From the NCBI GenBank assembly GCA_035454885.1, contig DATIGE010000038.1, positions 55,239 through 119,238 on the forward strand: a DNA stretch of 64,000 nt. Direction: 5' to 3'. The stretch comes from a bacterium (GTDB taxonomy: Bacteria > UBA10199 > JACPAL01 > GCA-016699445). Both the position numbers and the translations under genes were made by a program. The notes beneath the pieces were generated by a model. It was not told where the DNA came from, made no database searches, and saw only the letters and a program-made list of their open reading frames with translations. Shown in pieces: positions 1 through 64,000 of the stretch. Each line of letters begins with the position of its first letter. Within the stretch, counting starts at the first letter, position 1.

Positions 1-1830
1 CCCCGTGTTGACCTCCCCTCCGCCGAAACCGCCGATCGCGGCGTAGTAGTATTTGATGTCCGGCCGGCCCATCATATAGGCCTCCGCCTTCTTCATGACC
101 TCGTCGGTCGCGCCGATGGAGGACCCGATGGGCGTCTGGAGGCGGATCAGGAAGCGGCCTTCGTCCTGAGGCGGCACGAATTCCTTCCGGATGAACTGCG
201 TGAGAAAGAGCGACCCCGCGAAGAGAACAGAGGCCGCGACAATGACCGTCCAGCGGCGGCCGAGCAGGATTTCCAAGGAACGGCGGTAGGCCTTCGCGAG
301 CCGGTCCATGAGGGCGTCCACGTTCCGGGCGAGCCAGTTGGCATGGCCCACTTCGAGGTATTGCGAGCACCGCATCGGGGCGAGCGTCAGGGCCTCGAGA
401 AGGGAAAGCAGGACTGCGACGGTCATCGTTACGCCGAACTGATAGAAGAACCGCCCCATGATCCCCTTCATGAAGACGACGGGAAGGAAGATGGCCAGGA
501 TCGCGACGGTGGAGGCCATGGCGGCGAAGGTGATCTCGCGCGCCCCGACGATCGCCGCGCGGATGCGGGACTGGCCGTGCTCCCGGTGGCGGACGATGTT
601 TTCCAGCACCATAATGGCGTCGTCGACCACGATGCCGATGGCGAGCGAGAGGCCGAGCAGCGTGAACGTGTTGAGGGTGAACCCCATGAAGTAGAGGATC
701 GTGAAGGCCCCGATCACCGACGTGGGAATGGCCAGCAGCACGTTCAAGGTCGAGCTCCAGGATCCTAAGAAAAGCCAGCAGACCAGGGCGGTCAGGAGGG
801 CGGACAGGATCAGCGTGAAGTTGAGCTCGTGCGTGGATTGCTCGATGTAGCGCGTGCTGTCGAAGACGATGTTGAGGTGCATCCCCTCGGGTAGGTTCTT
901 TTGAAGGGATGCGATCCGCTCCTTGACGCCGCGGGCGACCTCGACGGCGTTCGAGCCGCGCTGTTTCTTGACTCCCAGACCGACGGCCGGCTTGCCTTGG
1001 TGGCGCGAGATGCGGCGGACGTCGTCCAGCCCGTCCTCCACGCTCGCGGCCTCGCCGATACGGATCGTCTTCCAAATGGCCTCCCCGCTGCGCGAGGGGA
1101 TGATGATCCTTTCGAAGTCCCGGGGATTCGCCGCTTCGCCCATGACCCGGACGTTGAGCTCCCGGTCGCCCGTGTCGATGTAGCCGGCGGGGACTTCCTC
1201 GTGCTGCGTTTGGATGGCCGCGATGATGTCCTCGACCGTCAGCTCCAGCGCGTCCATTTTCTCCGAGGAGAGCCAGACGCGCAGGTTCGGGTCGACGTAG
1301 CCGCCCAGGATGACCTCGCCCACGCCGGAGACGGTGGTGAACTGGTTTTTCAAAAAATCGTGCGTGTAGGCCATCATCTCCCGGAGCGGCCTGTCCCCCG
1401 AGAGGGCCGCCCACAGGATGGGCTGGTCCTCCGGGTTGGTCTTCGTGACGACCGGAGGGTCGATGTCATTGGGGAGGTCCCGCTGGGCCTGGGTGATCTT
1501 GGTCTGGACCTCTTGGAGGGCGGCGTCGATGTCGCGGGAGAGCTCGAATTCGATCGTGATGTTGGCCCGCCCCTGGCGGGAATTGGAGCTCACCTCCTTG
1601 ATCCCCTCGATCGACATCACCACGTCCTCGATGACGTCGGTGACCTCCGTTTCCATCACCTCGGGAGCCGCGCCCTCCCAGGTGACGGAGACGGTCACGA
1701 CCGGAAAATCGACGTCCGGGAGCTGGCTGATGCCCATGCGTGTGAAGCTCACCCAGCCGAACACGATCAGACCCACCATGATCATCCAGGCAAAAACAGG
1801 ATTCTTGATGGAGAGATCAGAAAGGGTCAT
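1..1830 (-). CDS. RND efflux transporter permease (AcrB/HAE1 family), partial: N-terminal ~610 aa; C-terminus lies beyond window start
   Basis: Reverse-strand translation from ATG (cat at 1828-1830) reads MTLSDLSIKNPVFAWMIMVGLIVFGW...VDDAIMVLENIVRH...FGGGEVNT with no stop to position 1. Typical AcrB N-terminal TM1 and porter domain. Absent from ORF track only because it runs off the edge. Start overlaps the OMF stop (ATGA). Confidence 0.85.
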   Translation of the reverse strand, partial: MTLSDLSIKNPVFAWMIMVGLIVFGWVSFTRMGISQLPDVDFPVVTVSVTWEGAAPEVMETEVTDVIEDVVMSIEGIKEVSSNSRQGRANITIEFELSRDIDAALQEVQTKITQAQRDLPNDIDPPVVTKTNPEDQPILWAALSGDRPLREMMAYTHDFLKNQFTTVSGVGEVILGGYVDPNLRVWLSSEKMDALELTVEDIIAAIQTQHEEVPAGYIDTGDRELNVRVMGEAANPRDFERIIIPSRSGEAIWKTIRIGEAASVEDGLDDVRRISRHQGKPAVGLGVKKQRGSNAVEVARGVKERIASLQKNLPEGMHLNIVFDSTRYIEQSTHELNFTLILSALLTALVCWLFLGSWSSTLNVLLAIPTSVIGAFTILYFMGFTLNTFTLLGLSLAIGIVVDDAIMVLENIVRHREHGQSRIRAAIVGAREITFAAMASTVAILAIFLPVVFMKGIMGRFFYQFGVTMTVAVLLSLLEALTLAPMRCSQYLEVGHANWLARNVDALMDRLAKAYRRSLEILLGRRWTVIVAASVLFAGSLFLTQFIRKEFVPPQDEGRFLIRLQTPIGSSIGATDEVMKKAEAYMMGRPDIKYYYAAIGGFGGGEVNTG

Positions 1831-3113
1831 TCAAGCACCTTCGGCGGCACGTCGCCGGTTGCGATCAGGAGCCCCAGGTATTCGAGCTTCGTCTCGTAGT
1901 GGGAGCGATTGGTGTCGAGTCGGCTCTCCTGCCAGTTGCGGAGCGATTGGAGTACGTCCAGGTTATTGACCAGACCGAGGGTGTACTCCTCAAGCTGGGA
2001 GTTGTAGTCGGCTCCGTATTTTTTCTCGGCCTTCCTCAGGGCGGCCTCCCGCGATCTGGCCGACTGAAGTTCGTGATAAGCCTGGCGGATTTCGAGGTCC
2101 GCCTTCCTCCGGCTTTCTTCATGGGCGAGTTCGGATTGCTTGAGACCGGCCGCGGCCTCGCGGATCAGGCCGCGCGTGGCGCCTCCCTTGAAGACGGGAA
2201 CGGTGAGGGCGAAGTTCACGTCCCAGTCGATGTCGCTCAAGAAACCAACGCGGTAGGGGTAATAATTCGCCTCTACATCCACGGTCGGGTAGCGGCCCCC
2301 TTTCTCGTAATCGAGACGGCCCTTGGAGAGCCGGACTTGCTCCTTCGAGGCGTTCACGTCGGGGCGCCGGTCGCCTTGATCCAGAAACGTCTCAAGCCCG
2401 GCTATCTTCGGTACCGGGAACTCGTCGACCAACCGAGCGGTGACCGGTTCGCCGACCAAGAATGCCAAGAAGTCGCGTGCGGAGAGGATCAGACCCTTGG
2501 TCTCCTCCTGGTTGGCCTCGTTCTGCGCCAGCCCCGCCTCCGTCGTGAGAAGCTCGCTCTCGCGCGATTTTCCCAAGAGGATCCGATTTTTAAGATCGTC
2601 GACGCGTTTTTGAAGCGTCGCGCGGAGCGACTGCTCGATCTTAAGCTGATCCTCGAGTTCCAGCACCGTGTAGTAGGCGCGGGCCACGTCGCCGAAGAGG
2701 ATCTGCCGTGCCCGATCGCGTTGGTAGGTGTTCCGGTTTTTTTCCGCGCTGGAGGCCTTGAGGGCGTTGAACTCCCTCAGGCCCTGGAAAAGGGGTTGCT
2801 TCAAATTGACCGCGACCTCGGGACGGCTTCGGCGCGTGAAGGTCTGGCCGACCGACGCGTCTCCGCCGCTGACGGGCGCCGTGTCCTGGAGGAGCTCGTT
2901 GGCCCGGACCTCGATGTGGGGAAGGACGGTGCCCAAGGCTTGAAGGTAGTGCGCCTCGGCGATTTTGATATCTTGCCCTTCCATGGCAAGGGTCTCGCTC
3001 CGTGTGAGGGCGCGCTTGAAGCTCTCCTTGAGCGTCAGGACGCCGCCGTCCGCCCCGGCGGCGGGCGCCGCCAGGCAAACGGCGAGGGTGATGGGGATCA
3101 GTCGCGCTCTCAC
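1827..3113 (-). CDS. Outer membrane efflux protein (TolC/OMF family) with signal peptide
   Basis: 428 aa ORF. N-terminal signal peptide MRARLIPITLAVCLAAPAAGA. Two-repeat OEP architecture with coiled-coil-rich sequence. GTG start at 3113 overlaps tetR stop (GTGA). Stop overlaps RND start. Confidence 0.85.
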   Translation of the reverse strand: MRARLIPITLAVCLAAPAAGADGGVLTLKESFKRALTRSETLAMEGQDIKIAEAHYLQALGTVLPHIEVRANELLQDTAPVSGGDASVGQTFTRRSRPEVAVNLKQPLFQGLREFNALKASSAEKNRNTYQRDRARQILFGDVARAYYTVLELEDQLKIEQSLRATLQKRVDDLKNRILLGKSRESELLTTEAGLAQNEANQEETKGLILSARDFLAFLVGEPVTARLVDEFPVPKIAGLETFLDQGDRRPDVNASKEQVRLSKGRLDYEKGGRYPTVDVEANYYPYRVGFLSDIDWDVNFALTVPVFKGGATRGLIREAAAGLKQSELAHEESRRKADLEIRQAYHELQSARSREAALRKAEKKYGADYNSQLEEYTLGLVNNLDVLQSLRNWQESRLDTNRSHYETKLEYLGLLIATGDVPPKVLE

Positions 3114-3706
3114 GGCAGGACTCCGTGGAGAAAGACGCCGACGTACTCGTCCATGAGTTCTTCGGCGGCGTGCTTCGTGACTTGCGGAACCTTATAGATG
3201 ATCCGCGATTCGATATAACCGAAAACCATCGCCAGAAACGCCAGGGCCTTGGTCTCCGGATCGGATTTTTCCAAAACGCCCGCGTCCATCGCCTTGCGAA
3301 AATAGTCCACCAGGAAACCGGCGACGGCCATCGTCCTCTTCTTAAAAAAGAGGTCGTTGAGCTTGTGGTCTTCCAACGCTGAAAAAAGAAAGAGCCGGAG
3401 GAACGACGGGTCGTCCTCGTGGGTGCGGACGAGCCGCCGCGCGAGCGCCCGGAGCAAGGTTTCGGGGCCCCGATCCGTCGGCAGATCCCCGAGGATGCGG
3501 GGGTTGCTCTCCTCCATTTTTCTTTGGAGGATGGCGTCGTAGAGGCGCTCTTTGTTGGGAAAATGACGAAAGAGGAGCGCCTCGCTGATCCCCGCCTTCC
3601 GCGCGATCCTCCGCGTGGTGGTTCCTGCGAAACCTCCCTGTGAAAACAGGGAGATAGCTGCTTTTAGGATCTTGTCGCGACGCTCTCCGGAAGGGATTTT
3701 TTTCAT
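3110..3706 (-). CDS. TetR/AcrR family transcriptional regulator
   Basis: 198 aa. N-terminal HTH RDKILKAAISLFSQGGFAGTTTRRIARKAGISEALLFRHFPNKERLYDAIL is a classic TetR_N. First gene of the efflux operon. Confidence 0.85.
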   Translation of the reverse strand: MKKIPSGERRDKILKAAISLFSQGGFAGTTTRRIARKAGISEALLFRHFPNKERLYDAILQRKMEESNPRILGDLPTDRGPETLLRALARRLVRTHEDDPSFLRLFLFSALEDHKLNDLFFKKRTMAVAGFLVDYFRKAMDAGVLEKSDPETKALAFLAMVFGYIESRIIYKVPQVTKHAAEELMDEYVGVFLHGVLP

Positions 3707-3827
3707 ACAAGTAAGTGCTTACTTACAAAAGATTAGACTTGCGAGACCGCCAAGTCCAGTTTTTTGACGGCGGTTGACATTCGCACCCTCCTCCGGTAGC
3801 CCTTGGCGCTCTTTTTCGGAGGATTGA

Positions 3828-4013
3828 ATGCCGGTTCCACGCAAGAAAAAGTCGAGGGCGCGCCGCAACAACCGTCGCTCCCATCAGCATCTGGCCAAAC
3901 TTCAGGTGCAAAAGTGCAAGCGCTGCGGCAGCCCGCGCCTCTCCCACCGCGTGTGCCCGTCCTGCGGCTTTCTCGGAGAGGCCGAGGTCTTCCGCATCGA
4001 GGAAGCCAAGTAA
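3828..4013 (+). CDS. rpmF: 50S ribosomal protein L32
   Basis: 61 aa MPVPRKKKSRARRNNRRSHQHL...CKRCGSPRLSHRVCPSCG. L32 family with zinc-ribbon cysteines. Confidence 0.9.
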   Translation: MPVPRKKKSRARRNNRRSHQHLAKLQVQKCKRCGSPRLSHRVCPSCGFLGEAEVFRIEEAK

Positions 4014-4016
4014 CCC

Positions 4017-4256
4017 ATGTCATCCGCGGTCGAGCAACGGGTGAAAGCGATCATCGCAGAACAGCTCGGAGTGTCGGAGGACGAAGTCGGTCCGTCGGAT
4101 TTGATCGTCGACGACCTGGGCGCGGACTCCGTCGACATCGCCGAGCTCATCATGGCGCTTGAAGAAGAGTTCGAGGTCGACATCTCCGATGAGGACGCGG
4201 AAAAGATGAGGAGCGTCAAGGATACCGTCGACTACGTCCGGAAGACCGTCCCATGA
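4017..4256 (+). CDS. acpP: Acyl carrier protein
   Basis: 79 aa with [20 protein letters not shown] phosphopantetheine-attachment Ser motif (DSL/DSV). Confidence 0.9.
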
Positions 4257-4705
4257 AACTTCTGATCGCCTCCGATCACGGCGGGTTCGCACTCAAGTCC
4301 CGCATCGTCGCCTTCCTGAGTAAGAGAAAGGTCCATATCGAGGACCTCGGCACGGATTCCGACGGATCCGTCGATTATCCCGACTTTGCCATCAAGGTGG
4401 CCGAGCGTGTCTCGCAGGGCCATGCGGACGCGGGCGTGCTCGTCTGCGGTACGGGCATCGGCATGTGCATCGTGGCCAACAAGTTCAGAAACGTCCGCGC
4501 CGCCGTCGTCAGCGATCCCTATTCTGCGAGAATGGCCAAGGAGCACAACAACGCCAACATCCTCTGCGTGGGCGGCCGCGTGTTGGAGGAGAACGGCAAG
4601 GCCGAAGAGATTCTCGCGGCCTGGCTGGACGCCCAATATCAAGGCGGCCGCCACGACCGCCGGCTGGACAAGATCCGGCAAATCGAAAAACAGAATTTCA
4701 AATAA
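4253..4705 (+). CDS. rpiB: Ribose-5-phosphate isomerase B (RpiB/LacAB family)
   Basis: 150 aa [15 protein letters not shown]...[16 protein letters not shown]... RpiB signature. ATGA overlap with acpP stop. Confidence 0.85.
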
Positions 4706-5677
4706 TCAAAGCCACTTCTTCTTCCGGAAAAAGTAAATCAGCCCCCCCGCGACCGCCACCAAGAGCCCCAACGTCATGTAGTATCCGTGCTCCCATTCCA
4801 GCTCCGGCATGTGTTTGAAGTTCATCCCGTAGATTCCGGTGATGACGGTCAAGGGCAGCATGATGGCGGCGGAGATCGTCAGGAGTTTCATGACCTCGTT
4901 CGCCTTGTTGGAGGAGGTGAGCAGGTGGGCCTCGATCAGCCCGCCGATGGCGTCCCGGTTGGATTCGGTGCGGTCGGAGATCCTCACCAGGTGGTCCCGG
5001 ACGTTGGAAAGGTAGGGGATTGAGATGGGAAGGACCTCGTCGTAACCTTCCTTGACCAAGCTCATCAGCATGTCGATCTGCTGGGCACAGATTCGCTTCA
5101 AACGCGCCAAGTTCCTCTTAAGACTGAAGATTTCAGGCAGGAGGTTCTTTTCATGCTGTTCCAGGACGTTGTCCTCCAGGACGGCGATCCGGCGGTCGAA
5201 CTGGTCCAGGACGGGCATATAAAGGTTGACCATCTCGTCCAGGAGCCGGGCCATGAGGAAGTCCGCGCTCCGCATCGCAGACTTGGGGTTCCGCTCCGCC
5301 CGCTCCTTCGCCATGGCGGTGCTGCGGAGTTTGGGCTTGTGGTAGGTCACCAGGAAATTCGCCCCCAAAAACATGTCGAGCTCGGCCGTCTTGAATTCCC
5401 GGTCGGCCGACTCCGCCGGCAGTACCTCGTGAAAGATGAGAAAGATGTAATCGCCGTACTGGTCGATCTTGGGCTGGTGTCTCGGAGAGAGACAGTCGTC
5501 GATGGTCAGCGGGTGAAAGTTGAAGGCGACGTCCAGGAGTTCGGTCTCCTCCGGCGTCGGTTTTTCAATGTCCACCCACGTCACGCGTGTCTTGTCGGCG
5601 ACCAGGGCGCGGATCTCGGAGGCGTTCTTCACCTCCTGCATGCCGGAGGTCTCGCTGTAGGTGAAGATCGTCAGCAT
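4706..5677 (-). CDS. corA: Magnesium/cobalt transporter CorA
   Basis: 323 aa. C-terminal two TM helices with YGMNF (GMN) motif: IYGMNFKHMPELEWEHGYYMTLGLLVAVAGGLIYFFRKKKW. Confidence 0.85.
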   Translation of the reverse strand: MLTIFTYSETSGMQEVKNASEIRALVADKTRVTWVDIEKPTPEETELLDVAFNFHPLTIDDCLSPRHQPKIDQYGDYIFLIFHEVLPAESADREFKTAELDMFLGANFLVTYHKPKLRSTAMAKERAERNPKSAMRSADFLMARLLDEMVNLYMPVLDQFDRRIAVLEDNVLEQHEKNLLPEIFSLKRNLARLKRICAQQIDMLMSLVKEGYDEVLPISIPYLSNVRDHLVRISDRTESNRDAIGGLIEAHLLTSSNKANEVMKLLTISAAIMLPLTVITGIYGMNFKHMPELEWEHGYYMTLGLLVAVAGGLIYFFRKKKWL

Positions 5678-5787
5678 ACGGGGATTGTATCGATTTGTAG
5701 CAGACGCCCGGAGACCGGTCCATCCCTTTTGACGGGGAAAAAATTCAGCCCGAGTATTCGCATGTATACGGAACTTGCCGAACTTTC

Positions 5788-5871
5788 TTGACTAAAGCGG
5801 CTCATCCATGTTTTTTATGCCGCCGTAACCTGAGCATAATCAAAACCTAGCATCACGGAGGGGGTTCTAAG
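5788..5871 (+). promoter_or_regulatory. Candidate promoter and strong RBS upstream of first beta-helix array gene
   Basis: TTGACT at 5788-5793 with AT-rich stretch downstream (ttttttatgc, gcataatc). GGAGGGGG Shine-Dalgarno at 5857-5864, 7 nt before ATG 5872. Promoter assignment is tentative. Confidence 0.25.
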
Positions 5872-8151
5872 ATGCAAAATCAATCACGCCGTAACTCCAT
5901 TTTTTTCGCGCTGACCGCGCTGGCTCTTCCGTTCACAGCCTTAACGGCCGGCACCGCTCACGCGGATTGCACGACGCCCGTCACGCACACGGTGACGAGC
6001 CTGGCCGATGACGGCTCGGTGGGCACCCTCCGGCAGCTCATCAACTCGGCGACGGTCGAAGACTGCGACACCATCGACATCCCGGCCGGGACGATCGTCT
6101 ATGACGGGACGGGTCCAGGGCAGATTCAGATTCGAAAGAACATTACCCTCCACGGCGCCGGCGCCGGGACGACCATCATCGACGCCAACGGTCCCAATAC
6201 GGCCGATCGCGCCTTCGAGATCGATCCGGATGACACCGGGGTCGGCGTGACGATGGAAGGGGTTACGGTTCAGAATGGACTCCCCGGCACGGACGGCGGC
6301 GGTATTATCCTCTCAAATAACGGATCCCTGCGACTGATCGACAGCGCGGTGATCGGGAATGAGGCGAGCGGCAATGGCGGTGGAATCCACTTGGATGATG
6401 ACGGAAGTTCATTGACCCTCGATAACTCGGTCATTTCGCACAACATCGCTTCGAGCGACGGTGGCGGCATTTATTTCGCGGGATCGGGCACCTCCGGCAT
6501 TATTGCCAATGGGTCCGTCATTTCCGATAACGAAGCCGGGAGCGAGGGTGGTGGAATCTATCACAGCGACGGCCAGTTGGAGGTCTTCAACAGCAGGATC
6601 ATCGACAACAAGTCGGGCAGTGACGGCGGCGGCATTTCCAATGAATTCGCCGCGATTACCCTGGTCGATTCTGAGATCAGTGGAAATGTGGCGGATTCCA
6701 GCGGCGGCGGTATCTACAACAATTACACGACCTTCATCGATAACTGTGTCATTAGCAATAATAAGACAACCAGCGACAACGACGGCGGCGGCATTTACAA
6801 CGACGACCTCTTATACATTGTCAAGAGCACGGTCTCAGGAAACCGCGCCGAGGGCGACGCCGGCGGGATCTATAACAGTGAAGGGATCACGATCGAAGAC
6901 ACAACGATTTCCGACAACATCGCGGACGTCGATGGAGACAACACGGGTGGCTGCGATGGCGGTTGCGGCGGAGGCATCTACAATAATTTCACCCTGACGC
7001 TCATTCGGAGCATCGTGAGCGGGAATACCTCCAACGGTGAAGCCGACGGCGGCGGGATCTACCAGAATGACTATGCGATCATCGTCGATTCTCTCATAGC
7101 CAACAACACGACAACGAACGGCGACGGCGGGGGCATCAGTGCCTGCAGCGAGCCGACATCAATCCGCAACACGACAATCTCCGGCAATCAGGCGAAGGGT
7201 GAGAGCAATGATGCTAGCGGTGAGGATGCCGAGGGCGGCGGCATATACAACTGCGAGCCGATGGATATCATCAACTCCACGATCGTGAACAATTCCGCCG
7301 ACGGCAGCGGCGGCGGTATCTATAATGACGAAGAGTTGACCCTCAATAACGTCACCATTGCGTTTAATACGGCGGACGCGAACGAGGGCGGCCTTTCCTT
7401 GGGCGACGGCGGCGGTGTTTACAACAACGCGCGGGTCGTCATGGTCAATAGCATCATCGCGGGAAATGCAGATGTCGGTCCGGGCCCCGGCGCCCCGGAT
7501 TGCTTCAATGATTTCAGCGGCGTTTCAAATGAAATGACTGCGGGTGGTCCCAACCTTGTCCAGGACACCTCCAACTGCGAAATCACGGGTTTCAAGGAAT
7601 TGGTTGTGGAGGCCGATCCTCTCTTTGACGCGGCGGGATTGGCCGACAACAGCGGCACCTCTGCGGGCGATCCTGACAGTCTTCTAGTCATCCAAACGGT
7701 CTCGCTCCAAAGCGGGAGCCCGGCCGTTGACGCCGGCGATACAGGGGTCTGTGCGACAACCGACGAGAGAGGTGTCAGCCGTCCCCAGGGAGCCGAATGT
7801 GACCTGGGTGCCGTGGAGGTTGAAGGTGGGGCGGGCCCTATCGACGATGACGACGATGACGACGACGGCGTCCTGGACGTCGACGACAACTGTCCCTCCG
7901 ATGCGAACGCCGACCAGGCCGATACTGACGGGGATGGCGTCGGCGACGCCTGCGACAACTGCGTGGACGATGACAACGCGGATCAGGCCGACGCGGACGG
8001 CGACGGCATCGGCGACGCCTGTGATTCAGGAGGTGGCGGCGGCGGATGCTCGCTCATGACGGCCGGTTCTTCCGGAGGCGGCCTTGTGGGTCTCCTCTCT
8101 CTCATGACCGTAGCGGGGATGTTTATGATCCGAAAGAAATCGTTCAAAAAA
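5872..8151 (+). CDS. Array unit A: secreted CSLREA-like/PbH1 beta-helix repeat protein with TSP3 Ca-binding repeats and full C-terminal GGCSL-TM-RKK sorting tag (no stop codon; continues in-frame into unit B)
   Basis: Signal peptide MQNQSRRNSIFFALTALALPFTALTAGTAHA. N-domain [30 protein letters not shown]. About 15 repeats of [LIV]x[DN]SxIxxNxAxxxGGGIYN. LADNSGTSAGDPDS...GSPAVDAGD...RPQGAECDLGAVE. DDDDDDDG plus DxDxDGxGDxCDNC (thrombospondin type 3) repeats. Tail GGGGGGCSLMTAGSSGGGLVGLLSLMTVAGMFMIRKKSFKK. Part of 1491-aa ORF 5872..10347. Confidence 0.8.
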
Positions 8152-10347
8152 ATGGCGCTCTTGGGCGGATTGGTCCTGCCCTTGATTCCGGCGGTGGCCC
8201 AGGCCGACTGCACGACCCCGGCGACCTTCACGGTCACCAACTGTGGCGACGACGGCTCGGTGGGGACACTCCGCCAGTTGATCCACAGCGCCTCGGTTCA
8301 GGATTGCGACACGATCCAGATCCCGGCCTGTACGATCGTGCTCGACACGGCAGGGTCGACGTTCTTTGCCGAGACGGACGCGAACGCGGACCTGGATGTC
8401 GACAAGAGCATCACGATTCGGGGGGCAGGTCCCGGTAGCACGGTCATCGATGCCGACGGCGCTGTCACAGGCGCCCGCGTCTTTGAAATCGATCCGGACG
8501 ATACCGGCGTTGGCGTTACGTTCCAAGGCCTGACGATCACCGGCGGACAGCCGTCGTCCGGTGAGGGGGGCGGCATTCTGGTCAGCAATCACGGCGTGCT
8601 TACGGTGCTCGATAGCGCCGTTGACGGGAACGACTCGGATACGGTTGCCAGCTCCGCGGGGGGCGGTATCGCCCTGCCGGATGACGGTTCCCTGATTCTG
8701 ACCAACAGTTCGGTCTCCAACAACAAGTCGGGTGATAACGGCGGTGGCCTCTGGTTCTCGTGCGGCGACGCCACCTCGGGAATTATCTCCAACAGCGAAA
8801 TCGACGGAAATACGGCGGTCAGCAACGGCGGTGGCGGCGTCTACATCGACTGCGGAACATTGGAGGTGATCAACAGCCGGATCACGAACAATGTGTCGGA
8901 CGGAAACTATGGCGGCGGTCTTTGGAACGAATACGCTTCCGTGTATGTCCTCAATTCCGACTTTATCGGTAACCGTTCCGAAGGAAGCCAAGGCGGTGGC
9001 ATTGAAAACGACTACACCATCCTGATCGACAATTGCTTGATCCAAGACAACGTGGCGACGAGCTCCTCCGGTTATGGCGGGGGAGTCGCAAACGAGGACG
9101 GCGGGATCATGACCATCATGAACTCGACCATCGACGGTAATCGGGCCGACGACGACGGCGGCGGAATTTACAATGATTATTACGCCGTCAATATCATCAA
9201 TAGCACGATTTCCAACAATGTCGCCGATGCCGACGATGATGGATCCGGCAATGGCGGCGGCATCAGCAACGACGATTGCTATCACCTCTATGTGACCAAC
9301 AGCTTGATCATCAATAACCTGTCCAAAGGTGATATCGGGGGCGGCATTTATCAAGACGGATACGCCATCATCGATAACAGCACCATCGCCGGCAACGTTG
9401 CGGCAAACAATCACGGCGGCGGCATCTATACGGATTGCGAGCCCACGGTGATCCGTAACAGCACGATCTCGGGGAATGCGGCCCTCGGTGACGACGGTTC
9501 TGATGACAGCCAGGGCGGCGGTATTTGGAATACGTACCCCCTGCTCCTCACGAACACCACGATCGCGAACAACCGCGCCGACGGTCATGGCGGCGGAATC
9601 TACTCCGACGATGAAGGTACGAGCCTCAACAATGTCACGATGACCGGCAACGTCGCCGATGCCAATGAAGGTGGCCTCAGTGGCGGCGACGGCGGAGGCA
9701 TTTACAACATTGACCGCGTGGCGGTCACCAACAGCATCCTCGCGGGAAATCTCGACGCCAGCCCCGGCCATGAAGCCCCGGACTGCTACAACAACTTTAC
9801 CATTGACGGAGACAGTATCGAGATCCTTGGCCCCAACCTCATTCAAGACACATCCGGATGCGAACTTCAGGGCCAATTGAGTCTCCTCATAGAAGCGGAT
9901 CCCCTGTTCGCTCCCGCCGGGCTGGCCGACAACGGCGGTTCCGATCAGGGGGACGACCCCAAGGAGCCCGCCAAGACCATCGGTCTCCAAGCCGGGAGCC
10001 CGGCGATCAATGCGGGCGATAATGGGTCCTGCGAACCGACGGATCAGAACGGCGTTGCACGGCCCCAGGGTGACAATTGTGATCTGGGCGCAGTCGAAGT
10101 CTCGGCGGCGGTTGGCCCCGTCGACGACGAGGATGACGACGACGACGGCGTTCTCGACGTGGATGACAACTGCCCCGCTGACGCGAACGCCGACCAGGCC
10201 GATGCGGACGGTGACGGTGTCGGCGACGCCTGCGACAACTGCGTGGACGATGACAACGCCGACCAGGCGGATGCGGATGCCGATGGCATCGGTGACGCCT
10301 GCGATACGGACGGCGGCGGTAGCGGTGGTTGTTCTTTGATTCGATAA
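8152..10347 (+). CDS. Array unit B: paralogous beta-helix repeat protein, TSP3 repeats, truncated tag ending GGCSLIR-stop
   Basis: In-frame ATG at 8152 begins signal peptide [18 protein letters not shown] followed by [29 protein letters not shown]. Same repeat architecture as unit A. Ends ...[17 protein letters not shown] with TAA at 10345-10347. Confidence 0.75.
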
Positions 10348-10415
10348 ATGACATTGGGGGGCGGCCTCGCGGGGCCGTCCCCCTCCATTTGCTCACAACC
10401 CGAGGAGCGACTCTT

Positions 10416-12809
10416 ATGACCAAACGTCTCGGCATACTCTCAATCTTTGCCTCCTTTATCATCACGGGACTCGCCCTGAGCTCTCCAGCTACGGCAGCCA
10501 CCTGGACCGTGACCAACGCCGCGGATGACGGCTCCTCGGGGACCCTCCGGACGATCATCGAAAATCCGGCCGTCATCGACGGCGACGTGATCGTCTTCGA
10601 TGCCAGCGTCACCACCGTCACCCTGACCGATGACCTCGACATCAACAAGAGCATCACGATCCGCGGAAACGGCGCGGGGACAACGATCATCGACGCCAAT
10701 GGCGCGGTCACGAACGACCGGGCCATCGACATCGACGCCGATGACCGGGGGGTGCATGTCGCCATCGAGGCCCTCACGGTCCAGGGGGGGCGTGAGGACT
10801 CGGGAACCGGCGGCGGCATTCGGATTCGCAACTCCGGCTCCCTCCTTCTGAGGGATTGCGAGGTCAAGGACAACCAGGTGACTGCGGGATCGACCGACGG
10901 CGGGGGTATTGCCATCGAATCCGACGGCGCCTTGGTCGTCGAAAACTCCACGATCTCGGACAACGCGGCGACGCAGGACGGCGGCGGCATTTATGCAAAC
11001 GCCGGCTTCATCGAAATCAAGAACAGCTCGATCGAGAACAATATCTCAAGCTTCGGCGCTTCCACCACGGACGGGGACGGCGGCGGCATCTACTCGGAAG
11101 ATGGAACCCTTAATATCATCGATACCGCCATCAAAGGAAACATCGCCGGCGACAACGACAGCACGTTCGACGATCCGGAGGATACGAGCAGCGAGGGCGG
11201 CGGCATCTACACGACGAGCGATCAATCGGCCACGATCACGGGGTCCGGCGCCTGCGAGATCAGCGGCAACAAGTCCGGTGGTGATGGCGGTGGAATTCAT
11301 AACGGCGAACTCATGTCGATCGATAACTGCCTCATCGACGATAACCATGCGATGAATGACCACGATGGCGGCGGCATCTACACGGAAGATCTTCTGACCC
11401 TGACGGACAGCACCGTCAGCAACAACGACGCCGAGGACAACGGGGGCGGCATCTACAACAGCGGATCACTCACAATCTTGAACAGCACGATCTCGGGCAA
11501 CACGGCCGACGTGGACGCGGACCCCGATGGAAGCCAGGGCGGAGGCATCTACACGGATAACTACTTCTTCCTCAGTGGCAGCGTCGTCCGCGGCAATATC
11601 TCCGTGAGCGGAGAAGGCGGCGGCATCTACTCGGACAGCTCCAACTACATCATCATCGAATCGAGCGTCATCGCCGACAACGAAGCCAGCGATCACGACG
11701 CCGGCGGGATCTATAACACCGGCGCCCCGATGATCATCCGCAACAGCACGATCTCCGGAAACCGGGCCCTCGGAGATGAGAACGGCGGCGGGACGGACAG
11801 TATCGGCGGCGGCATCGTCTCCTATTATCCCCTCATGATGTCGAACACGACCGTGGCCAACAACGAGGCCGACGGCGACGGCGGCGGCATCTATGCCTCC
11901 GGCGGCGACGATCACTTCTTCAACAACGTCACTATTTCGGGCAACGTCGCGGACCAAGAGGGCGGGGCCGATGGCGTCGGCGGCGGAATCTACAACGACG
12001 CCACCGGCGTCACGATTACCAATTCGATCCTCGCCGACAACTCCGATGACGCAACCGCGCCCGACTGCTTCAGCGATTTCTCGGCTGGTGCGGTTTTTAC
12101 GTCCCTCAGCGCCAATCTCATCGAAGTTACGACCGGATGCGACGTGACCGGTTTGGGACTCGTCACCGGCGACCCGGCCTTGGCCGCCCTGGCGGACAAT
12201 GGTGGCCCGGACGCCGGCGACCCCGACAGCCCCGAGCCGATCCTTACCAGCGCCATCGCGGCCGGCAGCGCGGCCTTGGACGCGGGCGACAGCGGGACCT
12301 GCGAGTTGGATGACGAGCGCGGTACGAGCCGGCCTCAAGGTCCGGCCTGCGATTTGGGGGCCTTTGAGCTCTTCACCGATACGGACGGCGACGGCATCGA
12401 GGACAACTCGGACAACTGCCCGTCGACCGCCAACGCCGGACAGGAAGACGGCGATGCCGACGGCGTCGGAGACGTCTGCGACAACTGCGCGGACGATGCC
12501 AACGCCGATCAGGCCGACACCGACGGCGACGGAACGGGAGACGCCTGCGAGGCGGCCGTGACGCCTGCCACGGATACCGACGGGGACGGCGTCCCGGATT
12601 CGACGGATAATTGCGATGCCGTCGCCAACGCGGACCAGGCAGATGCAGACGCTGACGGGATCGGCGACGCGTGTGACGCGGAAGACGGCGGGGGCGGTTG
12701 CAGCCTCAACGCCGGTTCCACCGCCGCGCGCGGAGCCACGGAGGGTCTTTCAATGTTCCTGATGTCGATCCTGGCCTTTGCCGGATTATGCCTGTTCCGG
12801 GGTAGGCGC
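10416..12809 (+). CDS. Array unit C: paralogous beta-helix repeat protein with TSP3 repeats and full GGCSL-TM-RGRR sorting tag (no stop; continues into unit D)
   Basis: GAGGAG RBS 9-14 nt upstream of ATG 10416. Signal peptide [41 protein letters not shown]-domain. GGGIY repeats. Four TSP3 repeats. Tail [41 protein letters not shown]. First unit of 3089-aa ORF 10329..19598. Confidence 0.8.
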
Positions 12810-15068
12810 GTGGCCCGCCGTGCCCTTCCGGCCGCGGCGATCCTGCTCCTGTTTTCCAGCACCGGCCGAGCGGCGGACATAACCGTCACGAGCCTCCTGG
12901 ACGACGGTACACCAGGGACACTCCGCAATGCGATCGCGACCGCGCTGGACGGGGACGTGATCATCGTTCCGGCTGGAACCATCGTACTCACCCTGGCGGG
13001 CGGCGCCTTTGACGCCGACACATTCCCGGATTTGGACATTACGAAAACAATCACCATCCAGGGCGCCGGGGCCGGAAGCACCTTCATCGACGGCAGCGGC
13101 GACCTGACCGCCGACCGCGTCTTTCATATCGATCCCAACGACACCGGGGCGGGGGCGACCCTCGAAGGCATGACCATCCAGGCCGGAAAGCCTTCGGCCA
13201 ACGGCGGCGGCGTCCTCATCGACAACCGGGGCTCCCTGACCCTTGTCGACAGCGTCGTGAGCGACAACGAGACCAATGGAGCGGACGGCGGCGGCATTTA
13301 TCTGAATGAGGGCGCCTTGGCCGTGATCCGCTCGACCGTCCGGACCAACGTCGCCGACGGCAACGGCGGAGGCATCTACAATACCAGCGGCTCCCTGATC
13401 ATCTCCGATGGGAGTTCCGTCACCGGCAACATCGCGACCTCCTCCGGGGGAGGCATCTATACCGATGCGGGAGGGCTCGACGTCATCAACAGCCAAATCA
13501 ACAACAACGATGCGGACAGCGACGGCGGCGGTATCTACAACGGCTACACGGCCGTGGTCCTGAACAATTCGGATTTGAGCGGCAATACGGCCGAGGGCAA
13601 CGGCGGCGGCGTTTACAATGGTTATACGCTGCTGATCTCTGCCTCCACGGTCTCCCACAATCAGGCCCTGAATGACAGTGACGGCGGCGCTGTCTTCAAT
13701 GACGTGGAGCTCTGGGTCGAAGACAGTACCCTTTCCGACAATGGAGCCGATGACGATGGCGGCGCCATCTACAACAACTCAACGGCCGTGATCGAGCGCA
13801 GCACGATCGCCGACAATGCCACCGATATCGACTCCGACGGCTCCGAGGGCAATGGCGGCGGGATCAACACCGACGGTGATCTCTACGTGCGGGAGAGCAG
13901 CATCCTGAGAAACGTGGCCGGCGGCGGCGGCGTCGGGGGCGGTATCTCCGGCACGGGCAGTGAGTACACGGTCATTGATCGGAGCACCATTGCCGACAAC
14001 GTGGCCGCGGATAACGACGGCGGAGGCATCTATTTCGACAATTCCCAGACCATCATCACGAACAGCACCATCTCCGGCAACATCGCCCTGGGGGATCAGC
14101 ACAATTCGGCCTCAACCGACAGCCAGGGCGGCGGCATTTGGCACGACGAAGCGCTGACCATGACCAATTGTACGGTCGTCGGGAACCGTGCCGACGGCGA
14201 CGGCGGTGGGATCTACGTGAATTCCGACAGCGATGCGAACATCATCCTGAGCAACGTGACGATCACGGGCAATACCGCCGATGCCAACGAAGGAGGCTTC
14301 TCGGGCGGCGAAGGCGGAGGCGTCTTCAACGATCAGGGTGTGCTGCTCACCAATTCCATCATCGCCGGGAACACGGACGCCAGCTTCATTTCCACTTCCC
14401 CCGATTGCTACAGCAACTTTACCGGGGATGGTAACAACTTCACCGTCGTCGGACCGAATATCATCCAAAATCTGGATGGTTGCGAGGTCGTGGGAGACGT
14501 CTCAAGTCTCCGGAGCGACGATCCGCTCTTCGACCCGGCCGGCCTGGCCGACAACGGTGGCCCGACCCAGACCTTGGCCCTTCAGGCCGCGAGCCCTGCC
14601 TTGGACGTGGGTGACAACGGCTCCTGCGAACTCACCGACCAGCGCGGCACTGCGCGGCCCCAAGGCGCGGCTTGCGACTTGGGCGCCTTCGAATTGGAGC
14701 CCGACGCCGATGGCGACGGGATTCCCAATACTTTGGACAACTGCCCCGACGTCTCCAATGCGGACCAAACCGACACGGACGGCGACGGCGCGGGTGACGC
14801 CTGCGACACGGACGACGACGGAGACGGCGTCGCCGACGGGGTCGACAACTGCCCTCTGGTCGCCAACGCGGACCAGGCCGATGAAGACGGCGACGGGATC
14901 GGCGCCGCCTGCGACACCGATGACACCGGCGGCGGCACGACCGGCGGCGGAGGAAACGGTGGGGGATGCGGCCTAGTCGCGAGTGGTGATGCGAAGCCTC
15001 ATGTCACCTTCTGGGCCGTGTTCGCCGGCCTTGCGGCCTTAGCGGCGCTTCGGATGAGGAAAATCGCG
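12810..15068 (+). CDS. Array unit D: paralogous beta-helix repeat protein with TSP3 repeats and full GGCGL-TM-RMRK tag (no stop; continues into unit E); start codon uncertain (GTG)
   Basis: Signal-peptide-like (M/V)[20 protein letters not shown] followed by [24 protein letters not shown]. No in-frame ATG at the boundary, so GTG 12810 is proposed. Tail [39 protein letters not shown]. Confidence 0.65.
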
Positions 15069-17411
15069 ATGAAAAAAGGCTTTTGGATTTTGGCGCTGGC
15101 GTCATTGTTGCTTCCGTCCACCGCCGGTGCGGTTACCTACAACGTCGATCCAAACTCGATGGGTGCGGCGCCGACCGTTCCGGACGGAGATCCGGGGTCC
15201 CTGCGTTTCTATCTCGAGAACATCGCGCTCGCGGACGGCGACACCGTCGTCATCCCGTCAGGCACGGTCAATCTCGACTCAACCATCGGGGAGATTGAAA
15301 TCAGGCGGAACGTAACGATCCAGGGCGCAGGCGCTTCCGACACCATCATCGACGGAAACGGGGCCGGAGGCGGCGACGATCGCGTCTTCAGCATCGACCC
15401 GGACGACACCGGCATCGCGGTGACCATCTCGGGGGTCACCATCACGGGCGGCGATGTGGGCGCCAGCGGCGGCGGCATTCTCCTGAGCTGGACAGCGAGT
15501 CTGACCCTCATTGATTCGGTGGTCGACGGAAACCACTGCACCACCAGCGGTGGCGGCATCGATGTGGAGGATCAGGGAACCCTCGTGCTCATCAACAGCA
15601 CGGTCTCCAACAACACCGCGGACAACGACGGCGGCGGTATCTGGAGCGGCGAGGGGTTCGTCCATGTCATCGGCAACAGCGTCATTGGGCCCAATAATCA
15701 GGCCCTCGGCAGCTACGGCGGCGGCATTTACACTAGCGGCGGCGTCCTTCAGATCGTGGACAGCCAGGTCACGGGCAACCGCGCGGACGATTATGGCGGC
15801 GGGCTCTATCTCGACAGCAACCAAGATACCTCGGCCTATCTCCTGAATTGCGAGATCACCAACAACGCGACCATCAACGATGACGGCGGGGGGATCTATA
15901 ACGACAGCACCCTCTTCATCGACAACTGCCGGATCGCCGGAAACACAGCAGACGGAGACGGCGGCGGCATCGACAATAGTGAACATCTCACCCTAATCAA
16001 CAGCACCATCTTCGGCAATCACGCCAACGAAAGCGCGGGTGGTATCTACAACGACGACGGTCTCACAATCAGCAACTCGACCATTTCCGAGAATATCGCC
16101 GACTTTAACGACGACGGTTCCGGCGGTTACGGCGGCGGAATCTACAATAACGACTATCTTTCACTCTCCGACAGCTTGGTCAGCAACAATATTTCAATCA
16201 GCAACAACGGCGGCGGTATCTATTTCAACGATTACGCCGTTCTGGACGGAGTGGCCGTCACGGGCAACATCGCCCAAGACGACGACGGAGGCGGCCTTTA
16301 TGTCGACGGGGACCCGGTTGTCCTACGGAACTGCACCATTTCCGGAAACGCCGCCCGCAACAACAGCGACGGGGGTGGACTTTATACGACCTATGCGATG
16401 GATATCTCCAACACGACCATCGCCAACAATACGGCAGACGGCAACGGCGGCGGACTTTACAACGATTCCGGCGGTGACGGCATCCTTCTCAACAACGTGA
16501 CCATTACGGGTAACGAATCGGACGCGGATGCGGCCGGCGGTGGTGACGGCGGCGGATTCTATGACGACAACTCGGACGCCGTCATGATCAACACGATCAT
16601 CGCGGGCAATACGAGCCCCAACCTGGGGGATGACTGCATCAGCGATTCGACCGCCGGCGCGAGTACGTTGACCTCGGGCGGTCCCAACTTCGTCGGTGTC
16701 GTCGATACCGACTGCGACATTGAGGGCGACGATACGGCCGTCCTGACCGGAGACCCCGGCTTCGCCGCGGCCGGCCTGGCCGACAACAACGGTCCCTTGG
16801 TCGGAGACCCCGAGGCCCCGGTCCGGTTGCAGACGGTTGCCCTGGCCCCGGCCAGTGCCGCGGCCGAAGCGGGCGACAATGCAAGTTGCGCCTTGACCGA
16901 CGAGCGCGGCGTGACCCGGCCCCAGGGCGCCGATTGTGACCTGGGAGCGTTTGAACTGGTCGTGGATACCGACGGCGACGGGGTAAGCGACGACGTCGAC
17001 AACTGCCCCGCTGCATCCAACGCCGATCAGGCGGACGGTGATGCCGACGGTGTGGGCGACGTCTGTGACAACTGTCCGGCGGACGCCAACGCCGACCAGG
17101 CGGACGCGGACGGCGACGGGACGGGCGACGTCTGCGAGGCGCCTCCCGCGGTCTGCGGCAATGGAGACGTGGAGACCGGTGAAGGATGCGACGACGGCGA
17201 TACGGACGCGGGAGACGGTTGCAGCGACACCTGCAGCGTGGAAGCCGGTTTCACCTGTTCCGGGGAGCCCTCCGTCTGCACCGAAACGGCCGGGGACGGC
17301 GGAGGCTGCTCCCTGACGGACGGGGGCACATCGGCGGCTGCGACCGGCCCCTTGATGGCGATTTTCGCAGGTTTAGGGGTCCTGTTTCTCCGTCGCATGG
17401 GGAAAAAAACA
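15069..17411 (+). CDS. Array unit E: paralogous beta-helix repeat protein with TSP3 repeats, Myxococcus-type Cys-rich repeat and full GGCSL-TM-RRMGKK tag (no stop; continues into unit F)
   Basis: GAGGA RBS 8-12 nt upstream of ATG 15069. Signal peptide [39 protein letters not shown] repeats. TSP3 repeats. [35 protein letters not shown] (Myxo_disulf_rpt-like). Tail [39 protein letters not shown]. Confidence 0.75.
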
Positions 17412-19598
17412 ATGAAAAAGGCTCTGTTGGGCATGGGATTTCTGGCCTTGATGCTTCCGGCGGGCACGGTGGGTGCGGCGACCTTTACCGTGACGAAGAT
17501 CACGGACGACGCCCCGGATGGCAACTGCGACGCCGATTGCTCCCTGCGCGAGGCCGTTATTGCGGCCAATGCAAGCGTCGGAGTTGATGACGAAATCGTG
17601 ATTCCGGCCGGAATCTATCAGTTGACCATTGCCGGCGCGGGCGAGGACCTTGCCGCGACGGGCGATCTTGACATTACGGACAATGTGATCATCACCGGAT
17701 CCGGCTCTCTGACGACCGTCATTGAAGGCAATGGTGCCGCCACTGGAGATCGGGTCTTTCATATCGATGCCGGCGCGAGTCCCGGCGTTGCCGCGAGCGT
17801 CGTGATGACCGGCGTCACCATTCAAGGAGGCAATGTCAGTGGGAGCGGGGGTGGAATAAACATCGACAATCGCGGTTTCTTGAGGATCGTAGACAGCCTC
17901 GTCTTTGGAAATGACGCTACAGGCGATGGCGGCGGTATTCACTTGGACGATGACGGTTCGGGCCTAGTCGTGGAAAACTGTACCCTTTCCAATAATATCT
18001 CGGAGGACGATGGCGGAGCCATCAGCAACGACGACGGCTCCCTTCTCGTCAAGAACAGCACGATTGCTGAAAACAAGGCCGGCGATGACGGCAGCGGAAA
18101 CGGCGGCGGCATCTACAACAACGAGGACGGGGCCGAGATCATTGACACCCGGGTCGTTGACAACGAGACTGGAAGTTCGAGCGGCGACGGCGGCGGCATC
18201 ATGAATGACTACGGGGCGATGACCATCACCGGCAGCGGCAACTGCGAAATCAGCGGAAACCGCACCCTTGCCGGCGAGGGTGGGGGAGTCGACAACGAAT
18301 ACACCATGCTGATCGACAACTGCCTGATCGCCGAAAACCAGGCCCTGGACGACAACGACGGCGGCGGTGTCTACAACGACGATGAGATGGTGATCCTGAA
18401 CAGCACGATCAGCGGGAACCGCTCCGAAGACAGCGGCGGGGGCGTCTATAACTACTACCACATCACCATCGACAACAGCACGATCGCCGACAACATCGGA
18501 GACACCGACGAGGATGGAGGCGGCGGCGGCGAAGGCGGCGGCGGGATCCACTTCGACGACTGGAGCACGGTCAGTAACTCCATCATTTCCGGAAACACAC
18601 ATCTGACCGGAGAGGGCGGCGGTATCGACGCCTATTACTACTTCGTCCTCGATAACTGCCTCATTACCGGCAACACCGCGGCGGACAATGACGGCGGCGG
18701 GATTGCGACCGATTACCCCGGCGTCATCCGGAACACTCTGATCAGCGACAATCGTGCCCTTGGGGATCAGAATAATTCGGCCACGGACGACAGCAATGGC
18801 GGCGGCATTGCGACAGACTACCCGCTCCAGATCATCAACACGACCATTGTCAACAACCAGGCGGATGGCCATGGCGGCGGAATTTGGAGTGATGATAAGC
18901 TGGACTTGAACAACGTGACGATCGCCTTCAACACGTCGGACGCGAATGAGGGAGGTTTTACGGGCGGCGACGGCGGCGGAATTTACAACGATGATGACAT
19001 GGTATTCAGCAATACCCTCATTGCCGGCAATACCGACGCGAGCCCCGGCGCCGAGGCCCCGGATTGCCTCAACGACTTCACGGGTGCCGGGAACAGCATG
19101 GCTTCGAGCGGGCCCAACATAGTCCAAGACCCGTCTGGTTGTGAGATCACCGGTGATCCGACGGGCGTCCTGAATGTGGACCCCCTCTTTGATCTGGCGG
19201 GTCTGGCGGACAACGGCGGTCGGTTCGCCGGCGACGAGCCGACCTCGGTGGTCCAAAGCCTCTCCCTGCAGGCCGGGAGCCCCGCGATTGACGCCGGTAA
19301 CAACGCCACCTGCGACCCGACCGACCAGGTCGGTACCGATCGTCCCGTCGGCGACGCCTGTGACCTGGGCGCCTTGGAGGTTACAACCCCCGCGGCCCCC
19401 CCGGTTCCGCCGGTCGTGCCTGCTGTTTGTGGAAACGGCGACGTGGAGACCGGTGAGGGCTGCGATGATGGCGACACCACTGCGGGCGACGGTTGCAGCG
19501 CTACCTGTGTGGTCGAAGATGGCTTTACCTGCACGGGTGAACCGTCGGTCTGTACCGAGGAGTCGGGAGGCAGCGGCGGTTGCAGCTTGATTAGATAA
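17412..19598 (+). CDS. Array unit F: paralogous beta-helix repeat protein with canonical CSLREA motif, Myxococcus-type Cys-rich repeat, no TSP3 repeats, truncated tag GGCSLIR-stop
   Basis: ATG 17412. Signal peptide [23 protein letters not shown]-domain ...[31 protein letters not shown] repeats. Ends ...[56 protein letters not shown] with TAA 19596-19598. Confidence 0.75.
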
Positions 19599-19604
19599 TA
19601 CGAA

Positions 19605-19676
19605 GGGCGAACACGAGGTTCGCCCCGACACTATCTCGAAGGCGGCCCTCGAAAGAGGGTCGCCTTTTTTGTTTTG
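19605..19676 (+). terminator. Tandem hairpins / rho-independent terminator after beta-helix array
   Basis: gggcgaacacgaggttcgccc hairpin, then ggcggccctc-gaaa-gagggtcgcc stem followed by TTTTTTGTTTT. Confidence 0.6.
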
Positions 19677-19678
19677 CC

Positions 19679-20986
19679 ATGCTACCCCCCGAATTCATGA
19701 TGTCTTACCTTCAAAAACAGGACCCCGACATCCACGCCGCCATCCACGGCGAGACGGAGCGCCAGGAATTCACCCTGGAAATGATCGCGTCCGAGAACTT
19801 CGTCTCGCGGGCCGTTTTGGAGGCGGCCGGGAGCGTGATGACGAACAAATACGCCGAGGGCTACCCCGGTAAGCGCTATTACGGCGGCTGCGAGTTCGTG
19901 GACCGGGCGGAGGACCTGGCGCGGGACCGGGTCAAGAGGCTCTTTGGCGCCGAATACGCCAACGTCCAGCCGCACTCCGGCTCCCAGGCCAACATGGGCG
20001 TGTATTTCACGTTCCTCAAGCCAGGAGATAAGGTCATGGGGATGAACCTGTCCCATGGCGGCCACCTGACGCACGGATCACCCGTCAATTTTTCCGGTCA
20101 ACTTTATAATTTTGCCGCCTACGGGGTGGACCCCAAGACGGGGCGGATCGACTACGACCGGTGCGCGGATCAGGCCAAGAAGGAACGTCCCAAGATGATC
20201 ACGGTGGGAGCCTCGGCCTATTCACGCAACATCGACTACAAGAAGTTCCGGGAGATCGCGGATTCCGTCGGGGCCTTTCTCTTCGCCGACATCGCCCACC
20301 CGGCGGGACTGATCGCGAAGAAGCTCCACAACGACCCCGTGCCGCATTGCCATGTGGTGACCTCGACGACGCACAAGACCCTCCGGGGACCCCGCGGCGG
20401 CTTGATCCTGATCGGCAAGGACTACGAGAACCCCTTCGGCCTCGTCGCGCCCAAATCGGGGCGCGTGAAGAAGATGAGCGAACTGATCGACTCGATGATC
20501 ATCCCGGGCATCCAGGGCGGGCCGCTCATGCACATTATCGCCGCCAAGGCGGTGGCCTTTGAGGAGGCCCTGCAGCCGGCGTTCGAGGACTACGCCCGCC
20601 AGATCATCAAGAACGCGCAGGCCCTCGCCCAAACGCTGGTGGACCTGGGCTACAACCTGGTCTCCGGCGGGACGGACAATCACCTGATGCTGGTGGACTT
20701 GAGAAACAGGAAGGTCACCGGCAAGGACGCCCAAGAGGCCCTCGAAGAGGCCGGGATCACGGTCAACAAGAACGCGGTCCCCTTCGACGACCAGAGTCCT
20801 CTCATCACCAGCGGCATCCGGATCGGCACCGCGGCCCTCACGACGCGGGGTATGAAGGAACCGGAGATGAAGACGATCGGGGGTTGGATCCATACGGTCC
20901 TGTCTGACCTCAAGAATGAAAAGGCGAAGCGCGAGGTGAGGGAGAGTATCCGCGCGCTCTGCAAGAAATTCCCCCTGTATTTGTGA
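19679..20986 (+). CDS. glyA: Serine hydroxymethyltransferase
   Basis: 435 aa. ...[42 protein letters not shown]...[14 protein letters not shown]... PLP Lys motif. True start may be the second or third Met (MSYLQ...) at ~19700. Confidence 0.9.
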
Positions 20987-21444
20987 AATGCCCTTTCTGT
21001 AACCATCCCAACAGCAGCGTCGTCGACAGCCGCGACTCCAAGGAAGGCGAGACGATCAGGCGCCGGCGCGAGTGCGACACGTGCGGCAAGCGGTTTACCA
21101 CCTACGAGCGCGTCGAGGAGCTCCTCCCCCTCGTCATCAAAAAGGACGGCCGCCGCGAGCCGTTTGACCGCAAGAAGATCGTCGGCGGCATCCAGAAGGC
21201 CTGCGAGAAGAGGCCCGTGCCCATGGAGAAGATCGAGGAGACCGTCGACCGGATCGAGCGGGAGATCGTCGAATTGGGCGAGAAAGAAGTGAACTCCAAG
21301 GAGATCGGCGAGCGGATCATGCGCGCCTTGCACGATCTGGATCACGTCGCCTACGTCCGATTCGCCTCCGTCTACCGGGACTTCAAGGACGTGAACCAAT
21401 TCCTAAACGAACTGCAGGGGCTGCTCAACGATAAGAAGAAATAA
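20983..21444 (+). CDS. nrdR: Transcriptional repressor NrdR
   Basis: 153 aa [46 protein letters not shown]... Zinc ribbon plus ATP-cone. ATGA overlap with glyA. Confidence 0.9.
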
Positions 21445-22198
21445 AGTCCTGAATTCGCGCATCCGTCGCCGCCGCGACGCTTTCCGAGGCCCGATGCAGG
21501 ACCGTGATGCCCCGCGTGAAAGGGTCGACCATCACCTGAAATTCGATGAAGACGGGCTCGCCGCGAAGAAAACCGAAGAGGGTATGGCGAAAGCATCGGC
21601 CCCTCCGGTGGCATGCCCGCTCCGCGAGCGCATTTAAGTCGTCGTCCGTCGGCAGGGGGTTCCGTGACGGCGGATGGACATGCGCCACCCAGGTCACGTC
21701 GAAAAAAGATTCCTCGAAAACATCGTAGGTTTCGCCTCCCAGGACGGACCGGTCGGACGCCGAGGGAGAGCCCTCGCGCACCTCGTAGCGCGATGGCCGA
21801 GAGGCCGGTCCGTGGCGGAAGAGCGAGTAGTGGTGACCCGTCAGTTGGGAGCGATTGATGAGGTAGTCGACGATCTCCTGAGGGAGGGTCGTATGAGGGA
21901 GCCGGACGGTGAAGGCCGAACGGTAGGGCGTCCACGCGTTGGGAGAACGGTGACTCGCGCCGGCGGGAAAGAAGACCGAGGGCGCGTCGGAGAAATGCGT
22001 TTCCAAGTGGTTTCCATGGACCGGTCCGGGAAGGGGCTCCGACGCAGAAACGGCCATGGGCGCACCGGCCCTGGCCTGCACGTAGGCGTTCGCGGCGAGA
22101 TAGGCTTGGACGGCGAATAGACCCAAAGACATGGCGCTTTCTTCGCCGGGGGAGCGTTCAAAGTTGCCAACTAAAGATACCGGTGTTTGCGGAACCAT
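21425..22198 (-). CDS. Hypothetical protein (start uncertain)
   Basis: 257 aa ORF with balanced composition, unlike surrounding Arg/Gly-rich spurious frames. Contains [16 protein letters not shown] (HxHP...T.D, weakly JAMM-like). Convergent 20-nt overlap with nrdR. Confidence 0.4.
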
Positions 22199-23154
22199 GC
22201 GATCGCCCGTTCGAGGGTCTCCTCCAGGGGCGTCGCCGTGAAGCCAAGCTCCTTCCGGGCTCGGGACGTATCGTAGTGCATCCCGTACTTGAGAAAGTCG
22301 ATGCCGACCTGGGGGAGGAGGGGCTTGGGCCGATTGAAAAAGTCCCCTACGACCTCCGAGACCATCGCGAGGACCTCCCCCACGAAGAGCGGGAGGCGGC
22401 CGAAGGGCATTCGGACCTTGGCGATCCTGCAGACCTTTTGAGCCAACTCCCAGACCGTCGTATTATGCCCCCCCAGGAGATAGCGTCGGCCGGAACGACC
22501 CTGTTTGAGGGCGGCCACTTGTCCACGGCCGACGTCCCCGGCATCGACGGCGTTCATGAGGGCGTCGAAGAGGAAGGGGACCTGGGCCTTGGCCAATGCG
22601 ACGATGAGGGCCCCCGAGGTCGGCTTGACGTCGTAGTCGCCGAAGACGCCGGTGGGATTGACGACGACGATGTGGCGTCCCTTACGCGCCGCTTCCAGGG
22701 CGAGTTGCTCTTGAAGGTATTTGATCTCGTAATACAGGCCCTTGAAATAATTCGTGTCGTACGGGGTGTCTTCGTCGGACGGCGACCCGTCCGCCGTCTT
22801 TCCGATCGCGCTCATCGAGCTCGTGTAGACGGTTTTTTCGACCCCCGCTTCCGCCGCGGCCTCCAGGACGTTCGTCATTTGGGCCAGCGCCGTCCTTTTC
22901 TGGGGTTTGCGGTTGAGCGAATAGAGGGGGTAGTAGCCCGCGACGTGAAAGAGGGCCTGGCAGCCCTTCATGCCCTGGATCAACGATTTCTTGTCGTCGA
23001 GATCCCCCATGACCCGCTCGACGTGCAATCCTTCCAAGGCGAGGGACGGGCTCGTGCCCCGGCTCAAGACGCGGACGTCGATCCCTTCCTGCGCGAGGGA
23101 GCGCGCGACGTGGGAACCGATGAAACCGGTTGCGCCGAGGACGATGGCTTTCAT
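22171..23154 (-). CDS. NAD-dependent epimerase/dehydratase family protein (SDR; HpnA/dihydroflavonol-reductase-like)
   Basis: Start taken at MKAIVLGATGFIGSHVARSL (GxxGxxG Rossmann motif) rather than upstream Met of ORF 22171..23220. YxxxK present (YYEIKYLQEQ). Confidence 0.8.
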   Translation of the reverse strand: MKAIVLGATGFIGSHVARSLAQEGIDVRVLSRGTSPSLALEGLHVERVMGDLDDKKSLIQGMKGCQALFHVAGYYPLYSLNRKPQKRTALAQMTNVLEAAAEAGVEKTVYTSSMSAIGKTADGSPSDEDTPYDTNYFKGLYYEIKYLQEQLALEAARKGRHIVVVNPTGVFGDYDVKPTSGALIVALAKAQVPFLFDALMNAVDAGDVGRGQVAALKQGRSGRRYLLGGHNTTVWELAQKVCRIAKVRMPFGRLPLFVGEVLAMVSEVVGDFFNRPKPLLPQVGIDFLKYGMHYDTSRARKELGFTATPLEETLERAIAWFRKHRYL

Positions 23155-23173
23155 AGGGTGAGTCGAGGCTAGA

Positions 23174-24178
23174 TTGAAACCGGCAACCTGGCAATCGAAA
23201 CTCCTGGCGTGGTACCGCAAGAACCGTCGCGATCTTCCGTGGCGTCGGACGAAGGACCCCTACGCCATCTGGGTCTCGGAGATCATGCTGCAGCAAACCA
23301 CCGTCGAGGCCGTCATCCCTTACTACGAGCGCTTTCTGAAACGATTCCCGACGGTGAAGGCGTTGGCCGCCGGTTCCGAAGAAGACGTCCTGAGGCTCTG
23401 GTCGGGGCTCGGTTATTATTCGCGGGCGAGGAACCTGCACAGGGCGGCGGGGATGATCGTGGAATTGCCCGGCTCGGTCGAAGAATTGATGAAATTACCC
23501 GGTATCGGCCGCTACACCGCCGGCGCCATCGCCTCCATCGCTTTCGGTCGGAAGGCGCCGATCGTCGACGGCAACGTCATCCGCGTCCTCTCGCGGATCT
23601 TCGCGATCCGCGAAGATCCGAAATCGTCCGCAGGTCAAAAAGTGTTTTGGGGAATGGCCCAGCAAATCCTGCCGCACAAGCATTGCGGAGATTTCAATCA
23701 GGCCGTCATGGAGTTGGGCGCAACGGTCTGTTCGCCCGAAAATCCCTCCTGCCTTTCTTGCCCCGTTTCGACGGATTGCCTCGCCCGGAAGAAGGGAAGG
23801 CCCGAAGAATTCCCCAAAGGAAAGAAAAGGACGGAGTACCGCGACGTCCTCATGGTTGCGGCTGTCGTCCGGAAGGAAGGCAGGATTCTTTTTGTGCGGC
23901 GTCCTCAACAAGGTCTTCTCCGCGGGATGTGGGAGCTGCCCATGGTGACGGGGGATTCTCGGGATTTAGGGAAAGATTGGCCGGTGGACGTGGCTCGCGC
24001 GCTGCCAATGGTCCGTCACTCCGTCCTCAACCGTCGCCTCAAGATCTTACCGTTTCTCTGCGAACTCCGGGGGACCGCCTCCTGGCCTTGTGAGCACCGT
24101 TGGACCCGCCTTTCGGAGGTGGATTCCCTCCCCACCTCCTCCATGAACCGGAAAATCCTCAAGCATCTCAGAGACTAA
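23174..24178 (+). CDS. mutY: A/G-specific adenine DNA glycosylase
   Basis: 334 aa. HhH-GPD domain (LPGIGRYTAGAIASIAFG). FeS cluster cysteines CSPENPSCLSCPVSTDC. C-terminal NUDIX-like domain. Confidence 0.85.
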   Translation: MKPATWQSKLLAWYRKNRRDLPWRRTKDPYAIWVSEIMLQQTTVEAVIPYYERFLKRFPTVKALAAGSEEDVLRLWSGLGYYSRARNLHRAAGMIVELPGSVEELMKLPGIGRYTAGAIASIAFGRKAPIVDGNVIRVLSRIFAIREDPKSSAGQKVFWGMAQQILPHKHCGDFNQAVMELGATVCSPENPSCLSCPVSTDCLARKKGRPEEFPKGKKRTEYRDVLMVAAVVRKEGRILFVRRPQQGLLRGMWELPMVTGDSRDLGKDWPVDVARALPMVRHSVLNRRLKILPFLCELRGTASWPCEHRWTRLSEVDSLPTSSMNRKILKHLRD

Positions 24179-24278
24179 GGAGAGTGTTATCATTTTGATA
24201 ATAATGCTGATACTCGGCCTAAAAAAATATGCATTTCAAGAAACTACAGAGTACTATTTGGCCGATAATTGAAGATAT

Positions 24279-25025
24279 ATGTCAAAAATTTCGTCATCGG
24301 CGGCCGAGTATCAGTTTGTGGAGATTCGGGACAACGGCGACGGGATTGTCGGGAAAGGGGATCGGGTCGTTTTCAGGGATGAGGGGGGCCGTCGCCGCGA
24401 GTATGGCATCAGCGATCGCTACGTGCGGGGATTCCTCTCGAATCTGGGTGTGGCCAAGATCAGCGGTCTCACGGTCGGCCGCGCCCAGGCTTATATCCAG
24501 TACCAGGCGTTACGGCAGCTGGCAGAGAGATCTTCCAGGGAAGGAAATTCCGAAGAGTTGGCCCGCGCTTCCAATCAAATGAGGGGATTGGCCGTGAACG
24601 CGGGGATGACCTTCGACCGGAATTGGTCTGACTCCCTGTTCATTACGGCGTATTTGAACAGCGCCGGGAACTATGCCGAGGCGCCGAGTACAATGGGAAT
24701 CATCATGGCCAATGCCGGCATCGGTGACGCCCGCCATTTGGCCAGGATTCTCTTTGAGCGCGGCGGACCCGATCTGAGGGCACAGGTCAGAGACCGGGCG
24801 GCCGAGATCGTGAACCGCACGATGGAGAACGCCCTTCGGAGGGCCGACGAGGCAGCACTCCGGGGCGATGCCGCCGCCGTTGATGAGTGGCTCCATACGG
24901 CGGAAGGTTTCGTGACGGAGCATGCCGGCCAGGATTTCGCATCGTGGTCGACATATAGCACCCGGGCGGACCAAATTCGCGATCATCCCCGCGTTACGAC
25001 GGCTCTTCTTGTTCCGAGACGGTAG
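24279..25025 (+). CDS. Hypothetical protein
   Basis: 248 aa ORF immediately downstream of a ~110 nt AT-rich segment. No recognisable motifs. Confidence 0.45.
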   Translation: MSKISSSAAEYQFVEIRDNGDGIVGKGDRVVFRDEGGRRREYGISDRYVRGFLSNLGVAKISGLTVGRAQAYIQYQALRQLAERSSREGNSEELARASNQMRGLAVNAGMTFDRNWSDSLFITAYLNSAGNYAEAPSTMGIIMANAGIGDARHLARILFERGGPDLRAQVRDRAAEIVNRTMENALRRADEAALRGDAAAVDEWLHTAEGFVTEHAGQDFASWSTYSTRADQIRDHPRVTTALLVPRR

Positions 25026-25055
25026 GCGATTTTCCTTTTTGGCCGCCTTTTCCCC

Positions 25056-26177
25056 TCATTTCGGCATTTCGGGAGGAGCGACCACGGGGTAGGGGTTGCC
25101 GTCCAGGGCTTTCAGGAACGCCACCAAATCGGTTTTTTCCTGAGCGGTCAGATTCAACGCCTCCATCCGCACATCCAAATTGGGATTCTTGGTGCCCCCC
25201 CGGTTGTAGAACTCGACCACGTCCTCCAGAGTTTTTTCCGAGCCGTCATGCATGTACGGGGCCGTCTTCGTGACGTCTCGCACCGTCGGCGTCTTGAACG
25301 CGCCCATGTCTTCCTTCGCCTTGGTGACCGCAAAGCGTCCCTGATCGGGTTTGGGCTTGTTCTGTCCGACCCCCAGGTTGTGGAACATGCTGTCCGAAAA
25401 ATTCGGGCCCGCGTGGCAGCGCGTGCAGAGGGCCTTTCCGAAGAAGAGGTCGCGGCCGCGGATATCCTGTTCCGTCATCGCCGTCTTGTCGCCGAAGGTC
25501 CACCGGTCGTAGCGGGAATTGCCGCTCAAGACCGTCCTTTCGAACGATGCGATCGCCTGGGCGATGCGTTCCTTGGTGATGGCCTCATCGCCGAACGCCT
25601 TCTTGAAGTACGGCGCGTAGCCCGGGATCGACTTGCAGGTGGAGACCATGACCTCGTGCGAGGGGAGCCCCATCTCCACCGGATTGACGACGGGTCCCAG
25701 CGCCTGCTCCTCCAGCGTGGCCGCCCGGCCGTCCCAGAATTGCAGGGCCATGTAGGTGGCGTTCACCACCGTCGGCGCGCTCACCGTGCCCTTCTTGCCG
25801 TGAATGCCCGCGGAGACGGGTTCGTTGTCCGTCCATCCCTGGCGGGGGTTGTGGCAGGTCGCGCAGGAGACCTTTCCGTCGGCCGAGAAACGCGCGTCGA
25901 AATAAAGCAGCCTTCCCAACTCCGCCTTCTCGGGCGTCAAAGGATTGTCGGCGGGGATGTTCAGGTTTTCGTTGTCCAGGCCCAGGGGGACTTGGAGCCA
26001 GGGGGCCTCTTTGGAAGGATTCGAGGTCGGGATGGTTGGCGCCGTTTCGGGCGAAGGAGCGGGGGCTGCCGCCGCGGGCCCGGTGGCGGCAGGCTGGGTC
26101 GCCGGGGGCGCTTCGGTTTTTGGCGCGCAGGCGGCCACGGCTGCGATCAGTGCGAGTCCGGTGAGGATGTTTTTCAC
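25056..26177 (-). CDS. Di-haem cytochrome c peroxidase (CCP/MauG family), lipoprotein
   Basis: 373 aa. Lipobox LIAAVAAC. Two haem-binding motifs CATCH and CTRCH. Conserved ...FWDGRA...PYMHDG.... Confidence 0.85.
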   Translation of the reverse strand: MKNILTGLALIAAVAACAPKTEAPPATQPAATGPAAAAPAPSPETAPTIPTSNPSKEAPWLQVPLGLDNENLNIPADNPLTPEKAELGRLLYFDARFSADGKVSCATCHNPRQGWTDNEPVSAGIHGKKGTVSAPTVVNATYMALQFWDGRAATLEEQALGPVVNPVEMGLPSHEVMVSTCKSIPGYAPYFKKAFGDEAITKERIAQAIASFERTVLSGNSRYDRWTFGDKTAMTEQDIRGRDLFFGKALCTRCHAGPNFSDSMFHNLGVGQNKPKPDQGRFAVTKAKEDMGAFKTPTVRDVTKTAPYMHDGSEKTLEDVVEFYNRGGTKNPNLDVRMEALNLTAQEKTDLVAFLKALDGNPYPVVAPPEMPK

Positions 26178-26268
26178 GTTTCAGATCCTCCAAGAAGTTT
26201 AAGTCGTGAATCGCACAGAGTGCGATTTCCCCCTGGAGGTTTCTTACCCGATTTGAGATGGATTTTGA

Positions 26269-27477
26269 ATGAAGAAAATCGTCCCGTTCCTCTGCCTCTG
26301 GGTCGCCCTCTGCGGGTTTGCCCTCAATCCCTTCGGCTGTTCTTCGTCCAAGAAGGACGTCGTCGTCTTCACGCCCGTGGGGGCGTCGTTCGGAACCGCG
26401 AACCTGATCGATCTGGAGTTTTTGCCGGGTACGGACGGAGAGGCGGTCGTCATCGCCAAGGACGGGACGGTTTTTTACATGACGAAGGACTTCGCGCCGC
26501 TGGCTCAAACGGTGACCGTGGGAGTTCTCGACGAAGACGAACAGGGCCTTTTGAACGTCGTCGCCGACCCGGGCTACGCGGATAATCATTTTATCTATTT
26601 GTACGGCACGTTGCCGACGGGCGACGGCAACCACCTGGGCCGCTACACGGTGGCGGTGGACATCTCCGCCGGCACCTTCGATCTGACCGATCCCCAGGCG
26701 GTCGAAATCTTCTCGAAAACGGCTTCCCCGGACTTCGACGGCCACCACAACGGCGGCGGCCTGGTCTTTGGCTCCGACGGCGCGCTTTATTTGGGCGTCG
26801 GGGACGGCGGCGGCGCGGGCGGGCCCGATACCATTCTCGCCCTCGCCCAGGACGGCACGAATCCCCTGGGCAAGATCCATCGCATCCTTCCCAACCGGAA
26901 TCCGGGCGAGGGCGGGGCCCTCGTCTCGGAGATCCACGGGCGGGGGTTCCGAAATCCCTTCACGCTGGCGGTGGGGCCGGCCGGTCTTTTCGTCGGCGAC
27001 GTCGGCTCGACGCGGGTGGAGGAGGTCGATCTCCTGCCCGAACCGGGACTCAACTTCGGCTGGCCCATCACCGAGGGGCCGTCGAGCCTCTTCACTTACG
27101 TGAATCCCGTCCACTCCTACGAGCACACGGACAACAAATTCGCGAAGGAAGACCCGACGGAGAGCGACTTTGACGTCATCGAAGGAGACGCCGATGAGAC
27201 TTCGAATCCCCAGTCCGTCATTGTCGGGGCCTTCTACGAAGGCGGCCAGTATGACGGAAAGCTCGACGGCCGCCTGATCTACAGCGACTTCTTCCAGGGC
27301 TGGGTGCGCGGCTTCAAGCTCAAGGAGGGCGACGAGGGTCTCACGATCGATGACGACAAGCACCTGGGCCATTTGAACGGGCTGACGTCCCTCCAAAAGG
27401 GGCCGGACGGGTTCTTATACGCAATTTCGCTCTTCGGGTCGGATCATGTCTTGCGGGTGGATTTGGCGGGGCATTAG
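26269..27477 (+). CDS. PQQ-dependent sugar dehydrogenase (soluble glucose/sorbosone dehydrogenase-like beta-propeller), lipoprotein
   Basis: 402 aa. Signal MKKIVPFLCLWVALCGFALNPFGCSS. HHNGGGLVFGSDGALYLGVGDGG and RGFRNPF motifs typical of GSDH family. Confidence 0.75.
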   Translation: MKKIVPFLCLWVALCGFALNPFGCSSSKKDVVVFTPVGASFGTANLIDLEFLPGTDGEAVVIAKDGTVFYMTKDFAPLAQTVTVGVLDEDEQGLLNVVADPGYADNHFIYLYGTLPTGDGNHLGRYTVAVDISAGTFDLTDPQAVEIFSKTASPDFDGHHNGGGLVFGSDGALYLGVGDGGGAGGPDTILALAQDGTNPLGKIHRILPNRNPGEGGALVSEIHGRGFRNPFTLAVGPAGLFVGDVGSTRVEEVDLLPEPGLNFGWPITEGPSSLFTYVNPVHSYEHTDNKFAKEDPTESDFDVIEGDADETSNPQSVIVGAFYEGGQYDGKLDGRLIYSDFFQGWVRGFKLKEGDEGLTIDDDKHLGHLNGLTSLQKGPDGFLYAISLFGSDHVLRVDLAGH

Positions 27478-27941
27478 GATTTTTTCAGACACGCAGGCAT
27501 CAAACTCATCACCGCACGCCGGTAAAAGATCAACGTTAGGACGAAAATAGGCCCGTCGCAGAAGACCGATCCCATCAGATAATTGAAATACGGCCGGTCC
27601 CAGAAGAAGGCCGAAAGCATCACGGAGGTCGACGTGAGCTTCGAGACGAGGAGAAAACTCGTGAGGACCAGGTTCGCCCGTACGTCCTTTTGGATGTAAT
27701 AGGCGATCATCGTGATCGTCGCCATCATGGAGACGGTGAGCGAGAGCCAGAACTTCTCCACGGGGAGCGGCATCGCGGGCAGGCCCCATTTCATGATCTC
27801 CACGGAGAAATAGTTGCCGGAGTAGAGGATCCAATCGCCGAAGAGGAGGAAGGCCACGGCGCCCGCGCCGAAGAGAAAGGTCCAAAGCCGCATGAGGGTC
27901 CGAAGCTGGCGTTCCTGGGGGGTAAGGGAAATCTCATTCAT
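27474..27941 (-). CDS. Hypothetical integral membrane protein (4 predicted TM helices)
   Basis: 155 aa with four hydrophobic segments. Overlaps stop of upstream convergent gene by 4 nt. Confidence 0.5.
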   Translation of the reverse strand: MNEISLTPQERQLRTLMRLWTFLFGAGAVAFLLFGDWILYSGNYFSVEIMKWGLPAMPLPVEKFWLSLTVSMMATITMIAYYIQKDVRANLVLTSFLLVSKLTSTSVMLSAFFWDRPYFNYLMGSVFCDGPIFVLTLIFYRRAVMSLMPACLKKS

Positions 27942-28145
27942 GTCGGCACCTTAGATCACACGCCTGCGCGTGTGAAAGGCAAAAAAGTTCTTGCCAGTGT
28001 TCCGGGGATTTCTTATGAACGGCCCTCAAGAGACGTGGTCGTTTGATGTACGAAGGCTTTTTAATGCAGGTGAGTTCATCTCCCCGTGGGGCATCCCGCC
28101 TCAATCCTCTCGTTTCAAAAAACGGCAGCGTAAAAGGAGGACAGT

Positions 28146-28355
28146 ATGTCCAAACAAAAAGGAACCGTTAAGTGGTTCAATGACGCCAAAGGCTACGGCT
28201 TCATCACGCCCGACGGCGGCGGCAAGGACCTCTTCGTTCACCACACGAACATCCAGGGCGAAGGCTACAAGTCGCTCGCGGAAGGCCAGCCGGTCGAGTT
28301 CAGCGTCGGACAAGGCCCCAAGGGCGAGTTCGCCACCGAGGTCGCGAAGGCTTAA
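28146..28355 (+). CDS. Cold-shock protein (CspA family)
   Basis: 69 aa [37 protein letters not shown]... with RNP1/RNP2 motifs. AAAGGAGGA RBS. About 170-nt 5' UTR typical of csp genes. Confidence 0.9.
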
Positions 28356-28374
28356 CTTCAAAATCTCTTGCGCA

Positions 28375-28414
28375 AAACCGCTCCGTCCCGTTTGGGGCGG
28401 AGCGGTTTTTTTTT
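28375..28414. terminator. Bidirectional rho-independent terminator between csp (+) and GIY-YIG gene (-)
   Basis: aaaaccgctccg-loop-cggagcggtttttttttt. Stem with T-run on + strand and A/T run on - strand. Confidence 0.7.
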
Positions 28415-28730
28415 ACCGGGTCAGATCCAGTTTCTTATCGCGCGGCAGGGCCTTGACCGCGCATTCGCGGATCAAGGCCTCCGAACGGTTCGCGCATCGC
28501 TCATAGTAGAGGAGTTTGACGGGACGGCGCGTCCGCGTGTAGCTGGCTCCCTTGCCGTCGTTATGCTTCCGCACGCGGCGGAGAATGTCGTTGGTGATGC
28601 CTGTGTAGAGGGACCCGTCGTTGCATTCGACAAGGTAGACGAACCAGGGCTCGGAGGAGGGGGCCGTTCCCGCCCCTTTTTCCTTGAGTCCCTGGAGCAT
28701 CCGTCGATAGGTTGGTTTCACCGTGATCAA
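28413..28730 (-). CDS. GIY-YIG nuclease family protein (UPF0213-like)
   Basis: 105 aa. WFVYLVECNDGSLYTGITNDILRRVRKHNDGKGASYTRTRRPVKLLYYE is a GIY-YIG motif. Confidence 0.8.
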   Translation of the reverse strand: MITVKPTYRRMLQGLKEKGAGTAPSSEPWFVYLVECNDGSLYTGITNDILRRVRKHNDGKGASYTRTRRPVKLLYYERCANRSEALIRECAVKALPRDKKLDLTR

Positions 28731-30582
28731 GATACAGAATCTCCATAAACAGTACGGCGCTCAAGTCCTTTTTGACGACGCCTCACTTCAGATGGGACCG
28801 GGAGAGCGCTTAGGGTTAGTGGGCCGGAACGGGCACGGCAAGTCCACGCTCTTGCGGATCATTTTGGGCGAGGATGAGGCGGACGAGGGCTCCGTCGTAC
28901 TGCCCCGCGGCTACCGTCTCGGCCACCTGGCCCAGCACATCCGTTTCTCGAGGCCGACGGTCCTGGAGGAGGGCTGTCTCGGGCTCCCGGAGGGCGAGGA
29001 GCACGACTCTTATAAGGTGGAGCGCATCCTCTTCGGCCTGGGCTTCACCAAGGAGGACATGGACCGCCCTCCGGAGGAATTCTCAGGCGGCTATCAAGTG
29101 CGCCTCAACCTCGCCAAGGTCCTGGTCTCGCACCCGAATCTGCTCCTTTTGGACGAGCCCACCAACTACCTGGACATCGTCTCCATCCGCTGGATCACGA
29201 AGTTCCTCCGGGCCTGGGAGGGCGAGATGATCCTCATTTCCCACGACCGGGAGTTCATGGATTCCGTGACGACGCATACGGCGGCGATCCACCGGCAAAA
29301 GATCAAGAAGGTGCAGGGCGGGACCGAGAAGCTCTACGCCCAGATCGCCCAGGAGGAGGAGATCCACGAGAAGACGCGCGTCAACGAGGAGAAGAGGCGG
29401 CAGCAGATCGAGGCCTTCGTGACGCGCTTCAAGGCCAAGGCCTCCAAGGCCGCGGCGGCCCAGTCCCGGGTCAAGATGCTGGAGAAGATGCCCAGCCGAG
29501 AGGTGTTGGCGCGGATCGCGGATCTGGACTTCGAGTTCCGTTACGCCCCGTTCGAGGCGAAGACGATCTTGGAGGCCCAGGGGCTCTCGTTCGGATTCGA
29601 CGAGGAATTGTTCCATGACTTGAATCTCACGATCGGCGCCAAGGACCGCATCGCCGTCATCGGCAAGAACGGCAAGGGCAAGTCGACGCTCTTGAACGTG
29701 CTCGCCGGGGAATTCGCTCCCAAGTCGGGCAGTATCCGCACCCATCCGAACATGAAGCTCGGCTACTTCGGCCAGACCAACATCGACCGGCTGCATCCGA
29801 AGCTGACGGTCGAGGAGGAGATCGGCAACGCGAACCTCGAGCTCAGCCGCACGAGCGTGCGCGGGATCTGCGGCATCATGATGTTTTCGGGGGAGGCGGC
29901 GGAGAAGCGCGTCTCGGTCCTCTCCGGCGGCGAAAAAAGCCGCGTCCTCTTGGGCAAGATCCTGGCCTCGCCCGCGAACCTCCTTTTCTTGGACGAGCCG
30001 ACCAACCACCTGGACATGCAGTCGATCGAGGCCTTGGTGGACGCCATCGACCTCTTCGAGGGCGCGGTCGTCATCGTGACCCACAGCGAGATGATCCTCC
30101 GGGAAGTGGCGACCAAGCTGGTGGTCTTCCAGCACGGAGACGCCGAGGTCTTCAACGGGACCTACGCGGAGTTCTTGGACAAGATCGGTTGGGAAGAGGA
30201 ATCGACGGATGGTAGGGGCACGGCGCGCCGTGCCCCTACGGCGGCGCCGCCGATTCCACAGGAACCCGTCAACAAGAAGGAATCCCGGAAGAAAAGAGCC
30301 GACGTCATCGCCGAGAAATCCAGAATCTTAACGCCGCTGAAGAAGGAAATGGAAACCCTCGAGGCGGACATCTGCCGCCTGGAGTCAGAGCAGGCCGCCG
30401 TGAATCAAGAGCTGGCGGCGGCTTCCGAGGGCAAGAACATCGACGCCTTCGTGAGGCTCTCGAAGAAGATGAAGGAGATCCAGGACGAGATCGAGGAGAA
30501 ATTCGGGCGTTTGGAAACGGCGACCAAGAAGCACGACGAGAAGAGCCGCAAGTACGAGGCGCTCCTCGAGGAGGCGCCGTGA
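28723..30582 (+). CDS. ABC-F family ATPase (two ABC domains, no TM; YheS/Uup-like) with C-terminal coiled coil
   Basis: 619 aa. Two Walker A motifs (GRNGHGKST, GKNGKGKST). Two LSGG signatures. Lys/Glu-rich C-terminal tail. Confidence 0.85.
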   Translation: MIKIQNLHKQYGAQVLFDDASLQMGPGERLGLVGRNGHGKSTLLRIILGEDEADEGSVVLPRGYRLGHLAQHIRFSRPTVLEEGCLGLPEGEEHDSYKVERILFGLGFTKEDMDRPPEEFSGGYQVRLNLAKVLVSHPNLLLLDEPTNYLDIVSIRWITKFLRAWEGEMILISHDREFMDSVTTHTAAIHRQKIKKVQGGTEKLYAQIAQEEEIHEKTRVNEEKRRQQIEAFVTRFKAKASKAAAAQSRVKMLEKMPSREVLARIADLDFEFRYAPFEAKTILEAQGLSFGFDEELFHDLNLTIGAKDRIAVIGKNGKGKSTLLNVLAGEFAPKSGSIRTHPNMKLGYFGQTNIDRLHPKLTVEEEIGNANLELSRTSVRGICGIMMFSGEAAEKRVSVLSGGEKSRVLLGKILASPANLLFLDEPTNHLDMQSIEALVDAIDLFEGAVVIVTHSEMILREVATKLVVFQHGDAEVFNGTYAEFLDKIGWEEESTDGRGTARRAPTAAPPIPQEPVNKKESRKKRADVIAEKSRILTPLKKEMETLEADICRLESEQAAVNQELAAASEGKNIDAFVRLSKKMKEIQDEIEEKFGRLETATKKHDEKSRKYEALLEEAP

Positions 30583-30821
30583 TCCGTTTTCTCATCTTTT
30601 TGGGGCTTCTCTATGTGCTCTATCTGGTGATCACCAGGCCCATGAACGACCTGTTCGGCAAAAACCCCCGTTTCAAATTCCGCAAACCGAAACCGGAGCC
30701 CAAGAGACCGAGGCTGGAGGCGGAGGAGATGGCCGCCTGCGAGCTCTGCGGCACGTTCATCTCACGGCGCGAGGGCGAGATCCGCGACGGCAAGTTCGTC
30801 TGCAAGCCGCATTGTCATTAA
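30579..30821 (+). CDS. Small membrane-anchored zinc-ribbon protein (hypothetical)
   Basis: 80 aa. N-terminal TM (IRFLIFLGLLYVLYLVI), Lys/Pro-rich linker, C-terminal CELCGTF...FVCKPHCH. Overlaps both flanking ABC-F genes by 4 nt. Confidence 0.5.
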   Translation: MIRFLIFLGLLYVLYLVITRPMNDLFGKNPRFKFRKPKPEPKRPRLEAEEMAACELCGTFISRREGEIRDGKFVCKPHCH

Positions 30822-32512
30822 TCGCGTTTCAATTTCTTGTACTTGATCCGGTGGGTCTCGAGGGCGGCCTCGCCCAGGCGACGCTTCTTGTCCTCTTCGT
30901 ACTCCGAGAAATTCCCGTCGAACCACGTCACCTGGCTGTTTCCCTCGAAGGCGAGCATGTGGGTCGCGATCCGGTCCAGGAACCAGCGGTCATGGCTGAT
31001 GATGACGGCGCAGCCAGCGAAGTTCTCCAGGGCGACCTCCAGGGCGCGGAGGGTGTTCACGTCCAGGTCGTTCGTCGGCTCGTCGAGCAAAAGGACGTTG
31101 CCGGCCTCCTTGAGGGTCATCGCCAGGTGCACGCGGTTTCTCTCGCCGCCCGAGAGGACGCTGATCGGCTTCTGCTGGTCCGTCCCGGAAAAATTGAATC
31201 GGGCCACGTAGGCTCGCGAGTTGACCTCGCGGGCTCCCAGCTTGACGACGTCGAGTCCGCCCGAGACCACGTCCCAGACCGTCCGTGTGTCTTCCGGCGA
31301 GAAACGGTTCTGATCGACGTAGCCGAGCTTGACCGTCTCACCCACCTTGAATGTGCCGCTGTCCGGCTTCTCCTGGCCCATGATCATCCGGAAGAGGGTC
31401 GTCTTGCCGGCCCCGTTGGGGCCGATGACGCCCACGATGCCGCCCTGGGGGAGCTTGAAGTTCAGGTTCTCGAAGAGGAGGCGGTCGCCGTAGGCCTTGG
31501 AGACGCCCTTGGCCTCGATGACCATCTCCCCCAAACGCGGCCCGGGGGGGATGTAGATCTCGAGCTCTTCTTCGGACTGGGCGGCGGATTGTTTGAGGAG
31601 GTTCTCGTAGTTCGAGAGCCGGGCCTTCGATTTGGCGCGGCGCGCCGAGGGCGACTGCCGCACCCATTCGAGTTCCCGTTCCAACGTCTTCAAGCGCTTT
31701 TGATCGGCCTTCTCCTCCCGGCGGAGCCGTTCGTCCTTTTGCTCCAACCAAGACGAATAATTGCCCTTCCACGGGATGCCGTGGCCGCGGTCGAGTTCCA
31801 AGATCCAGCCGGCGACGTTGTCCAAAAAATACCGGTCATGGGTGACGGCGATGACCGTGCCCTTGTACTGCTGGAGGTGGCGCTCCAGCCAGTAGACGGA
31901 TTCCGCGTCCAGGTGGTTGGTGGGTTCGTCCAGGAGGAGGATGTCCGGTTCCTTCAAGAGTAGCCGGCAGAGGGCCACGCGGCGCTTCTCGCCGCCGGAG
32001 AGGGTCGAGATGATCGCGTCCTCCGGCGGGCAGCGCAGGGCGTCCATGGCCAGCTCCAGTCGGCTGTCCAGGTTCCAGGCGTCGTGCTGCTCGAGCTTTT
32101 CTTGGACCGCGGCCTGCCTCTCGAGGAGTTTCGCCATCTCGCCGTCGGACATCGGGTTCGCGAAGCTGTTGTTGATGGTCTCGAACTCCTTCAACAGGTC
32201 GACGACCTCCTGGACACCCTCGGAGACCGATTCCTTGACCGTCTTGTCGGGATTGAGGCGGGGCTCCTGTTCCAGGAATCCGATCGAGTAGTCCTTCGAG
32301 AAATGGACTTCCCCCGTGTGATCCTGGTCCACGCCCGCGATGATCCGGAGGAGGCTGGACTTGCCGGAGCCGTTGAGCCCCAGGACGCCGATCTTCGCCC
32401 CGTAAAAGAACGAGAGGGAGATGTCCTTCAGGACCTCTTTCTTGGGCGGATGGACCCGGCCCACGCGGGTCATGGAAAAGATGATCTTGTGGGGTTCGGT
32501 GGAGATGGCCAT
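30818..32512 (-). CDS. ettA: Energy-dependent translational throttle protein EttA (ABC-F)
   Basis: 564 aa collinear with EttA/YjjK. ...VHPPKKEVLKDISLSFFYGAKIGVLGLNGSGKSSLLRIIAGVD... LSGGEKRRVALCRLLL... DRWFLDRIATH... KRIKYKK C-terminus. Confidence 0.9.
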   Translation of the reverse strand: MAISTEPHKIIFSMTRVGRVHPPKKEVLKDISLSFFYGAKIGVLGLNGSGKSSLLRIIAGVDQDHTGEVHFSKDYSIGFLEQEPRLNPDKTVKESVSEGVQEVVDLLKEFETINNSFANPMSDGEMAKLLERQAAVQEKLEQHDAWNLDSRLELAMDALRCPPEDAIISTLSGGEKRRVALCRLLLKEPDILLLDEPTNHLDAESVYWLERHLQQYKGTVIAVTHDRYFLDNVAGWILELDRGHGIPWKGNYSSWLEQKDERLRREEKADQKRLKTLERELEWVRQSPSARRAKSKARLSNYENLLKQSAAQSEEELEIYIPPGPRLGEMVIEAKGVSKAYGDRLLFENLNFKLPQGGIVGVIGPNGAGKTTLFRMIMGQEKPDSGTFKVGETVKLGYVDQNRFSPEDTRTVWDVVSGGLDVVKLGAREVNSRAYVARFNFSGTDQQKPISVLSGGERNRVHLAMTLKEAGNVLLLDEPTNDLDVNTLRALEVALENFAGCAVIISHDRWFLDRIATHMLAFEGNSQVTWFDGNFSEYEEDKKRRLGEAALETHRIKYKKLKRD

Positions 32513-32596
32513 GGCAGCAAAAAGCTACATCTGATAGATTTTTGCAACCACACTAAAGTGCGATTCAGAATTTAAATGTTTTGGAGGATCTGAAAC

Positions 32597-33631
32597 GTGT
32601 CCTATCGGGAAAGCTGGATGGAGGAAAAAAGGTCCGCCTATCTCTACCGCGTGATCGCGGAGGCGGAAAAGGAGACCCTCCGCCGGAACCTCTTCTCGGG
32701 CCTGGCCCAGGAGGCGGAGCTTCAGGCGGGGCATTGGGCCCGCAAGCTCGCCGCCGCCTCCCAAGCCGTGCCCGGGGCGTACGCGCCGGATCTCCGCTCC
32801 CGCGTCGTCGCCGCCCTCGTCCGGCGCCTGGGACCGAAGGCCCTGCGGACGCCTCTCGCCGCCCTCAAGATCCGCGGCCTCTCCGTCTACGACAAGACCC
32901 CGCCGGGCCACGAGTCGCCCGTGCGAGTGGAGGAGGTGGGGCGGAGGCATCGGGGCACGAAGACCGGAGGCAACCTCCGGGCGGCCGTCTTCGGCGTCAA
33001 CGACGGGCTGGTCTCCAATGCAGGCCTCATTTTGGGCGTGGCCGGGGCGACCAACGACCCGCACGCGATCCTCCTGTCAGGCATCGCGGGCCTGCTCGCC
33101 GGGGCCTTCTCGATGGCGGCGGGGGAGTTCGTGTCGGTTCGGTCCCAGCGCGAGATGTACGAGTACCAAATCGGTCTCGAACGGGAGGAGTTGGCCGAGT
33201 ATCCCCAACAAGAGGCCGAGGAGCTGGCGCTGATCTATCAGGCCAAGGGACTTTCCGAGACGGAGGCCCAGGAGATCGCCAAAAAACTCATTGATGATCC
33301 GGGCAAGGCCCTGGAGACGCTGGCCCGTGAGGAACTGGGCCTGGACCCGCAGGCCCTCGGTTCGCCTTGGGGGGCGGCGGTGTTTTCTTTTGTCGCGTTC
33401 GCCGTCGGGGCCTCGATCCCCCTCCTGCCCTTTCTGATCTCCGGGGGGGGCGGGGCCCTGTTCTATTGCATCGGGTTGACGGCCGCCGCCTTATTCGGTG
33501 TCGGCGCGGTCCTCACCCTGTTCACGGGCCGAAACGCCTTATGGGGTGGCCTGAGGATGCTCGCGATCGGGGCGGCCGCCGGCGGCGTCACCTACGCGAT
33601 CGGACGGCTCTTAGGGGTGAGTCTGAATTAG
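32597..33631 (+). CDS. VIT1/CCC1 family iron/manganese transporter with N-terminal ferritin-like (MbfA-type) domain
   Basis: 344 aa. VFGVNDGLVSNAGLILGVAG VIT signature. C-terminal TM helices. N-terminal ~100 aa helical, erythrin-like. Confidence 0.7.
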   Translation: MSYRESWMEEKRSAYLYRVIAEAEKETLRRNLFSGLAQEAELQAGHWARKLAAASQAVPGAYAPDLRSRVVAALVRRLGPKALRTPLAALKIRGLSVYDKTPPGHESPVRVEEVGRRHRGTKTGGNLRAAVFGVNDGLVSNAGLILGVAGATNDPHAILLSGIAGLLAGAFSMAAGEFVSVRSQREMYEYQIGLEREELAEYPQQEAEELALIYQAKGLSETEAQEIAKKLIDDPGKALETLAREELGLDPQALGSPWGAAVFSFVAFAVGASIPLLPFLISGGGGALFYCIGLTAAALFGVGAVLTLFTGRNALWGGLRMLAIGAAAGGVTYAIGRLLGVSLN

Positions 33632-33638
33632 TAGGCCG

Positions 33639-33917
33639 CTAGCCGCGGCCCGCGGAGGTCTTGAAGAGGGCGATGGCCCGTTCGAGTCGGCCGAGGCTGC
33701 TCTGTTCGCCCCATCCCGAGTATTGGCCCTTCAGACGGTCGAAGATCTCTTGGCTCGCGGCCAGAAGCTCGGGAAGGGCCTGGAATTCCTGGGCGTGCTC
33801 GGAGTGGACGGTTGCGATCACGTCTCCGGTCTCGTTTTTCAGCGCGTAGAGATGGGGGAATTCGCGAAGGGGGACCAGCTGCCAATTGGCGGGTAAGCGG
33901 TTGTTGACGGTTGCCAT
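33639..33917 (-). CDS. Small hypothetical protein (92 aa)
   Basis: MATVNNRLPANWQLVPLREFPHLYALKNETGDVIATVHSEHAQEFQALPELLAASQEIFDRLKGQY... preceded by GGAGG RBS 7 nt upstream. Track shows it fused to a spurious Arg-rich extension (33639..34517). Confidence 0.45.
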   Translation of the reverse strand: MATVNNRLPANWQLVPLREFPHLYALKNETGDVIATVHSEHAQEFQALPELLAASQEIFDRLKGQYSGWGEQSSLGRLERAIALFKTSAGRG

Positions 33918-33997
33918 CGGAGGACCTCCCGATCGAGAGAGTCTCATACCCAATCGGCGCCCTCCGTCAACCCGAAAGTCAGGTGACTTTTTGATGG

Positions 33998-34579
33998 CTA
34001 TTTCTTGGAGGGGGCGGTCACGTAGCCGAGATAGGTCTTCAACTCCGCGATGGACTCGTGGATGTCGCCGATCGCCCGGTGGGCGTTCTTCTTCTCGTGT
34101 TTGAAACCGTATTTCTGTCGAAAGACCTCCTTGAACGAGCTCACGTCGATCAACCGGTAATGGAGCCGCTCGGCGAAGGCGGGCAGATAGCGGTCGATGA
34201 ACCGCCGGTCGTTCCCGACGGAGTTGCCGCAGAGGACGATCTTGTCCTCTTTTTTCGGAAAATGCCGGTTGGCGAGAGCGATCAGGTCTTTTTCGACATC
34301 GGCGAGCGGGACGCCCGTCTTGACCTTGTCGGTGAGTCCGCTGGCCCCATGGGTCTTCTTGCACCAATCGTCCATCCGGTCGAGGGCTTCCTGGGGCTGG
34401 TGGACGACGCGTTCGTATTCCTCGAGGATCTTGAAGTCGAGGTCGGTCACGACGGCGCCGACTTCGAGGATGACGTCCTTGGCGTCGTCGAGTCCCGTCA
34501 TTTCGAGGTCGATCCATAGGAGCGGGGGGCGATACCGCTCTCCCCCCGAACCCCCCATCTGAGAATTATTTTCAGCCAT
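33998..34579 (-). CDS. orn: Oligoribonuclease
   Basis: 193 aa. LLWIDLEMTGLD (DEDDh exonuclease motif I) ... HRAIGDIHESIAELKTY motif III. Confidence 0.9.
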   Translation of the reverse strand: MAENNSQMGGSGGERYRPPLLWIDLEMTGLDDAKDVILEVGAVVTDLDFKILEEYERVVHQPQEALDRMDDWCKKTHGASGLTDKVKTGVPLADVEKDLIALANRHFPKKEDKIVLCGNSVGNDRRFIDRYLPAFAERLHYRLIDVSSFKEVFRQKYGFKHEKKNAHRAIGDIHESIAELKTYLGYVTAPSKK

Positions 34580-34625
34580 CGCTCACTCCGAAAGGGAACC
34601 TTTCTTCGCCCGCTATAGTGAATTG

Positions 34626-35984
34626 TCAGAGACTTGGGAACAGAATTTCCGCGTCGAGCCCTCCGCCCGCGCGGTTGGTGAAGGTCAGGCGAAGGCCGCA
34701 GAGACCCGCGATCTTCTGGCAGAGGTTCAGTCCGACGCCCGTCACCTCCAGAACCGGTCTGCCGGCGTTGAGCGCCTCCAACAGAGGGGAGGGGAGCCCC
34801 GGTCCGTCGTCGGAAAGGAGGAGCTTGGCGCCGGAGACCGCGAGCCGGCACGGGCTTCCGGGGGCGTGCTTGCGCACGTTCCGGACGAGGTTGTCCACGA
34901 GAGAGTCCGCCAGCCTCGGGTCGAAACGGACTTTCGCAGGGTCCGCCGCCGCGAGGTCCGCCTCGATCGGTCCACCCAGGGTCCTCTCCCAGCGGGGGAG
35001 CTTCTCTTCTATCCAGGCGGCCAGACTGGTCACCACCGGCTCCGTCGCCACGTCCGTTCGTTCCCACTCGCCGGTCTGCAAGACGGTCGCGACGATCTCC
35101 GACATCCGCTGGATCTCCTCAAGCGAACTCTTGAGGACATCGCGGTAGTCCTCCCGTCCGGCCCCTGTGTTCGCCAGGGCGGTCTCCGCCTCGCCTTGAA
35201 GGATGGTGAGCGGCGTGCGGAGTTCATGGGCCACGTAGCGCCCCATCTTCCGGATTTGCAGGACCGCCGCGCGCGTGCGCTCGCTCAGGGCGTTGATCCT
35301 TCGGACGATCGCATCGAGGTAGGGGCCTGTCTCCTCGATCGCAAGGGGTTTCCAGTCCTCCACGCGGGTGGGGTCCATGCCCTCGAGATGGAGGGCGATG
35401 GCATCGACGGGGCGCAGGAGCCTCCCGGACAACCGGCGCGAGAGGATGAGGGCCAAACCCGTCAGAGCGATGAGAAGGAGCAGGCCTTGCCACCAGAGGT
35501 TCTTGAGGATCTCCGCGTAGGACGGCAGGGGGATCAGGATCTGCAGAAAGAACGGTCGCTTCCGCCCGAACGTCGAGTAGGGGATCACGAGGGACTCGTA
35601 GTTCCTCTTCCGACCTTCCATGGCGAAGAAGGAGGGCTTCGCGAAGGATTCGGGCAGCCGGTCGGGCAGTTGGTCATAACCGCGGCGGGCGGTCGAGAAG
35701 GCCAGGAGGCCCGTATTGGTGTAGATCCGGACGACCTGGTCCACGCGCTCGAGTCCCAGGGCCCCTTCGATGAAACGGCTCAGTTCGTCGATGTTTTCCA
35801 AATCGCCAAAGTCGTCGATGCCCAGCGAGATGAGCGCGGACGCGGTGGATTCGAGCTGGCGCCGGATCGACTCGCGGTGGCTGCGGACGAGCAGGGCGCC
35901 GGTCAGGAGCATGGCGGCCAGCGTGCTGGCCGCGGTCATGACCCACATCACCCGCGCGATTCTCGAGGCGAGAGGGTTCTTCAA
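34626..35984 (-). CDS. Two-component sensor histidine kinase (two TM, HAMP, HisKA, HATPase_c)
   Basis: 452 aa. H-box VAHELRTPLTILQGEAE. N/G boxes near C-terminus. Overlaps the upstream response regulator stop by 4 nt. Confidence 0.85.
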   Translation of the reverse strand: MKNPLASRIARVMWVMTAASTLAAMLLTGALLVRSHRESIRRQLESTASALISLGIDDFGDLENIDELSRFIEGALGLERVDQVVRIYTNTGLLAFSTARRGYDQLPDRLPESFAKPSFFAMEGRKRNYESLVIPYSTFGRKRPFFLQILIPLPSYAEILKNLWWQGLLLLIALTGLALILSRRLSGRLLRPVDAIALHLEGMDPTRVEDWKPLAIEETGPYLDAIVRRINALSERTRAAVLQIRKMGRYVAHELRTPLTILQGEAETALANTGAGREDYRDVLKSSLEEIQRMSEIVATVLQTGEWERTDVATEPVVTSLAAWIEEKLPRWERTLGGPIEADLAAADPAKVRFDPRLADSLVDNLVRNVRKHAPGSPCRLAVSGAKLLLSDDGPGLPSPLLEALNAGRPVLEVTGVGLNLCQKIAGLCGLRLTFTNRAGGGLDAEILFPSL

Positions 35985-36664
35985 GCCTCACCCAGCCAGT
36001 ACCCCACCCCCCGCCGGTTGTGGATCAGCGGCCGGAACCCCTTGTCGATCTTGCCTCTGAGACCCGCGATCGTGACTTCCACGACGTTGCTTTCGGGGAA
36101 ATGATTCATGTCCCAAACCTGGTCCAGGAGCTCCATCTTGGAAAATACCTTCCCTGGGTGCCGGGCAAGCGTGCAGAGGAGGCGGAACTCCTTGGCCGAG
36201 AGGTCGACGCGCTTGTTGGCCCGGAACACCCGCTGCGTCTCCAAATCGATCTTGACGTCTTCGTACGCGAGCAGAGTGTCTTTCACCGCCCGGCCCTCCG
36301 ACTCCGTCCTGCGGGCGAGGGATCGGAGACGGGCGATGAGCTCGCCCACGTGGAACGGCTTGCCCAGGTAGTCGTCGGCCCCCTCCGTCAGACCCTTCAC
36401 CTTGTCCTCGACCTCCGAGAGGGCGCTCAAGACCAGGATTTTGACGTGGGCGTTGGAACGGCGGATGTCGGCGATCCGGTCCAGGGAATCGCGGCCCTTC
36501 AGAAGGCGATCCAAGATGAGGATGTCGTAGGCGTTCGCACGGACGGAGGCGAGAAGGTCTTCGACCGTATCGACGGCGTCGACCGTGAATCCGGCCTCTT
36601 CCGTGGCCTTTTTCACGAAACTCCGGACCTTGGGCTCATCCTCGGCGATCAGGATCTTCATCAT
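35981..36664 (-). CDS. OmpR-family response regulator
   Basis: 227 aa. MMKILIAEDEPKV...ILILDRLLKGRDSL... receiver domain. Winged-helix C-terminus ...VGYWLGEA. Confidence 0.9.
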   Translation of the reverse strand: MMKILIAEDEPKVRSFVKKATEEAGFTVDAVDTVEDLLASVRANAYDILILDRLLKGRDSLDRIADIRRSNAHVKILVLSALSEVEDKVKGLTEGADDYLGKPFHVGELIARLRSLARRTESEGRAVKDTLLAYEDVKIDLETQRVFRANKRVDLSAKEFRLLCTLARHPGKVFSKMELLDQVWDMNHFPESNVVEVTIAGLRGKIDKGFRPLIHNRRGVGYWLGEA

Positions 36665-36777
36665 CCTTATGTATAGAGGATCGGAGGGCCGCGTTCAAAT
36701 GAGGTTTTTTTAATGTGCTTTTCATCAAGGTTTTAAGGCGCGCCCCTAGAAGAGGGTCAATGGAAGGAGGTGATCGC

Positions 36778-37065
36778 ATGAAAAAGAGTCCTCTTCTGGC
36801 CGTGACGGCCGCCGCCCTGTTGGCGGTGGGAATCGCCGGAGCCGTGGAAAAAGCGAAGTCCGCAGATGCTCAGGCGAATGCGAAAACGCCGCCGAGCGCG
36901 TTCCAGATTTGCAAGGATCAAGGGAAGCAGGGCAAGGAGCTGACCGATTGCATCCGCGCCGAACACGAGAAGCAGCGCGAGGCACGCAAACAAGAACGCG
37001 AAGCCAAGACACAGCAGGCCAGCGCTTCACCCGAAGCCTCCGGCGGAACGTTGCCGCCCAAGTAA
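36778..37065 (+). CDS. Small secreted Lys/Glu-rich protein (hypothetical)
   Basis: GGAGG RBS. MKKSPLLAVTAAALLAVGIAGA signal peptide. Two Cys. 95 aa. ORF-track version has spurious N-terminal extension. Confidence 0.5.
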   Translation: MKKSPLLAVTAAALLAVGIAGAVEKAKSADAQANAKTPPSAFQICKDQGKQGKELTDCIRAEHEKQREARKQEREAKTQQASASPEASGGTLPPK

Positions 37066-37203
37066 TCGCGACTGATGGGGAAGGTCCCCGTCCGCTTGAA
37101 TCCTCTTTATGAGTCCTCCTGGTGAAAGGCAGCATGAGGGTTCAGCGGGGGAGACCGGAACCCTTGTTGGAGAAAGGAGGTGATCGTCCCGGAGTTTGGA
37201 AAA

Positions 37204-37250
37204 GGCCCCCGTCGGACCCCCCCTCAGGTTCGGTGACGGGGGCCTTTTTT
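37204..37250. terminator. Bidirectional rho-independent terminator
   Basis: ggcccccgtc ... gacgggggcc stem followed by TTTTTT. Lies between converging small secreted-protein gene and ALDH gene. Confidence 0.65.
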
Positions 37251-37261
37251 GTCTTTGTTGA

Positions 37262-38671
37262 TCAGAGGTGCTTGGTCAGAAACCGGATGATCTTTTTGAT
37301 GCGTGGCGTGTAGGGGGGGTAGAATATTTTGACCATGTCGATCGCGCCCTGGCGGAGGACGGCCCGCTCGTGCGAGAAGGTCTTGAAGCCGAAGAAGCCG
37401 TGATAGCTGCCCATCCCGCTCGTGCCCACGCCGCCGAAGGGGAGGTTGGAATTGGCCAAATGGATGGCAAGGTTGTTCACGCAGGTCCCGCCCGCCGTCG
37501 TGTTGTTGAGGATCTCTTCCACGTGGCGCCGGTCCTTGGAGAAGATGTAGAGGGCCAGCGGCTTGTCTTTTGATTGGATGAGTTCGATGGCCTGATTCAA
37601 GGTCTGAAAGGTGAGAATGGGGAGGATCGGACCGAAGATCTCCTCGCGCATGATGGGTGAATCCGGGGTGACGTTGGAGAGCAGGGTGGGCGCCAGAAAC
37701 CGTCCGTCCCCGTCGGAGCCCGACAGGCCGCCCATCTCGACCTTGGCGCCCGACTTGATCGTCGCCTCCAGTATCTTTTGCAACCCCTGGCGGTGTTGTT
37801 CGCTGATGAGACGGCAGTAGTCCGAGCTCTTGGCCTGGTCCTTCTCCGTCGATCCGTAGCGCGAGGCCACGACCCTCTTGGCCTCTTCCACGAATTCTTT
37901 CGCCCGGCCCTCATGAACGAGCAGGTAGTCCGGGGCCACGCAGGTCTGGCCCGCGTTGATGAACTTGGCCCACATGATGCGAGCGGCGGCCTTTTTGACG
38001 TCCGCGGTCTCGTCGACGATGACGGGGGATTTGCCGCCGAGCTCCAAGGTGACCGGCGCCAGGTTCTTGGCCGCCGCCGCCATGACCTTTTTCCCGATGT
38101 TCGGGCTCCCCGTGAAAAAGATGTGGTCGAAGGGCATCTCCAGCAACGCGTCGGCGACGGCGTGGTCCCCCTCGAGCACCGCGACCTCGTCCTCGGCGAA
38201 GACCTCCGCCATGAGCTTTTTCAAAAAACGGGCCGTATGGGCGGTCTTGTTGGAGGGCTTGAGGATCACGCAGTTGCCCGCGGCCACGGCGCCGATAACG
38301 GGCGAGACGGCGAGTTGGAAGGGATAATTCCACGGCGAGAGGATGAGGACGACCCCCTTGGGCTCGTAGCGGATCTCGCTCGAGGCGCCGAAGAGCGTGA
38401 TGGGCGTCCTGACCTTGTGAGGGCGCATCCAGCGCCGCAGGTGCTTGATGGCGTCGTTCAGCTCCGAAACGACCAGGTGCGTCTCGGTCAGGTCCGTCTC
38501 GGCCGGATTCTTGCGGAAATCGTCATAGACCGCCTTGTGGAGCTCCTCGCGCCGGTTGAGGATGGCTTCGCGGAGCTTCTTGAGCTTGGCGATCCGCTGG
38601 TCGGCGGAGGTTTTGGCGATGCGCCAGCGGTTCTCCCTTTGGCGCTCGAAGATTTTCGCGAGGTCGTCCAT
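37262..38671 (-). CDS. Aldehyde dehydrogenase (ALDH3-like / fatty-aldehyde dehydrogenase family)
   Basis: Start at MDDLAKIFERQRENRW. AGGA RBS. ...LELGGKSP... CVAPDY (catalytic Cys) ... EEIFGPILPI. The 94-aa N-terminal extension in the track is Arg/Gly-rich and judged spurious. Confidence 0.85.
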   Translation of the reverse strand: MDDLAKIFERQRENRWRIAKTSADQRIAKLKKLREAILNRREELHKAVYDDFRKNPAETDLTETHLVVSELNDAIKHLRRWMRPHKVRTPITLFGASSEIRYEPKGVVLILSPWNYPFQLAVSPVIGAVAAGNCVILKPSNKTAHTARFLKKLMAEVFAEDEVAVLEGDHAVADALLEMPFDHIFFTGSPNIGKKVMAAAAKNLAPVTLELGGKSPVIVDETADVKKAAARIMWAKFINAGQTCVAPDYLLVHEGRAKEFVEEAKRVVASRYGSTEKDQAKSSDYCRLISEQHRQGLQKILEATIKSGAKVEMGGLSGSDGDGRFLAPTLLSNVTPDSPIMREEIFGPILPILTFQTLNQAIELIQSKDKPLALYIFSKDRRHVEEILNNTTAGGTCVNNLAIHLANSNLPFGGVGTSGMGSYHGFFGFKTFSHERAVLRQGAIDMVKIFYPPYTPRIKKIIRFLTKHL

Positions 38672-38679
38672 GAGGATTC

Positions 38680-39003
38680 CTATCCCTTGAGGCGTTTGAC
38701 CGCGGCGACGTATTTTTTCATCGCCTCGTCCTTGGATGTTCCCTTGAGTTCGGTCCATGCCTTGTATTTGGCCCTGCCCTTGAGGTCCAAGAGCCCCGGT
38801 TTGGACCCCGAGACGTCGCCGTCCGTGGCCTGCTTGTAGAGGGCGTAGAGATTCAGGAGTTCGTCGTTCGACGGCTTCGTCTTGAGGTTCCAGACCTCCT
38901 TGGAGGCCTTTTGAAAGTCGTCCTTGAGGGGCACGAGGGATTCTATACCACAAATCTCATGTTGTGGGAGCGAGAAAGGTGAACATATACGGTGCCATTC
39001 CAT
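38680..39003 (-). CDS. Acyl-CoA-binding protein (ACBP domain); start uncertain (ATG 39003 or GTG 38934)
   Basis: C-terminal 84 aa LKDDFQKASKEVWNLKTKPSNDELLNLYALYKQATDGDVSGSKPGLLDLKGRAKYKAWTELKGTSKDEAMKKYVAAVKRL matches ACBP fold motifs (YKQAT, KGxxKxxAW). Confidence 0.75.
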   Translation of the reverse strand: MEWHRICSPFSLPQHEICGIESLVPLKDDFQKASKEVWNLKTKPSNDELLNLYALYKQATDGDVSGSKPGLLDLKGRAKYKAWTELKGTSKDEAMKKYVAAVKRLKG

Positions 39004-40165
39004 GAACCCCTTCACCACCCCGAACCGCATCGTCGTGACCTGCGGCAAGCGCTTGTCGCCCTCTCTGCAGCGGGAGTTTTTGGAACTGGGCGTCACCCCC
39101 AAGCGGACGTTCGCGACGGGCGTTGAATGGCGGGGGACCCTCAACGACTGCATCCGGCTGAACCTGAATTTGCGATGCGCGAGCCAAGTCCTGTATTCGT
39201 TGAAGGAGTTTCCGGCGGATCATCCGGGAGGCGTCTACGACGCCTTGGTCACCCTCCCATGGGAAGAGGTCGTTCCCGAGGACGGCTACCTGTCGGTCAC
39301 CAGCACCGTGAGCCACCCGACCGTCAATAACTCGTTATTCATGAACGTGAAGGTCAAGGACGCGATCATGGACCGCATCCGCGACAAGACCGGAAAGAGG
39401 CCCGATTCCGGGCCGAAGTTGGACCGCACGGTCGTGCATTTGTACTGGCAGGACGACCGGGCCGAGGTATTCCTGGATTCCACGGGCGAGACCCTGGCCA
39501 AGCACGGCTACCGCAAGATGCCCGGCAAGGCGCCCATGCTGGAGTCGTTGGCCGCGGCGACGTTGATGGCGACCAAGTGGGACCGAAGCTCCCCGTTCGT
39601 CAACCCGATGTGCGGTTCCGGGACTGTGGCGATCGAGGCGGCCTTGCTGGCGACGCATCGCAAGCCTGGCTTGCTCCGGAGCCATTATGCGTTCATGCAC
39701 GTGAGGGGTTATGATCGGGCGGTGTACGACAAAGAGCGCCGAAGGCTCGCCGACGAGGTGAAAGAGGTTCCCGGGCTCATGATCATAGCGACCGATTTGA
39801 GCGAAGAAGCCGTCCGTATCGCCAGGATCAACGCGAACGCCGCCGGCGTGGGGGATTTGATCCGGTTCGGTGTCGGCGATTTCGAAACGACGCCCCTCCC
39901 CGAGCCGCCCGGCGTTGTCTATTTCAATCCCGAGTACGGGGAACGCCTCGGCCACATGGCCGAACTGGAAGCCACGTACGCGCGCATCGGCGATTTCATG
40001 AAAAAGAAATGCAAAGGATTCATGGGTTACCTTTTTACGGGCAATTTGGACCTGGCGAAAAAGGTCGGGCTGAAGGCCAGCCGCCGGATCGAGTTTTACA
40101 CGGGCAAGATCGACTGCCGGTTGTTGGAGTACGAATTGTACGCCGGCACCAAGAGGGAATCGTAA
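39002..40165 (+). CDS. THUMP-domain class I SAM-dependent RNA methyltransferase (RlmL/COG0116 N6-adenine methylase-like)
   Basis: Start at MNPFTTPNRIVVTC. DPMCGSGTVAIEAAL SAM-binding motif. NPEYGERL (NPPY-like) catalytic motif. Confidence 0.8.
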   Translation: MNPFTTPNRIVVTCGKRLSPSLQREFLELGVTPKRTFATGVEWRGTLNDCIRLNLNLRCASQVLYSLKEFPADHPGGVYDALVTLPWEEVVPEDGYLSVTSTVSHPTVNNSLFMNVKVKDAIMDRIRDKTGKRPDSGPKLDRTVVHLYWQDDRAEVFLDSTGETLAKHGYRKMPGKAPMLESLAAATLMATKWDRSSPFVNPMCGSGTVAIEAALLATHRKPGLLRSHYAFMHVRGYDRAVYDKERRRLADEVKEVPGLMIIATDLSEEAVRIARINANAAGVGDLIRFGVGDFETTPLPEPPGVVYFNPEYGERLGHMAELEATYARIGDFMKKKCKGFMGYLFTGNLDLAKKVGLKASRRIEFYTGKIDCRLLEYELYAGTKRES

Positions 40166-40166
40166 C

Positions 40167-40538
40167 ATGGCTCTTCGAAGGACGCTGCGGACCATCGCCC
40201 ATGCGAAGCGGGCCGGTTTTCAATGGCGGGGCTGGACCGGACCGTTGAGAAAGGTCAAAGAAGAGCTCCGCGAGTTGGAGCGGGAGATCCGCCGCCGTGA
40301 CAAGACCAAGGCGCGGACCTCGGAGGAAATCGGCGACCTGCTTTTTTCGGTCTGCAACCTGGCCACCTTGCTCGAGCTGAACCCGGAAAAGGCCCTCCAT
40401 GCGACCCTGGACAAGTTCCAGTCCCGTTTCCGGTTCGTCAAAAACGAACTGCGAAAGAAGGGGAAGAGGCCCAAAGACTCGAATCTGAAAGAGATGGGCG
40501 CTCTTTGGAAAAAGGCTAAGACGAGGCCGCACCCTTGA
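40167..40538 (+). CDS. MazG-like nucleotide pyrophosphohydrolase domain protein
   Basis: 123 aa. KVKEELRELEREI...EEIGDLLFSVCNLATLLELNPEKAL is the MazG EExxD/E motif pair. Confidence 0.7.
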   Translation: MALRRTLRTIAHAKRAGFQWRGWTGPLRKVKEELRELEREIRRRDKTKARTSEEIGDLLFSVCNLATLLELNPEKALHATLDKFQSRFRFVKNELRKKGKRPKDSNLKEMGALWKKAKTRPHP

Positions 40539-42399
40539 GGACCGCCAGCAATTCCTCGCCGAACGACGCGCACTTGCGCTCCCCCATTCCGAAAACGCCG
40601 GCCAACTCGTCCAGGTTGCGCGGTCTCTTGACGCAGAGGTCGTCGATCGTCCGGTCCCAAAAGAGGGTGTAGGGCGGGATTCCCTTCCGGCGGGCGGTTT
40701 CCGCGCGCCAGCTTCGGATCGCCTGCCAGAGACCGCCGTGGTCGGCGCCGCCCGGCACGGAGGATGCGACCGTTCCCGCACTCCGGCTCCGGCGCGGCCT
40801 TCGAGTCATGAGTTCATCGTAGAGTCTCTTGGGCAAGACCGGTTCCTTTTGGTCCCTCATCACCGCCGATCCTTCCGCGGTCAGTGAGAGCGTGGGGTAC
40901 TTGAACCCGTTTTGCTGGATGTAGCCCTGTCGGATCAGGAGATCGACGAGGCCCATGAGTTCCGGACGTCTTTTGTGGGCCAGAAGACCGAAGGTCGAAA
41001 GTCGGTCATGGCCATACGCTTCACCGCGCTCGCTCGTTTTTCCCGTCAGACAGTCGATCAAGACGCCCTTGCCGAAGGAGGCGGCCGTGCCAAATCGGGC
41101 AAGGCCCGAGAGGACGATGCGGATGTCTTTCTTCAGCTCAGAGGAGATCTCAAAAGTCTCCGTCTCCGAGCAATTGTCGCAGGCGCCGCACCCGTCTTTG
41201 AGCCTTTCGCCGTCGCCGAAATAGTCCATGAGGGCCGCCTGGCGGCACGCGGACCCGTGCGCGTAGCGTTGCATGAGCTTGAGTTTGTCTTCACGGTTCC
41301 CGAGCCACGCGTCTCGCCGGTCCGAAGGGACGGTCTCCAAGACCTGCTGGATGAAAAAGTCTTGGAGGCCGGCGTCGTCGCCGCCGAAAAAGAGAAGACA
41401 CTGCGCCTCGAGCCCGTCGCGCCCCGCGCGGCCCGCTTCCTGGTAATAGGCCTCGAGACTCCCCGGCATTTGGGCGTGGACGACGAGCCTCACGTCCGGC
41501 CGGTCGACCCCCATCCCGAAGGCGTTCGTGGCGACCAAGACGACCCTGGCGTCTTCCTGAAAATGCCTGTGGGCCTTCTCCCGAGCGTCGGCCTCGAGTC
41601 CGGCGTGATAGGGAAAGGCGGGGACCTTGCGGCTTCTCAACAATTCCGTCAGGGCGTCGACCACCTTGCGGGTGCCGCAATAGACGATGGCCGCCCCTTC
41701 CGGGAGGCTCTCCAGGAGACGGAGGATCTCCGAAAACCGCGCCTTTTTGCCGCCCTCCATCCGCGCGCGGAACTTGAGGTTGGGCCGGTAGAAGCCGTGG
41801 ACGCGGATGAGAGGGTCTTGAAGCTCGAGCGAGGCCGCGATCTCCCTCTGGACTTCGGGCGTCGCCGTGGCCGTCACGGCGATCACCGGGCAACCCCACT
41901 CGCGCCTGATCCGGCCGAGGTCGCGATACTCTTCCCGGAAATCATGACCCCATTGGGCGATGCAGTGGGCCTCGTCCACCGCCGCGTAGTCGGGGCGGTG
42001 CCTTTTCAGGAATTCGAAGAAGCCGGGCAGCGCGATCCGTTCGGGGGAGACGTAATAAAGATTGATCTGCCGTTCCGCCCAGGCGGCAAGGGCTTCTCCG
42101 TCATCTTTATTTGCCGAATGCGTCGTCGCCGCCGGAATGTTCAAGAGATTGAGCTTTGCGACCTGGTCGTTCATGAGGCTGATCAAGGGGGAAACGACCA
42201 GACAGCGCTTGCCCGCGGCGACCGCGGGGAGCTGGTAACAGAGGGATTTCCCGGAGCCGGTCGCCATCACCGCGAGGACGTCGCGTCCCTCCAAAACGGC
42301 GCGAACGATCTCCTCCTGTCCGGGCCTAAATCCCTCAAGACCGAAAACCGAATGGAGTGTCGATTCCAATGACGTCATTGTCGGCTTGATAATTGTCAC
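40516..42399 (-). CDS. recQ: ATP-dependent DNA helicase RecQ
   Basis: 627 aa. ATGSGKSLCYQLPA (motif I). DEAHC. RQC zinc cysteines. C-terminal HRDC domain. Confidence 0.9.
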   Translation of the reverse strand: MTIIKPTMTSLESTLHSVFGLEGFRPGQEEIVRAVLEGRDVLAVMATGSGKSLCYQLPAVAAGKRCLVVSPLISLMNDQVAKLNLLNIPAATTHSANKDDGEALAAWAERQINLYYVSPERIALPGFFEFLKRHRPDYAAVDEAHCIAQWGHDFREEYRDLGRIRREWGCPVIAVTATATPEVQREIAASLELQDPLIRVHGFYRPNLKFRARMEGGKKARFSEILRLLESLPEGAAIVYCGTRKVVDALTELLRSRKVPAFPYHAGLEADAREKAHRHFQEDARVVLVATNAFGMGVDRPDVRLVVHAQMPGSLEAYYQEAGRAGRDGLEAQCLLFFGGDDAGLQDFFIQQVLETVPSDRRDAWLGNREDKLKLMQRYAHGSACRQAALMDYFGDGERLKDGCGACDNCSETETFEISSELKKDIRIVLSGLARFGTAASFGKGVLIDCLTGKTSERGEAYGHDRLSTFGLLAHKRRPELMGLVDLLIRQGYIQQNGFKYPTLSLTAEGSAVMRDQKEPVLPKRLYDELMTRRPRRSRSAGTVASSVPGGADHGGLWQAIRSWRAETARRKGIPPYTLFWDRTIDDLCVKRPRNLDELAGVFGMGERKCASFGEELLAVLKGAASS

Positions 42400-42445
42400 G
42401 TTCGCGGGTAGAGCAAGGTCCTATAACCTTTACTAAGGAGCCAAT

Positions 42446-42904
42446 ATGAAAAAAATGAAAAAAATTCTCATCGTGGCACTGTTGGCGGTCCTTCCCGTCG
42501 TTTTCGCGGGGCCTGCTTTTTCCAAGGGCCGCGGCGTCAGGGATCTTGTGGGCGAGCAAAGCGGCTGGACGAAAGGTCTCATCAACTCCAAGGCCTTCGC
42601 CGGCAAGACGATCCTGGTCGAGATCGCGGACCAGCGCAAATCCACCAAGGTGGGAGACCTCTTCGATACGGTCCAGTCGGTCTTGTCCGCCTCCCAACGG
42701 AGCATTTTTGTGGATCCCCTCCTCTTGGCCGAGCATCAGAACGCCGCCTACGTGACGGTGGAGGTCGACGGGGCGGTCTTGAAAAGCGTGGGACTGAGCA
42801 GCCAGCCGCCCGCGGAGCAGAAGGGCGTTGCCGCTCTGGTGCTGACCTTCAAGGGCGACACGACGCTCCCTGTTCAGGTTCTGGCGAACATCAAGCCGCA
42901 ATAG
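42446..42904 (+). CDS. Hypothetical secreted protein
   Basis: 152 aa with signal peptide MKKMKKILIVALLAVLPVVFAGPAFS. Confidence 0.5.
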   Translation: MKKMKKILIVALLAVLPVVFAGPAFSKGRGVRDLVGEQSGWTKGLINSKAFAGKTILVEIADQRKSTKVGDLFDTVQSVLSASQRSIFVDPLLLAEHQNAAYVTVEVDGAVLKSVGLSSQPPAEQKGVAALVLTFKGDTTLPVQVLANIKPQ

Positions 42905-42907
42905 GCG

Positions 42908-43372
42908 TTGAAGATCGTCCTCTTTCGCCCGGAGATCCCCCAAAACACGGGCAATATCGGCCGGCTGTGCGTCGCGACGCAGACGGAACTCTATCTCGTC
43001 CGCCCCATGGGTTTCTTCCTCGACTCCAGGGAGATCCGCCGCTCCGGCCTCGATTATTGGGAGCACCTCAAATACAAGGTCGTCTCCGGTCTGGAGGAAG
43101 TGAAGGGGGAGAATCCACGGTCGCGGCTCTGGTATCTCAGCACCAAGGGTAAGACGGTCTATTCCGAAGCGGCCTACCGTCCGGACGATGTCCTGGTGTT
43201 CGGCTCGGAAGGCTCGGGCCTGCCCTCCGAGGTCCTGGAAGCGAACCCCGAGTCCGTTCTCAACATCCCGCAATGGGGACCGGTCAGGAGTTTAAACCTC
43301 GCCACGGCCGTTGGGATCGTCCTCTACGAGGCCTACCGTCAGACAGGCAACGGCCGGTTTCAGAAAAAATAA
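42908..43372 (+). CDS. trmL: tRNA (cytidine/uridine-2'-O)-methyltransferase TrmL (SpoU/TrmH family)
   Basis: 154 aa collinear with TrmL. LFRPEIPQNTGNIGRLC...GLDYWEH...VFGSEGSGLP...SLNLATAVGIVLYEAYRQ. Confidence 0.85.
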   Translation: MKIVLFRPEIPQNTGNIGRLCVATQTELYLVRPMGFFLDSREIRRSGLDYWEHLKYKVVSGLEEVKGENPRSRLWYLSTKGKTVYSEAAYRPDDVLVFGSEGSGLPSEVLEANPESVLNIPQWGPVRSLNLATAVGIVLYEAYRQTGNGRFQKK

Positions 43373-43866
43373 AAACGCGCGCCGATGCCGCCGGTCATGT
43401 CGAATTCGCTGTCGGGAATGATCTGAATTCCGGGGGCAACCTCGAAAAAGACTTCCACGGGATAATGGACGAACTGCATGGCGACGCCGACGGGGACGCG
43501 GATGGCCGCGATGGTCTTGCCGTCTCCGTTGCCTCCCTTGTCGAAGCCGATCTTGCCGCCGGCTCCGGCGTAGAAGGGCAGGGTGAAACTCGAGGCATGT
43601 ACGGGGATGTCGAGGATGTCATAGGTCACGTCGCCGATGAGCGTGAAGGAGGACTCGATGAACGACCAGGCGACGATGGCGTCCAGGGCGAGGCGTTCGG
43701 TGAGATAACCTTTGACCGTCAAGCCGGTCGGATCGCCGAGGTAAAGGCCGGCGCCGAAACGCCTGGATTCGGGGCCGTAGGCGGCAGGCGCCGCGAAAAC
43801 GCGATTGTAGGCCAGGAGAGAGGCCAGCAGCACGGCGAATGCGAATAATCTTGAGTGCTTCTTCAT
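43360..43866 (-). CDS. Outer-membrane beta-barrel protein (small porin/OmpA-like TM domain family)
   Basis: Signal peptide MKKHSRLFAFAVLLASLLAYNRVFA. Alternating hydrophobic beta-strand pattern. C-terminal ...GIGARFYFF aromatic terminus typical of OMPs. Confidence 0.6.
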   Translation of the reverse strand: MKKHSRLFAFAVLLASLLAYNRVFAAPAAYGPESRRFGAGLYLGDPTGLTVKGYLTERLALDAIVAWSFIESSFTLIGDVTYDILDIPVHASSFTLPFYAGAGGKIGFDKGGNGDGKTIAAIRVPVGVAMQFVHYPVEVFFEVAPGIQIIPDSEFDMTGGIGARFYFF

Positions 43867-43972
43867 GCGAGTCTCCTTGTCTGAGGGTTTGAGGGATTGC
43901 GGAATTGACACGGGACTCTATCGGGGGGAGTAAGAGGGGTCAAGAGATCCCGATTATTTTGTATACAAGCGT

Positions 43973-44566
43973 ATGCGCGGCGCCGTTTTGAAATCGATCG
44001 CCCGGATCGAGGCCCGATTGTCGGAGGACCCGAGGCTCGAGAAAACGAGCTCCGAAGAAGGTCCGCGCGATCTGCTGTTCGTTCGCCGAGTCGTCTCGTG
44101 GGTGGGCCGTTTATCCCCGAGCCCCTCTGAATCCCTCCTTCTCGCGGCGTGGGGCCACGTCCTCGACCGCTGGACGCTCCCGCGTGACAGCCAGCCCCAA
44201 AAATATCCGATGACCACGGCCGGCTACCACAAATGGCGGAAGGCCCTTAACCTCATCTCGGCCGACGCGACGTCGAAGATCCTGAGCGAGGAGGGCGTCG
44301 ACGAGAAGGCCATCTCGCGGGTGCGCGATCTGATCCTCAAGAAGAATTTTCCCTCCGACCCCGATTCACAGTCCTTGGAGGACGCCGATTGCCTGGCCTT
44401 TTTGGAATTGAAGCTCGAAGGGTATTTGGAGGAATGGGACGAGGCCAAGACCGTCCGGATCCTTCGCGGTACGTTGGAAAAAATGACACCGCGCGCCCGC
44501 GAGATGGCCGCCCGGATCCCCTTGCCCGAAAAGGCGGTCGCCCTCTTGAAGAAGGCCTCTCCCTAG
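43973..44566 (+). CDS. Hypothetical protein (DUF4202-like; assignment from memory, uncertain)
   Basis: 197 aa soluble protein. No catalytic motifs recognised. Confidence 0.45.
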   Translation: MRGAVLKSIARIEARLSEDPRLEKTSSEEGPRDLLFVRRVVSWVGRLSPSPSESLLLAAWGHVLDRWTLPRDSQPQKYPMTTAGYHKWRKALNLISADATSKILSEEGVDEKAISRVRDLILKKNFPSDPDSQSLEDADCLAFLELKLEGYLEEWDEAKTVRILRGTLEKMTPRAREMAARIPLPEKAVALLKKASP

Positions 44567-44585
44567 TTATCCACAATGTGGATAA
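44567..44585. promoter_or_regulatory. Perfect palindrome of two DnaA-box consensus 9-mers (TTATCCACA-A-TGTGGATAA)
   Basis: Exact TTATCCACA and its reverse complement separated by 1 nt, in an AT-richer intergenic segment ~105 nt upstream of histidine kinase 44691. Confidence 0.4.
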
Positions 44586-44690
44586 CCATCTTAACAGGCT
44601 GATATTCCTTGCCTTCTGACGCATAGAGTCATCACTTTTCACTGGCCCAACCCCCCAACGATATGAAAGAAAGAGGGTCCGAAAGAAACT

Positions 44691-46094
44691 ATGGCGGTTA
44701 CGGCCATCCTTCCCATCTTGGACGTCGTGCAGTTGATCACCTCCGCAACCAGCCGGTTGACGGGAGGCGTTCCCTCCCATGCGGTGGCCACCGATGTGCT
44801 CTCCGCCGCCGAGCGGTGGAGAAAGAGGAATTTGGAAGACCGCTTGGAGCCGCTCCAAGAATTGGCGACGTCCCAGGCGGAAAAGGGTTCCGCCTCCCGC
44901 CGGGACGTGGCCCTGGCGCTTCGGGAATTTGCCCTTAGCATCGTCCCCCTCGCCAATCCTCATCAGCAGGGGCTTCTGAATTCCCTCAGCGCCGAACTGC
45001 AGGGCGTCCTGCAGGAATCGGATCCTACGGAGCCGGTGAGCGGCGTCTTTCGGCTCCGCACCGGGCGCTCGGAGCGCGACGCCCGGGCCCGCGTGGATCG
45101 GAACGTGCGGGAGGCCTTTTTCGTCTCCATCGGTGGCGCCCTCCACGACACCAACAACACCCTGACCGTCTTGGGTCTCACGGTCGCCACCGCGAAGAAG
45201 AAGATTAGGGATTTTCCAGACGCCCCGGCCTTGAACGAGATCATTTTGGACATCGAGCATCAGATCGACGTGATTGCGACGCTCATCAAACAGATGAGGG
45301 GCCAGATTGACTCCCAACGTGACGACTACGGAGGCGATCCGGCGGACTTGAAGACGCTCCTGTTCTCCGAGGGCCACGTCCATCAGGTCTTTACGAAACT
45401 GGCCAAACTCCTCCACCCGCTCGGCCGGTTGCAAAGGACGCTCCGCCTGAGACCCCGGGACGGGGAGGGGGGCGGCGTTGTGTGGAGCGTCCTGGAATCG
45501 GTCGGGACGTCCATCGATCTGACGAAGCTGTCCGCCACCCTCTTCCGGAGATTGCTCAGGCTTCAGGACCTTTGCGAACAGACGGAGTGCCCGTTTTCCA
45601 TCAATCCCCATGCCTACCTGAGGGAGGATATGATCCAGGCGATCCTGGGAAAGGGCATCCGGCTTCGCATGGACCTCGATCCCTCGCCCTGGACCGTGCG
45701 CGGACCGTCCATCCGGATCTGGCAGGTGATCATCAACCTGGTTGGCAACGCGCGGCAGGCCATGGAGGACTTTGGGAGCATGGAAATATCAACGCGCCGC
45801 GTGAGCCTCACGGCGGAAGAGGCCGAGTCTCTTCCGCACGATTCTGCAAGCTGCTCCCCGAGGGCGGGCGATTACATGCAGTTGACGATCCGGGATGCGG
45901 GCCCCGGCATCCCTGCGGGGCTTATGGGAAGAATCTTCGACCTCTTCTACAGCGGCCGGAACTCGAGCGGTTACGGTCTGGCCGTGACCCGCGAGCTGGT
46001 GGAGGACATGGGAGGCTTTCTCGGAATCGACTCCGAGACGGAGGGCGAAGGTCACGGGACGGCCTTTCATATTTACCTTCCCCGGGCTTCCTAA
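44691..46094 (+). CDS. Cytoplasmic sensor histidine kinase (no TM; HATPase_c), paralog of 46234..48225
   Basis: 467 aa. H-box ALHDTNNTLTVLGL. N box IRIWQVIINLVGNARQAM. G boxes DAGPGIP / GYGLAV. Confidence 0.75.
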   Translation: MAVTAILPILDVVQLITSATSRLTGGVPSHAVATDVLSAAERWRKRNLEDRLEPLQELATSQAEKGSASRRDVALALREFALSIVPLANPHQQGLLNSLSAELQGVLQESDPTEPVSGVFRLRTGRSERDARARVDRNVREAFFVSIGGALHDTNNTLTVLGLTVATAKKKIRDFPDAPALNEIILDIEHQIDVIATLIKQMRGQIDSQRDDYGGDPADLKTLLFSEGHVHQVFTKLAKLLHPLGRLQRTLRLRPRDGEGGGVVWSVLESVGTSIDLTKLSATLFRRLLRLQDLCEQTECPFSINPHAYLREDMIQAILGKGIRLRMDLDPSPWTVRGPSIRIWQVIINLVGNARQAMEDFGSMEISTRRVSLTAEEAESLPHDSASCSPRAGDYMQLTIRDAGPGIPAGLMGRIFDLFYSGRNSSGYGLAVTRELVEDMGGFLGIDSETEGEGHGTAFHIYLPRAS

Positions 46095-46098
46095 ATCT

Positions 46099-46139
46099 TT
46101 ATCCATTCATTTGAATCAACTTGGAACAACGTTGGATAA
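46099..46139. promoter_or_regulatory. Inverted repeat TTATCCA(N27)TGGATAA in AT-rich intergenic region upstream of second HK paralog
   Basis: tttatccattcatttgaatcaacttggaacaacgttggataaa. Half-sites share the TTATCCA core with the palindrome at 44567. Confidence 0.3.
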
Positions 46140-46233
46140 AAACTTTTCCATTTTCTTTGTAAAATCAATCAGTTAGGCCAGTTTTTCCTAGCAACGCCAA
46201 GACCGGCCATGCGAAAAGGCGCCATAGGCCATT

Positions 46234-48225
46234 ATGCCGGCGCTCGCGATTACAGACGTCTTTCACCAAATCCTCCACTGGACGGTGATGCTGTCCCAAG
46301 GGGTCGATCCCTCGGAAATCCACAACGAGATGGCGGCCTCCGTTCCTCAATGGCAGGAAGCGCCTGAGTTGAGGGCCCCACTGGCCCACATCAGCAGCCT
46401 CCTACCCCCCAGGCCCGACACGATGCCTCCGGCATCGGGCGTCGTACCGGTGACGCGCGAACGGCTCGTCCAGGCCTTGGACGATACGATCCGGGACTTG
46501 GAGGTCACGACGGACGACCTTCAATTGCGGGAAAATATCGATAGCCTCCGGAGAAGATTCGCGCGGCTGAAACAAGGAGACGGCGAGGCCGTTTCGATCG
46601 CGCCGCCCGTTCTTCGCGTCCACGGAACGCGCGAGATCTCCGGGGAGATCATCGCACAGCAGATGGCGGATGCCTTGCGGGACGCCCTGGCCAAGGTGAC
46701 CCACGACGCTAACAACATCCTAACCGCCCTCACGGGCGAGATGACCGTCGCGGAGGAGACCTGCCAGAGGGTCGACTTCCTGGCCCGACGGCACTTTCAT
46801 CTCATTCCCGGCGACGTCAGGGTGCGGTTGAGCGGCACGCTCGAATCGATGGACCGCGTCCTGGACGGCATGAGCGGCGTTCTCATGAACGTCGCGCAGC
46901 TTGTCCGGGGCGTTCAGCGGGTCATCGCGTCCCTGAGGGACGTGGGCGCCGGCGCCGATCTCGAGCGGACTCGGCTCGCGTCGGACGGAGGATTGATCGC
47001 CCAAATCACCATCGGTCTCTTCGACCTCTTGACGGACGCCGGAAGGGCCGAGGAGAACTTGAGGGAGATGAACCTCATCGCCGACCAATACGGTCACGTG
47101 GCCTCGGCCGAGGATCTCGCGGAGGGTTTGGCCCTCCTCCGCGACCTTTCCGAATGCTTTCAGACCGCCAAGGAACTGACTGCGCTGACCGTCGACCTCT
47201 TCCGGCTCCATCAGGAATTCGTCTTGGGGCTCAAGAACGGCGGCGAGGGGGCCGCGGACCTGCACGCCCACCTGAACAAAAGGACCTTGTCCGCGTTCAT
47301 GGGCCGGGGGGTCGAGGTGGAATTCCGCCTCGACGGCGAGCCCTGGAGGATTCCCGGTCCTTCCATCCGGGTCTGGCAGGTGATCCTCAACAACATCGTC
47401 AACGCGCGGGACGCCATGGGCGGGAGCGGCCGGCTGTCCGTCTCCACCCGCAAAGTGCTTCTGGACGAGGACGACGCGGCAAGGCTCTCCGCACCCTTGA
47501 TTCGCGGGACGCACCGCGCCGGCGATTTCATGATGCTCCAAGTCAGCGACGATGGTCCGGGCATTCCGCCCCATGTCCTGCCCCGGATCTTCGATCCGTC
47601 CTTCAGCGGCAAGAACTCGACGGGTTTGGGGCTGGCGGTGACCCTCCAGATCGTCCAGACCATGGGCGGCTTCATCGCCGTCCGGACGTCGACGGCCCCC
47701 GAAAATCACGGGACGGTCTTTTCGATCTATTTCCCCAGGGCGGAAGAGGCCCCGCCCCCCCCTCTCCGGCCCCTGCCGGAGACGGGCCGCGAAATCGTGC
47801 TGGTCGTCGACAACGAGGAGTTGATCCTGCGCACGGCGAAACGCGTCTTGATGGCGAGGGGACACGGGGTCCTGACGGCGTCGGGAGGCCGGGAGGCCGT
47901 GGACCGCGCGCAAGAGTGGTACCGGGACCTCTCGCGTCCCCCGATCAGCGCCGTCCTGCTCGATATCAACATGCCGGGCGTCGCGACGCGCGCGCTTTTG
48001 GAAAAACTCCGGACCGTCGATCCCCACATGGTCTGCCTGTTTCAGAGCGGGATAGACGGCCTCCCCGAAGACCTCCAGGACGTCGAGATGGCGGGTTTCC
48101 TCCCCAAGCCGGCGTCGGCCGACGAGCTGGTGGGGCAGATGAGGTTCCTGCTCAACCGCATGCGGAGGAACCGGCCGACGCTACCAGCCCCGCCACGGCT
48201 TTCACCCAAAGGGGATGGTCGTTGA
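46234..48225 (+). CDS. Hybrid sensor histidine kinase with C-terminal receiver domain (cytoplasmic)
   Basis: 663 aa. H-box VTHDANNILTALTG. HATPase_c IRVWQVILNNIVNARDAM...GLGLAV. REC domain EIVLVVDNEELILR...LLDINMPGV... Confidence 0.8.
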   Translation: MPALAITDVFHQILHWTVMLSQGVDPSEIHNEMAASVPQWQEAPELRAPLAHISSLLPPRPDTMPPASGVVPVTRERLVQALDDTIRDLEVTTDDLQLRENIDSLRRRFARLKQGDGEAVSIAPPVLRVHGTREISGEIIAQQMADALRDALAKVTHDANNILTALTGEMTVAEETCQRVDFLARRHFHLIPGDVRVRLSGTLESMDRVLDGMSGVLMNVAQLVRGVQRVIASLRDVGAGADLERTRLASDGGLIAQITIGLFDLLTDAGRAEENLREMNLIADQYGHVASAEDLAEGLALLRDLSECFQTAKELTALTVDLFRLHQEFVLGLKNGGEGAADLHAHLNKRTLSAFMGRGVEVEFRLDGEPWRIPGPSIRVWQVILNNIVNARDAMGGSGRLSVSTRKVLLDEDDAARLSAPLIRGTHRAGDFMMLQVSDDGPGIPPHVLPRIFDPSFSGKNSTGLGLAVTLQIVQTMGGFIAVRTSTAPENHGTVFSIYFPRAEEAPPPPLRPLPETGREIVLVVDNEELILRTAKRVLMARGHGVLTASGGREAVDRAQEWYRDLSRPPISAVLLDINMPGVATRALLEKLRTVDPHMVCLFQSGIDGLPEDLQDVEMAGFLPKPASADELVGQMRFLLNRMRRNRPTLPAPPRLSPKGDGR

Positions 48226-49183
48226 GCGAAGGCACGAGTTCGAAGGCCTCCGCGCCGGCCGCCATCGCCGTTTCCTTGGCCCGGATCCCGATCTCTTCCA
48301 GGGTTTCCAGACAATCCGCCACAAAGGCCGGACAGAAGACGACGAGGCGCCTGCGCCCCGCTTTGACCAGTTCCGGAATCACCAGATCCGTGTAGGGCTT
48401 GAGCCAGGGCGTGCGGCCCAGGCGCGATTGGAACGACACGCTGCACACGTCGTCGGGTATTCCGATCCTCTTCATCAGGGACCTCGCCGTCTTGAAGGCG
48501 TGGGAACGGTAGCATCGCTGATTCTGCATCACGTCCTGATCGCAGCATTCGTCGAATTTCAGGCAGTGGTTCCCCACCGGGTCTTCCTTGAGGATGTGGC
48601 GTTCGGGCAATCCGTGAAAACTGAAGAGGACATGATCCGGCCGCACGCGCTCCAGCACCGGCTCGCCCACGGCGGCGAAGGCCGAGAGGAAGCCCGGATG
48701 GTTGTAGAAGGGCGGAAGGACCCGGAACGGGGGCGCGTCTTTCTTCGACGTCATCACCCGCTCAAACTCCGCGACGGCGGAACCGGTGGAGGAGGCCGCG
48801 TATTGGGGAAAGAGGGGCAGCATGCGGACCTCCGAGACCCCGGCCGCGATCAGCCGATCGACGGCGGATAAAATGGACGGGCTGCCGTACCGCATCCCGA
48901 CGGCGACTTGGCAGTCTTTCCCCAAAACCGCTTGGACCTTTTTCGCCAGGTTGTTCGTGTGAAACAGGAGCGGCGATCCTTCCGGCATCCAAATCTTCTT
49001 GTAGGCCTCGGCGGATTTCGGGGACCGGAAGGGGGCGATGACGAGATTGACCAACATCCATCGCGCCACCGGGTGGATGTCGATCACCATCGGGTCCGAG
49101 AGAAATTGGCGGAGATACCGCCGCACCGCGGGCGTAGTCGGGGCGTCGGGCGTTCCCAAATTGACGAGAAGGATTCCGATCAT
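48152..49183 (-). CDS. hemH: Ferrochelatase
   Basis: Start at MIGILLVNLGTPDAPT. ...LPLFPQYAASSTGS... FSFHGLPE... typical HemH. 74-nt convergent overlap with HK 3' end. Confidence 0.85.
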   Translation of the reverse strand: MIGILLVNLGTPDAPTTPAVRRYLRQFLSDPMVIDIHPVARWMLVNLVIAPFRSPKSAEAYKKIWMPEGSPLLFHTNNLAKKVQAVLGKDCQVAVGMRYGSPSILSAVDRLIAAGVSEVRMLPLFPQYAASSTGSAVAEFERVMTSKKDAPPFRVLPPFYNHPGFLSAFAAVGEPVLERVRPDHVLFSFHGLPERHILKEDPVGNHCLKFDECCDQDVMQNQRCYRSHAFKTARSLMKRIGIPDDVCSVSFQSRLGRTPWLKPYTDLVIPELVKAGRRRLVVFCPAFVADCLETLEEIGIRAKETAMAAGAEAFELVPSLNDHPLWVKAVAGLVASAGSSACG

Positions 49184-49295
49184 GGGGCGCTCCGTTCTTA
49201 TCCGAAGGAGGGTATGAAGAACATGAAAAAAAGCTGGCAACCTATCCTCAAGTCGTGCGAGGAGGCGCGCACGGGGGCAAGCAAAGGGGCTTTTT

Positions 49296-50879
49296 ATGAC
49301 GATTTCGGCGGTCTCTCCGGCCTTGGCGGCCAATCTCGCGGCGCAGTCTTCTTATTTTCAGCCCGGGCGGCGCGGAGCGGTCTTCGAGCGCTTTCTGGCC
49401 GTCGCCCCCCTCGTTTCCCCGCATGATCAGACGCTGCTTTCCTTGAGCGCGCCCAACCATGTCTATGCCCATCTCCTGCGGATCGGCGATCGCGTCTTTC
49501 CCGCCGCCCGCATCCAAGACGAGAACGTTTTGGCGGAATACGGCCGCCTGCTCGGTTACCGGGGGTTGGATTACAAGGGAGGCATCCGTTTCCATCCCGA
49601 CGTGACCTTGGGCAAGAACAAGGAGCTCGCCTTTGAGATGACCTTGAAGAACGCGGTCGTCGCTCCGTCCTTCGATCCGGCGGACGCGATGGAGGCGGGC
49701 GCCCGTCTCTTCATGGGGGGCGGCAAGGGGACGGTGCGCGTCGATCCGTCGACGCTGACGGACCAGGAGCTGGTGCAATTGGCGGCCGAATACGGACGCA
49801 CGTTCGCGTCCCACCTGGCCGGACCGGACTGGCATCCCATCGACGTGCCGGCCCCGGACGTGAACACCATCGGGCGGTACATGCAGATCATGACGGACGA
49901 GTACAGCCGTCAGGCGGGGCGCCGGGTCTGGTCGGTCTTCACGGGGAAACGGATCGAGGACGGGGGCATCTACGTCCGCGACGAGGCGACCGCCCGCGGC
50001 GGCTTCATCGTCCTGGAATGGCTCCTCCGGGAGACGCTCAAGATCGACGGCAATCCGTTCGAGGGCCGCACGTTCGCGATCGACGGCTTCGGCAACGCCG
50101 GCAGCTTCATGGCCCAGATCGTCACGTCCCGGGGCGGGCGAGTTCTTGCCTTCAGCGATTCGCGGGGCGGGCTGCGCTCCAAGAATCCGGAAGGGTTCAC
50201 CGCCGACGAGATCGGCAATTTCCTCGCCCTCAAGGAGGAGGAGCGCAAGCAGCGGACGCGCCTCTTCGACCGGAACCTGGACCCCAAGGACTTGCTCGCG
50301 ATGGACGCGGACGTCTTGGTCCTGGCCGCGCCCGATTTGACGCTCACGGGGTCGAATGCGGACCGGGTGCGCGCCAAGTACATCGTCGAGTTGGGCAATG
50401 GGGTGACCAATACCGAAGCGGACAAGATCCTGCAGGAGAAGGGCGTGATCCTCCTTCCGGACATCCTGGCCAACGCCGGCGGCGTCATGGTCTCGGGCTA
50501 CGAGTATCTGCAAGGCCGGGAATGGGAGCGTCTGGCGCCGAACGCTCCGCGCCACTGGTGGACCCGCGACTACGTGATGGGCCTCTTGAGCCAGCAGATG
50601 ACCGCCGCGGCCGCGGCCGTCTACGGCCTGGCCGTTCAGCACAGCATCGCGCTCCGCACCGCGGCCGACGCCAAGGCCTTGAAGACGCTCGACCGCGCCT
50701 ATCGGGTCGTGCGCCTGGGCGAAAAGGACCCCGGCGGCGGCAGACATTCGGGACGGCAGCCAAGGGACGGCGCTCCCGAGGATGTCAAGCGGGCCCTCGA
50801 TGACATCGATTCACCCGCCGGTGGCGGTAACGGGCAAGGTCAGGAGACGCCGCTCGATGCTTCGGAAACCGGGTCTTGA
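49296..50879 (+). CDS. Glu/Leu/Phe/Val dehydrogenase family protein (glutamate dehydrogenase-like) with N- and C-terminal extensions
   Basis: 527 aa. ...KGGIRFHPDVTL... AIDGFGNAGSF (GxGxxG NAD(P) site) ... ILLPDILANAGGV. Confidence 0.75.
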   Translation: MTISAVSPALAANLAAQSSYFQPGRRGAVFERFLAVAPLVSPHDQTLLSLSAPNHVYAHLLRIGDRVFPAARIQDENVLAEYGRLLGYRGLDYKGGIRFHPDVTLGKNKELAFEMTLKNAVVAPSFDPADAMEAGARLFMGGGKGTVRVDPSTLTDQELVQLAAEYGRTFASHLAGPDWHPIDVPAPDVNTIGRYMQIMTDEYSRQAGRRVWSVFTGKRIEDGGIYVRDEATARGGFIVLEWLLRETLKIDGNPFEGRTFAIDGFGNAGSFMAQIVTSRGGRVLAFSDSRGGLRSKNPEGFTADEIGNFLALKEEERKQRTRLFDRNLDPKDLLAMDADVLVLAAPDLTLTGSNADRVRAKYIVELGNGVTNTEADKILQEKGVILLPDILANAGGVMVSGYEYLQGREWERLAPNAPRHWWTRDYVMGLLSQQMTAAAAAVYGLAVQHSIALRTAADAKALKTLDRAYRVVRLGEKDPGGGRHSGRQPRDGAPEDVKRALDDIDSPAGGGNGQGQETPLDASETGS

Positions 50880-50894
50880 CCGTAGAACCCCCAA

Positions 50895-52274
50895 TTAGAC
50901 CGTCCTAGAAAAGACCGGGTTCTTGGCCGTTGACTTTATTTCCTCCAAGTGCCGGTCGAAGGCCATCGCGACGTTTCTAAGGAAAAGATGGCCCTCATGG
51001 ACGACGCGAAGGGCCTGTGAATCGAGGGTGACCAGGCCGTCGGCGATCATCGGGCCGAGGTGCGGCAGGTCGTCCTTGAAATAATCCGCAAAGACGATCC
51101 CCCAGTCCTTTTCAAAGGCAGGAATCTCCGCGACGCCCCGGCACATGATCTGGCGGATGAGTTCCCGGCGGACGTGGTCGTCGCGGTTCAGGAGATAGCC
51201 CCGTTGGGTCGCCAGGCCGCCCGCGCGGATGGCGGCCTCGTAAGCCTCCATGTCCTTGTGATTTTGAAAATAATTTCCGTCGGCATAGGAGATGGAGCTG
51301 AGGCCGAATCCGATCTGGTGCGCGTCGGCCTTGGTCGAATAGCCCATGAAATTGCGGTGAATCGTTCCGTTCTTGTGCGCCTTGGCGAGGTCGTCGTCGG
51401 CGAGCGCGAAGTGATCCATGCCGATGGGCTGGTAACCGCCGGCGGTGAGCGTCCGGTAGGCGGTCTCGAACAGCCGCAGCTTGAGCTCCGGAGACGGCAG
51501 GTCCTTGTCTTCGAAGGATCTCTGGTAGGGCTTGAGCCAGGGCACGTGGGCATAGCTGTAGACGGCGAGGCGATTGGGCCTGAGGCCGATGACCTGGTTC
51601 AGCGTCTTCGTCCATTCCGCGATCGTTTGTCCCGGAAGCCCGTAGATGAGATCGAAGTTGAAGGCCGTGAAGCCGAGCCTTCGGAGCAAGGCCACCATGT
51701 CCGCCGTCATTTCGTAGGTCTGATGACGGTTGATGAGCTTTTGGACCACCGGGTCGAAGTCCTGAACGCCCAGCGAGATCCGGTTGAAGCCGAGACGGGC
51801 CGTCATTTCGCAGAATTCGGGCGTGCTGGTGCGGGGGTGCATTTCGATCGCGATCTCGGCGTCCGCCTCGAACCGGAAACGCGCGCGCGTTCGATCGACG
51901 ACGTCCTTCAGTTCGTCCGGCTGCAGGTAATTGGGGCTGCCGCCCCCGAAGTGCATTTGGGAGACCTGGCCGCCGGCGCCGGGAATCAAGGAGGCGATCC
52001 GGTCGAGCTCGGTCAACAGGACGTCGACGTACCGGCGGGAGCGCGCATGGTCCTTCGTGATGATCTTCATGCATCCGCAGAAGTGGCAGAGGGTCTCGCA
52101 GAACGGGACGTGGAAATAGAGGGACAAGGGTTCGCCGGACTTGAGGCTCGAAAGACTTTTCCGGAAGTCGCCCTCTCCGACGGAGTTGGTCCACGCGGGC
52201 GCGGTCGGGTAACTTGTGTACCGCGGCCCCGCGACGTCGTATTTTTTCAGGAGCATTGCGAGACGGTCAGCCAT
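50895..52274 (-). CDS. hemN: Oxygen-independent coproporphyrinogen III oxidase (radical SAM)
   Basis: Start MADRLAMLLKKYDVAGPRYTSYPTA. CETLCHFCGC radical-SAM cluster motif. HemN_C region. Confidence 0.85.
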   Translation of the reverse strand: MADRLAMLLKKYDVAGPRYTSYPTAPAWTNSVGEGDFRKSLSSLKSGEPLSLYFHVPFCETLCHFCGCMKIITKDHARSRRYVDVLLTELDRIASLIPGAGGQVSQMHFGGGSPNYLQPDELKDVVDRTRARFRFEADAEIAIEMHPRTSTPEFCEMTARLGFNRISLGVQDFDPVVQKLINRHQTYEMTADMVALLRRLGFTAFNFDLIYGLPGQTIAEWTKTLNQVIGLRPNRLAVYSYAHVPWLKPYQRSFEDKDLPSPELKLRLFETAYRTLTAGGYQPIGMDHFALADDDLAKAHKNGTIHRNFMGYSTKADAHQIGFGLSSISYADGNYFQNHKDMEAYEAAIRAGGLATQRGYLLNRDDHVRRELIRQIMCRGVAEIPAFEKDWGIVFADYFKDDLPHLGPMIADGLVTLDSQALRVVHEGHLFLRNVAMAFDRHLEEIKSTAKNPVFSRTV

Positions 52275-53295
52275 GATTCTTCGCCGCGTCCACGAACGCC
52301 TGCGCGTTCTCGACGGGGACGTCCTCCAAGATGCCGTGGCCAAGGTTCACGAGATAGCCGGGGGAGCCCCCGGCCGCGTCGATCATCTTCCTCGTTTCCT
52401 GCCGGATGACCTCCGGCGGCGCATAGAGCCTCGCCGGGTCGAAATTTCCTTGAATGGCGACCTCGCCCTTCGCCCGTTCCCGCGCCAGGGTCAGATCCAT
52501 CCGCCAGTCGATGCTGATGACGTCCGGTCCCGCGGCTTTCATTTCGTCAAAGAGGTGAGAGCCGCCCTTGATGTAGAGGATCGCCGGAACGCCGGCCGAC
52601 TTGACCTCCTTGAGGATCTCGCGCGCGTAGGGCAGGGCGAACTGGCGGTAGTCCTCGGCGGTGAGCGTTCCCGCCCAGGTGTCGAAGAGCTGGACCGCGT
52701 CGACGCCGGCGGCGACCTGGGCCTTGAGGTAATCCATCGTCGCCAGCGCGACCTTTTCCATGAGCGTCCGAAAGACGTCCCGGTGCTGGTAGGCGATCTT
52801 CTTGATGCGAGCGCCGTCGTAGGAGCCGTCGCCTCCCGCCATGTAGGCCCCGACGGTGAAGGGCGCCCCGGCAAAACCGAGGAGGGGGATGTCCGGGGAG
52901 AGTTCCTTGCGGATCCTCTTGATCGTCTCGAAGACGAACGGGCATCGCTCCGGCACGTCCTTCTCGCGGAGCCAATGCGCGTCCGCCTTGTTCTCGATCT
53001 TCCGGTCGAAGACCGGTCCCACGTCCCGGACGAAGTCGAGCTTGAGTCCCATCGCCTCGGGGACGATCAGGATGTCGCTGTAGAGGATGGCGGCATCGAC
53101 GCCCAAACGGCGGACGGGTTGCAGGGTGATCTCGCAGGCGGTCGCCGGGTCCTTCATCATCTCCAGGGTGGATTTCGACTTCCGGATCTCGCGGTACTCG
53201 GGCAGGTAACGCCCCGCCTGCCGCATCATCCAGACGGGAGGGCGGTCGACCTCTTCGCGCCGGCAGGCCTTGAGGAATCGGTCCTTGGGGGTCAT
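52267..53295 (-). CDS. hemE: Uroporphyrinogen decarboxylase
   Basis: Start MTPKDRFLKACRREEVDRPPVWMMRQAGRYLPEY, the canonical HemE N-terminus. Confidence 0.9.
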   Translation of the reverse strand: MTPKDRFLKACRREEVDRPPVWMMRQAGRYLPEYREIRKSKSTLEMMKDPATACEITLQPVRRLGVDAAILYSDILIVPEAMGLKLDFVRDVGPVFDRKIENKADAHWLREKDVPERCPFVFETIKRIRKELSPDIPLLGFAGAPFTVGAYMAGGDGSYDGARIKKIAYQHRDVFRTLMEKVALATMDYLKAQVAAGVDAVQLFDTWAGTLTAEDYRQFALPYAREILKEVKSAGVPAILYIKGGSHLFDEMKAAGPDVISIDWRMDLTLARERAKGEVAIQGNFDPARLYAPPEVIRQETRKMIDAAGGSPGYLVNLGHGILEDVPVENAQAFVDAAKNHG

Positions 53296-53344
53296 GACCC
53301 AAGATTGCCTTGAAGGGGAACGCCGTTGCAACTATAGAAACCGG

Positions 53345-53965
53345 ATGAATTTAGCCTGCCTCGACCTCGAAGGCGTCCTCGTTCCCGAGATCTGGATCAG
53401 CTTCGCCGAAAAGACCGGCATCCGGGAGCTGCGCCTCACCACCCGCGACGTGCCGGACTACGACGTCCTCATGAAGGGCCGGCTGAAGATCCTCGCGGAG
53501 CATAAGTTCAAGCTGGAGGACATCCAGGACGTGATCGGCAGCCTTCGCCCGCTCGATGGGGCCCACGAGTTTCTCGACTGGCTGCGGACGGAGTTCCAGG
53601 TCGTGATCCTCTCCGACACCTTCTACGAGTTCGCGATGCCGCTCATGAAACAGCTCGGGTACCCGACGCTCTTCTGCCATTCCCTCAAGGTCGCTCCGGG
53701 CGGGGCGATCGCCGATTACCAGCTCCGGATCAAGGACCAGAAAAAGCTCTCCGTGGAGGCGTTCCGCAGGCTCCAATTCAAGGTCGTGGCGGCCGGAGAC
53801 TCTTACAACGACACGGCGATGCTCGCCGCCGCCCACCAAGGCATCCTTTTTTGCCCGCCAGACAACGTGAAAAAGGAATTCCCCCAATTCCCCGTGGCGG
53901 AGAATCACAAGGAACTCCGAGCCCTTTTCGGAGAAGCCGGCAAGAAATTATCAATACGGGGCTAA
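53345..53965 (+). CDS. HAD-family phosphoserine phosphatase / homoserine phosphotransferase ThrH-like
   Basis: Start MNLACLDLEGVLVPEIW (DxD-like HAD motif I with E) ... SDTFYEF ... AAGDSYNDTAML (motif IV). Confidence 0.7.
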   Translation: MNLACLDLEGVLVPEIWISFAEKTGIRELRLTTRDVPDYDVLMKGRLKILAEHKFKLEDIQDVIGSLRPLDGAHEFLDWLRTEFQVVILSDTFYEFAMPLMKQLGYPTLFCHSLKVAPGGAIADYQLRIKDQKKLSVEAFRRLQFKVVAAGDSYNDTAMLAAAHQGILFCPPDNVKKEFPQFPVAENHKELRALFGEAGKKLSIRG

Positions 53966-54020
53966 TGTAGGCCCGGCAAGGGCTTGACAGCAATGACGCG
54001 CTGTGACAGTGCGTTGCGTC

Positions 54021-54641
54021 ATGAACCCATTGAACATTTTGGCACAGCAGCAGTTGACCTCGCACATCACGGCTTGGGCGCAGATCCCCGCCTCCCTGAC
54101 GGCGAACAGCCCGATTCCCTACTCGAATGGAGGCGGCCTGGGGCTATCGGACCGGCTGGATACCTTTGTGCGCGACGTTCGCGTCCAGGAACGCGCCCTT
54201 CTCGCGCCCCTGAACGTGGGTCAGGCCCTCTTGGACGAGTTCCTGGCCAAGAACGGGCAGTTTCGCGTGCTGTTCTGGCAGCTTTCCTTGCCTTGGGTCT
54301 CGGCCGATCGCCCGCGCGCCAGCCGCGTGATGAGCGACCTGGAGACTCTCAGCACGTCGCTTCGTGCCCTCGAAAATGCCATCGCCGGATGGAACGCCCC
54401 GGACCTGCGAAGGGACGAAGACGCGTTGGCGATCACCATCGGGAGGAACGTGAATCTTCTGCGCCGCGTGATCGCCCCGCGCGCGAGCCTGGCCGAAGAG
54501 ATACTGCCCTTGGTTTCCCAGGAACCCGCGGAGGCGGTGACGATCTTCTACGACGACGCCATCCGGTCCCTGCGCCAATTTGATTCGCTGACCGTGTCGA
54601 TGGAACTCTACCACAGCCGCCGCCCCTCGTGGCGCCCCTAA
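54021..54641 (+). CDS. Hypothetical protein
   Basis: ORF with balanced composition. No motifs recognised. TTGACA hexamer at ~53983 upstream. Confidence 0.4.
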   Translation: MNPLNILAQQQLTSHITAWAQIPASLTANSPIPYSNGGGLGLSDRLDTFVRDVRVQERALLAPLNVGQALLDEFLAKNGQFRVLFWQLSLPWVSADRPRASRVMSDLETLSTSLRALENAIAGWNAPDLRRDEDALAITIGRNVNLLRRVIAPRASLAEEILPLVSQEPAEAVTIFYDDAIRSLRQFDSLTVSMELYHSRRPSWRP

Positions 54642-54709
54642 TCCCTCTAGAAAAAAACCTTTCATTGGCCCATCGCCTCGGATATTAAGCGCGAATCCAA
54701 GGAGGGGGT

Positions 54710-55432
54710 ATGGCATCCATGCGACGTGTCTTGACGATCATCCTGGTTGGGGCTTTCGTCCTGCCGTTGGTTTCCTGCGACAAACTCACGCAGTTGACCG
54801 GCAAGAAGGTCGAGGAGGTCTCTCCGCAGGATCAAAAAATGAAGGAGCTGGAGGCCAAGGTTCAGCAGATGGAAGCCGAGGCCAAGGCGCGCAAGGAGGC
54901 CGAGGAGAAGGCCCAGGCGGAGGCGGAGATGAGGGCCAAGATCGAGGCCGAACTCAAGGCCAAGGCCGAGACCCAGCCCGCCGCGCCGACCACCCAGCCC
55001 GCGACGCCCCCGGCCGCAGTGACCCCCGCGCCCGCCCCGACCAAGGTGGTGGAACGGGTCATCGTCAAGGAAGTGCCGGCGAAGCCGGCGGCCGAAGCCG
55101 CCCCGTCGGCCACCGCCGCAACGCCGACCAAGGCGTCCGGTTACGTGCGTCTCTACGATGACGCCGGCTTCACCGACCGCATCCTGACCGTCCGCTTCGG
55201 CCGCGACATCGGCAACATGCACTATGTCTCCTCCGACGACGGCAAGTCGGGCTTCAACGACAAGGCGTCTTCGGTCAAGTGGAGCGTGCCCGCCGGCTGG
55301 CAGGCGGTCCTTTACGAAAACAACAATTACTCCAAGCGCGGCTACGTCCTGAAGGGCTCTGGCTCCGTTCCGGATCTCGGTTACTTCGGCGACAAGTGCT
55401 CCTCGCTCCGTTGGGAGCGGGCCGGAGAATAA
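54710..55432 (+). CDS. Lipoprotein with coiled-coil Ala/Glu/Lys region and C-terminal beta/gamma-crystallin (Protein S-like Greek-key) domain
   Basis: Lipobox LPLVSC. EAKxxEAE repeats. Pro/Thr/Ala linker. C-terminal GYVRLYDDAGFTDR...SSVKW...WQAVLYENNNYSKRGYVLKGSG...CSSLRW fits double Greek-key Y/FxxxxF/YxG..S pattern. Confidence 0.6.
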   Translation: MASMRRVLTIILVGAFVLPLVSCDKLTQLTGKKVEEVSPQDQKMKELEAKVQQMEAEAKARKEAEEKAQAEAEMRAKIEAELKAKAETQPAAPTTQPATPPAAVTPAPAPTKVVERVIVKEVPAKPAAEAAPSATAATPTKASGYVRLYDDAGFTDRILTVRFGRDIGNMHYVSSDDGKSGFNDKASSVKWSVPAGWQAVLYENNNYSKRGYVLKGSGSVPDLGYFGDKCSSLRWERAGE

Positions 55433-55439
55433 TCCTTCC

Positions 55440-56204
55440 ATGTTCAAACTGGGACTCGGGGCCAAGATCGGTCTGATCGCCGGCTTGATCGGCGGAGGGA
55501 TCGGCCTGCTCGCCGCGGTCATCGCGTCGCCGGTCTACGGCGGGCTGATGGCGGTCGTCTTCGTCGCGATCTTCGGTTCGGTCTTCATGGCCGTCCTCCG
55601 GCCGCTCTTCCGCGCGAACGCGATCCTCAAGACCGGCGAACCCGCGACGGCCTTGATCAAGGGCGTGCGCGACACGGGCGTCACCGTCAATAACGCGCCC
55701 CAGATCGAGCTCGCCCTGGAGGTCCGATCCAAATTCAAGCCGCCCTACGAGGCCAAGGTGAAAACCCTGGTCTCGCGCATCAACCCCAATCTCTTCCAAC
55801 CGGGAATGACCGTCGCGATCAAGGTGGATCCCAAGGATCCCCAGGCCGTGGCGATCGATCCCGAGGGCGGATTGGCGCCGGCCGGCGCGATCCTCATGAA
55901 CCAGGAGCAGGCCCTCAGAGAGGCGGCGGAGTTCGAGGCCGTGAACAAGAGGCTCGCAGCCGGCGGCCAGTCGGCCTTTGCCAAGATCCTCCAGGCGACG
56001 CCGCTGGGGTTTCAGGTCAACGGCGACAACCCGGCGATGGAGCTGCTGGTCGAGGTCGAACCGACGGGCAAACCAAAATTCCTCTCGCGCGCCAAGGGCG
56101 TGATCGCGGAGGCGTCGATTCCCAAGTACCAGCCGGGCAAATCGATCTACGTGAAGTACGACCCCGCCGACACGACGATCGTGGCGATCGAACGGTCCGC
56201 CTAG
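55440..56204 (+). CDS. Hypothetical membrane protein (N-terminal two TM helices; DUF3592-like)
   Basis: 254 aa. Gly-rich TM hairpin at N-terminus, then soluble domain. Confidence 0.5.
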   Translation: MFKLGLGAKIGLIAGLIGGGIGLLAAVIASPVYGGLMAVVFVAIFGSVFMAVLRPLFRANAILKTGEPATALIKGVRDTGVTVNNAPQIELALEVRSKFKPPYEAKVKTLVSRINPNLFQPGMTVAIKVDPKDPQAVAIDPEGGLAPAGAILMNQEQALREAAEFEAVNKRLAAGGQSAFAKILQATPLGFQVNGDNPAMELLVEVEPTGKPKFLSRAKGVIAEASIPKYQPGKSIYVKYDPADTTIVAIERSA

Positions 56205-56208
56205 GAGG

Positions 56209-56667
56209 GTGTCTATGTCCGAACACCGTATCAGCTTGTCCTGGAAGCGAAAGACCCCGGACTTCGTTTACGAGACCTACGACCGCACCCACACGGTGAT
56301 GTACAACGGCGGGCAGACGGTGGAGACCTCCGCGGCGCCGCAGTACCTGGGCAAGGAGGAGTACGCGAACCCGGAGGAGATGCTCGCCGCCTCGCTGGCC
56401 TCGTGCCACATGCTGACCTTTCTCGCGATCGCCGCCAAGAGCCGCTACGTCGTCGATTCTTACGAAGACGAGGCGACGGCGATTCTCGGCAAGGACGCCG
56501 GGGGGGCGATGGCGGTCACCAAGATCGTCTTGAAGCCCAAAGCGGTCTTTTCGGGCGAGAAGAAGCCGGACGCCGCGCAATTAAAAGGCCTCCACGACAA
56601 GGCCGGCAAGAACTGTTTCATCGAAAGCTCCATCAAGAGCGAGGTCGTCGTCGAGCCCCAGGCGTGA
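56209..56667 (+). CDS. OsmC/Ohr family peroxiredoxin-like protein
   Basis: 152 aa. ...EEMLAASLASCHMLTFLAIAA... and C-terminal Cys (GKNCFIES), typical of OsmC. Confidence 0.85.
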   Translation: MSMSEHRISLSWKRKTPDFVYETYDRTHTVMYNGGQTVETSAAPQYLGKEEYANPEEMLAASLASCHMLTFLAIAAKSRYVVDSYEDEATAILGKDAGGAMAVTKIVLKPKAVFSGEKKPDAAQLKGLHDKAGKNCFIESSIKSEVVVEPQA

Positions 56668-57995
56668 TTTCCGATTCCCCCGGACACCCGTCTTTCCTTC
56701 AGGCCTTTCGCTTCTGGTTCAAGCTGGGCTGGATCAGTTTCGGCGGTCCCACGGGCCAGATCGCCATCATGCACCAGGAGCTCGTCGAGAAGCGCCGCTG
56801 GATCTCCGAGGAGCGGTTCCTCCACGCCCTCAATTACTGCATGTTGCTTCCCGGTCCCGAGGCCCAGCAGCTCGCCATCTACATCGGCTGGCTCCTGCAC
56901 CGGGCCTGGGGAGGGATCGTCGCGGGGGCGTTCTTCGTCATCCCGTCGATCTTCATCCTGACGTCTTTGAGCTGGGTCTACATGGCCTACGGGAAGATCC
57001 CGGTCATCGCATCGCTCTTCTATGGCCTCAAAGCGGCGGTGCTGGCGATCGTCGCGGCGGCGGTGATCCGGATCGGTCAAAAGGTCCTCAAGAACGGGGC
57101 GATGATCACGCTCGCCGCCGCGGCGTTCGTCGGGATCTTTTTCCTCAAAATTCCGTTCCCGTTGATCATTCTCGGGGCGGGGCTCATCGGCCTGGCGGGC
57201 GGGAGAATGGCGCCGAAGCATTTTCTCGTCGTGAAAGGGCACGGGGCGTCGTCTTCGTCCGGTTCCGGCGCGGTCCTCGACACGCACCATGAAACCCCGG
57301 ATCACGCCCATCCGACCCTCGTTCATACCCTCAAGGTCCTGGGTCTCTGTCTGCCGCTTTGGTTTCTCCCGCTGATCGCCCTGTCTCTGCGGCGCGGCAG
57401 CGAGGACGTCTTCTTCCGCATGGGCATCTTTTTCTCCAAGGCCGCCATGGTGACCTTCGGCGGCGCGTATGCGGTCCTGCCCTACGTCGCCCAGGAGTGC
57501 GTGAAGACCTACGGGTGGTTGACCGGCGCCCAGATGATGGACGGACTGGGGTTGGCCGAAACGACGCCGGGTCCTCTCATCATGGTGGTGAACTTCGTGG
57601 GCTTCGTCGGGGCCTGGCAACACGCGGGCGGCCTGCCGCCCTGGCTCGCGGGAGTCTTCGGAGGTCTCGTCGCCACGTACTTCACGTTCCTTCCGTGCTT
57701 TCTCTGGATCTTCCTGGGGGCGCCCTACGTCGAAAAATTGCGGGGCAACGTCCAACTCACGTCCGCCCTTTCGGCGATCACCGCCGCGGTGGTCGGCGTC
57801 GTCCTGAACCTCGCCGTGTTCTTCGGCGGCCACGTCCTGAAACCCGAGGGGCGGGGTTTTGATTTCGCAGCCCTGATGTTGGCCGCGATCGCCTTTTTTG
57901 GCATGCGGAAATGGAATTGGGACATCGTCTGGGTGGCCCTGGGAGCCGCCTTCGCGGGGCTCCTTCTTCACATTGGACATCTCATTCCGATTTGA
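56664..57995 (+). CDS. chrA: Chromate ion transporter (CHR family)
   Basis: GTG start overlapping osmC stop (GTGA). Two homologous halves, each with FGGP/FGGA motif (ISFGGPTGQIAIMH ; MVTFGGAYAVLPY). Confidence 0.85.
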   Translation: MISDSPGHPSFLQAFRFWFKLGWISFGGPTGQIAIMHQELVEKRRWISEERFLHALNYCMLLPGPEAQQLAIYIGWLLHRAWGGIVAGAFFVIPSIFILTSLSWVYMAYGKIPVIASLFYGLKAAVLAIVAAAVIRIGQKVLKNGAMITLAAAAFVGIFFLKIPFPLIILGAGLIGLAGGRMAPKHFLVVKGHGASSSSGSGAVLDTHHETPDHAHPTLVHTLKVLGLCLPLWFLPLIALSLRRGSEDVFFRMGIFFSKAAMVTFGGAYAVLPYVAQECVKTYGWLTGAQMMDGLGLAETTPGPLIMVVNFVGFVGAWQHAGGLPPWLAGVFGGLVATYFTFLPCFLWIFLGAPYVEKLRGNVQLTSALSAITAAVVGVVLNLAVFFGGHVLKPEGRGFDFAALMLAAIAFFGMRKWNWDIVWVALGAAFAGLLLHIGHLIPI

Positions 57996-58011
57996 ATAGA
58001 GAGGGATCAGT

Positions 58012-58058
58012 TCCGCCACCGAGCCGCGTTTCGGCTCGGTGGTTCTTTTGTTTTTTGC
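58012..58058 (+). terminator. Rho-independent terminator after chrA
   Basis: ccaccgagccg-cgttt-cggctcggtgg 11-bp stem followed by TTCTTTTGTTTTTTG. Confidence 0.7.
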
Positions 58059-58072
58059 GGGCAAAACATCTT

Positions 58073-60040
58073 ATGCCGTTGACCGACGAGCAGGCGAGAG
58101 AGATCGGCGAGGAGGAGTCCTCCCGCTGGAAAGAGACCCACACGGCGATCGTGGCGGAGCTTCGCCGCACGAGCGCGGATTACGAGGAGGACCGCAAGCT
58201 CGCGCGCGAACTGACCTCCCAAATCGTCGCGTCGACCCGGGACGAGGACAAGGCGGCGCTCGCTTCCGATGAAGCCGTGGCTCACGGACTGACGGCCCTC
58301 CGAAAGGACAAGTCGCAAGGCTTGGACAGCCTGGAGGAACAGCCGTATTTCGCGCGCGTCGTCACCGAGGAGCTCAATGAGGCCGGCGACTTGAAGGAAG
58401 TCGAATTCCGCCTCGGCACGGCCAGTTTTCCCGCCCAACGCATCATCGACTGGCGCAAGGCGCCCATCAGCAAGCTCTATTACGACTTCAAGGAAGGCGA
58501 CGAGTTCTCCGAGACGATCCAGGGCCGCGACCGCGAGGGGACGATCAAGCTCCGGCGGTCGTACCACGGCCGGCGCGACGTTCTGAACATCATCGAAACC
58601 CCGCGCGGTACCCTCGCCGTCCAGAACGGGAAATGGAGGGTGAAGGACGGGGGCGAGCCGCTCTCGCGGACCTCGGGCCACGACGGGCACCTGCCGCCGA
58701 TCCTGTCGCTCATCACCGCCGAGCAATTCGAGCTGATCACGAAGGATGCCAAGAATCCGATCGTCATCCAGGGCATCGCGGGCAGCGGCAAGACGACGGT
58801 CGCGCTGCACCGGCTGGCGTGGCTGTTGCATGAAGACAATTCGAACGCGAAGGCCGAGAAATGCCTCGTCGTGATGCAGAGCCCGGCCCTCAAGGCCTAC
58901 GTCGACACGACGCTCCCCGAGCTCAAGATCCACGGCGTCCCCATCCGCACTTTCCAACAGTGGGCCTCGAAGCTCGTGACCGAGCTGGCGGGCGCGCGCC
59001 CGACCGGGATTTTCCAAAAAACCCTCGAGATGGAGAGGTTCAAGTCGTCGATCGTCTGCCTCCAGCTCATGAACAAGTACGTTCAGTCCCACCCGGAACG
59101 GGATCTCTCGGATTGGGTGGCGGATCTCTTCCGGTTTTTCCAATTTCTCACCACGCAGGAAGTCTTCTGGCCTCAGTGGGAAGAGATCCGCAAACAGCTC
59201 AAGGAGCAGGTCGCGCGACGGCATTGCGAGGAGCAGGATGATGCGTTGATCCTTCATCTCATTTATCTGGAGCGCGGCTATTACCCGGTCCGGTCGGCGG
59301 GGAGCCTGGGCGTGTGCGATCACGTCGTCATCGACGAGGCGCAGGATTTCGGATTGATCGAGATCAAGGCGCTGCTCAACGCGGTCGACCAGAAGAGGAC
59401 GGTGACGATCGTGGGCGACCTGGCCCAGAAGATCGTCATGGGACGGAATTTCGACAGCTGGGAGACGGTCCTGAAAGACGCCGGCTTTGAGAACACCTCG
59501 CCGATCGAGCTCACCGTCTCTCACCGGACGACGCGCGAGATCCTGGACCTTGCGGGCAAGTTGCGGGGGGGGGACCAGCCGTTGCCGCCGGGCGCGCAAA
59601 AGTTAAGGAGCGGGCCGATTCCCTCCTTTTTCAAAACGGACACCGCGGCCGCCTTGCCGAATCTGGCCGCCAATTGGATCCGCGCCTGCCAAGGCGAGAA
59701 CGCCAACGCCCTGAGCGCGGTGATCTGCCGCCATCCGAAAGAGGCGCAGGCCCTGACCGAGGAACTCAGAAAATTGGGGCTCCCCTCCGTCCGTTGGGGG
59801 CACCGCGAACAGTTCGACTTCTCGCCCGGCGTGGTCATCACCAGCATCCATCAGGTGAAGGGCCTCGAGTTCCGCAACGTCCTGGTGCTGGAACCTTCCG
59901 AGGAAAACTACCCCCCGAACGAGGAAGGGCGGAATCTTCTTTACGTGGCGGCCACCCGGGCCGAGGTCCGGGTCGATTTTGCCGGCGCCAAGGCGCCCTC
60001 GCCGTTGCTGCCCCGCCTCCCCAAGGGCAAATGGGCATGA
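58073..60040 (+). CDS. UvrD/Rep-superfamily DNA helicase, HelD (helicase IV)-like
   Basis: Start MPLTDEQAREIGEEE. Walker A GIAGSGKTTVALHRLAWLL. VIDEAQDF. LTVSHRTT. VKGLEFRNVLV. Confidence 0.8.
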   Translation: MPLTDEQAREIGEEESSRWKETHTAIVAELRRTSADYEEDRKLARELTSQIVASTRDEDKAALASDEAVAHGLTALRKDKSQGLDSLEEQPYFARVVTEELNEAGDLKEVEFRLGTASFPAQRIIDWRKAPISKLYYDFKEGDEFSETIQGRDREGTIKLRRSYHGRRDVLNIIETPRGTLAVQNGKWRVKDGGEPLSRTSGHDGHLPPILSLITAEQFELITKDAKNPIVIQGIAGSGKTTVALHRLAWLLHEDNSNAKAEKCLVVMQSPALKAYVDTTLPELKIHGVPIRTFQQWASKLVTELAGARPTGIFQKTLEMERFKSSIVCLQLMNKYVQSHPERDLSDWVADLFRFFQFLTTQEVFWPQWEEIRKQLKEQVARRHCEEQDDALILHLIYLERGYYPVRSAGSLGVCDHVVIDEAQDFGLIEIKALLNAVDQKRTVTIVGDLAQKIVMGRNFDSWETVLKDAGFENTSPIELTVSHRTTREILDLAGKLRGGDQPLPPGAQKLRSGPIPSFFKTDTAAALPNLAANWIRACQGENANALSAVICRHPKEAQALTEELRKLGLPSVRWGHREQFDFSPGVVITSIHQVKGLEFRNVLVLEPSEENYPPNEEGRNLLYVAATRAEVRVDFAGAKAPSPLLPRLPKGKWA

Positions 60041-61272
60041 CGTTTCCTTGGTTCTTCTGGCTCTTCGCGGCCTGTTACACGGTCCATTTGGTCTGGGAGA
60101 CGGCGCTCACGCTCCTCAACAACGCCCACATCCGCAGGCACGCCGGCGAGATCCCCGAATACTTTCGGGGCAAGATCGAGCCGGATCGTTACCGGAAGGC
60201 CGTCGCCTACAACCTGGAGAAGGCGCGCTTCGGCCTCGCCGTGCGGGGTTATGACGTCGCCGTGACCTGGGCGATACTCCTGAGCGGCGTCCTGGAAAGG
60301 CTCGACGGCTGGGTCGGTCTCCGCGGGATTCCCCACTCGATCCTCTACTGCGGCGCCGTGGCCTTAAGCCTGACGGCCTTGCGCCTCCCGGTGTCGCTCT
60401 ATTCCCACTTCGTGTTGGAGGAGAAATACGGGTTCAACAAGATGACGGGGAAAACCTTCGTCCTGGACCTGCTGAAGGGAATCGCGCTCGGCGCGGCGCT
60501 GGGCGGGCCGATCCTGGCGCTCGTCTTCTGGCTCTACCAAAAGGCCGGCGGCCTCTGGTGGCTTTGGGCCTTCCTGGGCGTCTACGGCTTCGAGTTCGTC
60601 ATGGCGGCGGTCTATCCGACCCTCCTGGCCCCGATCTTCAACAAGTTCACCCCGCTGCCCGATGGCTCGCTGAAGGACGCGATCACGGCGCTGGCGAAAA
60701 AAATCCGCTTCAAGATGTCCGGCATTTTCACGATCGACGGCTCGCGCCGATCGGCGCATTCGAACGCCTACTTCGCCGGGATGGGCCGGATGCGGCGGAT
60801 CGTCCTTTTCGACACGCTCCAGAAGCAGCTGACCGAGCGGGAGATCATCGCCGTCCTGGGCCATGAGATGGGCCACAACAAGCTCCGGCACATCCAAAAG
60901 ATGCTGGTCATGGGTTTCGCGACCTCCCTCGCCGGTTTCTGGATCTTGTCGCTCTTGATCGGTTGGGAGCCTCTTTACGCCGCCTTCAACGCCGGCGCCC
61001 CGGCCCCGCACAAGGCGCTGGTGATCGTCTCGCTCTTCGGAAGCCACTTTACGTTCTTCCTCAAGATCCTGACCAACGCCCTCTCGCGGCGCTACGAGTA
61101 CGCCTCGGACCTCTTTTCGGTCAAGGTGGTGGGGGACCGCGAGGCGATGGCGTCGTCCCTGGTCGCGCTCTCGCGGGAGAATCTCTCGAACCTCACGCCG
61201 CATCCGCTCTTCAGCTTTTATCACTACACGCACCCGACGACGCTCGAGCGGGTCAGGGCGCTTCAGGCATGA
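60031..61272 (+). CDS. M48-family zinc metalloprotease (Ste24/CAAX-protease-1 homolog), multi-TM
   Basis: 413 aa. N-terminal TM helices. HEMGHNKLRH (HExxH) ... C-terminal ...THPTTLERV. 10-nt overlap with helicase. Confidence 0.85.
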   Translation: MGMTFPWFFWLFAACYTVHLVWETALTLLNNAHIRRHAGEIPEYFRGKIEPDRYRKAVAYNLEKARFGLAVRGYDVAVTWAILLSGVLERLDGWVGLRGIPHSILYCGAVALSLTALRLPVSLYSHFVLEEKYGFNKMTGKTFVLDLLKGIALGAALGGPILALVFWLYQKAGGLWWLWAFLGVYGFEFVMAAVYPTLLAPIFNKFTPLPDGSLKDAITALAKKIRFKMSGIFTIDGSRRSAHSNAYFAGMGRMRRIVLFDTLQKQLTEREIIAVLGHEMGHNKLRHIQKMLVMGFATSLAGFWILSLLIGWEPLYAAFNAGAPAPHKALVIVSLFGSHFTFFLKILTNALSRRYEYASDLFSVKVVGDREAMASSLVALSRENLSNLTPHPLFSFYHYTHPTTLERVRALQA

Positions 61273-61279
61273 TAGAGTC

Positions 61280-61564
61280 TTATTTGATGCGAATATCCAA
61301 ACGCCGCCCAAAAACAGTAGCAAACTTGATTAAAGAATCGACGCCGACATTTGCCTTCGGATCGCTGATCATTCGAACCACTTGCGATTTGCTGGTTCCC
61401 ATGAGGCGGGCGACGTGACGAATGGAGAGATGAGATTTCGTCATAATCTGTCGCAAGCGCTCAACGAGACGAAGGCGGCTCTTTTCTTTTTGAAAAAGAG
61501 TCTCAAACTTGGTTTTCCGGAGGTCTTTCTCCAAATCCTTATGAAAATCTCCACCTGTTCTCAT
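61280..61564 (-). CDS. HTH (XRE/HigA-like) antitoxin
   Basis: 94 aa. HTH LSIRHVARLMGTSKSQVVRM. Immediately downstream of toxin gene. Confidence 0.7.
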   Translation of the reverse strand: MRTGGDFHKDLEKDLRKTKFETLFQKEKSRLRLVERLRQIMTKSHLSIRHVARLMGTSKSQVVRMISDPKANVGVDSLIKFATVFGRRLDIRIK

Positions 61565-61574
61565 GTTGCACCCC

Positions 61575-61886
61575 TTACGATCTCATTCTTGAATAAGCCG
61601 TCTCCAACTCGCGGCTAGGCGTCTTGTCGGACTTTTTTCGAAACGCATGCAGCAGAACGATCATCCCCTCATGGTAACAATAGAAAATTCGATGTGCGCC
61701 CGGCCTCAGTTCAAACAGACCGGGGTAGCCGGCGATTTTCTTCGCATGGGGTTCCTTGAGCGTGACCGCCTCCGAGAGGTAGTCGATCAGCGCCTTGACC
61801 TTGGCCCGCTCACGATCTTGCAAAGCCTCCAAATAATCGCGAACAGGAAGATCCCCACGGGGCGTTTGATAATAAGTGACCTTCAT
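61575..61886 (-). CDS. Type II toxin-antitoxin RelE/ParE-superfamily toxin (HigB/Gp49-like)
   Basis: 103 aa. ...YLEAL...KIAGYPGLFELRPGAHRIFYCYHEGMIVLLHAFRKKSDKTP matches phage Gp49/HigB-type toxin core. Toxin upstream of antitoxin as in higBA. GTACCcgtaaataGGTAC palindrome just upstream. Confidence 0.7.
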   Translation of the reverse strand: MKVTYYQTPRGDLPVRDYLEALQDRERAKVKALIDYLSEAVTLKEPHAKKIAGYPGLFELRPGAHRIFYCYHEGMIVLLHAFRKKSDKTPSRELETAYSRMRS

Positions 61887-62011
61887 AAGAAGTGTACCCG
61901 TAAATAGGTACGAACGTCAACCCGAGACTGTTGAGTGCAAATGCCTTGCCATGCCGGCTGAGCGGCGGTGGCGGGGCGAGGGTATGAATTTCGGTCTCAA
62001 GGGTATGGAAA

Positions 62012-62458
62012 TTAGGTCGATTCGCGAAACCGTATGACGACTTCGATCCTCCGGCCGCTCGGGTGCTCCGTGCGGAAGAAGCGGAAGACGAGCTCGCGCG
62101 GGTTTTTTTCGAACCTCGGGTCGGGGTTCTGGAGGAGGGCGATCCCCTCGAACTGGGCCAGGTTGACGAGGCGGAGAAATTCCTTCGGATCGGGCGGGGC
62201 CTGAGTCCAGCCCTTGAGCCTCGCCAGCGCCGCGAAATCCTTCTCGCCATGGATCCCGTAGGTCGTCCCGTCCTCGTCCATGAGGACGCGCTTCATCCCC
62301 GTGCCCGGATGCGCCTTGGGGTTGCAGGCGGTGATGACGGTGAGTCCCAACGGCGCCGGCTCCTCGCGGACGGAGACCTCGACCGGATGCCGATACTCCG
62401 CAAGCACCAAGTCCTTGAGCGCCTCGCCGACCTTTTTGATTTTACGGGTGAGTTTCAC
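62012..62458 (-). CDS. Hypothetical protein (start uncertain: GTG 62458 or internal ATG)
   Basis: ORF 62012..62545 overlaps the upstream lipoprotein gene. Shortened to first plausible start after that stop. No SD seen. Confidence 0.3.
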   Translation of the reverse strand: MKLTRKIKKVGEALKDLVLAEYRHPVEVSVREEPAPLGLTVITACNPKAHPGTGMKRVLMDEDGTTYGIHGEKDFAALARLKGWTQAPPDPKEFLRLVNLAQFEGIALLQNPDPRFEKNPRELVFRFFRTEHPSGRRIEVVIRFREST

Positions 62459-62460
62459 CT

Positions 62461-63456
62461 TTAGGGAAGGATCGGCCCGCTCTGGACCACCTCGAAGGCC
62501 GAGCCGGGGACGTCCTTCAATTGGTTCAGGTCTTCGTCGTCCCACCGGGAATCCGTCGAGCCCGAGATGTACCAGTTGGAGCCGTTGTCGGCGACGATGA
62601 GGCCGTATTTCTTGAGCGCCTCCAAGATCACGCGCGCGGCGCCCGTGAAACCCGAGACGTCGTAGGAGGCCTTGAGCCGGAGGCGCAGCCCCATCGGCGG
62701 GGCGTCGGGGTCGGTCTCGTCGCTCGCGAAGTGCGTGGCCGGGTGGATGTAGCCTCGCTGTGTGACGGAAAAGGTGACGCGGAGGGCGTGGTGGATCGAA
62801 CCCTCCCCGACGGCCTCCTGGTAGCGCACGAGGCCGGCCAAGATCGGGAGCCCCGCGGCGTCCGCGGAGGTCCAGCCGTCGGGTCTGAGGTCGTTCGACG
62901 TCAAGTCGAAGACCGCCCCCGAGGCGCAGTCCCAGCCGGACCCATTCTTCTCCGCGACGTACATCTCGTAAAGAACGCAGCCGTCCTGATCGATCACCAG
63001 GACGTGTCCATCGCCGCCGCCCTCCACGTCCGCGTCGGGCGGGATCGGGTAGGGGCCCGGGTCGCTCTCGTCGCCAAAGTCCGTAAAGGTGATGGGGACG
63101 AGAGGCTGATCGCCGCCCACCACTTCATAGGGAATCCCGTAGTCGGGGTTTGAGCCGAAGTCCGGGTGCAGGAAGTCGCCGCCGTTCGCCAGGATAAAGG
63201 CGATGTAACCGTCGGAGTTGGGATCGAGGGGGTCGCCCGAGACGTCCCGGTTCCAGGGATTGTCCGGCGGAAAGACCGTGCACTCGGTCGTGATGTTTGC
63301 GGGGTCGGTGGGGGAGGCCGGTCCTCCCGTGGTCCCGCCCGTCGTGCCGCCGCCCGAGGCGGCCGTGCCGGAGCAGCCGGCCGCCCCGCCGCCGACGGAT
63401 GCGGCGGGTACCCAAAGGAGGGCCGCCGCGATGAGGCCGGCAACTTTTTTTCTCAT
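62461..63456 (-). CDS. Hypothetical lipoprotein with Gly/Thr-rich linker
   Basis: Start MRKKVAGLIAAALLWVPAASVGGGAAGCSG (lipobox). Linker GGGTTGGTTGGPASPTDP. Asp-rich globular domain. Confidence 0.6.
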   Translation of the reverse strand: MRKKVAGLIAAALLWVPAASVGGGAAGCSGTAASGGGTTGGTTGGPASPTDPANITTECTVFPPDNPWNRDVSGDPLDPNSDGYIAFILANGGDFLHPDFGSNPDYGIPYEVVGGDQPLVPITFTDFGDESDPGPYPIPPDADVEGGGDGHVLVIDQDGCVLYEMYVAEKNGSGWDCASGAVFDLTSNDLRPDGWTSADAAGLPILAGLVRYQEAVGEGSIHHALRVTFSVTQRGYIHPATHFASDETDPDAPPMGLRLRLKASYDVSGFTGAARVILEALKKYGLIVADNGSNWYISGSTDSRWDDEDLNQLKDVPGSAFEVVQSGPILP

Positions 63457-63534
63457 GGCCTTTTCATAGCGCGAGTTTTTTCTTACGACAAGGCCGCTTC
63501 GTGGCATAATTCATCGTCTTTTTTTGAGGTGTGA

Positions 63535-64000
63535 ATGAAGCCGCTCCATCGCCGTTACCTCGCCCTTTCGTTTGCGGTCGCCGCACTGGCTTCCTGCCGG
63601 ACGTCCGTTCCCGGCTCGGGCGGTGGTTTGGGTGGGACGGGGGGCGGCTCCGGGGGGGCGCCGTCATCTCCTTTGGCCTGCACCTTGCGCGGGGCGGGTC
63701 AAGGCCCCTCCGGCAACAAGGCCTCGGATTTTCCGACCATCAGCGGCTTGGATTTCGCCGCGTTTCCCCGGGACCCGGGGGACTGCACGGGGGCCCATGT
63801 CTTCCACGTCTCGACGGCCGGTTCCGACGCCAATCCCGGAACGCCGTCTTCGCCGTTCAAGACGATCGCGCGCGCGATCGCGGCGGCCTCGGCGGGGGAC
63901 GCGATCCTTGTGGGCGGAGGGAGCTATCCGGAGGGGGCGGACGGCGAATACCGTTCGCTGGTGATCGACAAGGCGATCCGCCTTTGCGCGGCGTCCGGCG
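63535..64000 (+). CDS. Lipoprotein with DUF1565/right-handed beta-helix-like N-terminal motif, partial (continues beyond window)
   Basis: GAGGTG RBS. MKPLHRRYLALSFAVAALASC lipobox. Gly-rich linker. HVSTAGSDANPGTPSSPFKTIARAIAAASAGDAILVGGGSY matches signature seen at start of pectate-lyase-like beta-helix proteins. Not in ORF track because no stop in window. Confidence 0.55.
   Translation, partial: MKPLHRRYLALSFAVAALASCRTSVPGSGGGLGGTGGGSGGAPSSPLACTLRGAGQGPSGNKASDFPTISGLDFAAFPRDPGDCTGAHVFHVSTAGSDANPGTPSSPFKTIARAIAAASAGDAILVGGGSYPEGADGEYRSLVIDKAIRLCAASG

Follow-up and report, generated by a model that had tools for sequence, protein, structure and literature searches.

The window, by which we mean the whole stretch of DNA analysed (64,000 nt, with a GC content of 0.62), contains among its genes recQ, a SpoU methylase gene, a DUF4202 gene, two histidine kinase genes (HK1 and HK2), hemH, gdh and hemN; the ferrochelatase gene lies downstream of the kinases in convergent orientation. 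The DUF4202 and HK1 genes are separated by a spacer of 124 nt whose local GC content is 0.46-0.47, in agreement with the AT-richer intergenic setting described in an earlier note on this DNA, and it is this spacer that holds the palindrome analysed here. The HK1 start at 44691 was confirmed by alignment of the orthologues, and the distance from the end of the palindrome to this ATG is 105 nt, just as the note had put it. In the HK1 translation an H-box-like HDTNNTLTVL can be read directly. The same note had called HK1 an orphan kinase, which is not strictly correct, since the gene that follows encodes a paralogue, a hybrid kinase that carries a receiver domain. The features of the region are collected in Table 1.

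Table 1. Coordinates of the genes, box-like elements and conserved blocks around the palindrome (positions of the window).
Feature	Position	Strand	Remarks
DUF4202 gene	43973-44566	+	stop codon abuts the palindrome; upstream neighbour in 6/7 loci
DnaA box I, TTATCCACA, exact consensus	44567-44575	+	sequence match and shuffle test
DnaA box II, reads TGTGGATAA (TTATCCACA on the - strand)	44577-44585	-	convergent with box I, 1-bp gap
CTTAACA, semi-conserved	44590-44596		appears, from alignment, to correspond to the third box-like element of L127 (GTTGGATAAG) and to the element upstream of HK2 (GTTGGATAA)
Conserved CTGATATT block, TGAT invariant	44599-44606	+	at the -35 position of a putative promoter
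Invariant block TGACGCAT-aga-GTCATCAC	44617-44635	+	7/7 loci
Conserved TTTTCACTGGCC block	44636-44647	+	common to the HK2 upstream region (TTTTCCCTGGCAAC)
Histidine kinase HK1, 467 aa	44691-46094	+	HATPase_c is the one domain recognised (Pfam)
Box-like GTTGGATAA (TTATCCAAC on the - strand, 2 mismatches; TTATCCACT in L131)	46131-46139	-	conserved upstream of HK2
-10-like TAAAAT of the HK2 gene (TATAAT in L123)	46160-46165	+	conserved; putative, from alignment
Hybrid histidine kinase HK2, HATPase_c and receiver	46234-48225	+	paralogue of HK1, with a paralogous upstream region

A profile search found seven members of the HK1 family among 5.8 billion proteins, and a metagenome scan with an N-terminal kinase alignment returned two loci, neither of them new beyond the seven. 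For the EttA protein encoded on the same contig, the closest relatives that bear a name come from metagenome-assembled genomes labelled Deltaproteobacteria or just "bacterium". Exact-protein look-ups of HK1 and HK2 in assemblies gave no match; the look-up of the DUF4202 protein gave two near-identical Logan contigs. A weak match to the ALIL pseudoknot falls within the part of HK1 that spans 45238-45361 of its coding sequence and is almost certainly due to chance (20.6 bits, with a gathering score of 50). Elsewhere in the window, two adjacent giant ORFs on the + strand (5851-10347 and 10323-19598, of 1498 and 3091 aa) have an identical C-terminal motif, which may serve both proteins for sorting or anchoring.

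Precisely, the palindrome spans positions 44566-44586 and reads GTTATCCACA-A-TGTGGATAAC, i.e. a perfect 10-1-10 inverted repeat around the A at 44576. The earlier note had recognised two exact DnaA 9-mers in inverted orientation around this A, which holds, and had given the palindrome an extent of 44567-44585; the repeat is real and is one base longer on each side (G44566 and C44586), G44566 being also the final base of the TAG stop codon of the DUF4202 gene. The DnaA 9-mer consensus TTATNCACA (TTATCCACA) is matched exactly only twice in the 64-kb window, at 44567 (+) and at 44577 (-). In dinucleotide shuffles of the window the mean number of exact TTATCCACA matches was 0.14, and two exact boxes were reached in 0 of 100 shuffles. 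Relaxing the box to TTWTNCACA gave no further site anywhere in the window. The earlier note had proposed to count the motif across the source genome, its being common there to speak against DnaA; in the 64 kb together with about 70 kb from relatives, the motif occurred only at the palindrome site. The window contains three perfect palindromes with arms of at least 10 nt, this one included; the other two (30216-30235 and 23596-23618, GGGCACGGCGCGCCGTGCCC and GATCTTCGCGATCCGCGAAGATC) are GC-rich.

DnaA boxes are a component of replication origins, and the 9-mer is what the palindrome has in common with oriC. In the 64 kb analysed, only matches with two mismatches were found near the palindrome, at background density, rather than a cluster of boxes. 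No unwinding element is adjacent, the nearest stretch with at least 73% AT (46087-46176) being 1.5 kb away; the cumulative GC skew climbs smoothly through the region with no switch; and a tblastn search with five DnaA proteins found no dnaA in the window, which likewise has no dnaA/dnaN neighbourhood. As a box cluster, an adjacent unwinding element, a skew switch and dnaA/dnaN are all missing here, we rejected the origin reading, which the earlier note had also set aside.

We compared the window with six distinct orthologous loci, in which the kinase is 85, 84, 82, 81, 76 and 45% identical to HK1. The 9-1-9 dyad is present in 7/7 loci, at about 105 nt from the kinase start (109 nt in the locus L127). 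The palindrome region reads GTTATCCACAATGTGGATAAC in the window and in L130, GTTATCCACAATGTGGATAAA in L132, GTTATCCACAGTGTGGATAAG in L126, CTTATCCACAATGTGGATAAG in L127, GTTATCAACAGTGTTGATAAG in L123 and GTTATCCCCAATGGGGATAAG in L131. Exact consensus boxes are retained in five of the seven lineages; the only variant arms are TTATCCCCA (L131) and TTATCAACA (L123), with changes at positions 6 and 7, in the core of the box, and both of these lineages altered both arms identically. The two-fold symmetry extends to 63/63 alignment cells and was matched by 9 of 500 shuffles, figures to be read with the fact that seven orthologous loci in total make for weak covariation statistics. As a dyad, conservation is limited to the inner 9-1-9 and stops exactly where the 9-mers stop: in the orthologue alignment the flanking pair varies (G..C, G..A, G..G or C..G), and both A and G occur at the centre.

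The locus with the kinase of 45% identity, L127, is the one that differs most in its surroundings, with an MMPL transporter gene in place of DUF4202 upstream and with HK2 absent. Its 9-mers are identical to those of the window. Since the dyad is kept there despite the different upstream gene, the site goes with the kinase gene and not with the 3' end of DUF4202; and since the 9-mers are the same across a divergence that leaves 45% identity in the protein, it is the sequence, and not mere pairing, that is constrained, which points to a protein reader. The spacing from the palindrome to the invariant blocks downstream is constant in all loci, except for one 1-nt deletion. The palindrome is a conserved, sequence-specific, promoter-linked site and not a chance match. 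A third TTATCAACA, upstream of recQ in L123, was considered as a lineage-specific box and discarded, as the alignment identifies it with a conserved promoter-like TTGATAATT that is box-like there by chance.

Downstream of the palindrome the HK1 loci share the conserved blocks CTGAT(A/T)TT, TGACGCAT-N3-GTCATCA and TTTTC-CTGG, followed by a purine-rich run before the ATG. A -10-like TAGAGT is found at 44624-44629 (TAnAGT in 5/7 loci, TTAAGT in L132 and TCTTGT in L127). It was not called by a promoter consensus scan, and it is likely to be the HK1 -10 element because its TA(G/A)AGT+CATCA corresponds to the TAAAAT/TATAAT+CAATCA of HK2. The block at 44599-44606 would then match a -35 poorly (TTGATA-like, the spacer being 19 bp), and the TTTTCACTGGCC block is probably the start of the 5' UTR. 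The distance from the palindrome centre to TAnAGT is 48 bp, which would put the palindrome at about -60 from the predicted transcription start. A sigma-54 reading of the common TTTTCnCTGGC block was rejected on direct inspection, which found no conserved GC at -12. The invariant block at 44617-44635 can also be written as TGAC-N7-GTCA; it overlaps the putative -10, is unchanged even at 45% kinase identity, and may serve as another operator or belong to a promoter of unusual type.

The region upstream of HK2 is paralogous to that of HK1 by alignment, and its box-like element falls at about -41 to -33 relative to the putative HK2 start. Together with the HK2 -10, this GTTGGATAA lies in the HK1-HK2 spacer (46087-46176), in which the AT content is at least 73% over about 90 nt. 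It aligns with a third tandem element that is retained beside box II in L127 alone, where positions 5422-5450 hold three box-like elements, TTATCCACA-A-TGTGGATAA-G-TTGGATAAG (-> <- <-), the third with two mismatches. This alignment suggests that the ancestral layout may have had three boxes. The single box of HK2 and the third tandem box of L127 fit a reader that binds as one monomer per box better than an obligate dimer. The case for the HK2 box is weakened by its two mismatches and by the near variant TTATCCAAA, which is not enriched near other double boxes. An inverted repeat of the form TTATCCA-N27-TGGATAA before HK2 was not retained as a conserved element, its copy at 46099 lying in an insertion private to the window.

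In other species, at least 120 sites carry exactly this 9-1-9 double box, against a chance expectation of about 9 in 596 Gb by our own estimate, which is based on uniform composition. Among the 120 matches listed, about 80% have extra boxes nearby and about 20% are isolated pairs, 13 lie beside dnaA, and in 51 the dyad extends to G..C, with several much longer palindromes. In four settings the double box is conserved within a clade. In the Bacillus cereus group it has an htrA-like gene on one side and rlmH/yydA on the other. Its counterpart in B. subtilis, the yycS-yydA spacer, belongs to the eight stable DnaA-binding regions of that species; DnaA represses yydA there, and conservation of the site in B. 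anthracis and B. cereus had been predicted (PMC2533591). In Saprospiraceae the double box is 185-330 nt upstream of nrdB.

Other groups of matches have settings of their own. In Actinobacteria, Corynebacterium, Arthrobacter and Nocardioides included, the double box is conserved, with extra boxes around, beside a rhomboid protease gene and ppiA (27 loci, among them L013, L027, L036, L065, L107, L108, L114 and L116), and this may be an undescribed DnaA-binding locus. Thirteen metagenome-assembled genomes of Acidobacteriaceae (L014, L024, L043, L046, L053, L054, L059, L067, L072, L078, L103, L104 and L111) share a double box which, with CCTGTGGAT after it, lies 12-22 nt past the stop codon of a gene for a 430-aa membrane protein with no Pfam match. 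In Clostridium (L007, L025, L071, L083, L105, L112, L113 and L115) the palindrome is inside the coding sequence of folA (DHFR), where it encodes LIHSVDN, with thyA adjoining and further boxes near; given this coding position, we did not consider these matches as clean regulatory examples.

Viral contigs (IMG/VR) were also considered. Exact double boxes occur there in convergent orientation with gaps of 0 bp (17 loci), 1 bp (11 loci), 2 bp (25 loci) and 3 bp (at least 120 loci), in everted orientation with a gap of 1 bp (40 loci) and in tandem with a gap of 2 bp (at least 120 loci). All these counts are far above chance. The convergent 1-bp gap is the rarest arrangement tested, and we discarded the idea that 9-1-9 is a preferred arrangement in viruses, as the 3-bp gap is at least 10 times commoner. 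Some viral contigs carry arrays of exact double boxes, consisting of three convergent 3-bp-gap pairs about 53 bp apart in one case and of three everted pairs in the other (L239, 7065-7191, and L153, 8740-9987, respectively).

The variant arms of the orthologues can be judged against the boxes that naturally accompany double boxes. For this ranking we used the companions lying within 300 bp of consensus double boxes at 120 unrelated bacterial loci among the matches listed, a distance within which one-mismatch boxes are about 13-fold enriched at those loci. The two arms TTATCCCCA and TTATCAACA rank second and third among the 27 one-mismatch variants (29 and 23 occurrences, respectively), after TTTTCCACA. 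As the variants rank so high among natural companions, the evolution of the site stayed within the natural repertoire of DnaA boxes. Variation at the site is confined to changes tolerated by DnaA, as seen in these ranks and in the ending of the dyad at the box edges.

Our best explanation, which we regard as an even call, is that the palindrome would be a conserved DnaA operator, placed some 60 bp ahead of the putative HK1 transcription start, by which kinase expression would be coupled to the initiator. The two consensus 9-mers are convergent and 10 bp apart from centre to centre, that is, one helical turn, and they would form a high-affinity DnaA site in the HK1 promoter region, with two DnaA molecules on the same face of the DNA. 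The position at about -60, in front of a promoter with a weak -35, would be that of a classical upstream activator. HK1 transcription would then follow the amount or the activity of DnaA, HK2 transcription might do likewise through its weaker single box, and the two-component phosphorelay would thereby be coupled to replication status. The arrangement suggests that replication status may control the kinase. Activation is slightly favoured over repression or roadblock, given a site at about -60 and a -35 that is weak. We infer DnaA as the reader, the assignment of the promoter and the sign of the regulation from the DNA sequence. The earlier note had proposed a DnaA-controlled promoter: what stands of this is a conserved, promoter-linked, sequence-specific site, and the case for DnaA as its reader is strengthened, as a prediction that falls short of proof.

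The known cases closest to this reading are the non-origin promoters bound by DnaA (sda, ywlC, yydA and dnaA in B. subtilis, nrdAB and dnaA in E. coli, gcrA in Caulobacter), which likewise have consensus boxes in the promoter of a non-replication gene. They differ from the present case in that the target here would be the kinase gene itself. A link from replication to kinases has a precedent in the sda target of B. subtilis, which feeds into the sporulation kinases (PMC2533591). The stable sites of B. subtilis are clusters of 4-8 boxes, and with a threshold of at least four boxes within about 100 bp (PMC2533591) the palindrome does not qualify as such a cluster, having two boxes, in a perfect palindrome. 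In E. coli, the boxes preferred by DnaA stand in tandem with 2-3 bp between them (Stringer, Fitzgerald and Wade 2024, PMC11317965). The E. coli "double DnaA box", which serves a DnaA dimer as its functional unit at the promoters of the regulon (PMC11317965), is like our site in being a close pair of boxes; the two differ in that the boxes of our site are convergent, with a 1-bp gap, instead of tandem with a gap of 2-3 bp. In summary, we would describe the palindrome, with roughly balanced confidence in the DnaA operator, as a DnaA-box operator at a non-origin promoter, of a known type, in which the recurrence of 9-1-9 and the strict symmetry are the noteworthy parts.

This symmetry (63/63 cells), not required by independent DnaA boxes, counts against DnaA, and so do the location of the variant positions in the box core, the tandem preference of E. 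coli DnaA, the rarity of the convergent 1-bp gap in viral contigs and a promoter that the consensus scan does not call. The symmetry could reflect a dimeric reader, a hairpin, or template-switch copying between the arms. We consider it unlikely, though to be taken seriously, that the palindrome is, in line with the alternative given in the earlier note, the operator of another homodimeric transcription factor, either lineage-specific or widespread, whose half-site coincides with the DnaA box or mimics it. Such a factor would account for a dyad that is perfect in 7/7 lineages, two symmetric double substitutions included, and the 9-1-9 geometry is typical of helix-turn-helix dimers. Generic pairs of DnaA boxes, on the other hand, are often asymmetric: among the other convergent pairs of all loci collected, asymmetric ones predominate, and with a 3-bp gap 53 pairs had a single imperfect arm ("1+0"), 10 were asymmetric double variants ("1+1") and 2 were symmetric. 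The extension of the dyad to G..C in many of the matches elsewhere, several of them far longer palindromes, goes in the same direction. Against a factor of this kind, no regulator gene is consistently adjacent, the only one in the vicinity being that of an OmpR-type response regulator, 3-8 kb away and of a family that usually binds direct repeats. Moreover, a half-site that coincides with the 9-mer consensus and whose conservation ends at its edges would be improbable by coincidence (about 1e-5 per palindrome), the variants of the orthologues equal natural DnaA-box variants, and at HK2 a single half-site alone is kept.

A palindrome that follows a stop codon directly may also act as a nucleic-acid hairpin, i.e. 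as an RNA stem-loop, placed either at the 3' terminus of the transcript from upstream or within a leader produced by read-through, with a role in stability, processing or termination, or as a DNA cruciform. The predicted hairpin has 9 bp and a loop AAU (-10.1 kcal/mol as RNA, -6.5 kcal/mol as DNA), appears in both the minimum-free-energy and the centroid folds, and is retained by the variants, in which two stem pairs changed on both sides (C-G to A-U and A-U to C-G) and none was broken. The AU-rich stem with no U-tract does not make an intrinsic terminator, since only 3-4 of the 9 pairs are G-C and CCATCTTAAC follows, and the terminator scan makes no call; the search of Rfam 15 gave no match at the palindrome down to E=1. 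Furthermore, 7 of the 9 pairs are invariant even at 45% protein identity, by which sequence rather than pairing appears to be constrained, and in L127 the upstream gene is a different one and ends about 100 nt away, with the distance to the kinase start kept. Template switching at quasipalindromes is a mutational mechanism and not a function, and it would explain identical changes of both arms by transversion with no intermediates. The double changes seen here are transversions with no wobble intermediate, which such copying would fit at least as well as selection for pairing. On balance we consider the hairpin improbable.

Less probable again is a DnaA site that serves the control of DnaA on the chromosome, by titration or by DARS-like nucleotide exchange, and whose position by the kinase is historical. 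Opposed boxes are an essential feature of the DARS core, in which they are 5 bp apart and a third box is required (PMC6868365). Oppositely oriented boxes I and II, as in DARS1 and DARS2, are present here too, and in L127 a further box-like element is oriented like box II, so that the -> <- <- of this locus resembles DARS boxes I-III, an arrangement that the paralogue alignment suggests may be ancestral. The isolated pairs among the matches listed elsewhere are also compatible with this role. The gap is however 1 bp instead of 5 bp, box III is degenerate in 6/7 lineages (CTTAACA stands in its place in the window), there are no regulatory regions of IHF or Fis type to examine, and DARS is a nucleotide-exchange site and not a promoter element, whereas the constant 48-bp spacing to the promoter-like blocks and the retention of the site after replacement of the upstream gene argue for a link to the promoter. 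Finally, a chance palindrome with no function, for which one could cite the three perfect palindromes of the window, is barely credible and is effectively refuted by conservation, as the 9-mers are 100% conserved where the kinase protein is only 45% identical, and no shuffle reached two exact boxes.

A bolder form of the DnaA-operator reading would be that the convergent 9-1-9 is a distinct, cross-phylum dock for a head-to-head DnaA dimer, apart from the tandem pairs of E. coli. It would be used outside origins at sites like rlmH/yydA, nrdB, the rhomboid-ppiA locus of Actinobacteria and the promoters of dnaA, and would be wired here to a kinase promoter, having derived from a DARS-like three-box module that was duplicated with the kinase, and its symmetry would be actively maintained. 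We regard this proposal, taken as a whole, as rather unlikely.

Several phyla have kept exact convergent 9-1-9 pairs at particular loci outside origins, unlike the tandem unit known from ChIP-seq in E. coli. The arrangement could therefore be a cheap predictor of members of the DnaA regulon in uncultured bacteria, and it could be a test case for two DnaA molecules on one helical turn. If another regulator reads the palindrome, it is an ordinary operator. If DnaA reads it, the kinase gene joins the DnaA regulon directly, and this would be a one-step link from replication initiation to two-component signalling, in a lineage for which metagenomes are the only source, with a logic comparable to that of DnaA-sda-KinA in Bacillus, minus the intermediary.
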